Positions 1-64,000 of a stretch of DNA of 64,000 nt are shown here, in pieces. The position numbers and the translations under genes were made by a program. The notes below the pieces were generated by a model, which saw only the letters and a program-made list of their open reading frames with translations, was not told the DNA's origin and did no database searches. Origin of the DNA: Spirochaetia bacterium (GTDB lineage Bacteria > Spirochaetota > Spirochaetia > SZUA-6 > Bin103); assembly GCA_965215345.1 (NCBI GenBank), contig CBDCDL010000001.1:448251-512250 (forward strand), read 5' to 3'. How positions within the stretch are numbered: position 1 is the first letter of the stretch; every line of letters starts with the position of its first letter.

Positions 1-441
<441 letters not shown>

Positions 442-449
442 CCCCACCG

Positions 450-1517
450 ATGAACGTCCGGGCCGCGGCCGTCGAGCCGGCCCATGCCCCGCAGCTCGAC
501 GAGTTGCGGGCGCAGGTGCTCGAAGGGCTGCGTCAGGAGCAGAAGTGGCTCCCGTGCCGGCTGTTCTACGACGAGCGTGGCTCCGCGCTGTTCGAGAGGA
601 TCACCTGCCTTGAGGAGTACTATCCCACGCGCACCGAGCACGCCATCATGGCCGCGGCCGCGTCGGAGATGGCGCGGCTCATCGGCTCCGGTTGCGTCCT
701 CATCGAGTACGGCAGCGGCAGCAGCACCAAGACCCGCGCGCTGCTCGATCATCTGCTCGCCCCGGCGGCGTACGTGCCCATCGACGTGAGCCGTGCTCAG
801 CTCGAAGCCGCCGCCGCCGGGATACGCGACCGCTACCCCGCGCTGGAGGTGGCGCCGTTGTGCGCCGACTACAACGGCAGCGTGCGCCTGCCGTCGGCCG
901 CCGCGCGCGGTCCCCGGGTCGCCTACTTTCCGGGCTCCACCATCGGCAACTTCACCATGGACGAGGCGGTGCCGTTCCTGCACGGCATAGCGCGCACCGT
1001 CGGGCCGGGCGGCTGCCTGCTCATCGGCGTGGACCTGCAAAAGGACCGAGCCGTGCTCGAAGCGGCCTACGATGATCGGCAGGGGGTGACGGCGGCGTTC
1101 AACCTCAACGCGCTCCGCCATCTCAACCGCGTCCTGGATGCCGGCTTCGATCCGGCCACCTTCACGCACCACGCCTTCTACCACCCGGCGCGCGGCCGCA
1201 TCGAGATGCACCTGGTCAGCACGACGGCGCAGACGGTGGAGGTGGCGGGCGAGCGGTTCCGGTTCGCCGCCGGCGAGACCATCCTCACCGAGGTCTCCTA
1301 CAAGTTCACCCTGGACGGCTTCGCGCTGCTGGCGGCGGCGTCGGGGTTCGAGGTGGTGGCCGTCTGGACCGACCCGCGGCAGTTGTTCAGCGTGCAGTTG
1401 CTCCACGCCGGTCCGGCGCCGGCCGGAGCGCGCGTTCCCATCGACGTTCGCGCCGTGCATCGCGTCGCCCGGGGCGATGGAACCGGGATAACGGAGGTGG
1501 GCGCATGCGCGCCTTGA
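450..1517 (+). CDS. egtD: L-histidine N-alpha-methyltransferase EgtD
   Basis: The translation LPCRLFYDERGSALFERITCLEEYYPTRTE...IEYGSGSSTKTRALLD matches the EgtD SAM-methyltransferase family. It lies immediately downstream of egtB. Confidence 0.85.
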   Translation: MNVRAAAVEPAHAPQLDELRAQVLEGLRQEQKWLPCRLFYDERGSALFERITCLEEYYPTRTEHAIMAAAASEMARLIGSGCVLIEYGSGSSTKTRALLDHLLAPAAYVPIDVSRAQLEAAAAGIRDRYPALEVAPLCADYNGSVRLPSAAARGPRVAYFPGSTIGNFTMDEAVPFLHGIARTVGPGGCLLIGVDLQKDRAVLEAAYDDRQGVTAAFNLNALRHLNRVLDAGFDPATFTHHAFYHPARGRIEMHLVSTTAQTVEVAGERFRFAAGETILTEVSYKFTLDGFALLAAASGFEVVAVWTDPRQLFSVQLLHAGPAPAGARVPIDVRAVHRVARGDGTGITEVGACAP

Positions 1518-1552
1518 ACCGCGCCGCCCCACTGGCGGTCTGAGCCGCTTCG

Positions 1553-2329
1553 CTACAGGCCGCCGCCGACTCCCACGAGCAGGCTGAGGCTGAATGACCA
1601 GGGCGTGAGCTTGGGCTTGCTGCCCTCCAGCACCGGGGCGCCGTCGAGCAGGCCGGCGCCGCCGAACAGCCGGTACGTCGGCTCCAGGGGAGCGTAGGCG
1701 ACCCCGGCGATCAGGCCGGCGTGCACGCCCCATGGGTCGCCGGGCGGCAGCACGGCCAGCTCGAAGCCGGCCGATGCCCTGAGCACCAGCGTGTTCGTGC
1801 TGACCGAGAACACGTTGGGACTGCCGTCCAACGAAACCACCTCGTCGAATCCGCCAGGTCTGTCCGGGTATCCGCGCAGCCCCACCGTCTGTACGCCCGC
1901 ACCGGCGGTAACGAAGCCGATCGCCGCCGGCAGTTTGAGCGGAGCGTAGCCGACCTGCAGGGACAGCGCGTCGCTGGACAGCTCCACGGACCGGCTGTTC
2001 CGTGTGCTTGCGGTCCCCGCGTGGCTGCTCTCGAGCATCGCGACGAACTGCCCGTAGGTGACCAGGGCTCCCCAGCCGTGCGAGAAGCTGTTGCGGTCCG
2101 GATCCCGGCTCTGTTCCAGGCGTTCGAGAAGGCTCGGATACTCTTCATCGAACCCCAGATGGGTCCAGCCGGCGCTGTAGTAGGTGAGCATGGTCAGGTC
2201 CGGTGGCCCGTAGAAGGCCGCGAGCAGGTCCTGTTGCGGGTTGTCCTGCGCGACGGCAAGCCCCGATACGCTCAGCGACACGACTGCCGCTGCCAACCAT
2301 GCGAATCGCCTGTGCGTCGTCCTTCGCAT
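1553..2329 (-). CDS. Secreted hypothetical protein (N-terminal signal peptide)
   Basis: Begins MRRTTHRRFAWLAAAVVSLSVSGLAVAQD, a signal-peptide-like N-terminus. Composition is protein-like. The ATG sits 258 codons upstream of the stop. Confidence 0.5.
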   Translation of the reverse strand: MRRTTHRRFAWLAAAVVSLSVSGLAVAQDNPQQDLLAAFYGPPDLTMLTYYSAGWTHLGFDEEYPSLLERLEQSRDPDRNSFSHGWGALVTYGQFVAMLESSHAGTASTRNSRSVELSSDALSLQVGYAPLKLPAAIGFVTAGAGVQTVGLRGYPDRPGGFDEVVSLDGSPNVFSVSTNTLVLRASAGFELAVLPPGDPWGVHAGLIAGVAYAPLEPTYRLFGGAGLLDGAPVLEGSKPKLTPWSFSLSLLVGVGGGL

Positions 2330-2451
2330 GTCGTTCCCCTCCACGCCCGGCAGGCACGGATGCCCGCCGGACAGGCGGAGTGTACTACGTATGCCGCCGC
2401 TGTCGGTATCCGCGTATCCGCGTCTGAGCGCTCCTCGCCCAGGACCGTCGC

Positions 2452-3048
2452 CTACGGCTCGGCTCTTGGCCCATCCCGACCGGGCTCCGCGGAATCTGGC
2501 GGGTCTGCCGCTGCCGCGCCGGATTCGCCGGATTCCTTGAGCCAGAAGCGCAGCATCATGAGCGCCGCCACCGAAAGCGCGACCACGCTCAGGCCTCCGA
2601 TCCAGAAGATCGCCGGCGCCGTCCGGTCCGCCAGACGCGGCGCGTACCCCACGCCCAGCACGGCCACCACGAAGCCGGCGATCACCGCGCCGACGCCCAC
2701 CCTTGTCAGATAGGCGCGCCTGACCGCGTAGCGGCGGCCGGCGGCGCGGCCGCGCAGGATGGTCAGATGGTCGTAGGACGCCTCCATGATCATCAACAGC
2801 CCCAGCCCGTACGCCAGGCCGGGCCATACCTGCACCGGTGTGCCGGCGGTCACCAGCGCCCCGGCGTGCGCCACCAGCAGCGCGAACACGCCGGCGGTGA
2901 CGAAGCCGGAGCGGTGCTGCTGGGCGCCGTAGACGACCGCCGCCACGCCTGCCAGCGACGCCAACACGGTGCCGATGGTGATGCCCGCCAGCGCCAAGTT
3001 CCACGCGCCCAGGACCAGCGGCAGCCCGAGCAGGACGAGCCGAGTCAT
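2452..3048 (-). CDS. Integral membrane protein (multi-TM), last gene of the MoxR/DUF58 operon
   Basis: Hydrophobic helices (LVLLGLPLVLGAWNLALAGITIGTVLASLAGVAAVVYG...). Its start ATG overlaps the stop of the DUF58 gene (ATGA). Confidence 0.55.
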   Translation of the reverse strand: MTRLVLLGLPLVLGAWNLALAGITIGTVLASLAGVAAVVYGAQQHRSGFVTAGVFALLVAHAGALVTAGTPVQVWPGLAYGLGLLMIMEASYDHLTILRGRAAGRRYAVRRAYLTRVGVGAVIAGFVVAVLGVGYAPRLADRTAPAIFWIGGLSVVALSVAALMMLRFWLKESGESGAAAADPPDSAEPGRDGPRAEP

Positions 3049-4322
3049 TGCAGCAGCAGCCGGCGGCGGCGCAACGCGTCGATGCGGGCGGCAAGGAGCT
3101 CGACCGGCTCGTCGGGCTCCAGGCGGATGATGGGCACGCCGACCTCGGCAAGCTGGCGCGAGGCGGTGTCGGTCTCCATGCGCCACAGCGTCACCGCCGC
3201 GGCTTCACTCGGTGTGGCGCCGTACACGGGTGCCAGCGCCAGCGCGGGGTTGATCACCACGGCGGCCACGTCATAGCGGCGGCTGGCCAGGTTGAGCAGC
3301 GTGTCGGTGAAGCGCACGTCGATCAGAGGTGTAAAGGCGGCGATCAGCGCCTGTGCGGGCAGGATCTGCCGCGGCACCTTGGTGATGTCGCGGTCGACGT
3401 CGCTCTCGCGGGCGCGCACGTCGGTGAGGAACTCCAGGATCCGGTACTGCTGGCGGGTCCCCAGGTTGGGGCTCACCCAGCGCAGCAGGCCGGACAGCTC
3501 GATGCAGCCGACGCGGTTGTTGCCGGTCAGGAAGTAGCGCGCCAGCGCGGCGACGATGCGGGTCGCCTGGTCGAGCACCGTGGAGCCGAACGCCCCGGCG
3601 TCCTCGAATGCATCCAGCAGCAGCACGATGTCGGCGTTGCGCTCGCGCGTGTACTCGTTGACGTACATGCGGCCGTTGCGCTGCGTGGCGCGCCAGTTCA
3701 CGGTGCGCAGCCGGTCGCCCGGCACGTACTCGCGCATGCTGGCGAACTCCAGGCCCTCGGAGGCTTCGCGCGAGGGGTAGTTGCCGACGTTCACCTGCGT
3801 GTGGAACGGCCGGATCGGGCGGCTGACCGAGTCGACCCGCGGGTAGGCGGTGCAGATCTTGGGGTCGCTCCACTCCGCCTCCCACATGATCATGCCGGAG
3901 CCCGTGTAGGCGCGGTGGAACAGCCGCCCCTGCGTGAAACGGGCCCGCCGGTCGATACGCAGGCGGTAGCGGCAGGTCTCGGTCTGACCGGGGCCCAGCG
4001 ACACGATCACGCCGTTGCGGCCGGAGACCAGCGAGGCGCCGGCCGGCAGCGGATCGATCACCTCCGCGATTGGCACCGCGGTGCCGGCGTGGACGGTGAA
4101 CTCGACGTCCACCTCGTCCCCCTCGAACAGCGTCAGCCGGGAGATGCTGTGGCTGAAGCGCAGGCGCGGCTGGCGGTCGCCGAGCAGCGCGGCGACGATC
4201 GCCACGGCGAACGTGGCGCCGATCATCACCAGCTCGATGCGCCGCAGCAGCGCCGCGAACACCAGGCTGACCAGGGTCAGCGCCAAGTAGGCGACGAAGC
4301 GGGAACCGAAGTGCTTGGTCAC
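3045..4322 (-). CDS. DUF58 domain protein (MoxR-associated, vWA-like)
   Basis: Carries the DUF58 signature block ...NVGNYPSREASEGLEFASMREYVPGDRLRTVNWRATQRNGRMYVNEYTRERNADIVLLLD. It follows a MoxR ATPase gene. Confidence 0.75.
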   Translation of the reverse strand: MTKHFGSRFVAYLALTLVSLVFAALLRRIELVMIGATFAVAIVAALLGDRQPRLRFSHSISRLTLFEGDEVDVEFTVHAGTAVPIAEVIDPLPAGASLVSGRNGVIVSLGPGQTETCRYRLRIDRRARFTQGRLFHRAYTGSGMIMWEAEWSDPKICTAYPRVDSVSRPIRPFHTQVNVGNYPSREASEGLEFASMREYVPGDRLRTVNWRATQRNGRMYVNEYTRERNADIVLLLDAFEDAGAFGSTVLDQATRIVAALARYFLTGNNRVGCIELSGLLRWVSPNLGTRQQYRILEFLTDVRARESDVDRDITKVPRQILPAQALIAAFTPLIDVRFTDTLLNLASRRYDVAAVVINPALALAPVYGATPSEAAAVTLWRMETDTASRQLAEVGVPIIRLEPDEPVELLAARIDALRRRRLLLQ

Positions 4323-4329
4323 GCCTTGT

Positions 4330-4386
4330 CCCTGGTCACGCTTCGGCCCTGGTCACGCTTCGGCCCTGGTCACGCTTCGGCCCTGG

Positions 4387-4397
<11 letters not shown>
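4330..4397. repeat. Intergenic tandem repeat, ~4 copies of a 17-bp unit (cctggtcacgcttcggc) between the DUF58 stop and the MoxR stop/start region
   Basis: Direct reading of the sequence. Confidence 0.7.
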
Positions 4398-5385
<988 letters not shown>

Positions 5386-5400
5386 TCCGTCACTCCTGTA

Positions 5401-5985
5401 TCAGGTGATGTCGCCCGCGTCCGCCCGTTCCAGCTCCTGCACCACGCCGGCGAGCTGCGCAAGCGGGACACCCCGGCGTATCAGCCGTTCCGGCAGCCGA
5501 TCGGCCAGCTTGTCGCCGGGCCGCCCGAGCGCTTCGATGCGGTCGAGGATGCGACGGCTATCGGCGGTACTCACCAGCCCGGACGCGACCGCCGCCAGCC
5601 GGGGCAGGAACACGCGCCGGTAGTACCGCGTGCTGGTCTGCGAAAGCTCGATCTCCGCGGTGATCTTCGTCAACGGCGTCGGCACCGCGGGCTGCCCGCG
5701 CCGGGCGGCCTGCTCGCTCAGCACCCGTTCCAATCGGGGGGCTTCGTGGAACGCCAACTCGCTCTGCACCGAGCTCACGGCCACCACGGCGGCCAGCGAC
5801 GCGACCGTGGCGCCGATCGCGAGCATCACCTCGTCCAGGTCCTGCACGCCGGACGTGAACGTGACCAGCAGGACCAGGCCGGCGGTAAGCGCCGCCAGGC
5901 CGATCGTGCTCAACAGGCGCCGCGTCCGGCTGCGTCCGGTCTTGCGAACGCGGTACGCCGACGGCCCCCAGGTGGAACTGCTCAT
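5401..5985 (-). CDS. Hypothetical membrane protein (DUF4129/DUF4350-like MoxR-operon accessory)
   Basis: One TM segment (LLSTIGLAALTAGLVLLVTF). It sits directly upstream of moxR on the same strand. Confidence 0.45.
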   Translation of the reverse strand: MSSSTWGPSAYRVRKTGRSRTRRLLSTIGLAALTAGLVLLVTFTSGVQDLDEVMLAIGATVASLAAVVAVSSVQSELAFHEAPRLERVLSEQAARRGQPAVPTPLTKITAEIELSQTSTRYYRRVFLPRLAAVASGLVSTADSRRILDRIEALGRPGDKLADRLPERLIRRGVPLAQLAGVVQELERADAGDIT

Positions 5986-6138
5986 CTGACCAGGATCATA
6001 CCACTGCAGCCAGCCACCGGTGAACCCTGCGGTACGGCGCCTGGCACACGACGCCGCCTCTTGTCAGAAAGACAAGAGACATCTTCAATGCCTAAATACC
6101 AGCACTAACCGACGAATGCCTTCTGGCAAGGAATGACG

Positions 6139-6600
6139 CTACTGCAGTATGGATTCGAGCAACGTGTTGACCACGGAGTCTGAGTCTGTTGTGAACTCCC
6201 CACTGGTTTCCTCGGCGCCATCACCCTCGCCGCAGGATGTCAACAAATATCGAACTGGCGTGCCTTCGGGAGGAATAACCAACATCAGCTCCTTACCGCT
6301 TACACGATCCCATTCCAACTCTATACCACCGTCGGCCATGGGAGCAACGAAGGGTTCGCCCGCCTGGGAAAAGATGTGTCTATCTATCGCGACCAATATG
6401 CGGGTGCATTTCCTTACTGAGGAGCGAGCAATAGCTACAGAGCCGTAGCCATCCCAGTCGGGCTTCAGGTCAGCCAGGAGCTTCAACCGTTCTGCAAGTT
6501 CAGGGTGAGACCTTCGTAGAGACGATCTATCGTGGAAAGGTTCGAACAAGGAGAAAGGTTCGAGCAAGGAGTCTACAGCGTTCTTTCGGAAGACGTTCAA
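6139..6600 (-). CDS. Orphan hypothetical protein in a lower-GC islet
   Basis: A 153-aa ORF with protein-like composition and no recognisable motif. Local GC is clearly lower than the flanks. Confidence 0.4.
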   Translation of the reverse strand: MNVFRKNAVDSLLEPFSLFEPFHDRSSLRRSHPELAERLKLLADLKPDWDGYGSVAIARSSVRKCTRILVAIDRHIFSQAGEPFVAPMADGGIELEWDRVSGKELMLVIPPEGTPVRYLLTSCGEGDGAEETSGEFTTDSDSVVNTLLESILQ

Positions 6601-6907
6601 GATAATTCGTCTCTGATCTTGTGCGCCTGCTTCGACAGACTCCCAAGTGCCGTGAGGTCAGGAGTGTATGCATAGTATATGTGTGTTGGCAACCATGGGC
6701 ATAGGAAGGCATGGGACGTGGGCGACAGGATGTAGTCGAGAGTTTCGACCGTCGTGGAGCAGTGGGGCCGCGCCGCAGGAGGAAGGAGGTGGGAGGAGCC
6801 CGGAAAGGCGGGTGCAGGCTCGGCGGTCGGGAGCTGGATGATGATGAGGTGGTTGAGCTCTCGGGGACTGTTGAGCGGCGTCGCTCATCGAGCGTGACCG
6901 CAGGAGG

Positions 6908-8482
6908 TTGTCGCCGGAAGGGACAACCTCCTATGGTCAGCACATGACTGACGGCCTGACGGGCATCGGCGCGCACGCATTCCGGCCCGGCGAGTGGCGG
7001 GACGAAGGACAGGGGCGGGAGACGCTGCGCACCCGCGAAGCGCGCGCCGCGTGGAACCCGCTGATCGATTGGGAGGAAGTCCATCCGGGCAACCGGGGGG
7101 TCACCCGCGACGGCCGCTACGAGCTGTTCGACGCGCCGGTCGGAGTGCGCCTGGCGGTGGAGCCGGCCTGCAAGTCGGCGGCGCTGATCCGCTCCGACCC
7201 CGCGGTGGAAGGCGGCGGCGGGCTGCACAACGTGCTCGCCTGGCACGACGGCGACTACCACATCCTGTACGGCTCCTTCCCGCCGGACGGCAGTTCCGCG
7301 CTGCGGTACGCGCGCTCGGCCGACGGCTATCGCTTCGAGAAGACGCCGGTGGGCGGCAGGGCCGACAACGTCACCGGCGGGCCGGCCCACTGCGGGATGT
7401 TCATCGACCCGACCGCCGGGCCGGCCGAGCGCTTCAAGGCGATGCGGATGGCCGGCGGCTACTTCGATCCCGACACGAACGAGCTGCTGCCGTCAGGCGA
7501 GTGGCAGAAACGCATGGCGGCGGCCGACTACGCGGGCGCCGGCTACGACGGCCCGCGCATCGTCAACCGCAACTGGCTGGAGGGGTGGACCTCTCCGGAC
7601 GGACTGCAGTGGACGGTGATCGACGAGCCGCTGGCCGACATGCCGGCCGACGGCGGCATCGCTCCGGGTTACGACGCGGCGACCGGCTGCTACTTCGCCT
7701 TCGTGCGTCCCGGCGGCACCGGCCGCCGCAGCATCGGCATCACCAAGACGGCCGACTTCCGCCGCTGGCCGCTGTCGCGGCTGGTGCTCACCGCCGATCC
7801 GCAGGACCCGCCGGACACCTCGTTCTACGGCATGTACTACTTCCCCTATCCCGGCCGGGACGACCTGCACGTGGGCGCGGTGCAGGTCTACCACCAGATC
7901 GGCGACGACGGCGACGCGCAGCTCGCCTTCAGCCGCGACGGCCTGTACTGGACGCGGCCCGAGCGCCGCCCGGCCATCCCGGTGGGGCCGCCCGGCAGCG
8001 ACGAGGCCGGCATCGCCTGGCCGTGGGGCGTCGGGCTGATCACCCTGCCGGACGGCTGGTGGGCGGTGCCCTACGACGCCGGCGCCTGGCTGCACAACGC
8101 CGGCGACACGATGCCGCGCGCCAACGGGGTCATCCGCTGGGCGCGCTGGCGCCCGCACCGGCTGGCCGGCATCGACGCGGCGACGGAGGGCCGCTTCACC
8201 ATCCCCACGATCACCCGCTCGGGCGGGCCGCTGCGCCTCAACTACCGCTGCCGGGCGGGCGGCTGGATCAGGGTCGAGCTGATCCGCTCGATCCCCTCCC
8301 GCCTGAACCCTGACGTGAGGGGACTCGACGGCTACACGTTCGAGGCGTGCGATCCCCTGACCGGCGACGAAGCCGACCGGGTGGTGACCTGGAACGGTCA
8401 GAGCGACCTGGACGCCGCCGGCTCCACCGTGGTGATCCGCATCAGGATGTTCGCCGCCACGCTGTTCGCTTACCGGGTATGA
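6908..8482 (+). CDS. Beta-propeller glycoside-hydrolase-like protein, paralog 1 (GH43/GH32/GH130-clan-like)
   Basis: Repeated S/T-x-DG-x-x-W blade motifs (SADGYRF, TSPDGLQWT, SRDGLYWT). It is paralogous to the genes at 8479, 23613 and 25120. The true start may be the ATG at 6944. Confidence 0.55.
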   Translation: MSPEGTTSYGQHMTDGLTGIGAHAFRPGEWRDEGQGRETLRTREARAAWNPLIDWEEVHPGNRGVTRDGRYELFDAPVGVRLAVEPACKSAALIRSDPAVEGGGGLHNVLAWHDGDYHILYGSFPPDGSSALRYARSADGYRFEKTPVGGRADNVTGGPAHCGMFIDPTAGPAERFKAMRMAGGYFDPDTNELLPSGEWQKRMAAADYAGAGYDGPRIVNRNWLEGWTSPDGLQWTVIDEPLADMPADGGIAPGYDAATGCYFAFVRPGGTGRRSIGITKTADFRRWPLSRLVLTADPQDPPDTSFYGMYYFPYPGRDDLHVGAVQVYHQIGDDGDAQLAFSRDGLYWTRPERRPAIPVGPPGSDEAGIAWPWGVGLITLPDGWWAVPYDAGAWLHNAGDTMPRANGVIRWARWRPHRLAGIDAATEGRFTIPTITRSGGPLRLNYRCRAGGWIRVELIRSIPSRLNPDVRGLDGYTFEACDPLTGDEADRVVTWNGQSDLDAAGSTVVIRIRMFAATLFAYRV

Positions 8483-9663
8483 GCCGCGCCCTGATTCGGC
8501 ACGACGCACCGGAAGCCGCGGAGCTCCTCGCGGACGATCCCGACCTGCAGCCGGCGCTGGCGCCGGGCGAGTTCGACGAGCGCTTCCTGGCGCTGCACCG
8601 GCAGCTCTTCCGCACCGACGAGCCGGACTTCTACGAGGTTACCACGCACGTCTTCCGCCCGCCCGCGCCGTACCACGTCGCCGATCACCAGTTCCTGTGG
8701 GACGGGAACCGCTGGCACCTGCTGTACGTGACCGGCGACATCAGCAGGATCGACGCCTACCGCCGGCACATGGAGGCGGGGCGTCTGGACGAGGCGGCGG
8801 CCCAGAGCCCGGAGGTCGGCATCGGCCATGCCAGGGGCGACGGCCTCGGCACGCTTGCCTTCCGCCGCAACCTGCTGCTGCCGTCGCAGGGCGCGTTCGA
8901 CAAGGTGACCCGCGGCGTGCCGTATTGCTTCCGCTACCAGGGACGCTGGGGGATGCTCTACGAGGTGCGCGGCGCGGGCGGCGACCACCAGAGCTTGGCG
9001 TGGTCGGACGACGTGGAGGATTGGACCCAGGACGCCGACAACCCCGCGTTCGGGCTGCCGTCGTGGGGGCCGAATCCGGGCGGCGCGGCGCAGGACGTCT
9101 GCGTGCTGCGCCGGCCCGGCGGGCTGTACCTGATCTTCTTCAAGTCGAAGGCGGGCGAGGGACAGGTCGCCGTCGGGCTCAACGCCACGCGCGACTTCCG
9201 CACCTTCGTGGAGTTGGGGCCGGTGTTCCGCTCGCCGCCGATGCTGCGCGGCACCATCGGCCTGGAGTCGCCGTGCGTGGTCGAGCGCGACGGCATGTGG
9301 CACCTGTTCTTCACGCTCGGGCCGGGGACGTGGCACGCGGTCAGCGACCGGCCGACCGGGTTCCTGCAGGGCGGCACCTACTGGCGGGTGGGCACCGGCA
9401 GCTACCTGCTCGGCCACTTCCACGCCGCCGAGGTGTTCGACCGCGACGGCCGCTGGTTCCTGTCGACCACGCGCAAGGAGCAGTCGCGGCTGGAGAACCG
9501 CCGGCAGGGGCGGCTCTGCTACCGGGGCACCTACGAGGACGAGATCGTCCTGGAGGAAGGGGTGTTCCTGAGCGAGATCGAGTGGGACGGCGATCAGCCG
9601 TTCGTGGCCAAGCCGGATCTGGCCAAGCCGGAAGTGGCCAAGCCGGAAGTGGGGGGAACATGA
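8479..9663 (+). CDS. Beta-propeller glycoside-hydrolase-like protein, paralog 2, with a C-terminal AKPEV pentapeptide repeat
   Basis: ATGA overlap with the upstream paralog. It has the same blade motifs. The C-terminus reads AKPDLAKPEVAKPEV, encoded by 15-bp repeats at 9607-9651. Confidence 0.55.
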   Translation: MSRALIRHDAPEAAELLADDPDLQPALAPGEFDERFLALHRQLFRTDEPDFYEVTTHVFRPPAPYHVADHQFLWDGNRWHLLYVTGDISRIDAYRRHMEAGRLDEAAAQSPEVGIGHARGDGLGTLAFRRNLLLPSQGAFDKVTRGVPYCFRYQGRWGMLYEVRGAGGDHQSLAWSDDVEDWTQDADNPAFGLPSWGPNPGGAAQDVCVLRRPGGLYLIFFKSKAGEGQVAVGLNATRDFRTFVELGPVFRSPPMLRGTIGLESPCVVERDGMWHLFFTLGPGTWHAVSDRPTGFLQGGTYWRVGTGSYLLGHFHAAEVFDRDGRWFLSTTRKEQSRLENRRQGRLCYRGTYEDEIVLEEGVFLSEIEWDGDQPFVAKPDLAKPEVAKPEVGGT

Positions 9664-10136
9664 GCACGGTGGCCACAGGCCTCTGGCACTTCAGCTACAC
9701 GGTCCGCGACCTGGACCGCAGCATCGACTTCTACTGCCGGCTGATCGGCATGGAGCTCGTCCACCGGCAACGGGGGGCCAACCCCTACACGGCGCGCCTG
9801 GTGGCGTACGCGGATGCGGACATCGACGTGGCGATGCTGCGCATCCCCAACTGTCCGGTGGACGTGAGCGGCCACCACCTGGAGCTGGTGCAGTACCTCC
9901 ACCCGGCGGGTGCGCCGATCGACACCGCCACCAACCGGCCGGGCGTGGCGCACCTGGCATTCATGGTCGACGACATCCACGCGATGTACGACCGGCTGGT
10001 CGCCGAGGGGGTGCGCTTCAAGGGCGAACCGGTGGCGATCGAGGAAGGTCGCAACAAGGGTGGCTTCGCCGTCTACTTCAACGACTTCGACGGCATCCCG
10101 CTGGAGTTGCTGCAGCCCCCGCCGAGCGCGCGGTGA
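9660..10136 (+). CDS. VOC (glyoxalase/bleomycin-resistance/dioxygenase) family protein
   Basis: ATGA overlap with the upstream gene. Blocks such as GLWHFSYTVRDLDRSIDFY...GVAHLAFMVDDIHAMYDRLVAEGVRF fit the vicinal oxygen chelate fold. Confidence 0.7.
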   Translation: MSTVATGLWHFSYTVRDLDRSIDFYCRLIGMELVHRQRGANPYTARLVAYADADIDVAMLRIPNCPVDVSGHHLELVQYLHPAGAPIDTATNRPGVAHLAFMVDDIHAMYDRLVAEGVRFKGEPVAIEEGRNKGGFAVYFNDFDGIPLELLQPPPSAR

Positions 10137-10307
10137 CTTCCCGCCTGCCGCGAGCCGCCCTGCTGGCCGCAGGCGTGGCGCTGTGGGCAGCGTCCCGCGG
10201 AACGGCAGCGGCAGCTTCTCGATCTGATCGGCCTGTGGGGTGGGATCATGCCGCCGGCGGCAGCCGGTGAATCGGCGGGCAGCCACCGGACGTGGTAGCC
10301 TTGTCCG

Positions 10308-10646
10308 GTGAATCTGGACAAGGCGAAGGCTATCTTTGCCCGTCACGCGGACCAGTTCATCACGGCCTACGTGTTCGGCTCGGTCGCTGACGGTACGGCC
10401 GACGAGCACAGCGACATCGACGTCATTCTGGTGCGCGATACCGGCCTGCCGTTCTTCGACCGCATTCGGGAGGTCATGGATCTTCGCCTGGAGTTCGGGG
10501 CGGCCGACCTCCTGATCTACACCCCTTCCGAGCTGGAGGAAATGCTTGCGGAGCAGGGCCGGCACTTCTTCAAGCACGCCGTCCGGACAGGATACCGAGT
10601 TGAGGGAACCCAGCAGAGAAGGCGATCGGTGGCTGAAGCAGGCTGA
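10308..10646 (+). CDS. Minimal nucleotidyltransferase (MNT/MntA-like antitoxin)
   Basis: The motif GSVADGTADEHSDIDVILV is the pol-beta-type NTase signature. It is paired with a downstream HEPN gene. Confidence 0.75.
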   Translation: MNLDKAKAIFARHADQFITAYVFGSVADGTADEHSDIDVILVRDTGLPFFDRIREVMDLRLEFGAADLLIYTPSELEEMLAEQGRHFFKHAVRTGYRVEGTQQRRRSVAEAG

Positions 10647-11028
10647 GAGCGATCTCGCGTACGCCGAGCTCGGACTGCGCGAAGGATTCTTCGCCCAGGC
10701 GTGCTTTCAGTGCCAACAGGTCTGCGAGAAAGCGATCAAGGCCGTTCGCTACGCACGCGGTGAGCGAGCCGTTCTCGGTCACGCGCTCGTCGAGCTTGCG
10801 GCTTCGCTTGAGGCGATGGAGGAGTTCCGCGAGAGCTTGGCGGTCCTCGACCAGTACTACGTGCCCACCAGGTATCCAAACGGACTCCCGGGCGGCATTC
10901 CCTCCGACGTCTACACCAGAGGCCAGGCAACGTCGGCCGTGGAATTCGCCCGGCACGTCGTTGCTGCGGTTCGCGCGGAACTGAGGTTCACTCCCGCGCA
11001 GGAAGATGACCAGGGCGTCGAAGCATAG
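10546..11028 (+). CDS. HEPN domain protein (HepT-like toxin partner of the upstream MNT)
   Basis: W-LKQAESDLAYAE at the N-terminus and YYVPTRYP in the C-terminal region are typical of HEPN. It overlaps the MNT gene, and the true start may be the TTG near 10600. Confidence 0.7.
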   Translation: MRSRAGTSSSTPSGQDTELREPSREGDRWLKQAESDLAYAELGLREGFFAQACFQCQQVCEKAIKAVRYARGERAVLGHALVELAASLEAMEEFRESLAVLDQYYVPTRYPNGLPGGIPSDVYTRGQATSAVEFARHVVAAVRAELRFTPAQEDDQGVEA

Positions 11029-11088
11029 CCACTGTGCGGGAAGGCGAGGCGAGCCGGTTCGGCGGGATGGCGGTCCGCCCGTGCGCTC

Positions 11089-12030
11089 TCAACGCGCCGC
11101 AAGCCGTGCGGCGAAGAAGCGGCGCAGCTCCGGGTTCAGGCCGGCTACGAACGCCTCGTCCCAATTGTCCCGGTAGGTTGCCGTGAACCGCTCGAAGGTC
11201 TCCCGGGCAGCCGGGCAGGTGTCCGCGAGGTAGGCCGGCTCCGTGAACCACGGCTGATAGCTGGCGACGTAGCCGCCGAGCGTGTCCATGTCCTTGCGGG
11301 TAGCGGGCCGCGGGCGCGATGCCGTCCCCCAGGTGACGGCGATGGTGCGGCGGCGCTTGCGCCGGCTGTACACGCCGCGGTGGATGGAGTTGACGTGGAA
11401 GAACGCCAGATCGCCCGCCTGGAGCCTGATCGGCTGCCTGCCGGGCATGGCGTCCGACCAGTAGTCGTTGACGCGCACCTCGTACTCCTCCGGCGTGTCC
11501 CAGCGCCTGTGGGAGCCGGGCACGATCTCGGTCGCTGCCGAGTCGCACAGGCAGATGTGCATGTGGACCTCCCGTGCGGGCACCGCCTCGCTCAGAACGA
11601 TGCGCTCGGTGTCCGCGTCCGGGCGCAGGTCGAACGTGTCGTACTGGCAGTCGCGGTGCCAGCCGCCGACCCACGATTCCCGCGGCGGCTCGACGTAGAG
11701 GTTGCATTGCAGGAACAGCGGCGGCTCGGCCAGGACCGCCGTGGCGACGGACACCGCGTCCTCGCCTGCCACGGCGTTCAGCAGGGCGGCCAGGTCAGCC
11801 GGCCGCTCGCGGTGGTAGTCGGGGTGGTTGAGGTGAATGAGCATGCGCGCCCTGGCCGAGTAGTTGCGGCCGCTCGGCTGGTTGTCCTCGGTCCCGGTCG
11901 TTACGAAGCGGGCGAGCGCGCCCTCGCAGATCCGTCGCAGCTCGCGCACCTGGCCGGCATACGCGCCGCGGACGATCACGTACCCTTCCTCGGCAAAGCG
12001 CGCGCCGAGCGCGTCCGCGTCGGCAGGCAT
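11089..12030 (-). CDS. Phytanoyl-CoA dioxygenase (PhyH) family Fe(II)/2OG oxygenase
   Basis: PhyH-like blocks (WHRDCQYD..., EIVPGSHRRW). Confidence 0.7.
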   Translation of the reverse strand: MPADADALGARFAEEGYVIVRGAYAGQVRELRRICEGALARFVTTGTEDNQPSGRNYSARARMLIHLNHPDYHRERPADLAALLNAVAGEDAVSVATAVLAEPPLFLQCNLYVEPPRESWVGGWHRDCQYDTFDLRPDADTERIVLSEAVPAREVHMHICLCDSAATEIVPGSHRRWDTPEEYEVRVNDYWSDAMPGRQPIRLQAGDLAFFHVNSIHRGVYSRRKRRRTIAVTWGTASRPRPATRKDMDTLGGYVASYQPWFTEPAYLADTCPAARETFERFTATYRDNWDEAFVAGLNPELRRFFAARLAAR

Positions 12031-12037
12031 GGATGCG

Positions 12038-12475
12038 CTACGAGTGGCGGTGGTAGGTCAAGGTAACCGTGACGCCCGTATCGATCTCGGATTCGAGATG
12101 CAACTCGTCGTCGTTCTCGAACTCGTACTCGAAACGGGAGGGAGCGATGCTGCCGGCGTCGGGCGTCAGGGTCAGAGTGTCGTCGTCGTAGTCATACGTG
12201 CCCTCGATCTCGACGCGGAGCCTGACCGCGCCGCTGGCCGACACGCTGACGTAGCGGTAGCTACCGTCGCTTTCGAACTCGTACTCGAATGAGATCCGGC
12301 CACCGGCCACCGGGAACTCGGAGTGCCACTCCCCCAGGAACGGATTCCGCGGCACGAAACTCGTAACGTAGACCCGGCAGCCGGACAGCGCAGTCACGGC
12401 AAGCAGGGTGGCACACATCGCCGCAAGCGCGACGACACCGATCCGGAAGCTGCGTTTGCGCCCTTGCGTGTTCAT
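12038..12475 (-). CDS. Putative lipoprotein
   Basis: Signal peptide with a lipobox (LLAVTALSGC). The mature part is Asp/Glu/Tyr-rich. Confidence 0.5.
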   Translation of the reverse strand: MNTQGRKRSFRIGVVALAAMCATLLAVTALSGCRVYVTSFVPRNPFLGEWHSEFPVAGGRISFEYEFESDGSYRYVSVSASGAVRLRVEIEGTYDYDDDTLTLTPDAGSIAPSRFEYEFENDDELHLESEIDTGVTVTLTYHRHS

Positions 12476-12657
12476 GCTCACATCCTGGTCAGTCATCGGA
12501 GCGAGTCTATCACCATGGCGGGCTCGTGCCTGCCGCAGGGACGGCGGCTTCGACATGCACTCCCGCAGGCCTCTGCCGGCTCGGATCTACCGGATGAGCG
12601 ACGCCTCGATGTCGGCCCGCTGTGGATGTGAGTGCGCCACCCGCTCTTCGAGGACCG

Positions 12658-13464
12658 TCAGGGCCCGCTCGATGATCGCGGTCTTTCTGCCGCGGCCGGA
12701 CAGGCCAAGCTGCGCGGCGTCGGCGCGAGGCGATTGAAGCCCATCGTGTCGGTGCCGTGGATGATCTGCAGGGCATGGTCCGGGGAGTCGTACTCCAGGA
12801 CCTTGACGATGGGGATGATCGCCCGCACCGCCAGCCCGATGCGGCGCAGGTCTGAGCGGTTGGCCTCCGAGTGGTGCAGGGTCCGTTCGTTGAACAGGAT
12901 GAACTCGCCGGGCTGCATCTCCAGGTCGGTCAGGTCGCCCGGGTCGTAGTATCCGGCATCGGCCATCACCTCGAATTGCATGTCCGGGGGCGCCTCGACG
13001 TGAGGGACGATGGTGCGGTGCGAGCCGGGGATCACCTGCAGGTTGCCGTTCTGCCGGGTCGAAGGGTCCACGGCGATCCAGGCGGAGATGATGACCGGCG
13101 GCTCCAGCGGCCAGTAGTGGAAGTCCTGGTGCCAGGGGATCGCCTTGGTGCCCCGGTTCTTGACGAAGAAGTTGGTGCGCCACAGCAGCAGATCGGGCCC
13201 GTACAGGGCCGCCATGCGCTCCACGATCGCCGCATCGGTGGCCAGGTCGTACACCGCTCGGCTGTCGAGGTGACGGTTGTGGACACGGTTGTGCGATGCC
13301 GGCGGATCGGTCTCGAGGACGCGCTCGATGGCCGGCCGCAGCGCCGCCATATCGTCGGGCGAGCACATGGAGTAGGGACCGAGGTACCCTTCGCGGCGAA
13401 ACCGCTCCACTTCGGCGCCGGTCAGAGCTGCGGGAGCCGAAGCCGACACCGCCTGCGTTGCCAT
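12658..13464 (-). CDS. Phytanoyl-CoA dioxygenase (PhyH) family protein
   Basis: Blocks ...WHQDFHYWPLEPPVIISAWIAVD...VIPGSHR... Confidence 0.7.
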   Translation of the reverse strand: MATQAVSASAPAALTGAEVERFRREGYLGPYSMCSPDDMAALRPAIERVLETDPPASHNRVHNRHLDSRAVYDLATDAAIVERMAALYGPDLLLWRTNFFVKNRGTKAIPWHQDFHYWPLEPPVIISAWIAVDPSTRQNGNLQVIPGSHRTIVPHVEAPPDMQFEVMADAGYYDPGDLTDLEMQPGEFILFNERTLHHSEANRSDLRRIGLAVRAIIPIVKVLEYDSPDHALQIIHGTDTMGFNRLAPTPRSLACPAAAERPRSSSGP

Positions 13465-13687
13465 TGGTTCCCTCGCCTCGATCGACTGTATCACGGTGAT
13501 CGCGGGCACGGCGGACTCGACGTCCGTCTGCACGAAGTCGTCGCCTCGGGACCAATCGAGTCGACGAGTCCACGAGTCCACACGGGCGGTTGACATTGTG
13601 CGCCCGGCGTGATACGTCTCAAGGCAATTGGTCCCCGCCGGACTCGCCGAAAGGCCCCGGCGGGGTTATTTCTCTTCTCTGAGAAGC

Positions 13688-14312
13688 ATGCCCCGCGAGC
13701 CCGATGTCAAGCGCGTCGTGTCGTTTATCGACGGGCAGAACCTGTTCCGGCACGCGAAGGACGCCTTCGGGCACTATCACCCGAACTACGACGTACGGAA
13801 GTTGAGCGACGCGGTGTGCGCCGCCCACGGGTGGGTCAATCGGGGCGTACGTTTCTACACGGGCGTTCCCCAGGGCTGATCTGGATCCCAGGTGGCACGA
13901 ATACTGGACCCGTCGCCTGCCGGCCATGAGGCGCTCCGGGATCGTCGTCACGTCGCGCCCATTGCGGTATCGGCTGGAGGCACGTTCCGTGGACGACCGC
14001 GCTTCTCGGGAGAGCCCCATCGGAAGGGAGAAGGGGATTGATCTTCGTCTCGGTCTGGATGTCGTGCGCATGGCGCGCCTTGGAGAACTGGATGTGGCCG
14101 TGATCTTCAGCGAGGATCAGGACCTCGTCGAGGTCGCAGTCGAGGTGCGCGATATTGCTCGCGCTGCGAACCGGTGGTTGAAAGGTGCTTCGGCCTTCCC
14201 ATCAGGACCCAACGCCACCTCGAGGCAGGGTATTCACAAGACGGACTGGTTCAAGATGGACAAGGCGTTCTATGACGCCTGTCTCGATCCAAGAGACTAT
14301 CGGTCTGCCTGA
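13688..14312 (+). pseudogene. NYN-domain (LabA-like) gene disrupted by a frameshift near 13860-13880
   Basis: The N-terminus KRVVSFIDGQNLFRHAK...YD (NYN start) ends at 13879. The NYN core (EKGIDLRLGLDVV...LDVAVIFSEDQDL) continues in another frame from about 13860. Confidence 0.55.
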
Positions 14313-14313
14313 G

Positions 14314-15321
14314 TCACAACGGCGCGACGGCGATCAGCGGGTCTTCGCCCCGTGAGGCGAGAAGGTTGCGCAACGGGCGGCCGAAGTGGGGGGACTCGAT
14401 CTCGAAGCGGTCGCCGGGCTGTGGCTCGATGCCGTGGGCGCAGCTCAGGATGGGGGCGCCGAGGAAGTGGCAGTGGAGGTCCCAAGGGCGGCGGAACAAG
14501 CCGTACTTGAACAGGTGATGCTCCATGTTGGCCAGGGTGTGGGTCATGTTGGCGTCGCCGGTCAGGAAGGTGGCCTGCCAGAGTACGGTGCCGCCGCGGC
14601 GCACGCGAACCTCGCCTTCAACTGACTCCGGAAGGAGGCCGAGCAGCAGCTCCGGGCCGATCGAGCAGGCGCGCAGCTTGGAGTGGGCGAGGTACAGGTA
14701 GTTCTGGCGCTCGATGACGTGGTCGGCGAACTCGTTGCCGAGCGCGAAGCCGACGCGTCGCGGGCGGCCGTCGCGGCCGATCAGGTAGACGGCCACTGCT
14801 TCCGCCTCCTCGCCGCCGTCGCCGGCGAAGCCGGGGAGGGGCAGCTCGTGCTCCGGCGGGATGAGGATGCTGCCGTCGCCTTTGTAGAACCACTCCGGGG
14901 CCACGCCGATGGTGCCGGCCGGCGGCTTGCCGCCGCGCAGGCCGAGCCGGAACATGCGGATCGAGTCGGTCACGGCGTCGTCGTCGGCGCCGTCGCCCGA
15001 GCCTGCTCCGCCGTGCATGGCGTCCCGCGCCATGGCGCTGCCGGTGTGGTTGAGGCCGGTGCCGGAGATCAGCAGGTGGGCGGGATCGGGGTGGTCGATC
15101 GGCGGCAGCAGGCGCCGCTCGTCCACCAGCGCCTGGTAGTCGACGCAGGAGTCGCGTTCGCAGCCGGCCACCAAGTCGACCAGCGGGTGGCCGGTCGCGT
15201 CTGCCGACCGGGCCAGCTCAAGGACCGACGCGACGCCGGCGAGCTGGTCGACCCGGTCGCGGTCGCGCACGACACCCACGCGCCGCGTGCCTGAGGCCGA
15301 TCGATACTGAACCAGGCGCAT
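14314..15321 (-). CDS. Fumarylacetoacetate-hydrolase (FAH) family protein (GguC-like)
   Basis: N-terminus MRLVQYRS...GVV plus Gly-rich metal-binding-like segments. Family assignment is tentative. Confidence 0.45.
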   Translation of the reverse strand: MRLVQYRSASGTRRVGVVRDRDRVDQLAGVASVLELARSADATGHPLVDLVAGCERDSCVDYQALVDERRLLPPIDHPDPAHLLISGTGLNHTGSAMARDAMHGGAGSGDGADDDAVTDSIRMFRLGLRGGKPPAGTIGVAPEWFYKGDGSILIPPEHELPLPGFAGDGGEEAEAVAVYLIGRDGRPRRVGFALGNEFADHVIERQNYLYLAHSKLRACSIGPELLLGLLPESVEGEVRVRRGGTVLWQATFLTGDANMTHTLANMEHHLFKYGLFRRPWDLHCHFLGAPILSCAHGIEPQPGDRFEIESPHFGRPLRNLLASRGEDPLIAVAPL

Positions 15322-15404
15322 CTACTGCCACTCCGGACTCAGGCGAATGAACGCCTTGAGCAACGAACCGCCCGACATGCGACAGGCAGCCTCGGCCGCG
15401 TCGG

Positions 15405-16376
15405 TCACAGCCGCTGCACCTCGCCGGTGCGGATCGCCCGGTCGGCGGCGAGCACGATGCGCGTGGCCTGGATGCCGTCGGTGGCGTCGAGGTCGGGGGC
15501 GCGACCGGCGCGCAGCGCGCCGATGAACTCGCGATTCTCCAGCAGGAAGCCCTCCTCCTCTTCGACCCGCTCCGACCACTGGCGCTCGCCGTCGTTGAAC
15601 GTGGCCTGCTTGAAGCGGTCGTGGAGCTGCACGCTGCGGCCGCCGCCGAACAGCTCCAGGAAGAACTTGCTGGTCATGTGGCCGAGCGCGGCGTCGCCCT
15701 GGATCCAGCTCGCCACGGCGCCGGAGGCGAAGCGGATCGAGGCCACGCACTGGTCGATGCGCGGATGGCCGGGGTGGGTCATGGCGCCGCCGGCCGCCCA
15801 CAGCAGCTCCGGCTCGCTGCGCGCCATCCAGCGGATCACGTCGGTGGTGTGGCAGCCCTGGCTGTAGACGTTGGCGCCGCCGCGCACCGGGTCCTGCGCC
15901 CAGGCGTCGTCGCGCCAGCGGCTGTCCATCATCTGGCCGACGATCACCTGCGGCTCCGGGACGAACTCGCGCGCCTTCCGGAGGAGCGGGTAGTAGCGCA
16001 TCTTGAACGCCGGCATCAGCCACACGCCGGCCTCCTCGACCGCGGCGGCCACCGCCTCGCATTCCTCGACCGACAGCGACAGCGGCTTTTCGATGAGGAT
16101 GTGCTTGCCGGCGTGCGCCGCTTCGATGGCCAGCGGCGCGTGCGAGTCGTGATGGGTGCAGATGTAGACGCCGTCCAGATCGGGGTCGGCAAGCAGGCGG
16201 GGGATGTCCCCGGTCGCGTAGCCGCCGTGCTCGGCCGCAAGCCGCTCGGCCGCGGCCGGCACCACGTCGGCGAAGGCCGTGAAGCGGGCGCCGCCCACCT
16301 CACGCACGCAGCCCGCGTGCACGGCGCCCAGGCTGCCGCAGCCGATCAGGCCGAAGCGCAGGTCGCGGGTTCTCAT
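15405..16376 (-). CDS. Gfo/Idh/MocA family NAD(P)-dependent oxidoreductase
   Basis: Rossmann N-terminus (LRFGLIGCGSLGAVHA) and the EKPLSLSVEE motif. ATGA overlap with the upstream gene. Confidence 0.8.
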   Translation of the reverse strand: MRTRDLRFGLIGCGSLGAVHAGCVREVGGARFTAFADVVPAAAERLAAEHGGYATGDIPRLLADPDLDGVYICTHHDSHAPLAIEAAHAGKHILIEKPLSLSVEECEAVAAAVEEAGVWLMPAFKMRYYPLLRKAREFVPEPQVIVGQMMDSRWRDDAWAQDPVRGGANVYSQGCHTTDVIRWMARSEPELLWAAGGAMTHPGHPRIDQCVASIRFASGAVASWIQGDAALGHMTSKFFLELFGGGRSVQLHDRFKQATFNDGERQWSERVEEEEGFLLENREFIGALRAGRAPDLDATDGIQATRIVLAADRAIRTGEVQRL

Positions 16377-18586
16377 CTCGGCGGATCCGGGGCGGTGGAG
16401 TCTCCGGAGGCGTCGTACATCAGCCGATGCAGGTTCGTGAGCAGGCGGTCGTCGGTGGTCATGCGCATCTGCGGCGCGATGCAGGGCATGCCGCGGCTCA
16501 ACGTCGGGTCGCGGTACACGTTGGTCCGCCGTTCGGCCAGGTCGATGTCCGCGCAGGCCACGCCGTCGCCGTGGATCTCGGCGATGATCGCCCCGGAGGA
16601 GTCGATGATCATGCTCGGCGGACCGGTCGCGGCGGCGACGAAGTAGAGGCGGTTGTCGAGCGCGCGCGTGCGCCACGTGATCGGCTTGCCGCCGGCGACC
16701 GGCAGGAACAGGATCTCCGCGCCGAGGTGCGCGTAGTAGCGGGCGACCTCAGGGAACCACTCGTCGTAACAGATGTGGAGCGCCACCCGCCCGACGTCCA
16801 GGTCGAACACCGGGTACTCGGCGCCGCAGGAGATGCCGCCGCGCAGCTCGCCGAACGTCAGGTGGGTCTTGTCGTAGCAGCCCAGCAACTCGCCCGAGCG
16901 GTCGAACAGGACCGCCGTGTTGAACACGTGCCGGCCGCGCCGGCAGATGACGCCGGCGATCACGTACATGCGGTGGCGGCGCGCGGCCTCGGCCAGCACC
17001 CGGCACACGGGGCCGTCGGGGACCGGCTCCGCGGCGTCAGCCCACGACCCGTAGGCGCGTTCGGGGACGCCCTGCACGGGCGAGAACTCGGTGAGGGCGG
17101 CGACGTCCACCCCCATCGACCCGGCCTGGTCGAGTTTGGCGGCGATGCGCTCGCGCTGCTCGGCCATGGTCAGCGGCGCGGGCGGATCGCCGAAGCGGAT
17201 CGTGGCGATGCGCGCGATGCGCGCCGGGGGCCGCGGGACCTGGGTGACCACGGCGCGCGACCACGCGATCCGGCCGCTCGGTGCGGCGCGCAGATAAAGC
17301 TCCATCCGCTCGTGCTCGGATGGGTGGGGCTCGTGCCGGAACGTGCACTCCAGGGACAGCGTTCCCGCCGGCGCGGCCCGCTGTTCGGCGGAACGCAGCA
17401 GCCGTGGCGTCAGGAAGTGGCCGGCACACTGGGCGAACACCGAGAGGGCGGGCCGCTCGATGTTCTCCGGACGGGCCTGCACGCTCGCGCGGTACCAGCA
17501 GCCGGGGACCAGGCGCACCGGGCGGTGCCAGCAGCCGAAGGCGTGCAGGTCGCCGTTCCCTTCCAGGACCAGCTCCTGCTCCCCGTCGCCGCCCGTTTCG
17601 ATCCGGGCGCGCGGCGCGAGCTCCGCGCGTGGGGTGTCGGTCCGCCACTCGCCGTGCAGGCGGTTCGCGTCCGGCAGCGGCGCGGGCTCTCCGGTCTCGC
17701 CCGGATTGACGCCGGCCGCCAGCAGCATGCCAACCCATTGGCGATGGTTGCGCGTCACCGACTCCGGGTGCGTGCGGCTGCGGGCCACGAAGCCGGGGAC
17801 GTTGCTGCGTCCGGTCGGTCCGCCGAGGCGGCAGTAGCGGGTGTCCAGGCTCCAGCGCACGGTGTCCGACGTGTTCGGCAGCGAGCGGTGCGCGACCCGC
17901 TCCATGGTCATGAGGACGTCGCCCGGCTGCATCTCGCAGGTGACGCGCTCGCCGTCCGGCAGGTCCTCGTCCTCGATGCCGTGGTACGCGACGACCCCGG
18001 GGATGCTGGTCTCCAGCCGGTGCGGAACGCTCTGCCGGTGGGAACCGGCGATCACTTCCAGGCAGCCGTTCTCGCGCCGGGCGGCGGCCAGCGGGATCCA
18101 CAGGTTGAGGATCACGGTGTCGCCGATGTCCTCGGAGAGGTACGCGTCGTCCTGGTGCCAGGGCACGTCGGCGGGGTCGTGCTCGGGGAGCTTCACCCGC
18201 AGCACCGTCTGCGGATGGGCCAGGATCTCCGGCCCGATCACGGACTCGACCGCATCGAGCAGAGCTGGATGGGTGCGCAGCGCGTACATGCCGGCCGTCT
18301 TGTGCCGCTTGCTGTGCAGCCGGCGCCAGATCCAGGCGAGGGCCTCCTCGTCCAGCTCGCCGGCGACCGCGGCCAGGCGCCGGTCGAAGGGCTCGTCCGC
18401 GAAGGTGGCGGCGGGATCCAGGCGCTCCCAGATGACGAGCTGCTCGACCGCCTGCTCCACGGCGGCGGCGAGATCGTCCGCGAGGGGCTGGAAGGCCGCC
18501 CGCGGCAGCAACCCGGGGAGGATCAGGAAGCCCCGTTCGTGGAGCTCCGCGCACTGCGACTCGGTCAGACCGGTGCCGTGTTCCAT
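16373..18586 (-). CDS. Tri-domain protein: N-terminal PhyH-family dioxygenase, central unknown domain, C-terminal carbon-nitrogen hydrolase (nitrilase superfamily)
   Basis: N-terminal part has PhyH blocks (PWHQDDAYL...VIAGSHR). C-terminal part has CN-hydrolase blocks (HICYDEWFPEVARYYAHLGAEILFLP) and catalytic Cys context. Confidence 0.65.
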   Translation of the reverse strand: MEHGTGLTESQCAELHERGFLILPGLLPRAAFQPLADDLAAAVEQAVEQLVIWERLDPAATFADEPFDRRLAAVAGELDEEALAWIWRRLHSKRHKTAGMYALRTHPALLDAVESVIGPEILAHPQTVLRVKLPEHDPADVPWHQDDAYLSEDIGDTVILNLWIPLAAARRENGCLEVIAGSHRQSVPHRLETSIPGVVAYHGIEDEDLPDGERVTCEMQPGDVLMTMERVAHRSLPNTSDTVRWSLDTRYCRLGGPTGRSNVPGFVARSRTHPESVTRNHRQWVGMLLAAGVNPGETGEPAPLPDANRLHGEWRTDTPRAELAPRARIETGGDGEQELVLEGNGDLHAFGCWHRPVRLVPGCWYRASVQARPENIERPALSVFAQCAGHFLTPRLLRSAEQRAAPAGTLSLECTFRHEPHPSEHERMELYLRAAPSGRIAWSRAVVTQVPRPPARIARIATIRFGDPPAPLTMAEQRERIAAKLDQAGSMGVDVAALTEFSPVQGVPERAYGSWADAAEPVPDGPVCRVLAEAARRHRMYVIAGVICRRGRHVFNTAVLFDRSGELLGCYDKTHLTFGELRGGISCGAEYPVFDLDVGRVALHICYDEWFPEVARYYAHLGAEILFLPVAGGKPITWRTRALDNRLYFVAAATGPPSMIIDSSGAIIAEIHGDGVACADIDLAERRTNVYRDPTLSRGMPCIAPQMRMTTDDRLLTNLHRLMYDASGDSTAPDPPR

Positions 18587-18655
18587 ACCGGAGCGATTGA
18601 ACGTCGGCGTGCGCCGCCTTGACAAGCCGCTCACCTGCCGGGCGATCGTCCGGCG

Positions 18656-20005
18656 GTGATCGGTCTGTTCGTCCGGTATCACCTCCGGCCGGCGATCCGG
18701 TACTACACCACCGGTATCACGCCGCTCTCCGTGATCGGGGCGCTGGCGATCGTCGGCCTGTTCGCGACGGCGTACGGGAGCTACTTTGCGGCGGTACGGC
18801 GAGGGCTGGTGACGGTGGACGTGTCGCTGTACCACCTGCGCGCTCTTACCCTGGAGTTCGTGGTCGGGTTCCTGGTGGCCGGTCTGCGCAAGCGTCAGGG
18901 AGTGGTCACGTTCTTCACCTCGACTCCTCTGAGGCCTGCAGGTGTGCTGCGGCTGCTCCTACTCAGCAATGGCGGCAAGCTGCTCGGTGGGGAGGTGGTG
19001 TTCATCGCCTTCGTTCTCCCGTTCGTCCTGCGGCTGTCACCGTCGACCGAGCGCGCCGTGCTGCACGTGGCCGGCGATGCGGTCACGGTGGTGCTGCACT
19101 ACCTGGCGGCGACCGTGATCGCGGCGTTGTGGCGCCGCAGGCGGAAGGACGGGACGCTTGCCGCCGCGGTGTTCATCGCATTCGTGGGCGTGGAACTCCT
19201 GGTGTTTCGCCAGCGGCCGGACGCGGACTACGTGCTGCTGCCGGCGAACATCGCCGCGTGCGTTGCGTGTTGGACCGTGGTGATCGGCCGTCATGATCCC
19301 ACGAGGGTTCAGCGATTCCTCATCAGCGCCGTACCGAGGAGGGGTGGCCGCTCCACGATCAACCGATTCCTGCATCCGCTTCCGGTGGAGGCGAAGCTCT
19401 ACGTGAAGGAATGCCTGATGCGTCCCGAGTCTGCGATCGCGGTGCTCACCGCGGCCGCGCTGTTCACGGGTTTGATCGTTGCGCTGATCCTCGGCATACC
19501 GGACGAGGCGCGCACGACGACGATCATCGGCTGTATGTACGCGGCAGCCGGATTCGGCGCCGCAGTGCTCGAACGGCCCGATCGCGCCCACATGGAGTTC
19601 TTCAAGACCACCCCGGTGACATTCGGTCGTCTCACGGTTGCCCTGCTGGCACCGCACTGCACGGTGTATCTGCTGGCGGCGGCGATCGTGGGAACGGTGG
19701 GCGCGGCAGGGGGGATGAACCTCGGTGCCCTGCTCATCCTGCTGTCACAGGGCGTATTCGTGACATCGGTCATGTGGTTGATCCCGTTCCGGTTTCTCTA
19801 TAGTTCGAAGCTCTTCGTGCTGCTCGTATCCGGGCTGATTCTGACCGCGGGATTCGTACTGGCAGTCGGAGCCGGGGCTGTCCAGGGCGCGGGCCTGCCG
19901 GTCGTGTACGCGGGGTTCGTGTTGCTGATTCCCGCGATCCTCTATCCAGGGGCCTCGTTCAAGTACGAGGACTCCACCGTCGAAGATTGGGTTCACGCGG
20001 CGTGA
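18656..20005 (+). CDS. Polytopic membrane protein, putative ABC-transporter permease component
   Basis: Many hydrophobic helices. It is translationally coupled to the downstream ABC ATPase, with a GTG start overlapping its own stop. Confidence 0.5.
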   Translation: MIGLFVRYHLRPAIRYYTTGITPLSVIGALAIVGLFATAYGSYFAAVRRGLVTVDVSLYHLRALTLEFVVGFLVAGLRKRQGVVTFFTSTPLRPAGVLRLLLLSNGGKLLGGEVVFIAFVLPFVLRLSPSTERAVLHVAGDAVTVVLHYLAATVIAALWRRRRKDGTLAAAVFIAFVGVELLVFRQRPDADYVLLPANIAACVACWTVVIGRHDPTRVQRFLISAVPRRGGRSTINRFLHPLPVEAKLYVKECLMRPESAIAVLTAAALFTGLIVALILGIPDEARTTTIIGCMYAAAGFGAAVLERPDRAHMEFFKTTPVTFGRLTVALLAPHCTVYLLAAAIVGTVGAAGGMNLGALLILLSQGVFVTSVMWLIPFRFLYSSKLFVLLVSGLILTAGFVLAVGAGAVQGAGLPVVYAGFVLLIPAILYPGASFKYEDSTVEDWVHAA

Positions 20006-20712
20006 TCGAGCTTGTCGGGGCGGCCAAGACCTTCGTGAACGGCAAGGGAGTGTTCGACGTCAACCTTCGGCTCGAATCCGGGCTCACGGGCTTCCTGGGG
20101 CGCAACGGATCGGGCAAGACCACGACGATGCGGCTGATCATGGGGCTGCTGGCCCCCGATCGGGGCGCGGTGCTCATCGACGGGCGGGACCTGTGGCAGT
20201 ACGACCACATCTACACGCTGAAGCGCGACCTGGGGTTCCTCCCGAACGAGGACTACTTCTTCGCGCGGCTCACCGGCCGCGAGAACCTGGAGTACCTGAG
20301 CCTCCTCAAGACCGGCAAGCGCGACGCCTACGCGGCGCTGGACCGCTTCATCGGCGAGCTGGAAGTGGACGCCTTCATCGACGATCCGTTCGACAGCTAC
20401 TCCACGGGCATGAAGAAGAAGGTGCAGCTCGTCGGCGCCCTGATCGGCGACCCCGGCAACGTCCTGCTCGACGAGCCGCACAACGGCCTGGACGTGATGG
20501 CCAACATCGCCCTGAACCGGACGCTGCTGGCTCTTCGCGACGAAGGCCGCACCGTCTTCGTGGCCAGCCACCTGGCCGAGGTGTTCGACACGATCGGCGA
20601 CACCCTGGTAGTGATCGACCAGGGCCGGATCGTGGCGGAGCACCGCGCTCCGTTCCAGACGAAGCCGGTGGACCTGTACCTGGAAGCGATCGGCGACGGT
20701 GCGTCAGCTTGA
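19987..20712 (+). CDS. ABC transporter ATP-binding protein
   Basis: Walker A (GRNGSGKTT), ABC signature (YSTGMKKK) and Walker B (LLDEP). The start is either the TTG at 19987 or the GTG at 20002. Confidence 0.8.
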   Translation: MGSRGVIELVGAAKTFVNGKGVFDVNLRLESGLTGFLGRNGSGKTTTMRLIMGLLAPDRGAVLIDGRDLWQYDHIYTLKRDLGFLPNEDYFFARLTGRENLEYLSLLKTGKRDAYAALDRFIGELEVDAFIDDPFDSYSTGMKKKVQLVGALIGDPGNVLLDEPHNGLDVMANIALNRTLLALRDEGRTVFVASHLAEVFDTIGDTLVVIDQGRIVAEHRAPFQTKPVDLYLEAIGDGASA

Positions 20713-21014
20713 TCTCGGGGGACGGTCGCTGTCTTTGTCGTTCTCTAATAAAGCTTCCGATCGTCTGGATGATCCAAAGTAGTATCCGAATACTGCTCCA
20801 GCTATAGGTCCCAGATAAGATGCCCACGTTCCTACGATGGTGTCCAAGTCGGCGGGCGAGATCACGCCGAGTACCAACACCAGGAGTGCCAAGACGGGTC
20901 CGCCAAAGAACGCTACGGCGGTAATGAGCGCGAGAGGCTCCGTATCCTGGAGTCGTTCGGTACCGTGGACGGATTCGTCGATCTCGCCGTCTCGTCGTCC
21001 CGCACGTGCCTGAT

Positions 21015-21461
21015 CTATTGTAGCGCTATGACGTCGCCGACATCCGGTACTATTCGCGAATAGAGATCAGGAACGCCTTCCACTTCTCGATGCCAAGCGC
21101 CCCAAGGTGCCTTTTCCTGCACGTATCCGTTGACTTCAGTTACATAGAAATGGTCTTGAGCCAGGAAGATCTTGAAGTTCACGATCTCTTGCTGATCCCA
21201 TCTGAGCCTCAAAAGTCCATGCCGATCGGGGGTTTTTGTCGTGTTGGTGATGGATGCGATGAAGGACAAATCCGTCACTGGTTCGACCTCGTACTGTATG
21301 CTCGGGGGAACATCTTCGTTGTACAGCAGCTCCGTGAGGCTCTCGATCCAGTGTATGATGACGTCGTTCGAGTCGCCCCCCTCGGCCGAATCATGATCGT
21401 CCGCCGACGCCAACGTAGAAGTCACTATCAGAACGAAACAGGCAATCGTTACCCGCAACAT
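21015..21461 (-). CDS. Secreted hypothetical protein in a lower-GC islet
   Basis: Signal peptide MLRVTIACFVLIVTSTLASA. Local GC is noticeably lower than the flanks. Confidence 0.4.
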   Translation of the reverse strand: MLRVTIACFVLIVTSTLASADDHDSAEGGDSNDVIIHWIESLTELLYNEDVPPSIQYEVEPVTDLSFIASITNTTKTPDRHGLLRLRWDQQEIVNFKIFLAQDHFYVTEVNGYVQEKAPWGAWHREVEGVPDLYSRIVPDVGDVIALQ

Positions 21462-21565
21462 CGTGCTGCTCCAGCGCAAGGATGGCAAACGGCAGAATGA
21501 GTCGTCAACCGGGCTCTCGACGTATGAATCTGTCCGATCTTTCGTGCTGAGCACCACCGGATCAG

Positions 21566-22486
21566 TCATTCCAGCGTCTCGCTCAGCACGCCGTTCGGAC
21601 CCACCAGCAGGACTTCCCCGGATGCGAGTTCGTCCTCCGCGAACTGCAACGCCCTGCCGGGCTCGATCGCCGCGACGGTCGCGTTGTCCGTCAGCGTCTC
21701 GCCGGCCAGCCGTTCCCAGATCACCTCGACGCTCCGCCGTGCGGTCCAGCGCTCATCGTCTTCCCCCTCTACGAAGACGGCGGTCCCCGACCGGCGGACG
21801 GGATCGTGCGCGCCGTCGGTCGTGAGGACGAGTCTGCCTTCGCGCGGCGTGTGCACGAGGTGGCGCTCAGCGAGGATTCCTTCCGGTATGCCGATCGCTT
21901 CGATCAGGCTGTTGTCCGGCTCGGTCGGCTGGTACGGTTCGGGCGGGGTTGCTCCCCTCGCCAAGCGGTCGAGCACTTCGGTATGGCCGGCGTCGGTGTC
22001 ATCGGTGGTGAGGCATCGGAACGGGCGCTCGGGCTCGATCAGGTGCGCCCGCGTGTCACCGGTGTGGGCGAGCATCCCGCTCCGGCGTTCCCAGACCGCG
22101 GCGGTCAGGGTCGTCCCGCCCCGTCCCTTGAGCGCCTCCAGCACCTCCCGTTGCGCGCGCAACACGGCTTCCGCGAGCACGTCGCGGGGCGTGTCGTGCT
22201 CGCCGGACAGGCAGGTCTCGACGACGATTCGCACCGTGTGGCGGCTCGCCCAGCCGCCGTCCTCCATGCCGCCCATGCCGTCCGCAGCCACCACGGCACA
22301 GCGCGGGGAGCGGTAGGTTCCGCGGCGCCAGAGCAGCACCGCGCCGCAGTCCTGCTGCTCCTCGCGCGGGCCCTGCTGCATGCCGAGCGCCATCGCGCCG
22401 TCGGCGCCCGCGTGGATCGCCCCGTCCTCATAGTCGGCGAGGCTGAACGCGTTCAGGATTCGTTCGCGCACGTCAGCCGGCCCCAC
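21566..22486 (-). CDS. PP2C-family Ser/Thr protein phosphatase
   Basis: The DGMGG motif and other PP2C metal-binding blocks. Confidence 0.65.
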   Translation of the reverse strand: MGPADVRERILNAFSLADYEDGAIHAGADGAMALGMQQGPREEQQDCGAVLLWRRGTYRSPRCAVVAADGMGGMEDGGWASRHTVRIVVETCLSGEHDTPRDVLAEAVLRAQREVLEALKGRGGTTLTAAVWERRSGMLAHTGDTRAHLIEPERPFRCLTTDDTDAGHTEVLDRLARGATPPEPYQPTEPDNSLIEAIGIPEGILAERHLVHTPREGRLVLTTDGAHDPVRRSGTAVFVEGEDDERWTARRSVEVIWERLAGETLTDNATVAAIEPGRALQFAEDELASGEVLLVGPNGVLSETLE

Positions 22487-23582
22487 GCACCGCAGTGCGA
22501 CTCGGACCCGTCTTCTCCCGGGTCTGCCCGTCCCGGAACCCCATTCCCTTCCGGCGGCCGCGCATGGCCGCGTGCGCTTCCGGCGACCCGTCGTGGAAGC
22601 TGCCGAACCACTTGTCCAGCGGCACGCCCTCGTTGCCGTAGTTGCACTCGAAGTAGCGGTGGTGCAGGTAGTGGAAGTAGCCGCCGTTGCTGAAGGTCTT
22701 GTCTTCCTTGAGCACGAACTCCGAGAAGCCGGAATGACCGGCCGCCGGGCTCAGCCCGGTGTGCATGAGGTGGAACACCGCGTGGATGGGGTGCGACGGG
22801 AGCACCCAGTGCACGAGCACGCCGGAGAAGTAGATCAGGTGCTCGATCGGGTGCATGGACAGCCCCGACCAGGGGCCGATGTTGACGTTGCGGTGGTGGA
22901 GGTAGTGGGCGATCTTGTAGAGCGGCTTCCAGTGCGTCCACCGGTGCGTCCAGTAGAAGTGCATCTGCCGGATGAACAGGACCGCGATCATCATCAGCGA
23001 GCAGTAGGCGATGCCGGCCGGCGACCGCCACTCGACCCGCGGCAGCCAGCCGTTGCCGTACATCCACAGGGTCACCGCCTCGTAGGCGGTCCAGATGCCG
23101 GCGCCGGAGACCAGCGACCAGAACATGTTGTCCCAGGTCTGGTTGCCGAACAGGAACGCCCGGTTCTTCTTCGCCAGCCAGCGGCCGTTGTACTTGTACT
23201 GCTTCCCCTGCGCGCGCTTGATGTACAGCCGCAGGTGCAGCCCGCCGGCGATCAGCAGGAGGAGCGCGACGTTGCGCAGGTAGATCTCCGCGATCCAGCC
23301 GACCTGGAAGGTGGCGGTGCGCTCCAGCGATGGCGTGAGAAAGAGCCACGCCACCACCGCGATGCCCATGTAGACCAGGTTCTTCGGCCACAGGATGCCG
23401 TCGTGCCCGAAGATCGCCTTGAGAATCACCTTCATCCGCACCGGCCGGTCCCACATCGGGGACGGCTGCGGGAGGTTCGCCGGCTGCCACTCGCCCTTCG
23501 CGTCGCGAACGCCCAGATCCGCCTCAGCCATGACGTTGCAGGATAGCATCTGCCCGCCGGATGTAAACCCCTGGGCGGTCAT
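22473..23582 (-). CDS. Fatty-acid hydroxylase / sterol desaturase superfamily membrane protein
   Basis: Histidine boxes (HRWTHW, HYLHHR, HYLHHRY) plus TM helices. The start may be the internal ATG at 23531. Confidence 0.7.
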   Translation of the reverse strand: MTAQGFTSGGQMLSCNVMAEADLGVRDAKGEWQPANLPQPSPMWDRPVRMKVILKAIFGHDGILWPKNLVYMGIAVVAWLFLTPSLERTATFQVGWIAEIYLRNVALLLLIAGGLHLRLYIKRAQGKQYKYNGRWLAKKNRAFLFGNQTWDNMFWSLVSGAGIWTAYEAVTLWMYGNGWLPRVEWRSPAGIAYCSLMMIAVLFIRQMHFYWTHRWTHWKPLYKIAHYLHHRNVNIGPWSGLSMHPIEHLIYFSGVLVHWVLPSHPIHAVFHLMHTGLSPAAGHSGFSEFVLKEDKTFSNGGYFHYLHHRYFECNYGNEGVPLDKWFGSFHDGSPEAHAAMRGRRKGMGFRDGQTREKTGPSRTAVRGAG

Positions 23583-23612
23583 TCAACGCCGCCGCGTCCG
23601 CCTTCCGGCAGC

Positions 23613-25073
23613 GTGCGTGTGGAGGGTATCGGGCGTGCTACCCTCGGCTGCGTGAGTGACGGAACCAATCTGGAACGGCTCGACGCCGAGCGGCGCCTGT
23701 TCGTCGACCTGCTCGACGTCGCCCGCCGCGACAACGTGAGCCGCACCTTCCACCAGGCGCGCAAGCACGGCCTGCCGGTCATCGCCCAGGAAGAGCCGTG
23801 GGAGCGGATGGGCGGCATGACCGCCTCGGTCATCCACGACGACGAGGAGGGCGTCTTCAAGGCGTGGTACATGGCCGGCATGTATGCCCCCGACAAGGAG
23901 CACGTGCAGTGCTTGGCGCTGTCCGACGACGGCATCAACTGGACCAAGCCCGTGCTGGGCCTGCACGAGGCGCTCGGCAACACGGACAACAACATCGTCG
24001 TGCCGGCCGAGTACCACGACGGCAGGGACCACTTCGAGACGATGATGAAGGATCCCATGGATCCCGACCCGGAGCGCCGCTACAAGGCGATCGGCTGGGC
24101 CAGCTACGACTGGGACGGGCCGCTGAGCGGGATCTATACCGGCACGTCGCCCGACGGCATGCGCTGGACCTTCACCCCGGAGCCGATCATCCGCTACCAC
24201 CCGCGGCCCGGTACCGCCGACCTGGGGCCGATCGGCGACGCGCAGGCGATGATGATCGACACGCGGCGCACGCGCTACGTGGCGATGCTGCGCGGTGCGG
24301 GCAATCATCCCGGCTGGCGGGTCATGTCGGTCAGCAAGGACTTCGTCACCTGGACCAGGCCGGAGCGCTTCCTGTTCCAGCTCAACCACGAGGAGTCGCT
24401 GTACAACAACAACGGCTTCGTCTACGGGGCGCAGTACCTGGGCATCCTGACCCACTTCGACCGGCGCGCGGAGCACCAGTCGCAGACCCTCCGGCTGCTG
24501 ACCAGCCGCGACGGCGACGTGTGGATGCGGGCGCCGGCGGCCGAGTCGCTGGTCGGGCTGGGCGAGGTCGGCGACTGGGACCGCTTCCAGATCATGCTCA
24601 CCGGCGCGCCGCCGGTTCCGGTCGGCGATCGCCTGCATATCTACTACCGCGGCACCTCGCGCCGCCACAACAAGGTGGTGGGCGAGTTCGAGCCCCGGAT
24701 CGACCCGGACCAGGAGCGCGGCGGCATGTCGATCGGGCTGGCCACGCTGCGGCTGGACGGCTTCGCCTCCATCGACGCCAGCTACGACGGCGGCGCCATC
24801 ACGACGGTGCCGTTCGACTTGGCCGGAGCCGAGTTGCACGTCAACGCCAAGTGCGACTTCGGCCGCATCGGGGCGGAGCTGCTCGACGAGGGGTACCGCC
24901 CGATCCCGGGCCATGCCGCCGACGACTGCATCGCAGTCAGCGCCGATGCCACCGACCAGGTCATCCGCTGGCGCGGAGACGCGGCGGGCCGGCCGCTTTC
25001 GGCCATCACCGCGCCGGTGCGGATCCGCTTCCACATGGCCAACTCCCGCCTCTACAGCTACTGGCTGCAGTGA
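23613..25073 (+). CDS. Beta-propeller glycoside-hydrolase-like protein, paralog 3
   Basis: Same family as the genes at 6908 and 8479 (SDDGINWT, SPDGMRWT, SRDGDVWM). The start codon is uncertain (GTG at 23613). Confidence 0.55.
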   Translation: MRVEGIGRATLGCVSDGTNLERLDAERRLFVDLLDVARRDNVSRTFHQARKHGLPVIAQEEPWERMGGMTASVIHDDEEGVFKAWYMAGMYAPDKEHVQCLALSDDGINWTKPVLGLHEALGNTDNNIVVPAEYHDGRDHFETMMKDPMDPDPERRYKAIGWASYDWDGPLSGIYTGTSPDGMRWTFTPEPIIRYHPRPGTADLGPIGDAQAMMIDTRRTRYVAMLRGAGNHPGWRVMSVSKDFVTWTRPERFLFQLNHEESLYNNNGFVYGAQYLGILTHFDRRAEHQSQTLRLLTSRDGDVWMRAPAAESLVGLGEVGDWDRFQIMLTGAPPVPVGDRLHIYYRGTSRRHNKVVGEFEPRIDPDQERGGMSIGLATLRLDGFASIDASYDGGAITTVPFDLAGAELHVNAKCDFGRIGAELLDEGYRPIPGHAADDCIAVSADATDQVIRWRGDAAGRPLSAITAPVRIRFHMANSRLYSYWLQ

Positions 25074-25119
25074 CGTCTCGAACCACGGGGCTACCCGGAA
25101 CCCCACCAAGGAGCACCGC

Positions 25120-26634
25120 ATGATCACCGTCCGGAACAGCGTCCCCAACCCCGTCGTCGAAGAGGCGGTCCTGTTCCCGTTCGACACCTACAGTTGCCCG
25201 TTCTCGGCCGGGCTCCGGCTGCAGCTCATACCGGGCAAGATCCCCGGCCGCGGCAACCCCATCGTCGTCGCCACCGGCGAGCCGGGGGCGCCCGACGACT
25301 TCACCACCCGCTTCTACGGCACGGTCATCCCCATCGACGGCGAGTTGCGCATGTGGTACCTGGCCCGGAGCACCCTGGACGCGGACGGCAGCAACGGCGG
25401 CCAGCTCCGCTGCTGCTACGCCACCAGCACCGACGGCGTCCACTGGGACAAGCCCGACCTGGGCCTGATCGAATTCAACGGTAGTAAGCACAACAACATC
25501 GTCAACCTGCGTGCCGGCCGCTGCGACTTCGCCGCCCTGCCGGTGATGTACGAGCCGGACGACCCGGACCGGGCGCGGCGTTTCAAGTGCGTCTTCGAGA
25601 GCGAGGCGTACGGCAACCAGTTCGCCGTCGCCTACAGCGCGGACGGCCTCAACTGGACCGAGTCGCCTGCCAACCCGGTCGGCCCCGGCCTGGAGCAGAC
25701 CGGGCTGATCCGCCACAATGGCTGCTACTACGTCAACGGCCAGGGCGGCGCGCACTACACCACGGGTCGGGCGCTGGCGACCTTCGCCTCCTACGACTTC
25801 GAGACCTGGACGCAGGCGTCCTGCCTGGGCTTCCGCCGCGACATGGTGCCGCCGGAACCGCTGCTCTACGATCCGCTCTCCTCGGCGCCGAAGGCCAGGT
25901 GGAACCAGAGCGAGGAGGTGCACCTGGGGGCCGGCCTCTGGGACCGGGGCAACGTGATCCTGGGCATCTACGACATCTGGCACGGCACGCCCACCAGCGA
26001 CCGCCAGCTCATCTCCATGGACCTGGGCCTGCTGGTCAGCCACGACGCCCTGCACTTCTCCGAGCCGATCAAGGACTTCCCGATCCTGCCGGCCTACGAG
26101 GAGGCCGGCGCGGTGGTCGGCAAGCCGCCCACGGTCAGCCACGGCCAGGGCATGATCAACTGGGGCGACAAGACCATGCTGTGGTACGAGGCGTGGGGCA
26201 ACCTGCCGGTGGAGGTGCGCCTTGCCACCTGGGAGCGCGACCGGATCGGCTACTTCGAGGCGATGCGCGGCGAAGGCGGCCACCTGGTGACGTGTCCGCT
26301 GGCCGGCGCCACCGAGTTCAGCGCCAACGTCGGCGGCCTTGGCCCGTACACGGAGCTGCGTTTCGAGCTGCTGGACGAGGGCTTCCATCCGCTGCCCGGC
26401 TTCAGCGGCGCCGACGCCGCGGTGCTCACCGGGCTGGAAGGAGCGGGAGAAGGCCAGGAGGACCTGGTCCCGGGTCAGCAGAGCCAGCGGGAGGCCGCGC
26501 CGGCCGCCGGACTGCGCGAGCCGATCCGCTGGCAGCGCCCCCTCCCGGCCGACGCCGGCGCGCTGCGGCTGCAGGTCACCTTCGCCGGCATCCGCCCCGA
26601 GGACGGCCAGCTCTACGCGATCTACGCCCGCTGA
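25120..26634 (+). CDS. Beta-propeller glycoside-hydrolase-like protein, paralog 4
   Basis: AAGGAG ribosome-binding site 7 nt upstream of the ATG. Blade motifs STDGVHWD and SADGLNWT. Confidence 0.6.
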   Translation: MITVRNSVPNPVVEEAVLFPFDTYSCPFSAGLRLQLIPGKIPGRGNPIVVATGEPGAPDDFTTRFYGTVIPIDGELRMWYLARSTLDADGSNGGQLRCCYATSTDGVHWDKPDLGLIEFNGSKHNNIVNLRAGRCDFAALPVMYEPDDPDRARRFKCVFESEAYGNQFAVAYSADGLNWTESPANPVGPGLEQTGLIRHNGCYYVNGQGGAHYTTGRALATFASYDFETWTQASCLGFRRDMVPPEPLLYDPLSSAPKARWNQSEEVHLGAGLWDRGNVILGIYDIWHGTPTSDRQLISMDLGLLVSHDALHFSEPIKDFPILPAYEEAGAVVGKPPTVSHGQGMINWGDKTMLWYEAWGNLPVEVRLATWERDRIGYFEAMRGEGGHLVTCPLAGATEFSANVGGLGPYTELRFELLDEGFHPLPGFSGADAAVLTGLEGAGEGQEDLVPGQQSQREAAPAAGLREPIRWQRPLPADAGALRLQVTFAGIRPEDGQLYAIYAR

Positions 26635-26733
26635 CCGCAGGTCTGCGGTGCTTCGCTCCTTGTAGGTGCGAGGTGTAACATGTGCGTCGGCCAGTCTCTG
26701 GCACCAAAGTTCGGCGATTCACGCAACGGATCT

Positions 26734-26763
26734 TGACGATCCCGGCGCCTGCGCAGTATAGTG
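26734..26763 (+). promoter_or_regulatory. Sigma70-like promoter candidate (TTGACG - 18 nt - TATAGT) in the AT-rich leader
   Basis: Read directly: cTTGACGatcccggcgcctgcgcagTATAGTg. Confidence 0.3.
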
Positions 26764-26923
26764 TCAAGCGTATTTGTGACGAAGACGACAAGGTCGTTCA
26801 TGGGTCGGGTGGTGTCTGATTCCACTATATTGCACCGACAGACGATCTTATTCCGAGTCACATATCCCTGCAAGCGAAGGAGGCTGGAAGCCCATGTAGA
26901 TTCAACAAGTGCGTTTGCAAGTA

Positions 26924-26959
26924 CGATATTGGATCACATACAGCTAGGAGTGGTATAAT
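26924..26959 (+). promoter_or_regulatory. Promoter candidate with an extended -10 (TGgTATAAT) and a TTGGAT -35-like hexamer
   Basis: Read directly: TTGGATcacatacagctaggagTGGTATAAT. Confidence 0.3.
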
Positions 26960-27436
26960 GACCTTCAAGGTGTTTCCAATAGACAACAACAGAAGGAGGG
27001 TCCTTGAAAAGCAAGGGATCGAAAAACAGGAAATTTCGTTTATACACATTATGCATGAATCTGAACATGGGTTGCATGTCAGGCAGGAAAAAAACGCAAG
27101 AAATGTCGCTGTTCAAGGAATGCGCTGAGAATTACGAAGATGATCGTTTTCATGATTTACATACTCAACGGTTTTCCCAGGATATAAGAGCGGATGTAAT
27201 CTGACGCACCGTGAGTGACCTTGCCAGCGAGACTCTGGCCTGCGTAAGCAGAGCTATGAGGGGAGCTGGTACGGTCACTTGCTTGGTCCAGCACCGCAAC
27301 TGTATTATTGTGACAAGTGCTGGTTCTGGTAAGACGCATGCTATGGAGTCTCTAAGCGGTGATTTGTTTCGTTCGGCTTGTGGGATCCCGTTAGGGACTG
27401 TTACACGAGGTCGATCTCAAGGAGAGAATCAAGAAC

Positions 27437-28354
27437 ATGCAACAGATGAAGGATTCGAAATTGACGCGAATCGGAGTGTTCTATGACGGAAGTTACTTCT
27501 CACATGTGAGCAACTATTACTGCTACGACCACCAGCGGAAGGCGCGCATCAGCATTTCCGGCCTGCACGATTTCATACGGGAGGAAGTCGCGAAGAACGA
27601 GCAGGCAGACGCTCGCTATTGCCAGATCGTGGATGCGCATTACTTTCGGGCGCGGATGTCCGCCGCTGACGCCCAGGAACGGGACGCCCTGTATGGTGAA
27701 CGGGTCTTTGAGGACGTTCTCATCAACGCCGGGGTTACGACCCACTTCCTGCCAACCACGTCGCGCGGGGAAAAGGGCGTCGACGTCTGGCTGGCCCTCG
27801 AAGCGTTCGACCTCGCCATCCACAAGCAGTTCAATGTCGTCGTTCTGGTTGCCGGAGACGGTGACTACGTGCCGCTGGTTCGTAAGCTCAATACGCTTGG
27901 GGCGAGAACGATGGTCACCGCATGGGACTTCAAGTTCAGCGATGGCAGCGGCCAGGAGCGGGAGACCAGAACGTCCCAGTTCTTGATCAACGAGGTCACC
28001 TACGCGATCATGATGGACCGCATCATCGATGACCGGTCGCGCAGCCAGGACCGTATAGTCAACAACCTGTTCTTGGCCGCGGCCCAACCGCCTGCTCCGC
28101 GCCGTGTGCAGCCCGCGGCGGCCATCTCGGATGAGCTGCAAGCGGGTGTCATACAGAACATCAAGGATGGCTACGGATTCATAGCTCCCGATTCCGGCGG
28201 CGAGAACCTGTTTTTCCACTGGACGGGAGTGAGAAACGAAGACTTCGAGGAGCTGCGGATCGGCGAACTGGTCCATTTCATCGTCGGCAGCAATGACCGT
28301 GGCCCGTGCGCGGTCGACGTGAGGCGAGTGGAGAACACGAATGCGGGAAGGTAG
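27437..28354 (+). CDS. NYN-domain (LabA-like RNase) protein fused to a C-terminal cold-shock domain
   Basis: NYN blocks (IGVFYDGSY..., EKGVDVWLALEAFD, VVVLVAGDGDYVPLV). The C-terminus carries the S1-like CSD motif GVIQNIKDGYGFIAPDSGGENLFFHWTGV. A good AAGGAG ribosome-binding site precedes the start. Confidence 0.7.
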   Translation: MQQMKDSKLTRIGVFYDGSYFSHVSNYYCYDHQRKARISISGLHDFIREEVAKNEQADARYCQIVDAHYFRARMSAADAQERDALYGERVFEDVLINAGVTTHFLPTTSRGEKGVDVWLALEAFDLAIHKQFNVVVLVAGDGDYVPLVRKLNTLGARTMVTAWDFKFSDGSGQERETRTSQFLINEVTYAIMMDRIIDDRSRSQDRIVNNLFLAAAQPPAPRRVQPAAAISDELQAGVIQNIKDGYGFIAPDSGGENLFFHWTGVRNEDFEELRIGELVHFIVGSNDRGPCAVDVRRVENTNAGR

Positions 28355-28748
28355 GCGAAGGGGACTGCGCGTGACCTACTCAGTCATCTCCGCGACCGCT
28401 CGCAGTAACGGGACTCCGGCGCATGTCGGTGGTGCAAATGGTGTCGCCGAGCGCCTCGCGGTGCAGGTCGTCGGTCGCTCGTGCAGGAGGTGTGGATGCG
28501 AGCGTCGGCTTTGACGTGACGTTGGTCTGCGGGGCCGTGGAACTGTTCGGTTTCCTCGGTCAGGCTGAGCGCCCAGCACGACGTCGGACGGGATCGTCAC
28601 CGCCGTCGTGGACAAAGGTGACCAACCATGCTGCTTTCTCATCGACGGACCACTACCGCGGCACTCCCAATAGCCTGGATGGGTGCGCCGCGCATGCCAG
28701 GTGAGTTGAGAGCCCGATTGCCGGGATGTGGGCCCCGGTGCGTGTCGC

Positions 28749-29213
28749 TTACTCGATCAGCTCCACGATGGCGCCCAGCTCGGCGACGAATCGCTCGTGC
28801 GCCGAGCGGAACGCCGCCAGGGTGGTAGGAATTCGATTCTGCACAATCTGAATGCGGTCCGGGTTGAGCCGCGTGCCGTATAGGTTGCGGAACATGTGGC
28901 GAAACGCGCGCAGCTCATGGATGTCCTGTGCGAGCGATCGATCCAGGAGGCGGGGCCGCAGGTCCTCGATCTCGATCGTCATGCGTTCCACGAGCTCGCG
29001 GTGCCATACCGACGGCGGCAAGTCATTCTCGAAGAACCGGGAGACCCGGAGGAAGTAGGACTCCAGCGCGTTGTAGATGTTGTGAATGGTGTAGGCCAGC
29101 GCCGCCCAGTCCAACTCATCGGTCGCTCCGTGCCGGATGCGGCCGTCGGCTTTCAGGTTGGTCTCGGCAAGGTCGCCGAGAACCTCGGTATCACCGTGCA
29201 ACTCAGCGATCAA
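28749..29213 (-). CDS. HEPN-fold protein (NTase substrate-binding, HI0074-like), partner of the upstream NTase
   Basis: An all-helical ~150-aa protein immediately downstream of a minimal NTase. The family call is tentative. Confidence 0.5.
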   Translation of the reverse strand: MIAELHGDTEVLGDLAETNLKADGRIRHGATDELDWAALAYTIHNIYNALESYFLRVSRFFENDLPPSVWHRELVERMTIEIEDLRPRLLDRSLAQDIHELRAFRHMFRNLYGTRLNPDRIQIVQNRIPTTLAAFRSAHERFVAELGAIVELIE

Positions 29214-29237
29214 TATTGCGACGCGCGCTGCTCTCGT

Positions 29238-29600
29238 TCATACATGAGCCTGCCGTCGATGTTCGACAGCCCGGCTGATCACCGGACTGGCGTTCGGTAG
29301 ATCGACGACGTCGACCTTGAACGGGCTGTCGAGCGCTATCGAGACCAGACGGAGATACTGTGGTGAGTCAACGGCCAGATCCACGTCCGGCTCCCGGTTG
29401 CCCAGGTCGCCGGTAGCCAGCGAACCGAAGAGCACGACCGTGCGGAGGTCGGGGTCCGCCTCAAGGAAGCACTTCGTGAGCCGCTCGGCTTCCGCGAGGC
29501 CGGCCGCTCGCCATTCTCGGCGCATGTGTTCGAGATGAGCCGATCTCTTCGGCGCTCTCGCTGCTTTGAGCCCTTCGGCTACACCACGAAGGAATCGCAT
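29238..29600 (-). CDS. Minimal nucleotidyltransferase (MNT-like)
   Basis: The LFGSLATGDLGNREPDVDLAV NTase motif. The longer ORF extension to 29738 is derived from a fucosidase gene fragment and is probably not translated. Confidence 0.6.
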   Translation of the reverse strand: MRFLRGVAEGLKAARAPKRSAHLEHMRREWRAAGLAEAERLTKCFLEADPDLRTVVLFGSLATGDLGNREPDVDLAVDSPQYLRLVSIALDSPFKVDVVDLPNASPVISRAVEHRRQAHV

Positions 29601-29639
29601 TCCGTTCCTCGTCCACAGCCGGGAGAACGTAGTCGGCTG

Positions 29640-29860
29640 AGACACCGCGTGTCGAGAGTGTCCGCCTTCGATCGAACGCGCTACGCGACGACATTCGTCG
29701 CCGAAGTCCAGGCGGATCACCATCACGGTGCCGGTCATTCGGTTGACCGCTCGCTTCCGTCGTGTAGCAGCGTCGCGCGCTCAGGAGCGACCCGCAGCGG
29801 ATTGAGAGTCAGGCCGGTGCTCTGCGGGGCCGTCGAGCATCTGCCGCACCAATGATTCCG
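29640..29860 (-). pseudogene. Decayed duplicate of the 3' end of the GH29 fucosidase gene
   Basis: About 200 bp is a clear but diverged copy of 30795-31010, with an internal deletion. It encodes ...STGLTLNPLRVAPERATLL...MTGTVMVIRLDFG, against ...STGLILKPLRIAPDRATLL...MAGTVMVIRLEFG in the intact gene. Confidence 0.5.
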
Positions 29861-30344
29861 GCTCAACAAGCACGTCCGAGACACGCTTCCCTAAAGTTTC
29901 AGCGATTGCGGCTAATGTCTTGACCCTGGGCGTCTGTTCGCCGTTCTCGATCCGTACCAGCGTAACGCGTCCAATGTTAGCCGCTCGTGCTAGCTGCTCT
30001 TGAGTCAATCCCGCCGAGTCTCGCAACGTCCTGAGCCGCTCGCCGAGGGTCCGCCTGCCGTGCATGGCTATCGCCTCAACGGTGGACCGGTAGGATTCGT
30101 CACAGTAGTGGCGTGCGAAATCCCAGGGAATCTCAATGTGTTCACCGTTGACCGTGTTGAGAATCATCTGGTATGGGTTCGGCAATTCAAGACTGGACAG
30201 GTCCGTAGCATCACTGATCTCGTCGATATCGCTGTAGGGTATCATGCCTTTGCACCCATCGGCGAAGCTCAACTGGACTCCATTGGCCACTATGTTGGCG
30301 ACCATCATCATCCGATCGGCGTTCTTTACCAAAACCGCATCCAT
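29781..30344 (-). CDS. DUF2442 domain protein with a C-terminal XRE-type HTH
   Basis: N-terminal DUF2442-like region plus the HTH LTQEQLARAANIGRVTLVRIENG. It is paired with an upstream DUF4160 gene. Confidence 0.6.
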   Translation of the reverse strand: MDAVLVKNADRMMMVANIVANGVQLSFADGCKGMIPYSDIDEISDATDLSSLELPNPYQMILNTVNGEHIEIPWDFARHYCDESYRSTVEAIAMHGRRTLGERLRTLRDSAGLTQEQLARAANIGRVTLVRIENGEQTPRVKTLAAIAETLGKRVSDVLVEPESLVRQMLDGPAEHRPDSQSAAGRS

Positions 30345-30347
30345 CGC

Positions 30348-30584
30348 CTATCCTCCATGAATGGCTTCCCACGTGTTCCTGATGTCTTCGACGTGTGTCG
30401 CATATACCTTCAAGATGTCCCTGAAGTTTCCGGGTGGCAGATCGTCCATATAGGTTCCGCCGTTCAGTTCAATGCGGCACACATCTTCGTTGCCAACCCA
30501 AACGTGTACGTGTGGCGGCTCAAAGCTGTTCTCCCGCGTGTTGATAACGAACCGAAACTGTCCTTCCATGACGACGGTCGGCAC
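30348..30584 (-). CDS. DUF4160 domain protein
   Basis: EPPHVHVW motif. Four nucleotides separate it from the DUF2442 gene. Confidence 0.65.
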   Translation of the reverse strand: MPTVVMEGQFRFVINTRENSFEPPHVHVWVGNEDVCRIELNGGTYMDDLPPGNFRDILKVYATHVEDIRNTWEAIHGG

Positions 30585-30785
30585 TCGGAGTCCTCGGACA
30601 GCGTAGCCACGTTTCCCCCGCGCATCGCGATCCTTGATGTATCATAGAGCGATACATGCAGTCAAGCGTCGCTCTGGCAACAGGATGCAGCCTCGGCCGC
30701 GTCCTGGACGCGCGCGCGTGAGGCCGAAGACGGATCGACAACGAAGGCAGTCCCGCGGGCAGCACTGCCGAGCCTCGTGGTGGTA

Positions 30786-32054
30786 TTACGCGGCCACTTC
30801 GGCGCCGAACTCCAGGCGGATCACCATTACGGTGCCGGCCATGCGGTTGACCGGCAGGCCGCTCAGGCGGAGGTAGGGTGGCTCCTGCCAGTGCCAAGGC
30901 GTGGTCTCCACCGTGACTCGGAGCTCGCTTCCGTCGTTCAGCAGCGTCGCCCGGTCGGGAGCGATGCGTAGCGGCTTGAGGATCAGGCCGGTGCTCTGCG
31001 GGGCCGCGGGGAGGTGGACATAGACGGTGTTCCCGTTGCGCGTGACCAGCACGCTGTCGCGCGGCACATGGTGCTCGCCTCCGTGCATGCCGATCGCGTC
31101 GTCCTCGATCAGCGTCGAGGCGGGCATGGTGCCCTCGAACGCCTCCCGGACCTTGCGGTACCAGTTGCCCACCTGCGCGAGCGTGCTCACGTTCTCCACC
31201 GGCAGGCTGCCGTCCGACTTGGGGCCGACGTTGAGGATGTAGTCGCCGCCCATCGCCAGCACGCGGTCGATGCTCTCGATGATGTGGCGGTCGCTGTAGT
31301 AGTCCTCGTCGGAGCGATAGCCCCAACTCTCGCGGCCGAGCGCCTGCACGGCCTGCGTCGGCGCGCCGAACTCGCGGGCTTCGGGCACGTGCCGTTCCGG
31401 CGTGCCGTAGTCGCCGGGGCTCGGGCCGCGGTCGTTGATCAGGATGCCGGGCTGCAGATCGCGCACCATCTCGTTCAGGCTTGGGTCGTGGTGCTCGGCC
31501 ACGTTCACGTCCCAGAAGAAGTCGCGCAGCGGGCCGTAGTTGGTGCAGAGCTCCCGCACCTGGCCGCGGACGAACTCCCAGTAGGCGGCGAGGTCCGGCT
31601 GGTCGCCGGGGCGCGGACCGAACATCTCGTGGTGGCGCCCCAGGTTGGGGTAGTGCGGGTGGTGCCAGTCGGGGCAGGAGTAGTAGAAACCGAGCGCGAT
31701 GCCGCGCCGCTCGCACGCCTCGGCAAGCTGGGCCAGGATGTCCCGGCCGTACGGCGTGTGCATCACCGAGTAGTCGGTTAGCTTCGTGTCCCACAGGCAG
31801 AACCCGTCGTGGTGCTTCGTGGTGATCACCACGAAGCTCATGCCGGCGCTCTCGGCCGCGACCAGCCACTCATCGGGATCGAAGCGGTCCGGGGCGAAGC
31901 GGTGGACAAGCTGCTCGTAGTCGCGCCGCTTCATGTCGGACCGCCAGAGGATCTGCTCGTGCCACGCCGGGATCGCGTACAGCCCCCAGTGGATGAACAT
32001 CCCCAGCCGCTCCGTGAAGTACCGGTCGCGCCCGTCGCCGAATGGTCTGATCAT
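30786..32054 (-). CDS. Alpha-L-fucosidase (GH29)
   Basis: GH29 blocks (MFIHWGLYAIPAW, TKHHDGFCLWDT...). Length is 422 aa. Confidence 0.85.
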   Translation of the reverse strand: MIRPFGDGRDRYFTERLGMFIHWGLYAIPAWHEQILWRSDMKRRDYEQLVHRFAPDRFDPDEWLVAAESAGMSFVVITTKHHDGFCLWDTKLTDYSVMHTPYGRDILAQLAEACERRGIALGFYYSCPDWHHPHYPNLGRHHEMFGPRPGDQPDLAAYWEFVRGQVRELCTNYGPLRDFFWDVNVAEHHDPSLNEMVRDLQPGILINDRGPSPGDYGTPERHVPEAREFGAPTQAVQALGRESWGYRSDEDYYSDRHIIESIDRVLAMGGDYILNVGPKSDGSLPVENVSTLAQVGNWYRKVREAFEGTMPASTLIEDDAIGMHGGEHHVPRDSVLVTRNGNTVYVHLPAAPQSTGLILKPLRIAPDRATLLNDGSELRVTVETTPWHWQEPPYLRLSGLPVNRMAGTVMVIRLEFGAEVAA

Positions 32055-32343
32055 GGTCGTCTCCCTGCTTGCGGCATCTTATCGGGTCTGCCGGTGCGCC
32101 GCCGGCCGCCCAGCCGGCGGCGCACCGGCAGCGAACAACGGACGCCTCTCTCTCTCTTGATCCGAGTGCCGGTGCCCTCCATGCTGCGCCAGTACCTGGA
32201 CGCCATGGTCCGCAACTCCAGGCCCATAGAGCATATCCGAGACATTGGAATGCTCTGATGCCAAGCCGCTGACGACTCGGTGATCTCCTGGAGTGACCGA
32301 GGCGTCGGTGGCGGCACAAGGTAGATTGCGGCATGATCGACGG

Positions 32344-33267
32344 ATGAATTCCTCAGTCCTGACGCCCGCGTCGTTCTCGCCTTCGACGACGTCCGTCGAA
32401 GACTTCGACTTCACCGCTGGGCAGGTGGACGTCGACGCCATGACGGAGGCGTACCGCAGGCACGGCGCCGTGGTGATGCGCGGGTTGTCCGAGGACTACG
32501 TGGCGGACCTGCTGCAGGACATGGAGGCGATCCTGGAGCAGAGCCAGGCGCTTCTTCCCGAGGCGGCGGCCGCCAAGCATCACGCCAACGCCGTGACGAC
32601 GCCGGACGGGACGCTGTTCAACGCCGACCCCAGCGATCCGGGGCGCATGGTCGTCAACACGCTGCGGCTGAACGCGATGATCTCGAGCGCGTTCCTCCGC
32701 TCGCTGGTCAACCCCGAGTTGCTGGAGCTGCTGGCGGCGCTGATCGGTCCGGACATCGAGCTGTGGAAGTGGGGGCAGTGCGTCTACAAGCAGCCCAGGA
32801 CGGGCGTGCCGAAGTCGCTGCACCAGGACGGGTACTACTTCGAGCACAAGCTGCAGAGCCCGACGGCGGTGCTCAGCTACGCGGTCGACGTGGACATGGG
32901 CAACGCGCCCCTGTACGTAGTGCCCGGCTCGCACGAGCTGGGGCTGGTCCGGCATGAGGACGACCGCTGGGCCGGCTTCGCGCTCAACGATCCCGTGTGG
33001 TGGGAACGCGCCGTGCCGATCGAGGGCAGTGCCGGGGACGCCGTGATCTTCCACACCTGCACCATTCACGGCTCGCCGGACAACCGCTCGGACCGGCCGC
33101 GCCCGGTGTTCATCAAGCGCTACCGGCGCGCGGACGACTTCTGCGTGATCGACGTGGCCAACGTCGCTGACCGGCAACGCGCCGAGCAGGCGCCGGTCGC
33201 CGCCAAGACCGAGGACGACTGGGGCCTGATGGTACGCGGCATCCGTCGCTATCAGCCGGCGGAATAG
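32344..33267 (+). CDS. Phytanoyl-CoA dioxygenase (PhyH) family protein
   Basis: SLHQDGYYFEH...VVPGSHE blocks. The ATG at 32344 is chosen over the longer ORF start at 32293. Confidence 0.7.
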   Translation: MNSSVLTPASFSPSTTSVEDFDFTAGQVDVDAMTEAYRRHGAVVMRGLSEDYVADLLQDMEAILEQSQALLPEAAAAKHHANAVTTPDGTLFNADPSDPGRMVVNTLRLNAMISSAFLRSLVNPELLELLAALIGPDIELWKWGQCVYKQPRTGVPKSLHQDGYYFEHKLQSPTAVLSYAVDVDMGNAPLYVVPGSHELGLVRHEDDRWAGFALNDPVWWERAVPIEGSAGDAVIFHTCTIHGSPDNRSDRPRPVFIKRYRRADDFCVIDVANVADRQRAEQAPVAAKTEDDWGLMVRGIRRYQPAE

Positions 33268-33320
33268 AGCACAAAGCCGATCGCGCTCAGGGAGATCCAC
33301 GCTTGTCGCCGCCACGTACC

Positions 33321-33339
33321 TGCACTACGCTGTAGTGCA
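33321..33339. promoter_or_regulatory. Perfect inverted repeat TGCACTAC-gct-GTAGTGCA abutting the vapB start codon (putative operator)
   Basis: Read directly. Confidence 0.45.
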
Positions 33340-33624
33340 ATGCAGAAGAACGAAGTCTACAGTTGGCGGCTCGACGCGGCGCTGAAAGAGGCGCTGGAGA
33401 GGGCTGCTCGCTCCGAAGACACGAGCGTCGCGAGCTTGCTGCGAACGATCGTCACCGACTGGCTTGCGCGCAACTCGGCGAATGGGGACGACGCGGCGTC
33501 GCAGTTCCGGATGCGCAACCAGGCGCTCCGCTGTGCCGGATCGATCCGGGGGGGCGATCCGAATCGAGCGGAACAGGCAAGCAGTCGCGTGCGAGCGGCG
33601 TTGCAGGATCGACGTGCGCGTTGA
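33340..33624 (+). CDS. vapB: Ribbon-helix-helix (CopG/VapB-like) antitoxin
   Basis: The RHH-like N-terminus YSWRLDAALKEALERAARSEDTSVASLLRTIV. It overlaps the PIN-domain gene. Confidence 0.65.
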   Translation: MQKNEVYSWRLDAALKEALERAARSEDTSVASLLRTIVTDWLARNSANGDDAASQFRMRNQALRCAGSIRGGDPNRAEQASSRVRAALQDRRAR

Positions 33625-34033
33625 GGGACTTGCCGATACCGGCGCTCTGCTCGCCTTCCTCGATGAGGACGACAAGTGGCACGAACGATGTGTCGCGGCA
33701 TTCGAGCGCCTGCGTCTCCCGCTCGGGACGACCGCTGCGGTTCTCGCCGAGCTGTTTCACCTGCTCGGCCACTCGGGAGAGCTGACTGCAGCATGGGGAT
33801 TGATCAGGTCGGATGCGGTCACCGTTCTTCCCATCGTCGATGGCGACCTTCCGGCTCTCGATGAACTGATGAAGCGTTACGCCGACCGTCCCATGGACTT
33901 CGCGGACGCCACACTGGTGCATGCCGCGTACCGCGAGGGGATCACGACGGTGTTCACCATTGACCATGACGACTTTCAAACGTACCGAATCGGCAGGCGG
34001 CGTCGGTTCCGGATCGCCCCTGAGCGCTGGTAG
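33614..34033 (+). CDS. vapC: PIN-domain toxin VapC
   Basis: Conserved acidic residues in ...DTGALLAFLDEDD... and FADATLVHAAYREGITTVFTID. GTG start overlaps the vapB 3' end. Confidence 0.7.
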   Translation: MRVEGLADTGALLAFLDEDDKWHERCVAAFERLRLPLGTTAAVLAELFHLLGHSGELTAAWGLIRSDAVTVLPIVDGDLPALDELMKRYADRPMDFADATLVHAAYREGITTVFTIDHDDFQTYRIGRRRRFRIAPERW

Positions 34034-34051
34034 ATCGGCTTGGCAGCTATG

Positions 34052-34063
34052 GTACTATAGTAC
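34052..34063. promoter_or_regulatory. Perfect 12-bp palindrome GTACTATAGTAC 8 bp upstream of the RHH-NTase gene start (putative operator)
   Basis: Read directly. Confidence 0.4.
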
Positions 34064-34070
34064 TATTACG

Positions 34071-34661
34071 ATGGGAGCCCTGTCCGGCCGGTTCGTGGTG
34101 CGCGTGTCTCCGCGGCTGCACGGCGCCTTGCGAGAGCGGGCTGGTCGGCTGGGTGTGTCACTGAACGAGTTGTGCCGTGGCGCACTTGCGGCTGCGGTTG
34201 AGGCGGAACCCGTCGGCACCGTGGCCGAGTCGGCCTTGCCGGACCACGGGATGCTGGCCCGGATCACCGAGTCCTATCGGCCGGACATCGTCGGGGTGAT
34301 CCTGTTCGGCTCCCGTGCGCAGGGCACCGCGAGGCCGGACTCCGACTGGGATGTCGTGCTGGTCATGACGCCGACGACGGCGCTCTCACGCGATCTGTAT
34401 CGGACGTGGGATGAGCGCATCGATCGCGGCACGCGGGAGCCGTTGGTGAATCCGCACTTCATCCATATGCCATCGCCGGCGGGCGGTGGATCGTTGTGGT
34501 TGGAGGCGGCGTTGCATGGACGGGTGCTGTGGCAGCGCGACGCCGGTCTGACGCGCCGCTTGGCGAGCGCTCGGGAGCGGATAGCGGCGGGTCAGGTGCG
34601 CCGGCGCGCCGCCTACGGAACCCCGTACTGGGTACACGAAGAGCCTGATGTACAACCCTGA
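34071..34661 (+). CDS. Fusion protein: N-terminal RHH/HicB-like DNA-binding domain + nucleotidyltransferase (MntA-like)
   Basis: N-terminus GRFVVRVSPRLHGALRERAGRLGVSLNELCRGAL is RHH-like. It is followed by the NTase motif ILFGSRAQGTARPDSDWDVVLV. Confidence 0.6.
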   Translation: MGALSGRFVVRVSPRLHGALRERAGRLGVSLNELCRGALAAAVEAEPVGTVAESALPDHGMLARITESYRPDIVGVILFGSRAQGTARPDSDWDVVLVMTPTTALSRDLYRTWDERIDRGTREPLVNPHFIHMPSPAGGGSLWLEAALHGRVLWQRDAGLTRRLASARERIAAGQVRRRAAYGTPYWVHEEPDVQP

Positions 34662-35067
34662 CCTTACCGCGGACTACCTGCGGCGCGCCGCCAGCAGGCT
34701 CAAGGCGATCGAGGTGCTGCTGGCCGAGTCGAGTTGGGCGGATGTCGTGCGGGAGTCGCAGGAGGTGGTCGAGATCTGTCTCAAGGCACTGTTGCGGCAC
34801 GCCCGCATCGAGGTTCCGCGGCTGCATGACGTGAGTCCCGTGCTCGAGGACAACCGCGATCGCCTCCCGGCGGCGGCCCTGCCTCACCTGGATCGTCTGA
34901 GCGAAGTGTCCCGTTCGCTGCGGCGTGACCGTGAGCTGGCCTTCTATGGAAGCGAGGATCTGACGCCGAACGAGTTCTACCGCCAGGAGGATGCGGAGAC
35001 GGCGCTGCAGGACGCCACCTTCGTGTACGGCACCGTGGTCGAAGCGGTGCATGAACCGGAGAGATAG
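34648..35067 (+). CDS. HEPN domain protein (toxin partner)
   Basis: Helical ~139-aa HEPN-like protein. It overlaps the upstream NTase gene by 14 nt. Confidence 0.65.
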   Translation: MYNPDLTADYLRRAASRLKAIEVLLAESSWADVVRESQEVVEICLKALLRHARIEVPRLHDVSPVLEDNRDRLPAAALPHLDRLSEVSRSLRRDRELAFYGSEDLTPNEFYRQEDAETALQDATFVYGTVVEAVHEPER

Positions 35068-35072
35068 CGCTC

Positions 35073-35954
35073 TTATTGCGCCGCCTCCTGGTCCGGTCCG
35101 GATGGCTCCTCGGCGGCGCTGATCCATATCCGCGTGAGCCGCGCGAGTTCGCCTACGGCTCCGGAGCCGTCGTCCACGAAGCGCGTGATCCGTCCGAACC
35201 GCAGGTCGAGGTACTCGTGCGCCATCAGGTTGCGCAGTGCTGCCAGCGGCTGCAGGCGTCCGGACAGCACCGCGAAGTCGGGCAGAGTTTCCAGTTCGGC
35301 GAGGATCTGACCGTACGTGAAGGGGACCGGGTGCTGCGCGGACGACAGCACGATCTTGCCGATGTCGATCGCGGCGTTGATCAGGATCTCCACCCAGCGG
35401 TCGAGGTTGCGCCGCAGGTCGCGGTCGGATCGATAGCGATGCTGCGTGACCTCCCGGAATCGCTCGCGATCCTCCAACTCGGTGTCGATGAAGTCGACGA
35501 TCCGCTCGAGCCGACTCTGATCGACCGGTGAAAGGGAGCCGCTGCGGTCCCGTATCACGCGGTACTCGCGCTCGGTCTGCAGGAAGTCGATGGCCACCGA
35601 GGTGACCGCGAGGAAGTATCGCGAGTAGAGACCTCCGTCCCTCATCAGGACCACGCGTCCGGACGTGAGCGCCGCGGCGCACACCGTCGCGGGAGCCCGG
35701 TTCAGGACCAGGAGCTCCACGTTGCGCTGCGTCACTCGCTCCAGGGCGATCTGGATCTCGGTCTCCCGGTCGACCTCCCGTTCCCGCTCGATCTCGATCC
35801 GGCCGTCGGACTCGCCATAGACCGCCACGTCGACGTCGGAGTCCGGCCGCAACCTGCCGGAGCAGGCAGATCCGAACAGAACGGCGAACGTCAGGTGGGG
35901 GAAGCGCTCCAGCTCCGAGCCGACCGCCTGGGCGATCTCATCGGCTGCCGACAT
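35073..35954 (-). CDS. Single-chain MNT-HepT fusion: N-terminal nucleotidyltransferase + C-terminal DUF86/HepT HEPN domain
   Basis: N-terminus has LFGSACSGRLRPDSDVDVAV (NTase). C-terminus has the R-x4-HxY motif RNLMAHEY (HepT). Confidence 0.65.
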   Translation of the reverse strand: MSAADEIAQAVGSELERFPHLTFAVLFGSACSGRLRPDSDVDVAVYGESDGRIEIEREREVDRETEIQIALERVTQRNVELLVLNRAPATVCAAALTSGRVVLMRDGGLYSRYFLAVTSVAIDFLQTEREYRVIRDRSGSLSPVDQSRLERIVDFIDTELEDRERFREVTQHRYRSDRDLRRNLDRWVEILINAAIDIGKIVLSSAQHPVPFTYGQILAELETLPDFAVLSGRLQPLAALRNLMAHEYLDLRFGRITRFVDDGSGAVGELARLTRIWISAAEEPSGPDQEAAQ

Positions 35955-35993
35955 CGGATCCGTCGTCGCACGCCGGGAGGGGTGGAGCGCCGC

Positions 35994-36668
35994 TCATGCC
36001 AGCCGCTCCCACCGGTCGGGGTCGATGGCGCCGGTCACCGGGCGGCCCGCGAAGAAGTCCTCCAGCGCGGCTACCGTGGCGTCGCCGATGCGGCGGTGGC
36101 CGTACCGTCCGTGGCCGGCCACGTCGCCGGCGCCGACGATGCCGACGATGGCGCCGGTCAGGTACTGCTCGCCCACCGGGATCTGCGGCGAGCGCCAACC
36201 GCCGGTGCGGCGCACGTGCAGGGCGTGATCCATCAGGCGTTGCGCGCTCATGATGATCAGGCCCAGAGTGGTCTCGGCTACGTTGTAGGCGATCGGCACC
36301 GTTGAGGTGAACACGCAGATGCGGCGCGGGGCGATGTAGTCCGTCCAAACTTGGTCCAGCATGCGGCGCACCGATCCGGCCGAGTGGGCGATGATCCGCA
36401 GCCGGTCGGCCGCCTCCATGATCGCGGGCGTGATCGATGGCGGTCCGCCGGACGCCGGGGCCGCCCAGCCGGTGATGAGCGCATCGTGGCCGCCGATCAG
36501 GGAGCAGATCTCCGCCTCGGTCAGGTCGCGGTCGCCCTCGTTGCGGGTCACCTCGAAAGCGCCCTGCAGGCGCGTCCAGGACTCGGGGGTGAACACCTTC
36601 GCCGTGTGCTCGCGGGCGGGCAGGTGCAGGACGCGCGGCCGGCGCGCCGCGGCCGTGTCAGCCGGCAT
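35994..36668 (-). CDS. D-isomer-specific 2-hydroxyacid dehydrogenase-like protein, shorter than usual and possibly truncated
   Basis: NAD-binding Gly-rich segment GIVGAGDVAGHG. At 224 aa it is shorter than the typical ~310-aa family members. Confidence 0.4.
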   Translation of the reverse strand: MPADTAAARRPRVLHLPAREHTAKVFTPESWTRLQGAFEVTRNEGDRDLTEAEICSLIGGHDALITGWAAPASGGPPSITPAIMEAADRLRIIAHSAGSVRRMLDQVWTDYIAPRRICVFTSTVPIAYNVAETTLGLIIMSAQRLMDHALHVRRTGGWRSPQIPVGEQYLTGAIVGIVGAGDVAGHGRYGHRRIGDATVAALEDFFAGRPVTGAIDPDRWERLA

Positions 36669-38112
36669 GGTGTGCTGCCTTGCAGCCGATCTCGGTGTCA
36701 CCGGTGGCGCGCTGCCAGCCGCGGATGCGGGCGGTCAGGTCGCGGCTGTGCTCGGCATGCTCCGGGAGGAAGGCCAGGTTGGCGGTCTCTCCCGGGTCGT
36801 CGTTCAGGTCGTAGAGCTCGTGCTGACCGGCGGGGCTCAGGCAGAACTTCCACCCCTCGGGCGTGATGATGCAGCGCACGGCGTCGGCCAAGTCGGCCAG
36901 CCCGGCCTCGCGCGTGGTCACCTCGGCCAGGTAGTCGGGCAACGGGTCGCGCTTCAGGTCCTCGTGGACGAGGTAGTTGATGCCCGTCCACTCCACGAAC
37001 GCGGGCCGTGGCGGCGGGTCGGCGCCGTCCAGCCACGGGGTGAGCGACGTGCCCTGCAGGTGCTCGGGCGCGGCGAGGCCCAGCTCGTCGAGCACGGTCG
37101 GCACGACGTCCACGTGACCCACCGGCGCGTGCACGTGCCGGGCTTTGCCCTGCCCGGGCCGGCTGATCAGCAGCGGCACGCCGATCGACTCCTCGTACAT
37201 CAGGTTCTTGCCGAAGAGCTGGTGGCTGCCGGCCAGCTCGCCGTGATCGGCGGTGAGGATCACCAGCGTGTCGTCGGCCGCGCCCGAGGCGTCGAGCTGG
37301 TCGAACACCCGGCCGAGCGCGCGGTCGACCTGCGTGCACAGGCCCCAGTAGCGCTGGATCAACAGGCGCCACGCCAGGTCCGAGCGCAGGGCGATGCCGT
37401 CCTTGCGGTGGTGCAGCACGGACAGGTGCTCCAGCAGCGCCTTGCGGGGCTGGTCCGGGCCGGGCGGATGGTGCCAGTTGTCCGGCAGCGGCACCTGGTC
37501 GAAGGGATGCAGGTCGTCCAGGGGGCCGGACAGCGGATCGTGCGGCTCGTAGAAGCAGAGGGTGAGGGCGAACGGCCGGTCCGCGTGGCGGCGGATGAAG
37601 TCGCACGCCTTGGTGGCGATGTTGGACGGACCGCCCAAGTGTTCGGGGATGGCCGGCCGGTCCGCCTTGCCGAAGCGTACGCCGTCGGCAGGCGTGAGCC
37701 CGTGCGCACGCAGCAGGTGGTCGGGAGCGACGTCGTTGAAGTCGAGTTCGTCGATGCCACAGGCGCGCGGCGCCGGCCCGTCAATGTAGCGGTGGCCGCC
37801 GCTCCGGCCGAAGAACCCGCACACCCAGCGATCGTCGAGCAGATCGGTGAGGCAGGGGATGTGGTCGTGCATGGGATGCTCGCCCAGCGTGACCTGGCCG
37901 TTGTCGTGCGGCCAGGTGCCGGTGAACAGGCAGGCGCGCGCCGGACCGCACACCGGCTGGGCGCAGTAGGCGCGGTGGAAGACGGCGCTCCGCTCTGCCA
38001 ACGCGTTCATGCGCGGCACCTGGATGCGGTCGTTGCCGTGGGCGGCCAAGGTGGAGCGCGCCTGCTGATCGGTGACGATCAGCAGCAGGTTGGGCGGTGT
38101 GCGGGATGCCAT
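36658..38112 (-). CDS. Sulfatase (formylglycine-dependent arylsulfatase family)
   Basis: Blocks LLIVTDQQ, the C-x-P-x-R motif (CGPAR) and TADHGE. Confidence 0.85.
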   Translation of the reverse strand: MASRTPPNLLLIVTDQQARSTLAAHGNDRIQVPRMNALAERSAVFHRAYCAQPVCGPARACLFTGTWPHDNGQVTLGEHPMHDHIPCLTDLLDDRWVCGFFGRSGGHRYIDGPAPRACGIDELDFNDVAPDHLLRAHGLTPADGVRFGKADRPAIPEHLGGPSNIATKACDFIRRHADRPFALTLCFYEPHDPLSGPLDDLHPFDQVPLPDNWHHPPGPDQPRKALLEHLSVLHHRKDGIALRSDLAWRLLIQRYWGLCTQVDRALGRVFDQLDASGAADDTLVILTADHGELAGSHQLFGKNLMYEESIGVPLLISRPGQGKARHVHAPVGHVDVVPTVLDELGLAAPEHLQGTSLTPWLDGADPPPRPAFVEWTGINYLVHEDLKRDPLPDYLAEVTTREAGLADLADAVRCIITPEGWKFCLSPAGQHELYDLNDDPGETANLAFLPEHAEHSRDLTARIRGWQRATGDTEIGCKAAHHAG

Positions 38113-38129
38113 CGCCGGCCCGGCGCCGG

Positions 38130-39023
38130 TCAGCGCCCCAGGGCCGCCGCCTGTTGCTGCGGCCCATCGATCCGGCGCCGCTCCTGTTGGTTCCTGCCGT
38201 CCGGGTCCGGGGTGATCGGGGCGCCGGCCGGCATGTAGATGACGTTCATGGCCCGCCGCCGCCGGTCGGTCGGATTGGGGTCGGAGCCGTGCAGCACGCG
38301 CGGGTTCAACAGACAGGACTCGCCGGCCGCGGCGGTCAGGACCACTTTCTCCTGGTCGCCTTCCTGAGCGGTCGCGCGGGCGCGTGCTCGGGCCGTGACC
38401 TCCTGCCACGACAGGCCGTCGGCGTCGAAGTGCCGGGCATCGGAATGCCGGGCATCGGAATGCCGGGCATCGGAATGCCGGGCATCGGAATGCCGGGCAT
38501 CGGAATGCCGGGCATCGGAATGCTGGCTGCCGGGCAGGATGTACATGGCGCCGTTGTCAGGGCCGGCGTCGTCGAGTGCGGTCCAGATCGTGAAGTACGG
38601 GGTGCCGGGCACGGGAAAGCCGGTCCCGGTGTCCTGGTGCCAGCCGAGCGCGGTGCCGCCGTGCGCGGGCTTCATCAGGATCATCGCCCGGTGGATGGCG
38701 AGCGGCTGCGGGACGAGTTGGTGGATCACCTCGAGCATCGCCGGCCCGGTGATCACCGGGTAGAAGACCGGATCCCACTCCAGGCCGCCGATCTTGCGGT
38801 AGCCGTCGGAGGCGCCGGCGTACGCGTAGCCGGTGGAATCGTAACCGGTGCGGCGCCACTTCTCGTCCAGTTGGAAGCCGACCCGGCCGGGAGGGACGCG
38901 GCCGGAGGTCAGGTCGTCCGTGCGCCGTCTGAGCGACTCCAGCTCCGCGGCGCTCATCACTGCGCCGAGGGGCAGGTACCCGTCGGCATGGAACCGTGCG
39001 AGTTGTTCGTCGTCGAGCGCCAT
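38130..39023 (-). CDS. PhyH-family dioxygenase containing a 6x HSDAR pentapeptide insertion
   Basis: PhyH blocks (LGWHQDTG...YILPGSQH) followed by SDARHSDARHSDARHSDARHSDARHSDARH, encoded by the 15-bp repeats. Confidence 0.7.
   Translation of the reverse strand: MALDDEQLARFHADGYLPLGAVMSAAELESLRRRTDDLTSGRVPPGRVGFQLDEKWRRTGYDSTGYAYAGASDGYRKIGGLEWDPVFYPVITGPAMLEVIHQLVPQPLAIHRAMILMKPAHGGTALGWHQDTGTGFPVPGTPYFTIWTALDDAGPDNGAMYILPGSQHSDARHSDARHSDARHSDARHSDARHSDARHFDADGLSWQEVTARARARATAQEGDQEKVVLTAAAGESCLLNPRVLHGSDPNPTDRRRRAMNVIYMPAGAPITPDPDGRNQQERRRIDGPQQQAAALGR
38432..38521. repeat. 6 perfect tandem copies of a 15-bp unit (ccgggcatcggaatg), in frame within the PhyH gene
   Basis: Read directly. Confidence 0.9.
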
Positions 39024-39027
39024 CGGT

Positions 39028-39474
39028 CTACTCGGTGGCCGGCACGTCGCGCAGCTTTTCCAGGATGAACTCGTTGCCCAACCCGTAGGTCTTCGACTCG
39101 TCCATCATCAGCGCCATGTTCGGGAAGCTGATGATCCGCCAGCCGTCGTTCATCGCTTCCAGCACGCTCTGGTACGGCCACTCCTCGGGGTCCTCCGGGC
39201 ACGCCCTGACCTCGCCGTCCTCGACCAATGCCATGCCGTTGACCTTGGAGGTGACCGATGAGAACAGCGTCCACAGGTAGAGGACATCCTGTCGCCGGCC
39301 GTTGCCGCCCAGCGAGCGGACGGCTTCCGCGCAGGCGCGCAGCCGATCTGCCGGGAGCCGGTCCGACTCCAGCAACCGGACGCACTCCTGCAGCTCGTCA
39401 GCCAGCCTGTCCGCGTCCATGGACGCACGCTGTTCCGTCACCTCGCGTGCTGTCAACAGCTCCGCGTCGCGCAC
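39028..39474 (-). CDS. Small uncharacterised protein, member of a two-copy paralog family (see 47239..47625), upstream partner of a PhyH gene
   Basis: Shares ...DP-EEWPYQSV-EA-NDGWRIISFPNMALMMDE-KTYGLGNEFILEK... with the ORF at 47239. Confidence 0.5.
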   Translation of the reverse strand: MRDAELLTAREVTEQRASMDADRLADELQECVRLLESDRLPADRLRACAEAVRSLGGNGRRQDVLYLWTLFSSVTSKVNGMALVEDGEVRACPEDPEEWPYQSVLEAMNDGWRIISFPNMALMMDESKTYGLGNEFILEKLRDVPATE

Positions 39475-39475
39475 G

Positions 39476-40171
39476 TCAGGCCGAGAACGTGCGCGGTCTG
39501 AAGCCCCGCGGGTTGGTGATGCTCGCGCTGCTGCCGGTGGCCCGGATCACGAACAGCCCCTGGCGCGCCGCGTAGCTGTCGGACGCCTCGTCCGCCTTCA
39601 GGTAGGCCACCGCTGCGTACACCGTGCTCCCCCGATACCGCGGCATCAGGTCGGTGAACTCCTGCATCCGGCTCACGAAGTGGTCGACCTGGCGCACCTT
39701 GAGCGTGGTCTTGACCTCGACCACCACCACCTCGGCGCCGTTGACGGCGAGGATGTCGAACTCCCAGCTCCGCTCCCCGCGATGTCGGACGTTGGTAAGC
39801 GTGTGTTCGACCTCGATGCCGCGCTCCTTGAGCAATTCGATCAGGTCGCCCTCCACGAGCGCCTCCATCAGCTTGCCCCACTGACCGTTGAACAGTTCGT
39901 CGAGCCCGCGGAAACGCCGGTCGGCCTCCTTCGCGCGTTGGTCGGCCTCCTGCGCCTGTCGCTTCAGCAGTTGATCGGTCTCCTGCAGGTGCCGACGAGT
40001 CTCCTGCATGCGCCGATCGGTCTCTCGCTGACTTTCGGACAACTCGCGCAGTATGCTCCAGATTTCCTGGGGAGTTGCCGGAGGACGGTGTTCGCCGTTG
40101 CCGTGGTCGTCCTGGTCAGACAAGGGGGTCTCCGATACCGCGAACGTAGCGGTTCCCGTCCCGTCCGGCAA
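39476..40171 (-). CDS. PD-(D/E)xK nuclease-fold protein with an N-terminal coiled-coil region
   Basis: Gln/Glu/Arg-rich heptad-like N-terminus. The core EFDILAVNGAEVVVVEVKTTL fits an E...D...EVK restriction-endonuclease-like motif. Confidence 0.45.
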   Translation of the reverse strand: MPDGTGTATFAVSETPLSDQDDHGNGEHRPPATPQEIWSILRELSESQRETDRRMQETRRHLQETDQLLKRQAQEADQRAKEADRRFRGLDELFNGQWGKLMEALVEGDLIELLKERGIEVEHTLTNVRHRGERSWEFDILAVNGAEVVVVEVKTTLKVRQVDHFVSRMQEFTDLMPRYRGSTVYAAVAYLKADEASDSYAARQGLFVIRATGSSASITNPRGFRPRTFSA

Positions 40172-40205
40172 GCCTGGAGGTCGCGGGTAGCTCCCGCCTG
40201 CGCGG

Positions 40206-40592
40206 TCACCAGACCATGTCGGCGCCGAGCGCCCCGATCGCGGGATCGGGCGTCGCGACCTTGATCTTCTGGACGATGGCCTGCGCGGCGATCATCCGGT
40301 CGAAGGGATCGCGGTGAAGGTGGGGGAGGGAGCCTGCGCGCAACGCATGCGCGCCGGCGATGGTCAGTTGGCGAAAGCCGTCCTGAGCCAACCGGTCGTC
40401 CCACTCCTCGATGACGTGGCTGCCGGCCGGGTAGTGTCCCAGCCGGTGTCGCGTGGCGATCTCCCAGGCGCTCGCGGCGCTGACCCACACCTTGTTGTGC
40501 GGGTCCTCCAGCAGTCCGCGGACACGGCCGCTGAGCCTGTCGGGATCCGCCCACGTCCACAGCAGGGTGCAGGTGTCCAGCAGGAGCCTCAT
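40206..40592 (-). CDS. vapC: PIN-domain toxin VapC
   Basis: MRLLLDTCTLLW... start with acidic PIN residues. A 4-nt overlap links it to the upstream antitoxin gene. Confidence 0.7.
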   Translation of the reverse strand: MRLLLDTCTLLWTWADPDRLSGRVRGLLEDPHNKVWVSAASAWEIATRHRLGHYPAGSHVIEEWDDRLAQDGFRQLTIAGAHALRAGSLPHLHRDPFDRMIAAQAIVQKIKVATPDPAIGALGADMVW

Positions 40593-40828
40593 CCACCCCC
40601 GTCCCAGGCCGCGAGCTCGGCTTCGTCGAGCGGCTTCAGGAACGAGTCGGGCACCGCGCCGTCGCGGTCGCGATGGCGGCCCAGCTCTCGCGGAGGAGGC
40701 TCCTGGAGCGGCACGAGCCGCACGCAGCGCACGCCCGCCTTGGCGATCACGATCTCCTCGCCGGCGAACGCCCGGTCGACCAGTCGGGCGAGCTGCGGCA
40801 CGGCCTCGTGCACGTTCAGCATCGTCAT
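40589..40828 (-). CDS. Phd/YefM-type antitoxin
   Basis: MTMLNVHEAVPQLARLVDRAFAGEEIVIAKAGVRCVRLVPL is a typical prevent-host-death family N-terminus. Confidence 0.6.
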   Translation of the reverse strand: MTMLNVHEAVPQLARLVDRAFAGEEIVIAKAGVRCVRLVPLQEPPPRELGRHRDRDGAVPDSFLKPLDEAELAAWDGGG

Positions 40829-41128
40829 GCCGGCAGCATAGCGCGCCTCGATCGGTCGGTCGACGAATTTCCGTTGCACCGGATCCTGGTGATTCGGGAC
40901 GGCCGTATCGTCGAGGACGGCACGGACCGGCAACTGCTCGAACGGGGCAGCCTGTACCGCGGGATGTTCACGGCCAGGCCGATTGGTACGAGCGATGCTG
41001 ACGGCAGCCTGCGGCTCGGAGTCGCGGTCCCGGAACGGTCGTTTGGTCGTTGCGCGCGGTCGGGGGATGGGCGATGATCCGGCCATCCCGGGATCGGGCG
41101 ATCGCCCGGTAACGACAAGGAGAGAGCG

Positions 41129-41641
41129 ATGGGCTTTGGAAAGGGCGCGGTCGTCGTGTTGGCCGCGGCGATGGTGATGGTGGCGGCTCAAGCCGCAACG
41201 GCAGACGAGAGCGGGACGTTCCGTTCACTGAGAAGTTACCATTATGACTATGGAACCGTCGATCACGGTGGGCGGACGTTCACCGGAGGGGTGATCACGG
41301 GAACCGGGACGATCATCGAGAGCAGTGGCGGGCCGTTCTTCGAAGGGGCGAACCATTACTCGCAGTGCCTGGTGTTCTCCAGCAGCGTGGATGGCTCCCT
41401 GTCGCTTCTTGAGGCGCCATGTACCGACACCGACACGTCCGGGGATATCCTCTACTCGCGCGCCGTGAGAAGGGAGGGCGATGTGGGCGCCCGCGGCGGT
41501 GGCGTGGGTGTCTGGGAACTGCTGGGCGGCACCGGCAAGTACAAAGGCATCACCGGGACCTGCTCGTACGAAACCGAATACCTGGTAGGCGGCGTCGTGG
41601 TGGCGATGGCCGACTGCACCTGGAGCAACGGCTTGGGGTGA
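41129..41641 (+). CDS. Secreted Gly/Thr-rich hypothetical protein (signal peptide, 4 Cys), intact copy
   Basis: Signal peptide AMVMVAAQAATA. A decayed duplicate of this gene lies at 46244. Confidence 0.5.
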   Translation: MGFGKGAVVVLAAAMVMVAAQAATADESGTFRSLRSYHYDYGTVDHGGRTFTGGVITGTGTIIESSGGPFFEGANHYSQCLVFSSSVDGSLSLLEAPCTDTDTSGDILYSRAVRREGDVGARGGGVGVWELLGGTGKYKGITGTCSYETEYLVGGVVVAMADCTWSNGLG

Positions 41642-41799
41642 GCTCCGACCCTTGATGGGCGTGGTCAGGCAACCCCACACGATCCTGGTGGGCGACGACG
41701 AGCCGCCGATCCGGCAACGGATGCGACGCGACGTCCGCGCCGGCAAGTACAGCGAGCTTGGGTCTGTATCGTTCAACCGCGCGGTAGTACGCTGAAGGC

Positions 41800-42285
41800 G
41801 TGAGGACGATGAGGCATGACGTGACGCGAACGGTGCTGCTGATGCTGTTCCTGATGGTGAGCGCCGCGGCGTGGGCGCAGGAAGGGGGCGGTGTCGAGTG
41901 GGAACCGCTGGCCGGCGCTGGCGGGGTAATAGCGCTTGGAGTGGGGATGATGTTCAAGCTCCTGTCGAGGCAGGACAGGCTGGAAGCCAAGCTGAACGAG
42001 GTGAACAAGACGCTGACCGCCGATATAGGCGAGGTGCGCAAGACGCTGACCGCTCACAGCGAGCGTTTGGTGAGGATCGAGGAGACCACGAAGGCCAACT
42101 CCGCGAAGATCGGCGAGTTGAGCGCCGACACGGCAGATCTGCGCGCAGAGGTGGGCAAGGTGCGGGAGACACAGGCGATCCATGGCGAACGCCTGTCGTG
42201 GATCGAGGGGGCCGTAGATCGAAGGCTGAAGCCATCGCGCTCCGAAGAGCCGCTCCGGCGAGGAGCCGCAGAGATCAGCCGTTGA
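41800..42285 (+). CDS. Signal-peptide/TM + coiled-coil protein containing two 33-bp (11-aa) KTLTA-IGE-R repeats, intact copy
   Basis: N-terminus RTVLLMLFLMVSAAAWAQ, then a TM segment, then the heptad-like LNEVNKTLTADIGEVRKTLTAHSERL. A decayed copy with four repeat units lies at 46648-47144. Confidence 0.5.
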   Translation: MRTMRHDVTRTVLLMLFLMVSAAAWAQEGGGVEWEPLAGAGGVIALGVGMMFKLLSRQDRLEAKLNEVNKTLTADIGEVRKTLTAHSERLVRIEETTKANSAKIGELSADTADLRAEVGKVRETQAIHGERLSWIEGAVDRRLKPSRSEEPLRRGAAEISR

Positions 42286-42495
42286 TTGGTCAGGATCTGT
42301 TCGGAGGACGAGGCGGTTTCCTTTTAGTTCGTGCATGTGTTGTAGCCGGGGAGGGAGTTCTATGGCTCAAGAGGTCACGGCGCGCCTTGAGTCCTTGTTA
42401 AGAACGCGGCGTCTTTATGTGGTGCCGGCCATGCAGATTCGAGAGTCGGGAGTAAATCAGTGCTGTAGCCTCACCTCGAAAGACTCTCGTGGGAC

Positions 42496-44343
42496 GTGAT
42501 GCAAGCGCGATCTGATCGTCGCCGCTTCGACGGGGACCGCTATGGACTCCTGCGCGGAACCTGGATCGTGTTTCAGGACGCGCCGCTGGCCGCCGTGATC
42601 CGTGCCGTGGTGACGCTGTCGGCCGGCGCGGCGACCGGCCCGCTGTTGGTGCTGGCGACCGAGCGCTTCGTCGCCACGGCGCTCGAAGTCGCCCGAGGTC
42701 AACTCGCGATGGCAGCCATCACCGTGCCGGTCATCGCGCTGGCCGCGCTGTTCGCGGTGGAAATCCTCGAAAGCGTAGTCCGTTCGCTGATGGACTCCCG
42801 GATCGAAGCCGGCCTGCGGAGCGGCTTTCGAGCCGATCTGACCGAGAAGCGGGCGCGCTTGGAGTACCGCTACATCGAGTATCAGGAGACGTGGGACCTG
42901 CTGCGCCGTGTCTCGTCTGGTCCTCAGATGGAATCGGAGTCAGCGCCCGAGCGGGGACCCGTGAAGCAGGCATTCGACGACGGAATCGGTCTGGCAGCTA
43001 TCGCCGTGCGTGTGGTCGGCATCGCCGCCGTGCTGGCACGATTGGGGTGGTGGATCGTCCCCGTCGCGATGGCGATTATGGGTCTGTACGTGCTGCTCGG
43101 AATCAGGGGCGGGCGCCGCCTCTACGAGTTCGAGCGCCGCGCGGCGAGCCGGCGACGTCGCGCCGACTACTTGTCGGACGAGGTGCTTCAGGCGAGAGAG
43201 GCCGCCGCGGAGCGGGGACTGTTCGGCTATGCAGGCTATCTGAACGCACGCTGGCGGGCCGTGTACGTCGGCGTGGTCAGGTCGGGCGTCCTGGTGAACA
43301 TCCGCAACTGGATCCGCTTCAAGGGCGCGGCCTTGCCGGCGATCGCCCTGGTCATCGCTGCCATGCTGGCGCTGCTTCGACCCCTGCAGGTGGGCGTGAT
43401 CGATGTCGCCTTCTACGTCGCGTCGGTCATGGCGCTCCTGCAAGCGGAACGTCTGGTTACGATGGAGTTGGTACTGATCACCCAGCGCCTTTCCCAGCAC
43501 CGGGAGTTCTTCGTCGACCTGACGGAGTTTTCGGCGATGGCCGATACGCCGCGCCCGCTCACGCGGCGCACACCGGAGTTGACCTTCAGATCGATCGAAT
43601 TCGCCGGAGTGAGCTTCACCTATCCCGGCACCGAGCAGCCCGTCCTCAGAGAGATCAGCTTCGTGCTGGAGGCCGGCCACCACTACGCGCTGGTGGGCGC
43701 CAACGGATCGGGCAAGTCGACCATCGCCAAGCTGATGCTCGGTCTCTACCGCCCCGACGACGGGCGGATCCTGATCAACGGAAGCGCGATCACGGAGTGG
43801 TCGCAAGATGCCGTGAACGGGCTGTTCGGCGTCGTGTTCCAGGACTTCGCGCGCTACTCGCTGACGGTCCGTGACAACATCGAGGTCGCAGTTTCCGGCC
43901 GCCTGGACGATGCCACGGTGCGGGCGAGCTTGGCGCGCGCCGGCCTGTCCGATGACTTCGTCCGGCGGCTCCCGCAGGGATACGACACGCCCCTCGGCAA
44001 GGTACTGCGTGGCGGCGTGGACGTGTCCGGCGGCGAGTGGCAGCGCCTTGCCATGGCCCGTTCGCTGGCCGGCGAGGCTCCGGTGCGCATTCTGGACGAG
44101 CCGACGGCCGCCCTGGATCCGCTGGCCGAGAGCGAGCTGTATCGGTCCTACTCCCGCATCGCAGCCGGACTCACGACGCTGTTCATCAGCCATCGCCTGG
44201 GCTCGACCAAGATCGCGGACCGGATCCTGGTGATCGACGGCGGTGCGATCGTCGAGTCCGGCAGCCACGAGGAGTTGATGAGGCACGATGGCCTGTATGG
44301 GCGGATGTTCGCGGCGCAGAGGCACTGGTATGAGACCGGGTAG
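42496..44343 (+). CDS. ABC exporter, fused permease + ATP-binding subunit (type I exporter fold), subunit 1
   Basis: Six-TM N-terminal half. The C-terminal nucleotide-binding domain has Walker A GANGSGKST, signature SGGEWQR and Walker B ILDEPT. Confidence 0.85.
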   Translation: MMQARSDRRRFDGDRYGLLRGTWIVFQDAPLAAVIRAVVTLSAGAATGPLLVLATERFVATALEVARGQLAMAAITVPVIALAALFAVEILESVVRSLMDSRIEAGLRSGFRADLTEKRARLEYRYIEYQETWDLLRRVSSGPQMESESAPERGPVKQAFDDGIGLAAIAVRVVGIAAVLARLGWWIVPVAMAIMGLYVLLGIRGGRRLYEFERRAASRRRRADYLSDEVLQAREAAAERGLFGYAGYLNARWRAVYVGVVRSGVLVNIRNWIRFKGAALPAIALVIAAMLALLRPLQVGVIDVAFYVASVMALLQAERLVTMELVLITQRLSQHREFFVDLTEFSAMADTPRPLTRRTPELTFRSIEFAGVSFTYPGTEQPVLREISFVLEAGHHYALVGANGSGKSTIAKLMLGLYRPDDGRILINGSAITEWSQDAVNGLFGVVFQDFARYSLTVRDNIEVAVSGRLDDATVRASLARAGLSDDFVRRLPQGYDTPLGKVLRGGVDVSGGEWQRLAMARSLAGEAPVRILDEPTAALDPLAESELYRSYSRIAAGLTTLFISHRLGSTKIADRILVIDGGAIVESGSHEELMRHDGLYGRMFAAQRHWYETG

Positions 44344-44364
44344 CCGGACTTCGTAGGTATCGGC

Positions 44365-46179
44365 ATGGGAAACGTGGACCTCTCGGCCCCGGGAGCCGCT
44401 GGTATGAGACCGAATGGCCGCCCTCCGTATGTCCGGCTCCTCGCCAAAGTGATTTCCTTGGTCGGCCGCAGGGCGCCGTTCCCGTTGCTTGCCATGGTGG
44501 TCGTCGACCTGACGCTCATGGGCGCGAACATATTGGTGTTCCATCTGCTGGAAGGCGTCCTGTCGCAACTGACCGGCCACCAACGGGTGAGTCAGCTCGC
44601 CGGAGCCATTCTCGTCGCCGGAGCCGTGATCCTGCTCCGAGAGGTGCTGGAGATGGTGGCGGACCCTATTGCGGCGTACGTGTGGGGAAAGACCATCGCG
44701 GTGCTGACCGAAGCCATGAACCAGAAGGTCTCCCGCCTGGAGGTCATCGACCTCGAGACCTTGGACGCGAACGAGCGCATGGAGCTGGCCCAAGCCGGGA
44801 CAGAGGCAGCGATCTCGTTGCTGTTGTCCTTTCTGTTTCCGGTCTTCCAGGTCGCATTCTTTGCGGCCGCAGCGATCTATCTGTATTCGCTCTCTCCCCT
44901 GTTGGCCCTGGTCATTCCCCTCACGTTCGTGCCTCGCATTGCGAGTCATCTCGTTCGCGGCAGTCGCTACTATCGGCTCGAGCGTAAGACGGTGCCGATG
45001 CTCCGCGAGTTTCAGTATCTGGAGCGCTGTCTGACGGATCGCGAGTACTTCAAGGAGACGCGTGTCCTGGGAGCCGGGTCTCGTCTGGCGGAGCGGTACC
45101 GAAGGACACTACGCCGCTTCAGCATGGAACGATGGCGTGAAGATCTCCGCATCGGCAGCATCGATCTTGGACTGAGCGTCCTGGTGTTGCTCGGTTACGG
45201 GGGCTGCTTCGTGCTGGCGGCGTTCCTGCTGGCGAACGGGAGCATCGGTGTCGGCGGATTCGCCGTGGTCATCTACGCGGTAAGCCGGCTCATGCTCATG
45301 ACCCGTGTCGTGATGGACATGTTCGGGCAGTCGTACCGCGCCAGTGCGACCGCCTCCCATCTGTTCGAGTTCCTCGAGCGGGACGAAGGCAGGCCTCCGG
45401 GTGGTCGCGCCCGAGAGGTGGCCGGGACCGTGACCGCTCGTAAGGTGTCATTCACCTATCCGGGAACGGACACGGCCGCCGTCGACGACGTGAGCGTGGA
45501 CCTCGCGCCCGGCACCACCGTGGCGCTGGTCGGCGCCAACGGCGCCGGCAAGACGACGCTGGCCAAGCTGCTCCTGGGGCTCTACGTCCCGAGCCGCGGC
45601 GACATGCTGCGCGGGACCGTCAACACCAGGGACGCGACCCGAAACGAAGTCCGCGAGCGTACCTCCGCGGTGTTCCAGAACTTCCAACGCTACCAGATGA
45701 CGCTCCGGGACAATGTCATCCTGTCGGACGTGAGCCGCGCGGAGGACGAGCAGGCGGTGACCCGGGCGCTCGAACGCGGCGGGGTGCCCGCGGAGCTGTG
45801 GCAGGGAGAAGAAGGACTCGACCTGATGCTGTCCCGCGAGTTCGGGACACGCGACCTGTCGCTCGGGCAGTGGCAGCGGGTGGCGATCGCCCGCGGGCTG
45901 TTCCGGGAGCACGACGTGATCCTGCTCGACGAGCCGACCGCCTCGATCGACCCCCTGGAGGAGCAGGCGCTGTACGAGCGGTTCATGGAGATCGCCGCCG
46001 GCCGCACCGCGATCCTGGTCACGCACCGACTGGGCTCGGCACGGCTGGCGGACCGCATCCTGGTGATGCAGGACGGACGGATCGTGGAGGACGGCGCGCA
46101 CGAGCAACTGCTCGAACGGCGGGGGCTTTACCACGAGATGTTCACCGCCCAAGCCGGCTGGTACGAGCGAGGCCGGTAG
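44365..46179 (+). CDS. ABC exporter, fused permease + ATP-binding subunit, subunit 2 (probable heterodimer partner)
   Basis: Nucleotide-binding motifs GANGAGKTT, LSLGQWQR and LLDEPTASID. Confidence 0.85.
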   Translation: MGNVDLSAPGAAGMRPNGRPPYVRLLAKVISLVGRRAPFPLLAMVVVDLTLMGANILVFHLLEGVLSQLTGHQRVSQLAGAILVAGAVILLREVLEMVADPIAAYVWGKTIAVLTEAMNQKVSRLEVIDLETLDANERMELAQAGTEAAISLLLSFLFPVFQVAFFAAAAIYLYSLSPLLALVIPLTFVPRIASHLVRGSRYYRLERKTVPMLREFQYLERCLTDREYFKETRVLGAGSRLAERYRRTLRRFSMERWREDLRIGSIDLGLSVLVLLGYGGCFVLAAFLLANGSIGVGGFAVVIYAVSRLMLMTRVVMDMFGQSYRASATASHLFEFLERDEGRPPGGRAREVAGTVTARKVSFTYPGTDTAAVDDVSVDLAPGTTVALVGANGAGKTTLAKLLLGLYVPSRGDMLRGTVNTRDATRNEVRERTSAVFQNFQRYQMTLRDNVILSDVSRAEDEQAVTRALERGGVPAELWQGEEGLDLMLSREFGTRDLSLGQWQRVAIARGLFREHDVILLDEPTASIDPLEEQALYERFMEIAAGRTAILVTHRLGSARLADRILVMQDGRIVEDGAHEQLLERRGLYHEMFTAQAGWYERGR

Positions 46180-46243
46180 TTGCGCGCAGCCGCGTTATCG
46201 ACGAAGACCGGGCGGCCGACCTGATCTCGGCAGGAGGGAGCAC

Positions 46244-47144
46244 ATGCGCTTCGGGAAGGCTGCGGCGGCCACGCTGACCGCAGCGATGGTGATGGTGGCG
46301 GCTCAGGCCGCAATGGCAGACGAGAGCGGGACGTTCCGTTCACTGAGAAGCTACCACTATGACTATGGAACCGTCGATCACGGTGGGCGGACGTTCACCG
46401 GAGGGGTGATCACGGAACCGGGACGATCATCGAGAGCAGTGGCGGGCCGTTCTTCGAAGGGGCGAACCATTACTCGCAGTGCCTGGTGTTCTCCAGCAGC
46501 GTGGATGGCTCCCTGTCGCTTCTTGAGGCGCCATGTACCGACACCGACACGTCCGGGGACGATGAGGCGTGACGTGACGCGAACGGTGCTGCTGGTGCTG
46601 TTCCTGATGGTGAGTGCGATCCGGCAACGTGGCTGTGGGCGCAGCTGATGCTGTTCCTGATGGTGAGCGCCGCGGCGTGGGCGCAGGAAGGGGGCGGTGT
46701 CGAGTGGGAACCGCTGGCCGGCGCCGGCGGGGTAATAGCGCTTGGAGTGGGGATGATGTTCAAGCTCCTGTCGAGGCAGGACAGGCTCGAAGCCAAGCTG
46801 AACGAGGTGCGCAAGACGTTGACTGCCGAAATAGGCGAGATGCGCAAGACGCTGACCGCCGAAGTAGGCGAGTTGCACAAGACGTTGACCGCCGATATAG
46901 GCGAGATGGCAAGACGCTGACCGCTCACAGCGAGCGCTTGGTGAGGATCGAGGAGACCACGAAGGCCAACTCCGCGAAGATCGGCGAGTTGAGCGCCGAC
47001 ATGGCAGATCTGCGCGCAGAGGTGGGCAAGGTGCGGGAGACACAGGCGATCCATGGCGAACGCCTGTCGTGGATCGAGGGGGCCGTAGATCGAAGGCTGA
47101 AGCCATCGCGCTCCGAAGAGCCGGTCCCGGCGACTCCCGGCTGA
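46244..47144 (+). pseudogene. Decayed direct duplicate of the 41129-42285 two-gene segment (secreted protein + coiled-coil protein), disrupted by 1-nt deletions and an internal ~360-bp deletion
   Basis: 46244-46400 is near-identical to 41129-41290 apart from a 1-nt deletion (ggg to gg). 46648-47144 matches 41830-42285, with the repeat array expanded to four units and a 1-nt deletion that creates a stop. Confidence 0.55.
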
Positions 47145-47238
47145 CCGGCTGGAGGACGGGACGTATCGTGAGCGCTCGTCTTGATGGGAGCACGTTGATG
47201 ATGCAGAGTTCCTGACGGAGAGAGGAGCCGCAGTTTCA

Positions 47239-47625
47239 GTGGAGCTCAGGGAGGAAATCAAGCGGCACGTTCAGGTATGCCTTGAGGCGCTGCGGCGCAA
47301 CGAGCTCGATGAGGAGAGCCTGCGGCGCATCGCGGAGCTGGCCGAACGGCTTGCTGTTGCTGGCGGCCGGCAGAACCTGCTCTATCTGCAAGCCGAGCAG
47401 ACCTCGGTCACGAGCAGGGTGATCGGCATGAGTCTGTTCGTCGACGGCGAGTTCACCGACGGCCCGGACGACCCGGACGACTGGCCGTATCAGACGGTCG
47501 GCGATGCGCTGGCCGATGGCTGGCGGATCGTCAAGTTCCCGGAGATGGCGATCCTGCTCGACGAACGGCGCACCTACGGACTGGGCTGCGAGTTCATCCT
47601 GGAGAAGTGGAGGGAGGCAACATGA
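47239..47625 (+). CDS. Small uncharacterised protein, paralog of 39028..39474, upstream partner of a PhyH gene
   Basis: Shares ...DPDDWPYQTVGDALADGWRIVKFPEMAILLDERRTYGLGCEFILEK. Confidence 0.5.
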   Translation: MELREEIKRHVQVCLEALRRNELDEESLRRIAELAERLAVAGGRQNLLYLQAEQTSVTSRVIGMSLFVDGEFTDGPDDPDDWPYQTVGDALADGWRIVKFPEMAILLDERRTYGLGCEFILEKWREAT

Positions 47626-48481
47626 GGCTGCACGACTGCGAACCGACCATGATCGACACCCAGGTCCTGGAGTTCTGCAAGAAGGGATACCTGACGCTGG
47701 AGGGAGTCGTCGGCGACGACATCAACCGGCGCACGGTCGAGTTCGTGGAGACCAGGGGCAGCGAGCCGAGCGAGATCCTGCAGCAGGACTGGTTCATGGA
47801 CAACGTCATCCTGCAGCCCGACGCCGCCGGGGCGGTCCGCTCCCTGCTCGGCAGGAACTTCGGCCTGCCGGTCCTGGTGAGCAATCACCGGGTCACCTGT
47901 CCCATGCCTCGGCAGCAGTGGCACCGGGACGGCAACTCTCCGCACGGCCCGGCGCTCCGGTACCTGCAGGTCTTCTACTACCCCCAGGCGGTCCCGCGGC
48001 AGATGGGCCCCACGGAGGTGCTGCCCGGCTCCCACTTTCTCTACACCAACGGACAGCTCCCGCAGAACTACATGGGCCACTACGGCGGGATCCGCGGGTC
48101 GCACTACACCACCGCGCCGGCGGGGACGATCTTCCTGACGGTCTACTCGATCTGGCATCGTCGCAGCGCGTCGACCGGCTCCGGGGTCCGCAACAACCTG
48201 AAGTACAACTACTTCCGCACGGCATCCGTGTCGCCGGAGCGGGACTGGATCCGCGAGGACGGCTTCGACTTCGCGACCGCGGACTACGGGTTCGGCGAGC
48301 CGCTCACCTACCGGCAGCAGCACCGGGACACCATCGACAACGCGGAGATGTTCTGCTGGCTGTGCGGCAAGGCCGAAGAGTTCCGCGTCCTGGGCGGTCA
48401 GGGGTGGCCGTGGTACCGAACTCCGACAACCACGCGCTCATCGCGCCGCCGTACGGGGTGCCGGAGGGGCTGGACTCCTAA
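47622..48481 (+). CDS. PhyH-family dioxygenase, probably frameshifted near 48395-48410
   Basis: Good GGGAGG ribosome-binding site and an ATGA overlap with the upstream gene. Blocks WHRDGNSPH...VLPGSHF. The C-terminal ~25 codons continue in another frame (…VAVVPNSDNHALIAPPYGVPEGLDS*). Confidence 0.55.
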
Positions 48482-49302
48482 GTCCAGGCGGTCGATCTTG
48501 GCAGCGTCCCCCCGTGTCCGTCGCGGCGGACCGGGACCGGCGTGGCCTTCAGCTCCCGGATGAGCTCGATCAGGCCCTCGACGGCCGCTTCCAGGAACAG
48601 CTCACCCTTCTCCTTCGTCGCCTTCGTCGCGTCTCCCATCACGCCGCTGGCCGTGAGGCTGCTCCAGTGGGGCATGAGGCGGGCGGCCGACCCCTGTGGG
48701 TGCGCGCCCTCCAGCAGGTCGATGCTGAAGCTCGGCGGCAGCGGCGTCCGCTCGTCCACGGCCTTTGACATGTCGACCAAGTCGGGCTCCAGCGCCAAGT
48801 AGAGCGATGTCTCGTACTCGCCGGCGTGTGCGGCGCCGTTGAAGTCGGAGTCCCGCAGGTTCAGCGCCACATCCTTCACGCGCCGCAGGTCCCAGTGGCT
48901 GGCGAAGGCGCAGAGGATGCGGCTTTCGTATTCCACGTTCGCAAGGCGCGCCGCCATGTCGAGGGGCGATGCGTTGCTGCCGTGCCCGTTGATGATCAGG
49001 ATGCGCGCGAAGCCCTGGTGGGCCAGGCTGCAGCACACGTCCCTCACGTAGCGGATGAACGTGTCCCAGCCGATGGTGAGCGTGCCCGGGTAGTCCATGT
49101 GGTGCGGGCTGTAGCCGTGCGGCACGGCCGGCACCAGGATGGCCTCCCGCGGGATCCGGGACACGGCGCGGTCGCAGATGCGGGTCGCCAGCACGACGTC
49201 GGTGTCGACCGGCAGGTGCGCGCCGTGGTCTTCGTAGGTTGCCACGGGCAGGACGGCCACGCGATCCTGCCGGGCGGCGTCCCTGACCTCGTGCATGGTC
49301 AT
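48478..49302 (-). CDS. Creatininase-family amidohydrolase
   Basis: Blocks AVLPVATYEDHGAHLPVDTD..., HGYSPHHMDYPGT and ILIINGHGSN. Confidence 0.65.
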   Translation of the reverse strand: MTMHEVRDAARQDRVAVLPVATYEDHGAHLPVDTDVVLATRICDRAVSRIPREAILVPAVPHGYSPHHMDYPGTLTIGWDTFIRYVRDVCCSLAHQGFARILIINGHGSNASPLDMAARLANVEYESRILCAFASHWDLRRVKDVALNLRDSDFNGAAHAGEYETSLYLALEPDLVDMSKAVDERTPLPPSFSIDLLEGAHPQGSAARLMPHWSSLTASGVMGDATKATKEKGELFLEAAVEGLIELIRELKATPVPVRRDGHGGTLPRSTAWT

Positions 49303-49609
49303 CTGGGCGAAGCGGTATTTCACGGTGAGATCCCCCGGTCGCGGATGATTCCCGGTTCGGTCCGTGACGCGCAATCCCATGGATTCCCGGTTCCCAGGGC
49401 GGCGCCGTTGGACTGCACGCCGGCCAAGTGAGCGGGGCGAAGGCGGCGCCGGTACGGTCGTGGCGGTGGCCGATCATGCAAGGTCGGGGCGCGGGTCGCC
49501 GACGTGGGCGGCGTAGTAGAGGGGCAGGAAGGTGAGCCGCTGTTCCGGCAGGCGGGCGTAGGGTTCGGAGTACAGGACCGTCCCGTGCGGACATCTGCTC
49601 GCTGCCGGG

Positions 49610-50990
49610 ATGAGCGGCAGCGCCTGTGCTCGCCAGCTCGGCATCCCGGCGAGCACCTTCAACGAGAACCGGCGCGCCGGCGTCATCGCCGACCCCACAC
49701 CCGCTCCGGTCGCCGCCGCAGACGCTGCGCAGGCGGCCACCGATCTTGGCGCCGGCGCCCCCATCGACCCGGCGCCCGCCACCGATCGCGCCAGCCGCGA
49801 CGCCCGCGACACGCACGCCCCCATGGGCCGTGCGGCGCGTGACGTCGAGGGCCGCACCCTCGCCAGTGCCGGCGTGCTGACCGAGGCCACACCGGTGTTC
49901 GCCGAGCCGGCCCACGCCGTCGCCCACGGCGGTGTCCTGGCGGCACTGCCGATGCTGCTGCGCGAGGGACTGCTCGATGCCGCCAAGCGCCTGTTCCGCC
50001 TGCCGGCCGGATTCTACGGGCTGAGCACCATCCTCCTGTTCGTCGCCTTCATGGCGCTGGCCCGCGTACGCAACCCCGAGGCGCTGCGCTACCAGGCGCC
50101 CGGCGAGTGGGGCGCCATCCTCGGCCTCGACCGCTGCCCCGAACCCAAGACGCTGCGCCGCAAGATCAGGCTGCTGGCCAGCGCCGAGCACACCGTGCGC
50201 GCGTGGCAATCGACGCTGGCCCGTACCTGGGCCAGCGAGCACGACGACGATTGGGCCACGCTGGCCGTGGACGGCCACGTGAAGGTCTACTCCGGGCGCA
50301 ACGGGCGGCTGCCGAAACACTTCGTCGCGCGCCAGAAGCTGTGCCTGCCGGCCTCCGTGAGCTACTGGATCAACGCCCTCGGCGGCGCGCCCCTGCTGTG
50401 CTTGCACAAGGCGCTCGACCCCAAGCTGGTCAAGGCACTCGAACACGACGTGGTGCCGCAGTTGCTGGAACTGGGCGTGCTGCCGCACGCGGCCCCCGAC
50501 CTGACCCAGCCGCACGCCAGCGCCCCGGCGCTCACCCTGGTGTTCGACCGCGAGGGCTGGAGTCCGGAGCTGTTCAAGCGCCTTGCCCGCCGCGGCATCG
50601 CCTGCATCACCTGGCACAAGAACTTCAAGGGAGAGGACTGGCCGCAGGAGCAGTTCCGCAGCCGTGCGGTTCCGATTCATGGGCCCGCCGGCACCAGCAC
50701 CGTTGACCTCGCCGAGCAGCGGATCGTCCTGCGCAACGGGCTCACGGTGCGCCAGATTCGGCGCCGTCTGGACAACGGTCGCCAAGTGCCACTGATCACC
50801 ACCCACCCACAGATGCCCGTGCAGCAGGTCGCCGGCGCCCTGTTCTCGCGCTGGTCGCAGGAGAACTTCTTCAAGTACCTGCGCGAGCAGTTCAACCTCG
50901 ACGCCCTGCCCGCGCATCGGCGCCTTCGAGCAGACACACGAACCGCCGGCCGCGACCTCCACGGCCCCCCAATCCCCGCAGGCGCCCCAG
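49610..50990 (+). mobile_element. DDE-type IS transposase gene (family not assigned); the C-terminal part runs into an IS110 fragment
   Basis: Transposase-like blocks (...HVKVYSGRNGRLPKHFVARQKLCLPASVSYWINALG... and ...QVPLITTHPQMPVQQVAGALFSRWSQENFFKYLREQFNLDALP). The ORF tail after this is low-complexity. Confidence 0.5.
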
Positions 50991-51530
50991 AGGTCCCCGG
51001 AGGCACCCGAGCCGACCCCGCAATCGTTCAGTCTGCCAGCCCATCTGACGCGGCTGTTCGGCACCGACCTGACCCTCATTCCCGGCATCGGGTCGGCCAC
51101 CGCGCTGGTACTGTTCAGCGAACTCGGCTCTGATCTGTCGCGGTTCCCGAGCGCGTCGCAGTTCGCGTCCTGGTTGAACCTCTGTCCGCAGACCAAGATC
51201 ACCGGCGGCACGGTGATCAGCTCGCAGACCGGGCCCGGCGTCAACCGGGTGGCGCAGGCGCTGCGCATGTCAACCCAGAGCCTGTACCGCAGCCGCTCGG
51301 CGCTGGGCGACTTCTTCCGCCGCAGGCGCGCCAGCGTCGGCACCCCGCAGGCGATTACCGACACCGCCCACAAGCTGGCGCGCATCATCTACCATCTCAT
51401 CACGCACCATGCGGATTACGACGACAGCATCCTCGACACCCATCAGCGCCAGGACCGAAAACGCCTTGAGCGCCGCCTGCGCAACGAAGCCCGCGCGCTC
51501 GGGTTCGATCTCGTTCCGGAGGCCGCCTGA
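50990..51530 (+). mobile_element. 3' fragment of an IS110-family transposase gene (transposase_20 / HhH region only)
   Basis: The IPGIG motif region reads ...LFGTDLTLIPGIGSATALVLFSELGSDLSRFPSASQFASWLNLCPQTKITGG...AHKLARIIYHLI, with no N-terminal DEDD domain present. Confidence 0.55.
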
Positions 51531-51583
51531 CGGCCTTACCAACGGGACGAGAGAGCGGGTTTCTAAGGAGGAGGAGTCAGGAC

Positions 51584-51886
51584 TTGATAGCCGAGTTGCT
51601 GCGCTATTGCAAGAGCGAGTTCGGTGTCGATCTGAGCCGGTCGAGCGGGCCCAGGGATCTGCTGGCCGCCGAACTGGGGCTGCCGATCGGCAGCGGTACC
51701 GTGGAGAGTGCCTGCAAGAACGTGGTCGCGGCGCGGATGAAGCAGAGCGGCATGATGTGGGGCATGCCGGGAGCGACCGGCATGCTGCAACTCCGCGCAT
51801 CCCTCAAGAGCCGCCGCTTCCGCCGCGATCACGAGCGCCTGCTCCCCTTCTCACCTCCACGGCAGTCTGAACGCATGGCTGCCTGA
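51584..51886 (+). mobile_element. Possible C-terminal fragment of another IS transposase (ISKra4-like tail)
   Basis: ...LPIGSGTVESACKNVVAARMKQSGMMW... resembles conserved transposase C-termini. The call is weak. Confidence 0.35.
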
Positions 51887-52037
51887 GATCCGTCACGCTG
51901 AGGGAATGCACCCGGTAGTGCGGTAGTGCCCCGCCGGTAGTGCCTCGCCAGGAATGAGGGTAAGGTTCGGAGGATCCATGGGTACGGTACCACCGTTGCA
52001 GAGGAGCTGGTGCCGGCGCCAGCTCCTCTGCGGGCTG

Positions 52038-53249
52038 ATGGAACCGGTGCAGTTCGACCGGGAGTTGCGCCGACTGTTCGGGCCGCAGGCGCGTAGCGAG
52101 GGGCCGCTGGCCGTCAGCGGCGCGGGGCGGCGCTTGCTCGGCATCGACCTGCGGAGGAGGCTCGATGCCGAACAGGTGGCCCTGCTTCTGGATGCCCTGA
52201 GCCAATTCCGCATCGTGTGCATTCCCGGCCAGGATCTGGATTCCTTTTCGCTGGCCGACTTCGAGCGTTTCGCCAATCACTGGGGGGCGCCGGTTCCGCA
52301 TCCCACCAACTTCCTGCGCGGGGGCAAGCCCGCCCAGTCCGACGGAGCCTCCGACGGCCCGATCGAGACCGTGCCGTTCGCCCAGCGACGCGCGGCGTCC
52401 GTGAACGCGGCGTTCCCCGGCCGCCTGCAGTGCCTCCCGCACGAGTCGCCGGCGGTCCTGGTGGTGGCCAACTTCCGGGGCGGCGCAGCGGGCGGGGGGA
52501 GCGTCACCACCAGCGTGGGCGGCTCGTGGCATACCGACATCGAGTACGAGCCGCTGCCGATCTACGTGTCGATGTTCCTTGTCCATCACATGCCGCTACG
52601 GCGTGATGCGCCCGGCGGCACGTGGGTGCAGCGTCCGGAGCGTGGCGAGGGGCCGGCAAGCCGCTACTTCGCAGGCTCCGACCCGGAGTTGATGCGGCTG
52701 CGCACGACGCTCCCGTTGAACGGCGAGACCGCGTTTGCGGACACCGCCGCGGCCTTCGCGGCGCTGCCGCCGGAGCGCCAGGAGTTGCTGGAGCGAACGC
52801 GGGTACGACGCCGGCTGAACGAAGGCGACGACGGCTGGCTGGCCCCGCTGGTGCGCACCATCCCGCGCTCCGGCATCAAGGCGCTGCACAGCCCGGTCTG
52901 GGCTTCGCGGCCGCGCATACGCCCGCCGGTCGAAGTCGACGGGATGTCCCGCGAGGAGTCGCGCACCTTTCTCGATGAGCTGGAGGCGCACGTGCTGCAA
53001 CCGCGGTTCCGCTACGACCACCCGCACGTGCCGGGCGACGTGACGCTGTGGGACAACTACATGACGCTGCACAACGTCCCGCTGCTCAAGGAGAACATCG
53101 ATTCGATCGACGATGCGCGCCTGCTCTATCGCCTGAGCTGCAAGGGCGAACCGGCGTTGACCCTGCCCCGCAACGACCCGCCCGAGTGGCTGGACGCACA
53201 CGTCACCGCCGGCTACGCCACCCCGGCGGCGATCATCGACGGGGCTTGA
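52038..53249 (+). CDS. TauD/TfdA-family Fe(II)/2-oxoglutarate dioxygenase
   Basis: Blocks WHTDIEYEPLP, ...GDVTLWDNYMTLH... and a TauD-like C-terminus. The start may be the ATG at 51978. Confidence 0.7.
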   Translation: MEPVQFDRELRRLFGPQARSEGPLAVSGAGRRLLGIDLRRRLDAEQVALLLDALSQFRIVCIPGQDLDSFSLADFERFANHWGAPVPHPTNFLRGGKPAQSDGASDGPIETVPFAQRRAASVNAAFPGRLQCLPHESPAVLVVANFRGGAAGGGSVTTSVGGSWHTDIEYEPLPIYVSMFLVHHMPLRRDAPGGTWVQRPERGEGPASRYFAGSDPELMRLRTTLPLNGETAFADTAAAFAALPPERQELLERTRVRRRLNEGDDGWLAPLVRTIPRSGIKALHSPVWASRPRIRPPVEVDGMSREESRTFLDELEAHVLQPRFRYDHPHVPGDVTLWDNYMTLHNVPLLKENIDSIDDARLLYRLSCKGEPALTLPRNDPPEWLDAHVTAGYATPAAIIDGA

Positions 53250-53275
53250 ATCTGCGCCAGCCGGGAGAATCCACG

Positions 53276-54295
53276 GTGCCAGCAGCCGGTCGGGTCGTCG
53301 TCGTCGGGAGCATCAATACCGACCTGGTCGCCTACGTCGAGCGTCTGCCGGAGCCCGGAGAGACCGTGGGCGGCGCACGGTTTGCGGAGACCGCCGGCGG
53401 CAAGGGTGCGAACCAGGCGGTAGCGGCAGCGCGCGCCGGCGCGTCCTGCGTGCTGCATGGCGCAGTGGGCGATGACGCGTACGGCACGGCGCGTGTCGAT
53501 GATCTTGCCGCGGCCGGTGTGGCAACCGAGCACGTGGCGGTGCTCCCGGAGGAACGCTCGGGGGTGGCGCTGATCTACGTCGACGCGCGCGGCGAGAACC
53601 AGATCGCCGTGGCGCCCGGCGCCAACGGCGCCTTTCGGTTGGAGGCGGAGGCGTTCTGCGCCGGAGTGGGACCGAACGACGTCGTGCTGCTGCAGAACGA
53701 GGTCGCCCCGAGCGTGACGACGGCGGCGATCGCGCTGGCGCGCGACGGAGCGACGGTGATGTGGAACATCGCTCCCGCGTTGACGGCGGTCGGCGAGGCC
53801 GAACGGGCCGCCATCGTGCAGGTGGACTATCTGATCGTCAACGCGGGTGAGCTGGACGCGCTCATGGCGCGTCGGGCCGGGGAGTCGGCTACCGAGGCGG
53901 CGCGCCGGGCGGTCGCCGAGCTCGGCTGCCCGCGGGTGTTGGTGACACTCGGCGCCGACGGTGCGGTGCTGGCCGATGCTCGCGGCGTCCATCGACAGGC
54001 CGCAACATCCGTACAGGCGATCGACACGGTAGGGGCAGGCGACTGCTTCGCGGGCGTGTTCGCGGCGTCCATCGCGACCGGCCGGGAACCGATCGACGCG
54101 CTACGGCGGGCCGTCGCCGCGGCCGGTCTGTGCGTGACGCGTGAAGGGGCGCAGCGCGCCATGCCGTCGGACGAGGAGATTGTCCGCGCCACTACCCTGG
54201 CGGACGTGAGCCCGACGTCCGTGGGCCGCGTGCTGGCGCCACTGCGTCCCGGTGAAGACCTGCTCGCAGAGATGCTCGACGATGATCGGGATTGA
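53276..54295 (+). CDS. Ribokinase / PfkB-family carbohydrate kinase
   Basis: Motifs VVVVGSINTDLV, GGKGANQAVAAARAG and DTVGAGDCFAGV. GTG start with a GGGAG ribosome-binding site. Confidence 0.8.
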   Translation: MPAAGRVVVVGSINTDLVAYVERLPEPGETVGGARFAETAGGKGANQAVAAARAGASCVLHGAVGDDAYGTARVDDLAAAGVATEHVAVLPEERSGVALIYVDARGENQIAVAPGANGAFRLEAEAFCAGVGPNDVVLLQNEVAPSVTTAAIALARDGATVMWNIAPALTAVGEAERAAIVQVDYLIVNAGELDALMARRAGESATEAARRAVAELGCPRVLVTLGADGAVLADARGVHRQAATSVQAIDTVGAGDCFAGVFAASIATGREPIDALRRAVAAAGLCVTREGAQRAMPSDEEIVRATTLADVSPTSVGRVLAPLRPGEDLLAEMLDDDRD

Positions 54296-54488
54296 CACGA
54301 CGTTTCTCGTTCACCTTGAGATCCAGGAATCCGAAGCGCATGCAGCAGCGATGGACCTGGGTCGCAAGCGCCTGCTCGACACGACGCTGGCGGCCACGTA
54401 CTACGCGAACGGGATCACCACGATCGCGACGTCGAATACCCGTGACTATCGGGGGTTCGGCGTTTTCGACCTGGTCGAAATCCGGTAG
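54282..54488 (+). pseudogene. Remnant PIN-domain (VapC-like) ORF with an internal deletion
   Basis: It has only the N-terminal (MIGIDTTFLVHLEI) and C-terminal (ATSNTRDYRGF) PIN blocks in 68 aa. Confidence 0.3.
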
Positions 54489-54543
54489 CCTCGCGCCCGT
54501 GAACGCGTCCCAGTGGGTCGCGAGCGATGTCGCGTAGCGTGAC

Positions 54544-55704
54544 TCACCTGAGGTCCAACTCCTCCAGGGCCTCGCGCCAGTGCAGGCACAGGACGCCGTC
54601 AAGGAGCATGCGCGTCGGATCCCTGCTGATGCACAGCGCCAGCGGGTCGGAGAAGTCAGGAGTGAAGCGGGCGAGCTGTCGGACGTCCCGCTCATCGATA
54701 CGTTCGGACGACTTGATCTCGATCAGGGCCTCCGGCATGCCCGGGCGTTCGATCACCAAGTCGATCTCCACCCCGGCTCCCGTCCGAAGGTAGGAGAGCC
54801 TCCAGTCAGGGTAGCGATATCGCGACAGATGCAGGATCTGGGTGATGACGAAGTGCTCGAACGCCTTCCCGTACTCGTAGGTCCCGGTCCGGAGCGGCAC
54901 GTCGAGCGTTCGTTGCAGCGATCGTCTGACGCCGGTATCGAAGTAGTAGAACTTCGGATTGGCGCTCTGCTGCTTCCTGATCGAGCGGTGATGGGACGGC
55001 AGGAGAAAGCCGACCAGCGTGTCTTCCAGGATGCTGAAGTAGGAGATGACGCTCTTGGGATCCGCTCCCACGTCCCTGGCGATGTTGGCGTAGTTGACGA
55101 TCGCGCCATTCGATTGCGCGGCGACCTCCAGGAACTCCCGGAAAGGATCGAGCCTGCGGATGATCTGCTCGGCGACGATCTCCTCTTTCAGGTAGGTCAG
55201 GGCGTATGCCCGGAGGTACGCCCGTTTTTCTTCCGCGCTCTCCAATGAGTAGATCTTGGGCAAGGTCCCCCAACGCAAGGCGTCGTCGAGTTCGAACGCA
55301 TCCTGCAACTCGGGCACGGTGAGCGGGTAGAGGTTGTACACGAACGCCCGCCCGGCCAGGAGGTTCGACGCCCCGCGCCGGAGCTTTCTGCCGCTGGATC
55401 CGGTGAGCACGAACCGCCTGCCGGTGCTCTCGATCAGCCGGTGGGCCACGTCCAGGAGCCGTGGCACCCGCTGCACCTCGTCGATGAGGATCCACTCCAC
55501 CGATGCGGGGAGCGCTCTGACCTCGCTCTCCAACAAGCCCGGGCGTCTCCGGTACCGGTCCTCCATCTCCGGGTCCAACAGATCGACGTACATCGACGCG
55601 CTCGCGTCGAACGCATCCTGGATCCAGGTGGTCTTGCCCGTGCCGCGTGCGCCGAACAGGAAGAACGAGTTGCGTCGGCCGGCATCCAGAAGCCTGGGGA
55701 ACAT
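54544..55704 (-). CDS. AAA+ ATPase with a C-terminal DUF4143 domain
   Basis: Walker A (FGARGTGKTT) and Walker B (ILIDEVQ), in the typical AAA_14 + DUF4143 arrangement. Confidence 0.75.
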   Translation of the reverse strand: MFPRLLDAGRRNSFFLFGARGTGKTTWIQDAFDASASMYVDLLDPEMEDRYRRRPGLLESEVRALPASVEWILIDEVQRVPRLLDVAHRLIESTGRRFVLTGSSGRKLRRGASNLLAGRAFVYNLYPLTVPELQDAFELDDALRWGTLPKIYSLESAEEKRAYLRAYALTYLKEEIVAEQIIRRLDPFREFLEVAAQSNGAIVNYANIARDVGADPKSVISYFSILEDTLVGFLLPSHHRSIRKQQSANPKFYYFDTGVRRSLQRTLDVPLRTGTYEYGKAFEHFVITQILHLSRYRYPDWRLSYLRTGAGVEIDLVIERPGMPEALIEIKSSERIDERDVRQLARFTPDFSDPLALCISRDPTRMLLDGVLCLHWREALEELDLR

Positions 55705-55715
55705 GGCGAGATCCT

Positions 55716-55770
55716 ATTCGAAATGAGGATCATGGTCCATATTTCCATTCGAAATGAGGATCATGGTCCA
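55716..55770. repeat. Two perfect direct copies of a 24-bp element (ATTCGAAATGAGGATCATGGTCCA) separated by 7 bp, in a divergent promoter region
   Basis: Read directly. Confidence 0.8.
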
Positions 55771-55835
55771 CGTGCAGGCGAGGGGCTCTCGCGGCGTGCC
55801 TTTACGCCCGGAACGGTCCGGCACAGGATACCGGC

Positions 55836-57359
55836 ATGTCGAGTGACCAGTACCCCTCCGACTCCACGTCCTTCAAGGTCGCCTTCATCGGCGCCGGCAG
55901 CATCGGGTTCACCCGCAAGCTGGTGGGGGACATCCTCGCCGTACCCGAGTTCGCCGGCATCGAGCTCGCCTTCATGGACATCAGCGAGCAGAACCTGTCC
56001 ATGGTCGAGCGCCTGGTGCGGCGCGACCTGGAGGCCAACGGCCTGCACGGCGTGCGCCTCGCCGGCACCCTGGACCAGCGGGAGGCGGTGAGCGGGGCGC
56101 GCTACGTGTTCTGCACCGCGCGCATCGGCGGACTGCCCGCGTTCGCCACCGACATCGAGGTGCCGCTGCGCTACGGCATCGACCAGTGCGTGGGCGATAC
56201 CCTGTGCGCCGGCGGCATCATGTACGGCCAGCGCGGCATCCCCGTGATCCTGGCGCTCTGCAAGGACATCCGCGAGGCGGCCGAGCCCGGCTGCCGGTTC
56301 TTCAACTACTCGAACCCGATGGCCATGCTCACCTGGGCGGCCAACCGCTACGGCGGGGTGCCGACGGTCGGCCTGTGCCACGGCGTGCAGGGCGGCCACA
56401 CCCAGATCGCCGACGCGCTGGGCATCCCCGCCGAGGATCTCGACTACCGCGCTGCCGGTATCAACCACCAGACTTGGTACATCCAGCTCCTGCACCGCGG
56501 CCGCGACGTCGCGGGCGAGCTGCTGGAGGCGTACGAGCGCCACCCGGTCTACCGCGAGACGGAGAAGGTGCGGATCGAGATGCTGCGCCGCTTCGGCTGC
56601 TACTCGACCGAGTCCAACGGCCACCTCAGCGAGTACGTGCCGTGGTTCCGCAAACGCCCGGACGAGATCCGCGACTGGATCGACATGAGCTCCTGGATCC
56701 TGGGCGAGACCGGCGGCTATCTGCGCGTGTCAAGCGAACGGCGCGACTGGTTCGAGGAGGATTTCCCCCGCTGGATGGCCGAGCCGCCGGCGCGGTACAC
56801 GCCCGGGAACCGCTCGACCGAGCACGGCTCCTACATCCTGGAGGGGCTTCAGACCGGACGCGTCTACCGCGGCCACTTCAACGTCGGGAACCGCGGCTGC
56901 ATCACCAACCTGCCGGACGACGCCTGCGTCGAGGTGCCCGGTTACGTCGACCGCACCGGCCTGCACATCCCGCGGGTGGGCGACCTTCCGCTCGGTTGCG
57001 CCGCCGTCTGCAACGCCAGCATCTCCGTGCAACGGCTCGCGGTCGAGGCCGCGATGCGCGGCGACGACCGGCTGCTGGTGCAGGCCATGATGATGGACCC
57101 GCTGGTCGGCGCCGTGTGCACGCCGCCGGAAATCGCGCAGATGGTCGACGACCTGCTGATCGCCCAGGCCGAGTGGCTGCCGCAGTATGGCACGGCGATC
57201 GCCGCCGCCCGCGAGCGGCTGCGCACGGAGCCGCGACTGCCGACCCGTGACTGGGAAGGGGCGGCCCGGCTGCCGGTGCGCAGCATCGAGGAGCTCCGCC
57301 AGGAGGACGCCGCAAAGACCATCAAAGCCGAGGAAGAAGCTCTGGCGGCCGGCGCGTAG
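55836..57359 (+). CDS. GH4-family NAD+-dependent glycosidase (alpha-galactosidase/alpha-glucosidase type)
   Basis: Rossmann N-terminus KVAFIGAGSIGF plus GH4 blocks (CHGVQGG..., INHQTWY). Confidence 0.85.
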   Translation: MSSDQYPSDSTSFKVAFIGAGSIGFTRKLVGDILAVPEFAGIELAFMDISEQNLSMVERLVRRDLEANGLHGVRLAGTLDQREAVSGARYVFCTARIGGLPAFATDIEVPLRYGIDQCVGDTLCAGGIMYGQRGIPVILALCKDIREAAEPGCRFFNYSNPMAMLTWAANRYGGVPTVGLCHGVQGGHTQIADALGIPAEDLDYRAAGINHQTWYIQLLHRGRDVAGELLEAYERHPVYRETEKVRIEMLRRFGCYSTESNGHLSEYVPWFRKRPDEIRDWIDMSSWILGETGGYLRVSSERRDWFEEDFPRWMAEPPARYTPGNRSTEHGSYILEGLQTGRVYRGHFNVGNRGCITNLPDDACVEVPGYVDRTGLHIPRVGDLPLGCAAVCNASISVQRLAVEAAMRGDDRLLVQAMMMDPLVGAVCTPPEIAQMVDDLLIAQAEWLPQYGTAIAAARERLRTEPRLPTRDWEGAARLPVRSIEELRQEDAAKTIKAEEEALAAGA

Positions 57360-57365
57360 CCGGCC

Positions 57366-57930
57366 ATGTCGGGCGGGAGAATTCCGGACGGGCCGTTGGT
57401 CACGTTCGAGGACATCGTCGATGCGCTGCGGCACGTGCAGGTCGGTCGCGGCGCGGTCGTCTACGCGCACAGCTCGCTCAGCAGCATGGGGTACGTGCCG
57501 GGCGGGGCGGCCCATGGTGGAAGAAAGCATCGCGGCGCTGCACCGGAATCCGGCCCGGTTCTTCGCGGACGGTGAGCGAAGCGATTACGTTCGCTGGTAT
57601 CGGAGCATCCCGTCCCTCCGACGACGCATCCAGGCGGGCGCGGCTCAGGTGCCGATCGCTCCGGCTTCCGAGTCGTCCGGATCGGAGCCCTGACCGTGAT
57701 CGGCGGTCCCGGCGAGCTGTTCGCTCAGACAGCGCTCGACATCAGGGCGGGCCACCCGCGGGACCGGACGGTCATCGCCGGACTGGTGAACGGCGACCTC
57801 CGCCACCCGCTGCGTACGCGCAGGGCGGCTACGAGGTGGCGCCGAGCGCCCGCTCCCGATTCGACCGGCGCGCCGAACCGATGATCAGGCAGGCGATCCG
57901 CCGGCTACTCGCGGCCGGCGAGTAGCGCTC
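57366..57930 (+). pseudogene. Decayed gene; the first frame resembles the N-terminus of AAC(3)-family aminoglycoside N-acetyltransferases and is followed by frameshifted pieces
   Basis: ...VTFEDIVDALRHVQVGRGAVVYAHSSLSSMGYVPGG... followed by frame changes. No intact long ORF remains. Confidence 0.3.
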
Positions 57931-57934
57931 TCAG

Positions 57935-58444
57935 TCAGGGCGCCACTCGACTGGCGAAACAGCCGGGGAGCGCTTTACCCACGTCCTCGACCGACACGAC
58001 GATGCAATCGGAAATGTACGTGCGCTTCCACGGCGTGTCCGCCTCCTGAGCCAGGCGATCTCGCAGACGGTCGGTCAGACCAGCCATCAACGGTGGCTGC
58101 AGCGAAAGGCGCTCGGTACCGATCACGACGACGTACCTCATCGGCTTCGTGTCCCGCGCCATGAGGTGAAGGAACCCGTAGGAGGTGCGGGCCTTGGGGG
58201 CCAGCTCCTCGTGCGTGAGCTCCTTCGATTTCATCTTCTTCACGAAATTCTGACGATTGGCGGCCGGTGCGTGCGCGGCGGACGGGTCCTTGACCTCCAC
58301 CGACACGAGCTCGTCTGCTCTTTCCGCTATGAAGTCGACCGGCGACACGCCCTTCGGGAAGGATGCGCCGGGGCGGTCGAAGTGTTCGGCGTGCCATTCA
58401 TCGCCAAACGCGAACCGAAGTTCTCCTTCCGCGAAGGGAGTCAT
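57935..58444 (-). CDS. Small PD-(D/E)xK-like protein, downstream partner of the ABC-type ATPase
   Basis: ...PVDFIAERADELVSVEVKD... fits a D...E-x-K motif. Its start overlaps the ATPase stop (ATGA). Confidence 0.45.
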   Translation of the reverse strand: MTPFAEGELRFAFGDEWHAEHFDRPGASFPKGVSPVDFIAERADELVSVEVKDPSAAHAPAANRQNFVKKMKSKELTHEELAPKARTSYGFLHLMARDTKPMRYVVVIGTERLSLQPPLMAGLTDRLRDRLAQEADTPWKRTYISDCIVVSVEDVGKALPGCFASRVAP

Positions 58445-59517
58445 CGGGCACGAGTCCCCAGCGAGCGCTCGATCTCGCGGTCATAGAGCGACGTGAACGC
58501 TTCGGCAATTGCGCTGTGTCCGAGCTTGAACGGCCGGTCGGCGGATTCGCAGCTCACCTCGCCTTCCGAGTCGCGATACAGCGCGTGAAAGCGAACTTCG
58601 TCGTCCTCCAGCATGAGCAGCTCCAATTCCTTCAGAACGGCGTACTCATGGGTGGCGATCAGGATCTGGACGCCCGACCGTTGAAGCTGCAGCAGGGCGT
58701 CGATGACCACGGTGAGAAGTTTCGGGTTGAGATGAGCTTCGGGTTCATCCCAGAATAGAACGGACCCCTCCGGCAAGGATCCGTTACGGATCAGGAGCCA
58801 CAGGAGTCCGAGCTTGCGCATCCCTTCCGCGAGCAGTGTGAACTCGATTTCGCGTTCCTCCGTCTTGAGAAAGAACTCCTCGTTTTCGACCGCGACATTA
58901 CCTCCGATCGCGTCCGCCAAGTCTACGAGGATTCGCGCGCGCGTGTCATCCAACCGTCCGCGCAAGGGCGGCAGACAGGAACGGTCGATGATGTCGGCGT
59001 AAACTTCCTCGAAATGGATCTCTCGATACGCGTAGAGTGAGCGGAATCCGGGAGCGTGTGCAAGCATCTCCGTGGCAGGAACGAAGACGCTCCTTGTATT
59101 CGTATTCGACCAACCAGCGTCGATGACTTCGACGAACTGCCGCAATTCGGCGAACACCGGGATGCGGATCCTCCGGTCTTCGCCGCAGACTTCCATGATT
59201 CCCGGGTGGTCGTCGCCCGGATGTCTCATCAACCGTCCAACGTCGTCCCCTGACGGCAGGAATATCTGTACCAGCTTGTCGTGAGCGGCAACCTCGGTCA
59301 AGGACTCAGGAGTCATTCTGGTGAATTCGCATGCTGCGTAGGCAACTTTCAGGAGGTGAGTCTTGCCGGTCCCGTTGGCTCCCACGAACACGTTCACGCC
59401 TGGGCCGATCTCCAGATCGAGTTTCTCGAACGCCGTGAATCGTTCGATACGAATGCGCGTCAGCGTGCGGTACGTACGCTTTGGTGGACGACCGGTTACC
59501 TGGGATTCATCGTGCAT
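58441..59517 (-). CDS. ABC/SMC-type (AAA_21-like, OLD-family-like) ATPase
   Basis: RecF-like N-terminus IERFTAFEKLDLEIGPGVNVFVGANGTGKTHLL. Walker B/D-loop LFWDEPEAHLNP and H-loop LIATHE. Local GC is lower than the flanks. Confidence 0.65.
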   Translation of the reverse strand: MHDESQVTGRPPKRTYRTLTRIRIERFTAFEKLDLEIGPGVNVFVGANGTGKTHLLKVAYAACEFTRMTPESLTEVAAHDKLVQIFLPSGDDVGRLMRHPGDDHPGIMEVCGEDRRIRIPVFAELRQFVEVIDAGWSNTNTRSVFVPATEMLAHAPGFRSLYAYREIHFEEVYADIIDRSCLPPLRGRLDDTRARILVDLADAIGGNVAVENEEFFLKTEEREIEFTLLAEGMRKLGLLWLLIRNGSLPEGSVLFWDEPEAHLNPKLLTVVIDALLQLQRSGVQILIATHEYAVLKELELLMLEDDEVRFHALYRDSEGEVSCESADRPFKLGHSAIAEAFTSLYDREIERSLGTRAR

Positions 59518-59633
59518 TCTGATGCCTCCGCGCGAAGTCGACGGAATCGGGACATTGCACGCGCTCGGCTGACCTTGACAACGATTCCCGTCGAAGTCGC
59601 TGCCCGGGTCGGATCGGAGGCATGGCCGCGCAA

Positions 59634-60287
59634 TCAGAAGTCGATGCCGCGCTGTGCCTTGATGCCGGCCTGGAACGGGTGCTTGACTTCGACCATCTCG
59701 CTCACCAGGTCGGCGTAGTCGATCAGTTCGGGCGGAGCGTCGCGGCCGGTCAGGATCACGTGCGTCCGGGACGAGCGAGCCTCCAGGCACTGCAGGACCT
59801 CGTCCGCCGGCAGGTAGTCGTAGCTCATCACCACGTTGATCTCGTCGAGGACGACCAGGTCGAGATCGCCCCCGGTGATCATCTCGCGCGCGATGGCGAG
59901 TCCCGAGCGCGCGGTGGCGATGTCCGCCTCCCGGTCCTGGGTGTCCCAGGTGAATCCCGAGCCGGTGGTGCGCCACTCCAGCAGGTCCGGGAAGCGGCTG
60001 AAGAACTGGCGCTCGCCGGTCTTCCATGCGCCCTTGATGAACTGGACGACGCCGACGCGCTTGCCCCAGCCGAGGGCGCGCGACACGACGCCGAAGGCGG
60101 CGCTCGACTTGCCCTTGCCGTTGCCGGTGTGAACCAGCACCAGCCCGTGGTCCGGATTCGACGCACGGGCGACCCTGGCTCGCTGCTCGGCCTGCAGCTC
60201 GCGCATGCGCTCGGCGTGCTCGCGGTCCGTCGGGGCAGCGTGCCGAGTCGCTCCGCTCACTCTTCGAGTGAGGTTCGCTCCGCTCAC
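59634..60287 (-). CDS. cobO: Cob(I)yrinic acid a,c-diamide adenosyltransferase (CobO/BtuR type)
   Basis: The P-loop-like VLVHTGNGKGKSSAAFGVVSRALGWGKRVGVVQFIKG is characteristic of CobA/CobO. Confidence 0.85.
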   Translation of the reverse strand: MSGANLTRRVSGATRHAAPTDREHAERMRELQAEQRARVARASNPDHGLVLVHTGNGKGKSSAAFGVVSRALGWGKRVGVVQFIKGAWKTGERQFFSRFPDLLEWRTTGSGFTWDTQDREADIATARSGLAIAREMITGGDLDLVVLDEINVVMSYDYLPADEVLQCLEARSSRTHVILTGRDAPPELIDYADLVSEMVEVKHPFQAGIKAQRGIDF

Positions 60288-61198
60288 TCGGATACCACGT
60301 CGAACGCCGCGAACACGTCGTTCAGCAGCACCGGCAGCAGCACGAACGGTCCGTCTGCGTCGGACGAGGTCGCCACGTGCGCGGCCTCGGCCTTCGGATA
60401 GATCGTCAGCCGGTGCGAGGTTTCGGCACCGCGAAACTCCAGTTCCACCAGCGGCGCGGCCTCCGGGACGGGTTCGACGAAACGGGTGGCCACCATCCCC
60501 GCCAGGCGGTCCAGCGCCCGCCTGATCGTCTCGGGATCGCGATCACCGCCGCCGACAGCGCTCCAGGTTACCGACTCCTCCTGTGTCGGCGGCACGCCGC
60601 GCCGCAGCTCCAGGGTTCCGGCCGCGGTCCGCACCGAGATCGCGGAGACGTCGGCCGTCCCGAAGCTCAGGATCGACTTGTCGCGCAGCACCTGCTCCTG
60701 CGTCGAGAAGACGCGGGTCAGGTCGCCGGTCGCCTGGTACACGCGCGGGTCGTCGTCGATCAGCACGTAGGTGTGGCTGTAGGTCGGCGCCCGCTTGCCG
60801 ATCCTGAGCACCCGCAGGCGGTCGGAGCCCTCCAGGAACGTGGCGGTGATGGCCTCCGTCTCGTCCAGGCCGTAGCGCCCGTAGGTCGGCTCTTCGGCGA
60901 TCAGGTCACTCAGGGTGAGGGTGGCCGCGACGCGCACCATGCCGTCGACGACCCTGGGCTCCGCGGAATAGTCCGGGCCGTCGATCAGCCAGCCGTCTTC
61001 GGTGCGCTGCAGCACCACCCGCGCCTCGCCGCGCTCGACCTCGACCCGGTCGACGGCGGCCTCCGCCATCGGCGGCAGGACCGGCAGCTCGTAGTGCAGC
61101 CGGTCGTCGCGCCGCACGACCAAGTAGACCGACAGGGCGGCGATGATCGCCAGCGGCAGCGCGTAGCGAAGCAGCGCGCGAACGGCCAGGCTCACGAC
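60284..61198 (-). CDS. DUF4340 domain protein (accessory to the GldG/ABC-2 system)
   Basis: N-terminal TM segment, typical positioning downstream of gldG-like genes, and ATGA-type coupling with cobO. The GTG start at 61198 is uncertain. Confidence 0.55.
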   Translation of the reverse strand, partial: VVSLAVRALLRYALPLAIIAALSVYLVVRRDDRLHYELPVLPPMAEAAVDRVEVERGEARVVLQRTEDGWLIDGPDYSAEPRVVDGMVRVAATLTLSDLIAEEPTYGRYGLDETEAITATFLEGSDRLRVLRIGKRAPTYSHTYVLIDDDPRVYQATGDLTRVFSTQEQVLRDKSILSFGTADVSAISVRTAAGTLELRRGVPPTQEESVTWSAVGGGDRDPETIRRALDRLAGMVATRFVEPVPEAAPLVELEFRGAETSHRLTIYPKAEAAHVATSSDADGPFVLLPVLLNDVFAAFDVVSE

Positions 61199-63354
61199 GC
61201 GCTCCCGCCTGCCCGCGCACCCGCCGCCGCCTGCCCGAAGCGCGCCTGAATGCCGCGCTGCCGCAGGCGCCACCACAGCCAGAGCGCAGCCCCGGCCAGC
61301 GCCACCAGGGCCGGCGGCCCGGCGATCAGGAAGGTCTTCACGGCGCTCTGGATATCCGTGGAGAAGGTGCCGAGGCGCCGCACCAGGCCGCCGCGGCCGC
61401 GCAGCGCGGCGCGATCCTCCTGGCCCGAGAGGTAGTCGACCAGGTTGTGTATCAGCATCGTGTTCGGGTTCTGCTGCCCGGCCTCGATGAAGCCGTTGCC
61501 CAGGATGGTGGAAGTGCCGATCACGAACAGCCGCGCGCCGGGCGCGCTCTCCGGCACTACCTGCGGCGCGGCCTGCACCGCATCGCCGGAGAGCAGCATC
61601 CCCTCCTGTTCCTCGTCGTCGTCCTCGTCGACCGGCCGCACCGGTGGGGTCCGATCGGCGAAGTAGCTGGTGAAGCGCCCCTCGCCGTAGACCGCCAGCA
61701 GGTTTGCTGCCCGCTCCTCGGCCGGCGGCGGCGTCGTGGCGCGGGGGTCGATCAGATCGGTGCTGCCGGGCACCTCATAGGCGGTGGCGGAGCTGCGCAG
61801 CGCCTCCACGAAGCGCGCGTCCGGCTGCGCGCCGGTGAGCTCCAGCGGCGACGCGTTCATCACCAGGATGTCGTCCAGCCGCTGCAGCGGCGGCCACGAG
61901 GTATCCATCTCCGAGCGGCGCACGATCGGTACGAAGGCGATGCGGCTCTCGGTCACGCCGCCGCGCTCGTTCGGCTGGACCTGCACGAACGCCTGCTCGT
62001 CGTCGAGCACGTAGGTTGGGCGCACCCGCACCCCGTAGTGGGCGAGCAACTCCTCCAGGCCGGTCTGGCGCGGGACTTGCAGCGAGCTGCCGCCGGTGAA
62101 CGTCTGGGTGGTGAAGATGGAGTGCGTGTCGACGAACGCCAGCAGCGCACCGCCCCGCATCAGATGCTGGTCGATCTGGAAGAGCGCCCACTCGCTGAGC
62201 GGCTCCTGCGGCGAGACGATCAGCAGCGTGCGCAGGTCGGGCGGGATCTCGCGGTCCGCAAGCAGCAGGCCGCGGTACTGGTAGTCGCGCGACAGCAGCG
62301 CGAACAGGTCCGCCAGATCGGTCATCACCGGCTGCCGTCCCTCGGTGAGGTTGCCGCGGTAGGGCGGGGTCCCGAAGTCGGCCAGGTAGCCGATCTCCGG
62401 CTGGCTGCCGAGCAGGCCCTTGAGCGTGCTGTCGACCGATCGCCGGATCGTCTCCGGATCGGCCACGCGGGCGCCCTGCGGCGTGGTCTCGATCAGGTTG
62501 AGCGTCAGCGTCTTGCCCTCCGAGGAGAGGACGACGCCGGCGTAGGCGAAACGCTCCTCACCGTCGGCGGTGCGGAAGCCCAAGGGCGTGAGCTGCAGGC
62601 GCAGGGCGTCCATCGGATCGAGCCCGGTCGCGGACGGGTCGACGGCCGTGAAGGCCAGCCGGCCGAAGTAGGAGCCGTCGAGCTCCTCGACGATCTGGCC
62701 TACTGCGGCCGGCAACGCCTGCAGCCCGGGGTTGAGCGCGGCCAGCTCGCCCGAAAAGTAGAGCCGCACCGCGATGTCCTCCTCGAGCGCCAGCAGCACG
62801 CTGACCCGCTCGGTCAGGCGGCCGATCGCTTCCGTGATCCGCATCTCCAGCCCGTCGGTGCTGGTCAGGGCGCCGATCGTCTCCACCAGGTCGCCATGCA
62901 CGATCGCCAGGCCGGAGTACACGGAGCGCACCACCACCTCCGTGCGGTCGACCTGCTCCACCTGGATCGGGTAGATCAGGTAGTCGCGCGCCAGCACCTC
63001 GGTCTCCTGCGCTTCCGGGCCGTCGCCGATGGTATGGAAGGTGCTGTTGAAGAACTCGCCGCCGTGCTGGGCATAGGAGTCGAACAGGTCCTTCACCGCG
63101 CGCTCGATGTTGTTGAACGGCGCCTGCAGGTCGGTCGAGAAGAACGCCCGGATCGTCAGCGGCTCCCGCAGGCGGCTGACCGCCTCGATGCTCTGCGGCG
63201 CCAGCGAGTGCACCTTCCCCTCGGTGAGATCGGCCTGGAAGAACAGGGTGGTGGAGGCGGCGTTGAGAAGCACCACCGCCCCCAGCCAGAGCAGCGGCGG
63301 GACCAGGCGGTCGGCGAGCCGCCACGGGGAGCGCCGGTCGATGTCCTGCCTCAT
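61192..63354 (-). CDS. GldG-like ABC-transporter auxiliary protein
   Basis: A ~720-aa protein with N- and C-terminal TM anchors, positioned directly after an ABC-2 permease gene. Confidence 0.65.
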   Translation of the reverse strand: MRQDIDRRSPWRLADRLVPPLLWLGAVVLLNAASTTLFFQADLTEGKVHSLAPQSIEAVSRLREPLTIRAFFSTDLQAPFNNIERAVKDLFDSYAQHGGEFFNSTFHTIGDGPEAQETEVLARDYLIYPIQVEQVDRTEVVVRSVYSGLAIVHGDLVETIGALTSTDGLEMRITEAIGRLTERVSVLLALEEDIAVRLYFSGELAALNPGLQALPAAVGQIVEELDGSYFGRLAFTAVDPSATGLDPMDALRLQLTPLGFRTADGEERFAYAGVVLSSEGKTLTLNLIETTPQGARVADPETIRRSVDSTLKGLLGSQPEIGYLADFGTPPYRGNLTEGRQPVMTDLADLFALLSRDYQYRGLLLADREIPPDLRTLLIVSPQEPLSEWALFQIDQHLMRGGALLAFVDTHSIFTTQTFTGGSSLQVPRQTGLEELLAHYGVRVRPTYVLDDEQAFVQVQPNERGGVTESRIAFVPIVRRSEMDTSWPPLQRLDDILVMNASPLELTGAQPDARFVEALRSSATAYEVPGSTDLIDPRATTPPPAEERAANLLAVYGEGRFTSYFADRTPPVRPVDEDDDEEQEGMLLSGDAVQAAPQVVPESAPGARLFVIGTSTILGNGFIEAGQQNPNTMLIHNLVDYLSGQEDRAALRGRGGLVRRLGTFSTDIQSAVKTFLIAGPPALVALAGAALWLWWRLRQRGIQARFGQAAAGARAGGSAS

Positions 63355-64000
63355 GGCCGCCGCCTCAGGGCGAAGCCGGTGCCCGTCAGGAAGACGGCGA
63401 TGCCGGACAGGAAGTAGACCAGGTCGCGCGAGTCGAGCACGCCGCGCGCGATGTTGCGGAAGTGGTAGTCCGCTCCCAGGTGCTGCACCACCGCGGTGAT
63501 CCTGCCCGGCACGTAGATCAGCAGGTCGTCGATCAGTGCCAGGCTCACCGAGATCGCCAAGCCGATCACGAACGCGACGATCTGGTTGCGGGTCAGTGCC
63601 GAGGCGAGGATGCCCACCGAGCAGTACAGCGCGATGAGCAGCACGGCGCCGATGTAGCCGGCCACCACCGGCCCCCAGTCCAGGTCCCCGAGCCGCGAGA
63701 TCACGATCGGGTACAGGACGGTCGGCGCCAGCACCAGCACGACGAAGCCGACGGCGCCGGTGAACTTGCCGATCAGGACGTCCAGGTGGGTCACCGGCAG
63801 CGTGGCCAGCACCTCGTAGGAGCCGGTCGAAAACTCCTCCGCGAACGCGCGCATGGTCACCGCCGGCACCATCAGCGCCAGGGTGAGCGGCAGCAGCTCG
63901 AAGAACTGGCGCAGGTCGGCGCGCCCGCCCAGGAAGAACGGCTGCATGAACAGCCAGCCGGTCATCACCAGGAAGACGATCGCGACGATGTAGCCGATCG
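63351..64000 (-). CDS. ABC-2 type transporter permease (GldF-like), 5' end beyond the window
   Basis: Multi-TM protein. The reading frame stays open to the window edge. Confidence 0.6.
   Translation of the reverse strand, partial: IGYIVAIVFLVMTGWLFMQPFFLGGRADLRQFFELLPLTLALMVPAVTMRAFAEEFSTGSYEVLATLPVTHLDVLIGKFTGAVGFVVLVLAPTVLYPIVISRLGDLDWGPVVAGYIGAVLLIALYCSVGILASALTRNQIVAFVIGLAISVSLALIDDLLIYVPGRITAVVQHLGADYHFRNIARGVLDSRDLVYFLSGIAVFLTGTGFALRRRP

Follow-up and report, generated by a model that had tools for sequence, protein, structure and literature searches.

A partly decayed direct repeat around an ABC exporter gene pair in a variable region of a Spirochaetia genome

Introduction

In a Spirochaetia bacterium, two genes for ABC half-transporters lie between two copies of a short segment that codes for a secreted protein (A) and a membrane protein (B). 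How did this arrangement come about, and do the small proteins have anything to do with the exporter? The original prediction, made by a model from one strand of a 64,000-nt stretch (GCA_965215345.1, CBDCDL010000001.1:448251-512250; hereafter the window), held that a repeat of two genes brackets the exporters, that its downstream copy is pseudogenised, that duplication or recombination around the exporter cassette was the cause, and that A and B may be cargo or accessory parts of the transporter. The explanation that we favour, at slightly better than even odds (about 0.55), is that of a real direct segmental duplication in a variable region, in which an ABC-bearing segment was joined to an ABC-less chromosome and the downstream copy decayed.

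Results

The stretch 41118-42261 recurs in the same orientation at 46232-47133, around the two intact ABC half-transporter genes (blastn, E down to 7e-142), so the predicted repeat is there. In a blastn comparison of 40600-42500 with 45800-47400, the blocks pair 41118-41445 with 46232-46559 (93.6%, E 7e-142), 41804-41861 with 46557-46614 (96.6%), 41832-42053 with 46638-46859 (95.5%) and 41997-42261 with 46869-47133 (96.6%, E 7e-127), and a repeat search of the 64-kb window returned the same blocks and no other long direct repeats. Alignment of the two copies confirmed both the blocks and the lesions described below at base level. The features are collected in Table 1.

Table 1. Features of the locus, with positions counted from the first nucleotide of the window
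Feature	Position	Strand	Description
VapC (PIN)	40206-40592	-	Pfam PIN E 4.8e-13
Phd/YefM-like antitoxin	40589-40828	-	PhdYeFM E 2.4e-4, below family cut-off
ABC2 3'-end remnant	40880-40995	+	116 nt, last ~40 codons, frameshifted pseudogene; abuts antitoxin upstream region
Ancestral ABC2-to-A spacer	40996-41128	+	full length, upstream of copy-1 A
A1	41129-41641	+	intact, 170-aa secreted protein; Sec signal peptide, 8-stranded beta-barrel, 4 invariant Cys
Copy 1 of recent repeat	41171-42261	+	A from signal-peptide codon 15 on, response-regulator remnant, B
Response-regulator remnant	41655-41750	+	first 36 codons of a response-regulator/SpoIIE phosphatase gene, between A1 and B1
B1	41800-42285	+	intact membrane protein; signal/TM segment, second TM, coiled coil with 11-residue repeats
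Spacer X	42262-42495	+	unique, non-coding, 234 bp, between B1 and ABC1; left end a putative novel illegitimate junction
ABC1	42496-44343	+	intact half-transporter, membrane and ATPase domain, 615 aa
ABC2	44365-46179	+	intact half-transporter, 604 aa, partner of ABC1
Pseudo-A2	46244-46556	+	first 106 codons of A; 1-nt deletion at 46414; 3' third deleted
Pseudo-B2	46557-47144	+	start region lost in 358-bp deletion; 53-bp insertion, expanded array, premature TGA
s128	47239-47625	+	conserved right border gene, syntenic in all related Spirochaetia loci

Identity divides the repeat into two layers. The copies agree at about 98% of positions between about 41171 and 42261, and leftward they are much more diverged, with 72% identity at the start of gene A, 58% in the spacer and 82% in the remnant of the 3' end of ABC2. 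The step is sharp and lies at about 41170: 15 of the 53 positions in 41118-41170 are mismatched (28%), against 1.5-2% to the right of it (4/275 in 41171-41445, 9/458 in B). A single recent resident template would be expected to have left the identity uniform across this step. Within the repeat it is uneven as well, with 146 nt at 100% and about 2% divergence in B. The left end of the repeat is an old, diverged homology, and the event did more than copy resident DNA.

Copy 2 is disabled, while the reading frames of A1 and B1 stay full-length in base-level alignments, and the length of A1 agrees with that of 90 homologues. The predicted GGG to GG deletion is real and lies at 46414 rather than at about 46405; the internal deletion, put beforehand at about 360 bp, takes 358 bp (41446-41803) and leaves a junction at 46556/46557 on a GGA microhomology; and, just as had been foreseen, a 1-nt loss in the array of 33-bp units, at 46909, makes the last unit read EMARR followed by a stop (TGA, 46918-46920). 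With A1 as tblastn query the match to pseudo-A2 splits across two frames, residues 1-60 and 58-106. The analysis also disclosed features that go beyond the prediction, namely a frame-shifting insertion of 53 bp (46591-46643) in which signal-peptide codons are imperfectly repeated in tandem, a 33-bp array longer by two units (3.7 units at 46803-46924 against 2 in copy 1; TRF), and the ABC2 and response-regulator remnants.

Locus L003 belongs to a close relative; it is 98.3-98.7% identical and has an unbroken 3' end of A, the response-regulator remnant, an intact B and then s126. Since L003 has the ancestral state, the lesions of copy 2 are derived, and the tail PATPG, shared by L003 and copy 2, is the ancestral end of B, against LRRGAAEISR in B1. 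B1 is 99% identical to the intact B protein of L003 (P0091), and at 7 of the 9 substitutions between B1 and pseudo-B2 it is pseudo-B2 alone that departs from L003. In a locus about 98% identical, then, the downstream copy still stands unbroken at the corresponding position, which marks the decay as recent. Base-level alignment and L003 together uphold the predicted pseudogenisation by 1-nt deletions and an internal deletion. Sequencing errors could explain the two 1-nt deletions but not the differences of 358, 53 and 66 bp. The assembly of the close relative (GCA_964347515.1) is fragmented at this locus, and no full-length A or ABC1 from it was found in the protein collection.

The variable region is bordered by sulfatase, PhyH, s148 and VapBC genes on the left and by s128, p318 and creatininase genes on the right. 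The VapC/antitoxin pair is the conserved left border, with 86-94% nucleotide identity to L001, L002, L006, L010, L058 and L059, and s128 is paralogous, in inverted orientation, to s148 (39028-39474, minus strand; 50% identity, E 4e-33). Next to the antitoxin, the ABC2 remnant matches residues 564-596 of ABC2 at 70% and then continues as QADWYER in another frame (tblastn). It is closer to the ABC2 tails of L007 (92-93%), L006 (91%) and L001 (89%) than to that of the resident ABC2 (81-82%). The copy-1 spacer, likewise, is 83-84% identical to those of L001, L006, L007, L058 and L059, but only 58% identical to that of copy 2, which is shortened (46180-46243). The response-regulator remnant is 72% identical to residues 1-36 of the response-regulator/SpoIIE protein of L001 (tblastn) and has blastn matches at 12 related loci; in relatives the gene for this phosphatase comes after A. 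Spacer X has no match in the related loci L001-L059 or elsewhere in the window, and in no sampled genome is it seen upstream of ABC1. It has no credible Rfam match and no unusual fold, and an ORF that lies mostly within it (42335-42499) has a GC content by codon position of 51/58/58. The last residues of B1, which depart from the ancestral tail, are a product of the junction with X.

Comparison with related genomes, as to presence or absence of the cassette, found it in some and not in others. The ABC-bearing form (L001, L004, L006, L007, L058) has VapBC followed by an ECF sigma gene, p412 (an uncharacterised gene for 412 residues), ABC1, ABC2 and A, and the cassette is disrupted by an IS insertion in L001 and apparently disrupted in L058 too. 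In the ABC-less form the cassette is deleted and VapBC is followed by an ABC2 remnant and A (L059, L014), or by A with no remnant detected (L002, L010, L031). The window has both forms in tandem, an ABC-less half (ABC2 remnant, spacer, A1, response-regulator remnant, B1), then X, then an ABC-bearing half (ABC1, ABC2, pseudo-A2, pseudo-B2). Both halves are about equally distant (83-93%) from every sampled relative, and both outer flanks, each copy with its own, are syntenic with relatives.

ABC1 and ABC2 are adjacent and co-oriented, 21 bp apart and 36-40% identical to each other, each with a membrane domain followed by an ABC ATPase domain in which Walker A, signature-like and Walker B motifs can be read. 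ABC1 is 90-91% identical to its orthologues, with equal lengths, and the ABC2 protein is 85-91% identical to those of L004, L006, L007 and L058. Pfam ABC_tran covers residues 384-538 of ABC1 (E 8.6e-28) and 374-526 of ABC2 (E 4.2e-28), and besides it AAA_21 in ABC2 is the only Pfam family above cut-off in the pair; ABC_membrane had no match at E<0.01. The MsbA model aligns over 33-608 of ABC1, below its cut-off, and over 41-595 of ABC2, and for all named exporter families (MsbA, CydDC, HlyB, bacteriocin ABC and others) the scores are below the NCBIfam cut-offs, the best being 232.7 bits against the 602 bits of MsbA. With such scores and no ABC_membrane match, the pair is not an equivalog of any named exporter. 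The two proteins presumably form a heterodimeric exporter, and they share with TmrAB/BmrCD-type pairs of MsbA-like fold the adjacent two-gene layout of membrane and ATPase domains and the near-full-length alignment of both to the MsbA model. They differ in that the pair of the relatives follows the ECF sigma gene and p412, both missing in the window; p412 may encode the anti-sigma factor of that sigma factor.

The AF2 model of A has a signal helix at residues 6-23, with an AxA site present, and then an antiparallel barrel that superposes on solved members of the AOC/dirigent-like superfamily, to which belong, for example, PDB 2q03, PloI4 (7x80), pyocyanin demethylase (5k21), dirigent (7r5z/5lal) and AOC (1z8k). 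What sets A apart from these is its Sec signal peptide and its four invariant cysteines, and no biosynthetic gene cluster context was seen. In sequence A does not belong to the superfamily: neither a Pfam hit nor a credible PDB match was found for it, and 31 members of its family had no Pfam match to Dirigent, AOC_like, DUF3237 or DUF3224 at E<=1. A is probably a Sec-exported, disulfide-bonded barrel of a small-ligand-binding or enzyme type. Among the loci compared, 58 match A; of these, L001 equals L005 and L002 equals L008, and L003 and L061 match only in fragments or weakly. An intact exporter pair adjoins A in only five distinct Spirochaetia genomes among these; A stands without it in the remaining Spirochaetia loci and in all those of Alpha- and Gammaproteobacteria, Trueperaceae (eight A-matching loci in one genome) and Moanabacter. 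To judge by their isolate names, the MAGs that carry A probably come from microbiomes of sponges or other marine invertebrates.

B1 has a coding-type GC content by codon position (65/48/81). The distant family members P0216 and P0217, only about 40% identical, resemble B in layout: the hydrophobic N-terminal segment closes with AWAQ and is followed by another TM segment, by 11-residue repeats and by a conserved core at the C-terminus (HGERL-RIE ... ERLAWIEGA-DRRLKP). The number of repeats varies between alleles, with 180 and 306 aa in P0216 and P0217 and about 2 and 4 units in B1 and pseudo-B2. The genes for P0216 and P0217 lie downstream of M23 peptidase genes, the only setting in which B homologues were found outside this species, whereas B lies beside A and the exporter; B is absent from every ABC-bearing relative. 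It is probably a membrane-anchored coiled-coil protein of a rare family.

Discussion

What the window shows is a common kind of recombination scar, lying in a variable part of the genome. The prediction of a duplication or recombination around the exporter cassette stands, carried by the indels, the about 2% substitutions, the separate flanks of the copies and L003; the idea that resident DNA was simply copied does not. We suggest that a diverged haplotype or a relative supplied an ABC-bearing segment, which would have joined an ABC-less chromosome by two junctions, one a homologous crossover that has its breakpoint in gene A, near 41168-41190, and the other illegitimate, at 42261/42262. A circularised fragment integrated by a Campbell-type single crossover could yield this arrangement, and so could an unequal exchange; the event would have doubled the 3' part of A, the response-regulator remnant and B. 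The redundant copy 2 then decayed by two 1-nt deletions, the 358-bp deletion, the 53-bp slippage duplication and the 33-bp expansion, and A1, B1, ABC1 and ABC2 are still intact.

The strongest competitor, possible though doubtful, is a plain tandem duplication of X, ABC1, ABC2, A, the response-regulator remnant and B, in which the sigma, p412, ABC1 and ABC2 genes of the first unit were deleted except for the tail of ABC2 and the units later partly homogenised or replaced by conversion. Such an event would produce repeat, unique DNA and repeat in succession, with a single novel junction where the first unit ends, cassette deletions that leave ABC2 tails have arisen independently in L059 and L014, and the uneven identity within the repeat fits conversion tracts. 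The left end of the locus is harder to reconcile with it, as the ABC2 remnant should then be nearest to the resident ABC2 tail and is instead nearest to those of other species, the two spacers have little more than half of their positions in common, and a further replacement or conversion event, ending at about 41170, has to be assumed. A similar identity step would also result if gene conversion had acted on the right-hand 1.1 kb of an old duplication.

The window may hold both alleles of an ECF-linked exporter-cassette polymorphism in one chromosome, shortly after recombination. The A family, for its part, may consist of undescribed Sec-secreted, disulfide-bonded AOC/dirigent-like barrels common to unrelated host-associated bacteria. 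That both alleles of the ECF-linked presence or absence of the exporter were caught after recombination and that A is also an undescribed family and a horizontally spread symbiont factor is a tentative conjunction and on the whole unlikely; if true, the A family would be a horizontally spread factor of symbionts that binds or converts small molecules.

It is very improbable that A, B or both are cargo or accessory subunits of ABC1/ABC2 and that the duplication reflects selection on such a module. A does lie directly downstream of ABC2 in five related genomes, and in the window A1, B1, ABC1 and ABC2 all point the same way and, with no terminator-like site found between them, could be transcribed together. 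A cargo protein should, however, lack a Sec signal and co-occur with the exporter across genomes, and A has its own signal peptide and is found without the exporter at most loci, including those of four other bacterial groups. A dedicated cargo exporter should have a C39 peptidase or a membrane-fusion protein; Pfam detected no C39 or other peptidase domain in the two proteins (604-615 aa), and no HlyD-type, membrane-fusion or outer-membrane partner is present among the called neighbour genes of the window and its relatives. The absence of B from the ABC-bearing relatives, the M23 peptidase setting of its distant homologues and the disrupted cassettes in the relatives argue in the same direction, and this part of the original prediction is not supported. 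The adjacency of A and B to the exporter is probably a by-product of the rearrangement.

A shade less probable still is an assembly artefact, with two strain variants of the locus, ABC-less and ABC-bearing, set in tandem by a metagenome assembler, or with a repeat collapsed or expanded by it. The window does come from a MAG contig of 976,709 nt, the halves of the window resemble two haplotypes of one locus, and short-read contigs of close relatives break near the repeat, that of L060 beginning 62-65 nt inside its 3' end; but copies that differ by five indels and about 2% substitutions are no artificial duplication, the junction of B1 with X exits the repeat in neither haplotype and must be real DNA or a chimeric read, and the syntenic flanks on both sides also speak against it. 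Mobilisation of the exporter by a composite transposon or IS elements was rejected, for the flanking repeats encode A and B and not a transposase, and the nearest transposase (49610-51133) is outside the structure.

Campbell-type integration, tandem duplication and homology-facilitated illegitimate recombination are all established in bacteria. The locus resembles their products in that a unique segment lies between direct repeats of a homologous target, one junction is in homology (gene A) and the other is novel, and the redundant copy has since decayed. It differs from them in that the donor and a circular intermediate are conjectural here, with no integrase, IS element or attachment site at the junctions, and in that on the left its repeats consist of old, diverged homologues and not of fresh copies.

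Structure and decay of the repeat

It had been predicted that a two-gene segment is repeated on either side of the exporter genes, and this holds: blastn of 40600-42500 against 45800-47400 gave four collinear blocks with E-values down to 7e-142 (see the table), the same blocks were recovered by a separate repeat search of the window, and base-level alignments of the upstream against the downstream copy, the check that had been proposed, confirm both the repeat and its lesions. The intact upstream genes are here called A1 and B1 (copy 1), and their broken downstream counterparts pseudo-A2 and pseudo-B2 (copy 2). Beyond these blocks and one unrelated 84-nt pair, the 64-kb window contains no long direct repeats. 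The identity between the copies changes abruptly in the mismatch map, which places the recent repeat at about 41171-42261, with about 98% identity. The homology left of about 41171 is evidently old; left of the start of A the identity between the two copies is 58% in the spacers and 82% in the ABC2 tails.

Features of the region, with positions in the window (copy 1 or only position; copy 2)
Feature	Position	Copy 2	Details
Direct repeat	29749-29832	30923-31006	84 nt; 87% identical; 1174 nt apart
PhyH dioxygenase gene	38130-39023 (-)		perfect in-frame tandem repeat, 15 bp x 6.2, (HSDAR)n, at 38431-38523
s148, left border	39028-39474 (-)		inverted paralogue of s128 (50% identity, E 4e-33)
Nuclease-like gene	39476-40171 (-)		231 aa; between s148 and VapC; weak Hjc/NERD nuclease-like matches
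ABC2 remnant	40880-40995		upstream of copy 1; frameshifted last ~40 codons of an ABC2-type gene
blastn block	41118-41445	46232-46559	93.6%, E 7e-142
blastn block	41804-41861	46557-46614	96.6%
blastn block	41832-42053	46638-46859	95.5%
blastn block	41997-42261	46869-47133	96.6%, E 7e-127
Mismatch map	41118-41170		15/53 mismatches to copy 2
Mismatch map	41171-41445		4/275 mismatches to copy 2
Mismatch map	gene B		9/458 mismatches to copy 2
Response-regulator remnant	41655-41750		between A1 and B1; first 36 codons of a response-regulator/SpoIIE phosphatase gene
1-nt deletion	42255		tail of B1
Novel junction B1/X	42261/42262		
Spacer X	42262-42495		
ABC1	42496-44343		615 aa, complete; ABC ATPase domain, Pfam E about 1e-28
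ABC2	44365-46179		604 aa, complete; ABC ATPase domain, Pfam E about 1e-28
1-nt deletion		46414	GGG to GG
358-bp deletion	41446-41803	46556/46557	GGA microhomology at the join; removes last 64 codons of A, intergenic region and start of B
53-bp insertion		46591-46643	imperfect tandem copy of signal-peptide codons; shifts frame
33-bp array		46803-46924	3.7 units (TRF); 66 additional bases, two more 33-bp (11-codon) units than copy 1
1-nt deletion		46909	EMARR-TGA
s128, right border	47239-47625 (+)		
Transposase_29 gene	49610-51133 (+)		just past creatininase; E 6e-73, profile positions 9-357 of 562

In copy 2 both genes are broken into frame-shifted pieces (tblastn). The three lesions of the original prediction are all present, with coordinates that were nearly right: the loss of one base from GGG, placed at about 46405, lies nine bases further on, the 1-nt loss inside the 33-bp array does create a TGA, and the internal deletion of about 360 bp measures 358 bp. 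The 53-bp insertion and the expansion of the repeat array had been overlooked. We would annotate 46244-47144 as two pseudogenes, and the stretches upstream of and inside copy 1 as an ABC remnant and a response-regulator remnant.

The direction of the decay can be read from L003, a 2984-nt contig of the close relative GCA_964347515.1, where the 3' end of A, the response-regulator remnant, an intact B, s126, p283 and creatininase follow each other uninterrupted. Its positions 1-676 match copy 1 at 41588-42261 (98.7%), and 411-2857 match the window at 46869-49326 (98.3%). Since L003 is contiguous with an intact B, all lesions of copy 2 are derived in the lineage of the window, and since it sides with B1 at seven of the nine substitutions between B1 and pseudo-B2, the latter is the changed copy. 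The decay of the downstream copy is thus recent. The C-terminal tail PATPG is common to L003 and pseudo-B2, and the tail LRRGAAEISR of B1 comes from a 1-nt deletion and read-through into X. The protein clusters of A and of ABC1 have a single member each. Another close relative, the 2373-nt SPAdes contig L060, has its first base within the repeat, 62-65 nt from the 3' end; contigs from de Bruijn assemblers break at repeat boundaries, a hint that the A/B repeat is also present in that sample.

The variable locus in related genomes

The genomes closest to the window at this locus are MAGs labelled Spirochaetia. Their left frame consists of sulfatase, PhyH, s148, VapC and VapB, all on the minus strand, and their right frame of s128, p318 and creatininase (-), usually followed by a second exporter pair. 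An optional cassette upstream of A holds ECF sigma, the uncharacterised p412, ABC1 and ABC2, and another one downstream of A holds RR-SpoIIE, a binding protein (PBP), a histidine kinase (HK) and GH127 or a PLP decarboxylase. The ABC genes are present in L001, L004, L006, L007 and L058, and missing in L002, L010, L014, L031 and L059. Remnants of ABC2 still lie upstream of A in L059 (4141-4343) and L014 (8424-8576), so that loss of the cassette, leaving a remnant of its tail, is recurrent. The exporter cassette itself is, to judge from the sequences, decaying in several relatives: ABC2 of L001 contains a DDE_Tnp_1 IS (6715-8046), and ABC1 of L058 is in two ORFs (6257-8107). No copy of sigma, p412, PBP, HK or GH127 could be found anywhere in the window, only the response-regulator remnant.

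The left half of the window locus, from VapB through the ABC2 remnant and the spacer to A1, is collinear with the ABC-less form, and the right half (ABC1, ABC2, pseudo-A2) with L058 and L006 at about 91%; each half is 83-93% identical to every relative, so that either may be the native one.

The borders show some features of their own. The s148/s128 pair, which forms a 204-nt inverted repeat (I1) and has no match in Pfam, stands at the edges of the variable region in all related loci of Spirochaetia. These two are the only paralogues here, as BLASTP gave no significant similarity between p318 and PhyH. The nuclease-like gene is missing at its position in L001, L002, L006, L010, L058 and L059 and appears to be a lineage-specific insertion. 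None of the relatives has the (HSDAR)n repeat, their alignments skipping 38434-38510, and together with the 33-bp array of B it suggests active repeat slippage in the window genome. The window is without the second exporter pair, and has the Transposase_29 gene where the relatives have that pair. Two ORFs of 507 aa, at 49610 and 55836, are not related to each other; they encode a Transposase_29 protein and a GH4 glycosidase.

Origin of the arrangement

Duplication or recombination around the exporter cassette had been proposed, and the two layers of homology, the one novel junction and the downstream decay agree with this. The best explanation of the arrangement is a recombination scar, which set two haplotypes of the variable locus in tandem, an ABC-bearing and an ABC-less one, each of which is found separately in relatives. 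A segment with the ABC genes, coming from a diverged haplotype or a relative, would have been joined to an ABC-less chromosome, at one end by a homologous crossover in A near 41168-41190, and at the other by an illegitimate join between B1 and X. Campbell-type integration of a circularised fragment and unequal exchange are both possible routes. Such an event would have doubled the 3' part of A together with the response-regulator remnant and B, of which the redundant downstream copy has since degenerated.

The chief alternative, in which the resident cassette was simply duplicated in tandem and later underwent deletion and gene conversion, accounts for the topology, but is at odds with the affinities of the ABC2 remnant upstream of copy 1. 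For this remnant (70% identity over 33 residues, then QADWYER in another frame) the identity is 92-93% with L007, 91% with L006 and 89% with L001, against only 81-82% with the resident ABC2 tail; being nearer to the ABC2 of other genomes, it is not a recent copy of the resident gene. The spacer and stop-codon context of copy 1 likewise resemble L001, L006 and L007, while the ABC2 terminus at copy 2 resembles L004. Gene conversion of the resident tail from the second pair, which in relatives lies downstream of creatininase, was rejected; the tail is only 84% identical to ABC2' (the ABC2 of that pair) in L010. An assembly chimera, in which the second copy would be an artefact, is unlikely, since indels distinguish the copies and neither haplotype leaves the repeat at the B1/X junction. 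An IS-mediated origin was dismissed, the flanking repeats not being IS elements.

Returning to the scar and its novel junction, X has no homologue in the related loci and no coding signature in GC by codon position. A regulatory RNA in X was rejected: Rfam at E<=1 gave only chance-level matches (mir-1322 and sR14, far under the cut-offs), and the RNA fold z-score of +0.56 is nothing unusual. Across 40500-47700 a promoter scan found no sigma-70-like sites, and the six terminator-like sites from a terminator scan are uninformative.

The exporters and proteins A and B

ABC1 and ABC2 have the lengths of their orthologues, are 36-40% identical to each other, and align nearly end to end with MsbA-type exporter models, with scores well under every family cut-off.

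Protein A (170 aa) combines a signal peptide with four invariant cysteines, and AlphaFold2 predicts an 8-stranded barrel (pLDDT 88.9). Searches of Pfam and NCBIfam gave no match, and that of PDB sequences no credible one. Given the signal peptide, the predicted barrel, whose AOC/dirigent-like fold is confident, and the lack of database sequence matches, A is a secreted protein of this fold that has so far not been characterised. The family occurs in MAGs labelled Spirochaetia, Alphaproteobacteria (Rhodospirillales, Defluviicoccus), Gammaproteobacteria, Trueperaceae and Moanabacter, and in the Trueperaceae chromosome OY764543.1 eight loci match A, one only weakly. Absent from Pfam and spread over several bacterial phyla, it is the one element here that may deserve a separate look.

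Protein B (161 aa) has a coding-like GC content by codon position, and its matches in a word-index search are confined to its own species. A full HMMER scan found two homologues, P0216 and P0217, about 40% identical to it, which share its layout and a conserved C-terminal core. They lie downstream of M23 peptidase genes at L061 1914-2456 (180 aa) and L062 1991-2911 (306 aa), the same locus in two samples, and differ solely in the number of 11-residue repeats, which shows that repeat number is polymorphic in the B family.

The idea that A and B are exported cargo or accessory components of the transporter is not supported. The Sec signal on A argues against it, A probably being exported via Sec, and the exporters have neither a peptidase domain nor, among the called genes of these loci, a fusion-protein partner. 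Among the loci of A, the exporter pair adjoins it in only five distinct genomes, B is never found with this exporter outside the window, and the broken ABC genes of L001 and L058 also speak against it. In annotation, neither A nor B should be labelled an exporter component. The locus is rather an ordinary example of change in bacterial accessory regions, where cassettes are gained and lost, diverged haplotypes recombine and a redundant copy soon decays.

Follow-up and report, generated by a model that had tools for sequence, protein, structure and literature searches.

Within the window, by which we mean the whole 64,000-nucleotide stretch of DNA that was analyzed, two genes lie on the minus strand as a compact pair: gene A (58441..59517), whose ORF encodes 358 amino acids, and gene B (57935..58444), whose ORF encodes 169 amino acids. 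The stop codon of A and the start codon of B are shared in an ATGA overlap (58441..58444, minus strand), which bears out the translational coupling proposed in the preliminary description of this DNA, and an identical 4-bp overlap recurs in the related loci L007, L008, and L013-L016, whose A genes terminate at 10004 or 8004 and whose B genes begin at 10001 or 8001. The mechanical ORF of A extends to 60027, a start that would overlap cobO, so the ATG at 59517 was taken as the start of the protein; a Shine-Dalgarno sequence, GGAGG, lies 7 nt 5' of this ATG, at 59525-59529. The Shine-Dalgarno sequence is carried by a 116-bp noncoding region (59518..59633, minus strand) that presumably holds the promoter, and in which a scan that is uninformative for this organism found no sigma-70 consensus. 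The same scan, which covered terminators as well, returned just two intragenic promoter-like matches in the cassette and zero terminators.

The lower GC content to which the preliminary description had drawn attention is evident in both measures of composition, with GC falling to 0.57-0.63 over the pair against ~0.70 in the flanks, and GC3 being 0.71 in A and 0.78 in B against 0.90-0.94 in the neighboring genes. On one side of the pair is cobO (PF02572, E 9.6e-66), and on the other is the heavily decayed remnant of an Antibiotic_NAT (PF02522) gene, so that the placement between cobO and a decayed acetyltransferase-like gene was read correctly at the outset. The remnant itself has no Pfam match, and it is identified solely by DNA homology to the Antibiotic_NAT genes that occupy the same position in relatives; the L007, L018, and L020 genes greatly exceed the remnant in length, and that of L017 is a fragment as well. 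Beyond these two neighbors the surroundings include a GH4 gene and metabolic genes, and inspection of the neighboring genes placed the pair neither inside an Hma locus nor beside a canonical defense island, while the PADLOC candidate PDC-S01 is ~2.2 kb away. B and the NAT remnant are convergent, and between their ends is an inverted repeat with perfect 9-bp arms, GCTACTCGC-cggcc-GCGAGTAGC (57904..57926), which spans the right-hand junction of the cassette described below; it has no T-run and for that reason was not called by the terminator scan, and it is a candidate for either a terminator or a recombination joint. A tRNA scan of the window returned zero genes, indicating that the pair is not on a tRNA-linked island, and an Rfam scan of the cassette gave one chance match (E 0.64) and no retron or other noncoding RNA.

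The A protein is an ABC-type ATPase of the Rad50/SMC/PtuA-like kind, and is presumed to be the sensor or regulator of the pair. In Pfam it matches AAA_21 (E 9.8e-20), as well as AAA_15, and its AlphaFold2 model (pLDDT 81.5) is an ABC head domain with a PS1-PS2 hairpin and two inserts. The best structural matches of the model in Foldseek are PtuA (2.3e-13, TM ~0.5), Rad50, and the SMC head, and the best sequence match in the PDB is also PtuA (2.6e-5). All the motifs quoted in the preliminary description are present, and 30 homologs show no variation at their key residues. The motifs comprise IERFTAFEKLDLEIG at residues 24-38; the Walker A P-loop GANGTGKT at residues 46-53 (59359..59382, minus strand), with G46, N48, G49, T50, G51, and K52 invariant; LFWDEPEAHLNP at residues 254-265; and the H-loop ATHE at residues 288-291 (58645..58656, minus strand), with T289 and H290 invariant. 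Walker B with its catalytic glutamate, VLFWDEPE, occupies residues 253-260 (58738..58761, minus strand), where W256, D257, P259, and E260 are invariant and E258 is found in at least 90% of the 30 homologs. The ABC-ATPase fold is thus accompanied by an intact Walker A, Walker B, and H-loop. A further motif, LAEGMRK, at residues 229-235 (58813..58833, minus strand), in which A230, E231, G232, R234, and K235 are invariant in the same homologs, would by its position in the model correspond to the ABC signature helix. The first of the two inserts, Insert 1, spans residues 66-142 (59092..59322, minus strand) and in the model runs from helix H1 to strand S2.

The B protein is a stand-alone PD-(D/E)xK protein with a predicted restriction-endonuclease-like fold, and is presumed to be the nuclease effector. 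The D...E-x-K motif recognized at the outset is in a β-hairpin formed by strands 38-42 and 45-52 of the model and reads P35-V36-D37 ... E50-V51-K52 (58289..58342, minus strand); V36, D37, E50, and K52 are invariant in 33 homologs. An α/β core with D ... (D/E)xK on adjacent strands, the hallmark of the PD-(D/E)xK superfamily, is found in B, and the nuclease fold on which the original proposal depended is the one predicted. Sequence searches with Pfam, NCBIfam, and PHROGs gave no usable family, returning faint YraN/UPF0102-like matches (E 0.03-0.13), and a search of the PDB with the B profile gave zero matches at E≤10, so that the family has no solved structure. The Pfam NERD family (PF08378) did not match B at E≤1 and was matched by just one of the 33 members of the B family, at E 0.067. 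Neither Pfam nor PADLOC gave an HNH, TOPRIM, or DUF4435 match for B, in agreement with the earlier statement that the effector is none of these. No relative of B was found in IMG/VR viral contigs, which hence provide no evidence for carriage by phage.

Co-occurrence of the two genes was the check that the preliminary description had asked for, and A is directly 5' of B in 87/87 informative loci from several phyla. This count is made up of 5/5 loci in reference genomes (Spirochaetia, Vicinamibacterales, and Rhodothermales), where A is followed by B on the same strand, 6/6 further contexts, and 76/76 informative metagenome loci; the scan of reference-genome contigs used a single-protein query and returned six loci, while the metagenome scan used an alignment as query. 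Such obligate linkage independently supports a two-gene unit.

Both proteins belong to a family that has already been catalogued. With the models of PADLOC-DB v2, A matches the HEC-02A model PDLC04213 with E 4.5e-111 (residues 19-354, profile positions 3-335 of 337), and B matches the HEC-02B model PDLC04220 with E 1.5e-49 (residues 1-166, profile positions 1-166 of 172), eight other HEC-02B models also matching B. These E values, together with the strict co-occurrence, put the pair beyond chance, and the adjacent, co-oriented arrangement of A followed by B is that of HEC-02. The suggestion that the effector might represent an unassigned family consequently does not stand: B has no Pfam family, yet A and B fall within HEC-02A and HEC-02B. 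HEC-02 is Hma-embedded candidate 02, which consists of an ABC ATPase and a NERD-like PD-(D/E)xK protein (Payne et al., bioRxiv 10.1101/2024.01.29.577857). Embedding in an Hma (helicase-methylase-ATPase) locus was the route of discovery and is not a requirement, as candidates like HEC-02 are common outside hma loci, where independent systems are expected to be mostly found (bioRxiv 2024.01.29.577857). The tested representative is from Dickeya dianthicola NCPPB 3534 (WP_024108366.1 and WP_024108365.1); in Escherichia coli, at least two phages plaqued orders of magnitude less efficiently in its presence, and defense required both genes (bioRxiv 2024.01.29.577857). This validation comes from one preprint, in which a lone representative was assayed in a heterologous host (bioRxiv 2024.01.29.577857), and later mechanistic work on HEC-02 was not found in the literature searched. 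The A protein is 33% identical to the Dickeya HEC-02A over 314 amino acids (E 3e-48). In the case of B, identity to the Dickeya HEC-02B is 24% with a BLASTP E value of 1e-4, and hhalign gives a probability of 90.4% (E 1.4e-6), with the D37 ... E50-V-K52 motif aligned to D43 ... E56-V-K58 of the Dickeya protein. The candidate defense system of the preliminary description, an ABC-type ATPase with a small PD-(D/E)xK protein, accordingly agrees with the predicted fold, the motifs, and the PADLOC models, and we consider that the pair is very probably an anti-phage defense cassette of the HEC-02 family. The family is already catalogued and validated in the laboratory and the window pair is an ordinary additional copy; a routine PADLOC run would label the locus HEC-02, and it carries little weight as a discovery.

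Comparison with related genomes shows that the pair is a presence/absence unit of 1,723 bp (57911..59633, minus strand), comprising the 116-bp upstream region, A, B, and 24 bp downstream. The left junction, 59634, is the stop codon of cobO. In the syntenic L017 locus, where cobO is 94% identical, blastn homology ends at 59634 and resumes at 57910 with nothing between the two junctions, and the cassette is precisely absent. In L018 the junctions at 59634 and 57918 enclose ~6.5 kb of other cargo, and the HEC-02 site holds other cargo in L018 and L019, while in L020 an orthologous cassette is broken, with A split and B reduced to 30 residues. The same junctions are thus found empty, with HEC-02, with a broken HEC-02, or with a methyltransferase cassette, making the site a natural defense hotspot. 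Judged by its atypical GC3 and its presence/absence polymorphism, the cassette is accessory and horizontally acquired, and the site is a strain-variable genomic hotspot. Inspection of the junctions gave no target-site duplication and no att-like repeats, so transposition and site-specific integration are not supported, and it is more likely that the conserved flanks allowed the cassette to be exchanged by homologous recombination.

In the likeliest mechanism, by analogy with Septu PtuAB, PARIS AriAB, and Gabija, the A protein would oligomerize in an ATP-dependent manner, bind B, and hold it inactive; the two proteins would be in physical contact, and A would be the sensor. The variable inserts of A, chiefly Insert 1, might sense a cue of infection, which could be, for example, a protein of the phage or nucleic acid in an abnormal structure. 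B would then be freed or activated, and could cut nucleic acid through a metal site formed by D37, E50, and K52, with the outcome that either the phage DNA would be destroyed or the infected cell shut down. We regard such a mechanism, in which a sensor ATPase activates a nuclease, as having slightly better than even chances of applying to A and B. An alternative is that the pair is a toxin-antitoxin-like or addiction module, with B acting as the toxin, a nuclease, and A serving as an ATP-dependent antitoxin or regulator; such a module would be retained because its loss does harm, and would not be dedicated to phage defense in this organism. Indeed, the Pfam title of the top domain of A is "AAA_21, putative AbiEii toxin, Type IV TA system," the two genes are small and tightly coupled, BrnT and PIN toxin-antitoxin genes are present in the same neighborhood in relatives, and the cassette has been kept in two lineages that are ~9% diverged. 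However, the homologous Dickeya pair cuts plaquing by phages, and at the induction level that was applied toxicity was reported for HEC-03 and HEC-04 but not for HEC-02 (bioRxiv 2024.01.29.577857). The clean loss in L017 and the decay in L020 also indicate that the cassette is not strongly addictive. Toxin-antitoxin behavior and abortive-infection defense are moreover compatible, which brings this explanation closer to a sub-mechanism of HEC-02 defense than to a genuine competitor of it, and as a separate account of the pair we consider it unlikely.

It is also conceivable that the cassette is a nonfunctional remnant that is decaying as its acetyltransferase neighbor has done. This would be in keeping with the heavy decay of the adjoining NAT gene, the broken cassette in L020, the lack of a recognizable promoter, and the first 18 codons of A, which relative to L007 have a dN of 0.23 and a dS of 0. 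On the other hand, the A and B ORFs are intact and full length on the family profiles, every catalytic residue is retained, and neither the ATGA overlap nor the Shine-Dalgarno sequence has been lost. The comparison with L007 gives dN/dS ratios of 0.25 (A) and 0.33 (B), values that signify purifying selection, and on the strength of these ratios the cassette is probably still functional. We therefore think that decay is a very improbable description of the window pair. The least plausible explanation is that the pair is a housekeeping factor for DNA repair or chromosome maintenance, with a RecF/SbcC/Rad50-type ATPase and a nuclease resembling SbcCD or Mre11-Rad50, for although the N-terminal 40 to 60 residues of A match SMC_N, RecF, and Rad50 models, Rad50 and SMC heads are among its top structural matches, and metabolic genes surround the pair, the bit scores are far below the cut-offs (30.9 versus 172 for RecF TIGR00611, 25 versus 1087 for Rad50, and 31 versus 40 for SMC_N), the model of the 358-residue A has no coiled-coil insertion, the pair is missing from L017 and replaced by cargo in others, its GC3 is atypical, and its distribution is patchy over unrelated phyla with a different gene context in each, all of which leaves this explanation with almost no likelihood and shows that A is not the RecF/SbcC fragment that the preliminary description had named as a possible refutation.

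Insert 1 is the hypervariable segment of A: its mean pairwise identity is 39.5%, compared with 76-79% for the ATPase core. Against the syntenic L007 copy, codons 61-145 of A have 49% amino acid identity, as opposed to about 90% for the core, and nucleotide identity falls to 53-70% over 59350-59084, while it is 90-98% in the flanks. The dS relative to L007 is 0.65-1.2 over A codons 61-358, compared with 0.19 for B and 0.14-0.18 in the flanks, and this elevation indicates allelic replacement by recombination. The hypervariable Insert 1 is a candidate for the surface that recognizes the trigger. A more speculative joint reading, which we put forward tentatively and consider to have less than even chances, is that Insert 1 is a trigger module that is re-assorted among strains by homologous recombination inside a fixed chromosomal hotspot while B stays constant, and that B represents a non-NERD clade of the superfamily whose N-terminal β unit docks on A. 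Were this the case, the natural allele series formed by the window, L007, and P0103-P0112 would map phage specificity, which would add fresh mechanistic detail on a known system and not a new type of system. The divergence of Insert 1 and the signs of allelic replacement provide a concrete place in which to seek the trigger specificity of HEC-02.

The preliminary description had likened the pair to PARIS, Septu, Gabija, and OLD-family systems, and this likeness holds to the extent that PtuA is the closest fold to A, but membership in any of these systems does not, as their models match A over short stretches. In Septu, which pairs PtuA with the HNH protein PtuB and includes the effectors of type I-A retrons, an ABC-type ATPase is likewise combined with a separate small nuclease, and PtuA, as the closest solved structure to A, is likely to be a model of how an ATPase scaffold controls a nuclease. 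The Septu effector is an HNH protein, whereas B is a PD-(D/E)xK protein; A is ~100-200 residues shorter than PtuA; and there is no retron reverse transcriptase or noncoding RNA near the window pair. Assignment to Septu was rejected with an NCBIfam PtuA score of 33.8 bits, where the cut-off is 500, PADLOC PtuA models that cover ~40 N-terminal residues of A (19-60, E ~1e-11), and no HNH match for B. PARIS similarly comprises two genes, with AriA as the ABC ATPase sensor and the DUF4435/TOPRIM protein AriB as the released nuclease effector. Release of AriB is triggered by Ocr, which serves as an analogy only for the window pair. AriA is the strongest non-HEC PADLOC match of A (E 1.1e-21), but the match is partial (residues 199-295) and B has no AriB match, and PARIS was rejected. 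Gabija and OLD were rejected as well: A, at 358 residues, has no TOPRIM domain, its GajA and OLD matches are to the N-terminal P-loop region, and no helicase gene that could correspond to GajB adjoins the pair.

In the case of the NERD (PF08378) and wider PD-(D/E)xK superfamily, B has the canonical PD...ExK on a β-hairpin but no significant PF08378 sequence match, and it leads with an N-terminal three-stranded β unit (strands 2-6, 9-13, and 18-21 of the model) where the usual start in the superfamily is a helix. The legend to Fig. S6C of the HEC-02 preprint describes a superposition of HEC-02B on a NERD model (bioRxiv 2024.01.29.577857). Finally, the nearest comparator is the Dickeya HEC-02 itself, which shares with the window pair the order of a 340-360-amino acid ABC ATPase followed by a ~170-amino acid PD-(D/E)xK/NERD-like protein, the Walker A, Walker B, and H-loop of A, and the N-terminal "MT..EGxLxFxF" and D...(E)xK motif of B. 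At 33% and 24% identity, and with PDLC04213 and PDLC04220 as its best models, the window pair belongs to a separate subfamily; its host is a high-GC uncultured bacterium, whereas that of the Dickeya pair is an enterobacterium, and it stands by itself, with cobO on one side, a decayed acetyltransferase gene on the other, and no Hma system around it. HEC-02, validated from the Dickeya copy alone, is now extended to a distant high-GC environmental lineage.

The locus very probably is a defence cassette of the HEC-02 family, made up of A, an ORF for a 358-aa ABC-type ATPase (58441 to 59517, minus strand), and B, an ORF for a 169-aa PD-(D/E)xK protein (57935 to 58444, minus strand), whose stop and start codons overlap as ATGA at 58441 to 58444, which couples their translation. 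With Pfam, A shows only generic ABC/SMC-type ATPase domains (AAA_21, 9.8e-20, and AAA_15) and B has no match. The PADLOC search suggested in the preliminary description returned full-length matches to HEC-02 models for both proteins, with A matching HEC-02A (PDLC04213, E 4.5e-111) and B matching HEC-02B (PDLC04220, E 1.5e-49). Matches to the PADLOC-DB AriA, PtuA, GajA, NsnB and AbiLi models are partial only and far weaker than those to HEC-02, in keeping with the earlier view that the pair lies outside Septu, Gabija, PARIS and OLD, and matches to NCBIfam MAD3, PtuA, RecF and Rad50 are confined to the P-loop region, with scores far below the cut-offs. The pair had been described as an ATPase plus PD-(D/E)xK candidate defence system whose effector might belong to an unassigned family; the first part of that description stands, and the second does not, since HEC-02 is already in PADLOC-DB v2. 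One further PADLOC-DB model, PDLC04146, is labelled HEC-02B and matches ATPase A (E 2.9e-59, residues 19-316, profile positions 2-308 of 344) instead of the small protein, which looks like a database labelling quirk.

HEC-02 is one of nine "Hma-embedded candidates" of Payne et al., who describe it as pairing an ABC ATPase with a NERD-like PD-(D/E)xK protein (bioRxiv 10.1101/2024.01.29.577857). With one representative, the pair WP_024108366.1 and WP_024108365.1 from Dickeya dianthicola NCPPB 3534, cloned into E. coli MG1655 deltaRM, plaquing dropped by orders of magnitude for at least two phages, and phage defence in E. coli needed both genes (bioRxiv 10.1101/2024.01.29.577857, Table S2 and Fig. 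S3 legend). The window A is 33% identical to Dickeya HEC-02A over 314 residues (E 3e-48), and the window B is 24% identical to Dickeya HEC-02B (BLASTP E 1e-4), with an hhalign probability of 90% (E 1.4e-6) when the B-family profile is compared with Dickeya B; the N-terminal MT..EGxLxFxF is aligned between the two B proteins, as are D37/E50-V-K52 of the window protein and D43/E56-V-K58 of the Dickeya protein. Together with the PADLOC matches, this homology to the tested pair identifies the window pair as a diverged but clear HEC-02 member. As the family is already catalogued in PADLOC-DB v2 and validated through the Dickeya representative, what is new here is this copy only, which, judged from its sequence, is a new member of a distant HEC-02 subfamily in a high-GC bacterium. 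A literature search found no later mechanistic work on HEC-02.

The likely start of A is the ATG at 59517, because GGAGG lies 7 nt upstream of it and the mechanical ORF, which reaches 60027, would overlap cobO (59634 to 60206 or 60287). The first 18 codons (59464-59517) show dN 0.23 and dS 0 against L007, a syntenic locus of a relative; the 18 residues are modelled as disordered (pLDDT <50) and are missing from many homologs of 338-342 aa, and there is no alternative ATG, GTG or TTG start near codon 19. GC content is 0.57-0.63 across 58000-59600 and about 0.70 on both sides, and GC3 is 0.71 in A and 0.78 in B, against 0.90-0.94 in cobO and the DUF4340, ABC auxiliary and GH4 genes. Pfam assigns the flanking genes to CobA_CobO_BtuR (E 9.6e-66), Glyco_hydro_4 and DUF4340. 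The acetyltransferase-like remnant (57366-57925, plus strand) has ORFs with no Pfam match of their own and shares DNA homology with parts of the relatives' Antibiotic_NAT genes (PF02522, AAC(3)-like) at the same position; all that is left of homology to the L007 gene (1,971 bp) is three fragments, with frame breaks and with internal deletions of about 890 and 530 bp. The NAT gene calls in the relatives' loci L007, L018 and L020, at 597-662 aa, are unusually long for that family. The right cassette junction is spanned by a perfect inverted repeat of 9 bp with a loop of 5 nt (GCTACTCGC cggcc GCGAGTAGC, 57904-57926), located where B and the NAT remnant converge; it has no T-tract, and similar, non-identical hairpins occur at the same place in L007, L018 and L020. 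The pair's ORFs, ATGA overlap, motifs, lower-GC patch and flanks are thus as first described.

Relatives with near-identical flanks differ at this site, which makes the cassette accessory. L007 (cobO 95% identical at the amino acid level) carries the pair and is collinear with the window, the DNA being 91-93% identical, and L017 (cobO 94%) has an empty site at its position 7600, where homology to the window breaks off at 59634, the stop codon of cobO, and restarts at 57910, so that 57911-59633 (1,723 bp) is absent. In L018 (cobO 91%, as in L019) about 6.5 kb of other cargo (L018 7628-14124, junctions 59634 and 57918) comprises a Type II DNA methyltransferase (PADLOC MTase_II, 1.6e-56) and four ORFs without a family match; L019 has the left junction and the cargo genes in common with L018, plus a DDE transposase. 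L020 (cobO 90%) holds a broken HEC-02 (L020 7743-10701), with a split in A near residue 81, no more of B than residues 139-168, and an inserted, unrelated 432-aa ORF of no known family. The junction between the cobO stop codon and the 3' end of the NAT gene is a cargo hotspot. The cassette flanks have no target-site duplication or att-like repeat and the 64-kb window has no tRNA gene; exchange of cassettes is likeliest to proceed by homologous recombination in the conserved flanks. Less probably, the pair may be a toxin-antitoxin or addiction module, a reading that overlaps with an abortive-infection mechanism, though the clean loss of the cassette in L017 speaks against strong addiction. A second variable slot (54190-55715, GC 0.64) lies about 2.2 kb away and is present in L017 and absent from L007, where its flanks are about 90 bp apart; its gene at 54544 to 55704 (minus strand) encodes an AAA_14 plus DUF4143 ATPase, with a match in PADLOC to the single-gene candidate PDC-S01 (E 9.6e-56), and in L017 the slot also carries BrnT and PIN toxin-antitoxin genes. 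Elsewhere in the window, a crude GC3-based gene map places ORFs at 6139-6600, 21015-21569 and 27437-30344 at 0.60-0.77, against a typical value of about 0.9, and these may have been horizontally acquired.

The co-occurrence check that had been proposed for the pair showed the linkage to be obligate: a co-oriented A homolog sits directly upstream of B in every informative locus, namely in 5/5 reference-genome loci (Spirochaetia, three Vicinamibacterales and Rhodothermales), in 6 further distinct contexts including Phycisphaerae, and in all 76 informative metagenome loci (B 36-71% identical), a count that leaves aside 4 additional loci ending at contig ends. The genomic contexts all differ and most are metabolic, with a few adjoining other defence-type genes (AAA_15 plus DUF4276, HEC-01-like, in L013 and L014; NB-ARC/CHAT/WD40 in L011 and L012). 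One context, seen in L013 (1-2497) and L014 (767-2622), is Bacteroidota-like, with Por_Secre_tail neighbours. Here additional AAA_15/AAA_21 ATPase genes, one with a DUF4276 gene after it in the HEC-01 architecture, occur no more than about 4 kb from the HEC-02 pair, which gives the site the look of a small group of ABC-ATPase defence pairs. No relative of B was found among IMG/VR viral contigs.

Between the window and L007, cobO and the DUF4340, ABC auxiliary and GH4 genes are 94-96% identical in amino acids (dS 0.14-0.18, dN/dS 0.12-0.21), B is 88% identical (dS 0.19, dN/dS 0.33) and A is 73% identical (dS 0.72, dN/dS 0.25). The ratios for A and B indicate purifying selection and hence that neither is a pseudogene, which, with intact ORFs and catalytic motifs, makes a dead remnant of a defence system unlikely. 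Nucleotide identity in A drops to 53-70% at 59350-59084; dS is 0.30 in codons 19-60, 1.2 in codons 61-145 (where identity is 49%) and 0.65-0.95 in codons 146-358. Because dS in A is far above that of the flanks, the pattern points to recombinational replacement of most of A, from about codon 61 on, by a divergent allele with B retained, rather than to positive selection alone. Within A, conservation among 30 family members is lowest in Insert 1, with a mean pairwise identity of 39.5%, compared with 65% for S2 plus Insert 2 (residues 143-228) and 76-79% for the nucleotide-binding core. This hypervariability fits the suggestion of the HEC-02 authors that the ATPase inserts set trigger specificity (bioRxiv 10.1101/2024.01.29.577857). 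The hotspot polymorphism and the apparent allelic replacement of Insert 1 are useful details and not surprising ones.

The motifs quoted in the preliminary description are all present, those of A, on the minus strand, being IERFTAFEKLDLEIG (residues 24-38), GANGTGKT (46-53), LFWDEPEAHLNP (254-265) and ATHE (288-291), and the catalytic residues are invariant across 30 homologs. The model of A (pLDDT 81.5) has the ABC topology described in the HEC-02 paper, with a PS1-PS2 hairpin (20-37) followed by S1 and Walker A, helix H1 (52-65), Insert 1 (about 66-142, window 59092-59322), S2 (143-146), Insert 2 (about 147-228), a signature-like helix (231-244), Walker B (253-260) and the H-loop (290). Among solved structures, A is closest to PtuA of Septu and retron I-A and to the heads of Rad50 and SMC (E from about 1e-13 to 1e-11, TM about 0.5). 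A housekeeping RecF/SbcC/Rad50 factor is excluded by the sub-threshold RecF and Rad50 model scores, the lack of a coiled coil in the model, the presence/absence polymorphism among relatives and the atypical base composition.

The motif of B is P35-V-D37 ... E50-V-K52, and D37, E50 and K52 are invariant among homologs, as are P54, S55, K84, R86 and H93. In the model, strand 38-42 follows D37 and strand 45-52 contains both E50 and K52, the canonical hairpin placement. The family is of moderate size, with 642 cluster representatives found at E<=1e-3, and nearly all of these are stand-alone proteins about 160-190 aa long. B has no match to PF08378 (NERD), and among 33 relatives one matches (E 0.067), so that B is placed in the PD-(D/E)xK superfamily, the term "NERD-like" coming solely from the structural comparison of the HEC-02 authors (bioRxiv 10.1101/2024.01.29.577857).

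We lean slightly towards a mechanism in which A is a sensor ATPase that activates nuclease B: A would form an ATP-dependent oligomer that keeps B inactive, its inserts would detect an infection cue, and B, once activated, would cleave nucleic acid, which may be phage DNA, host DNA or RNA, through its D37/E50/K52 site, giving direct or abortive defence. The analogues for such a mechanism are Septu PtuAB, PARIS AriAB and Gabija.
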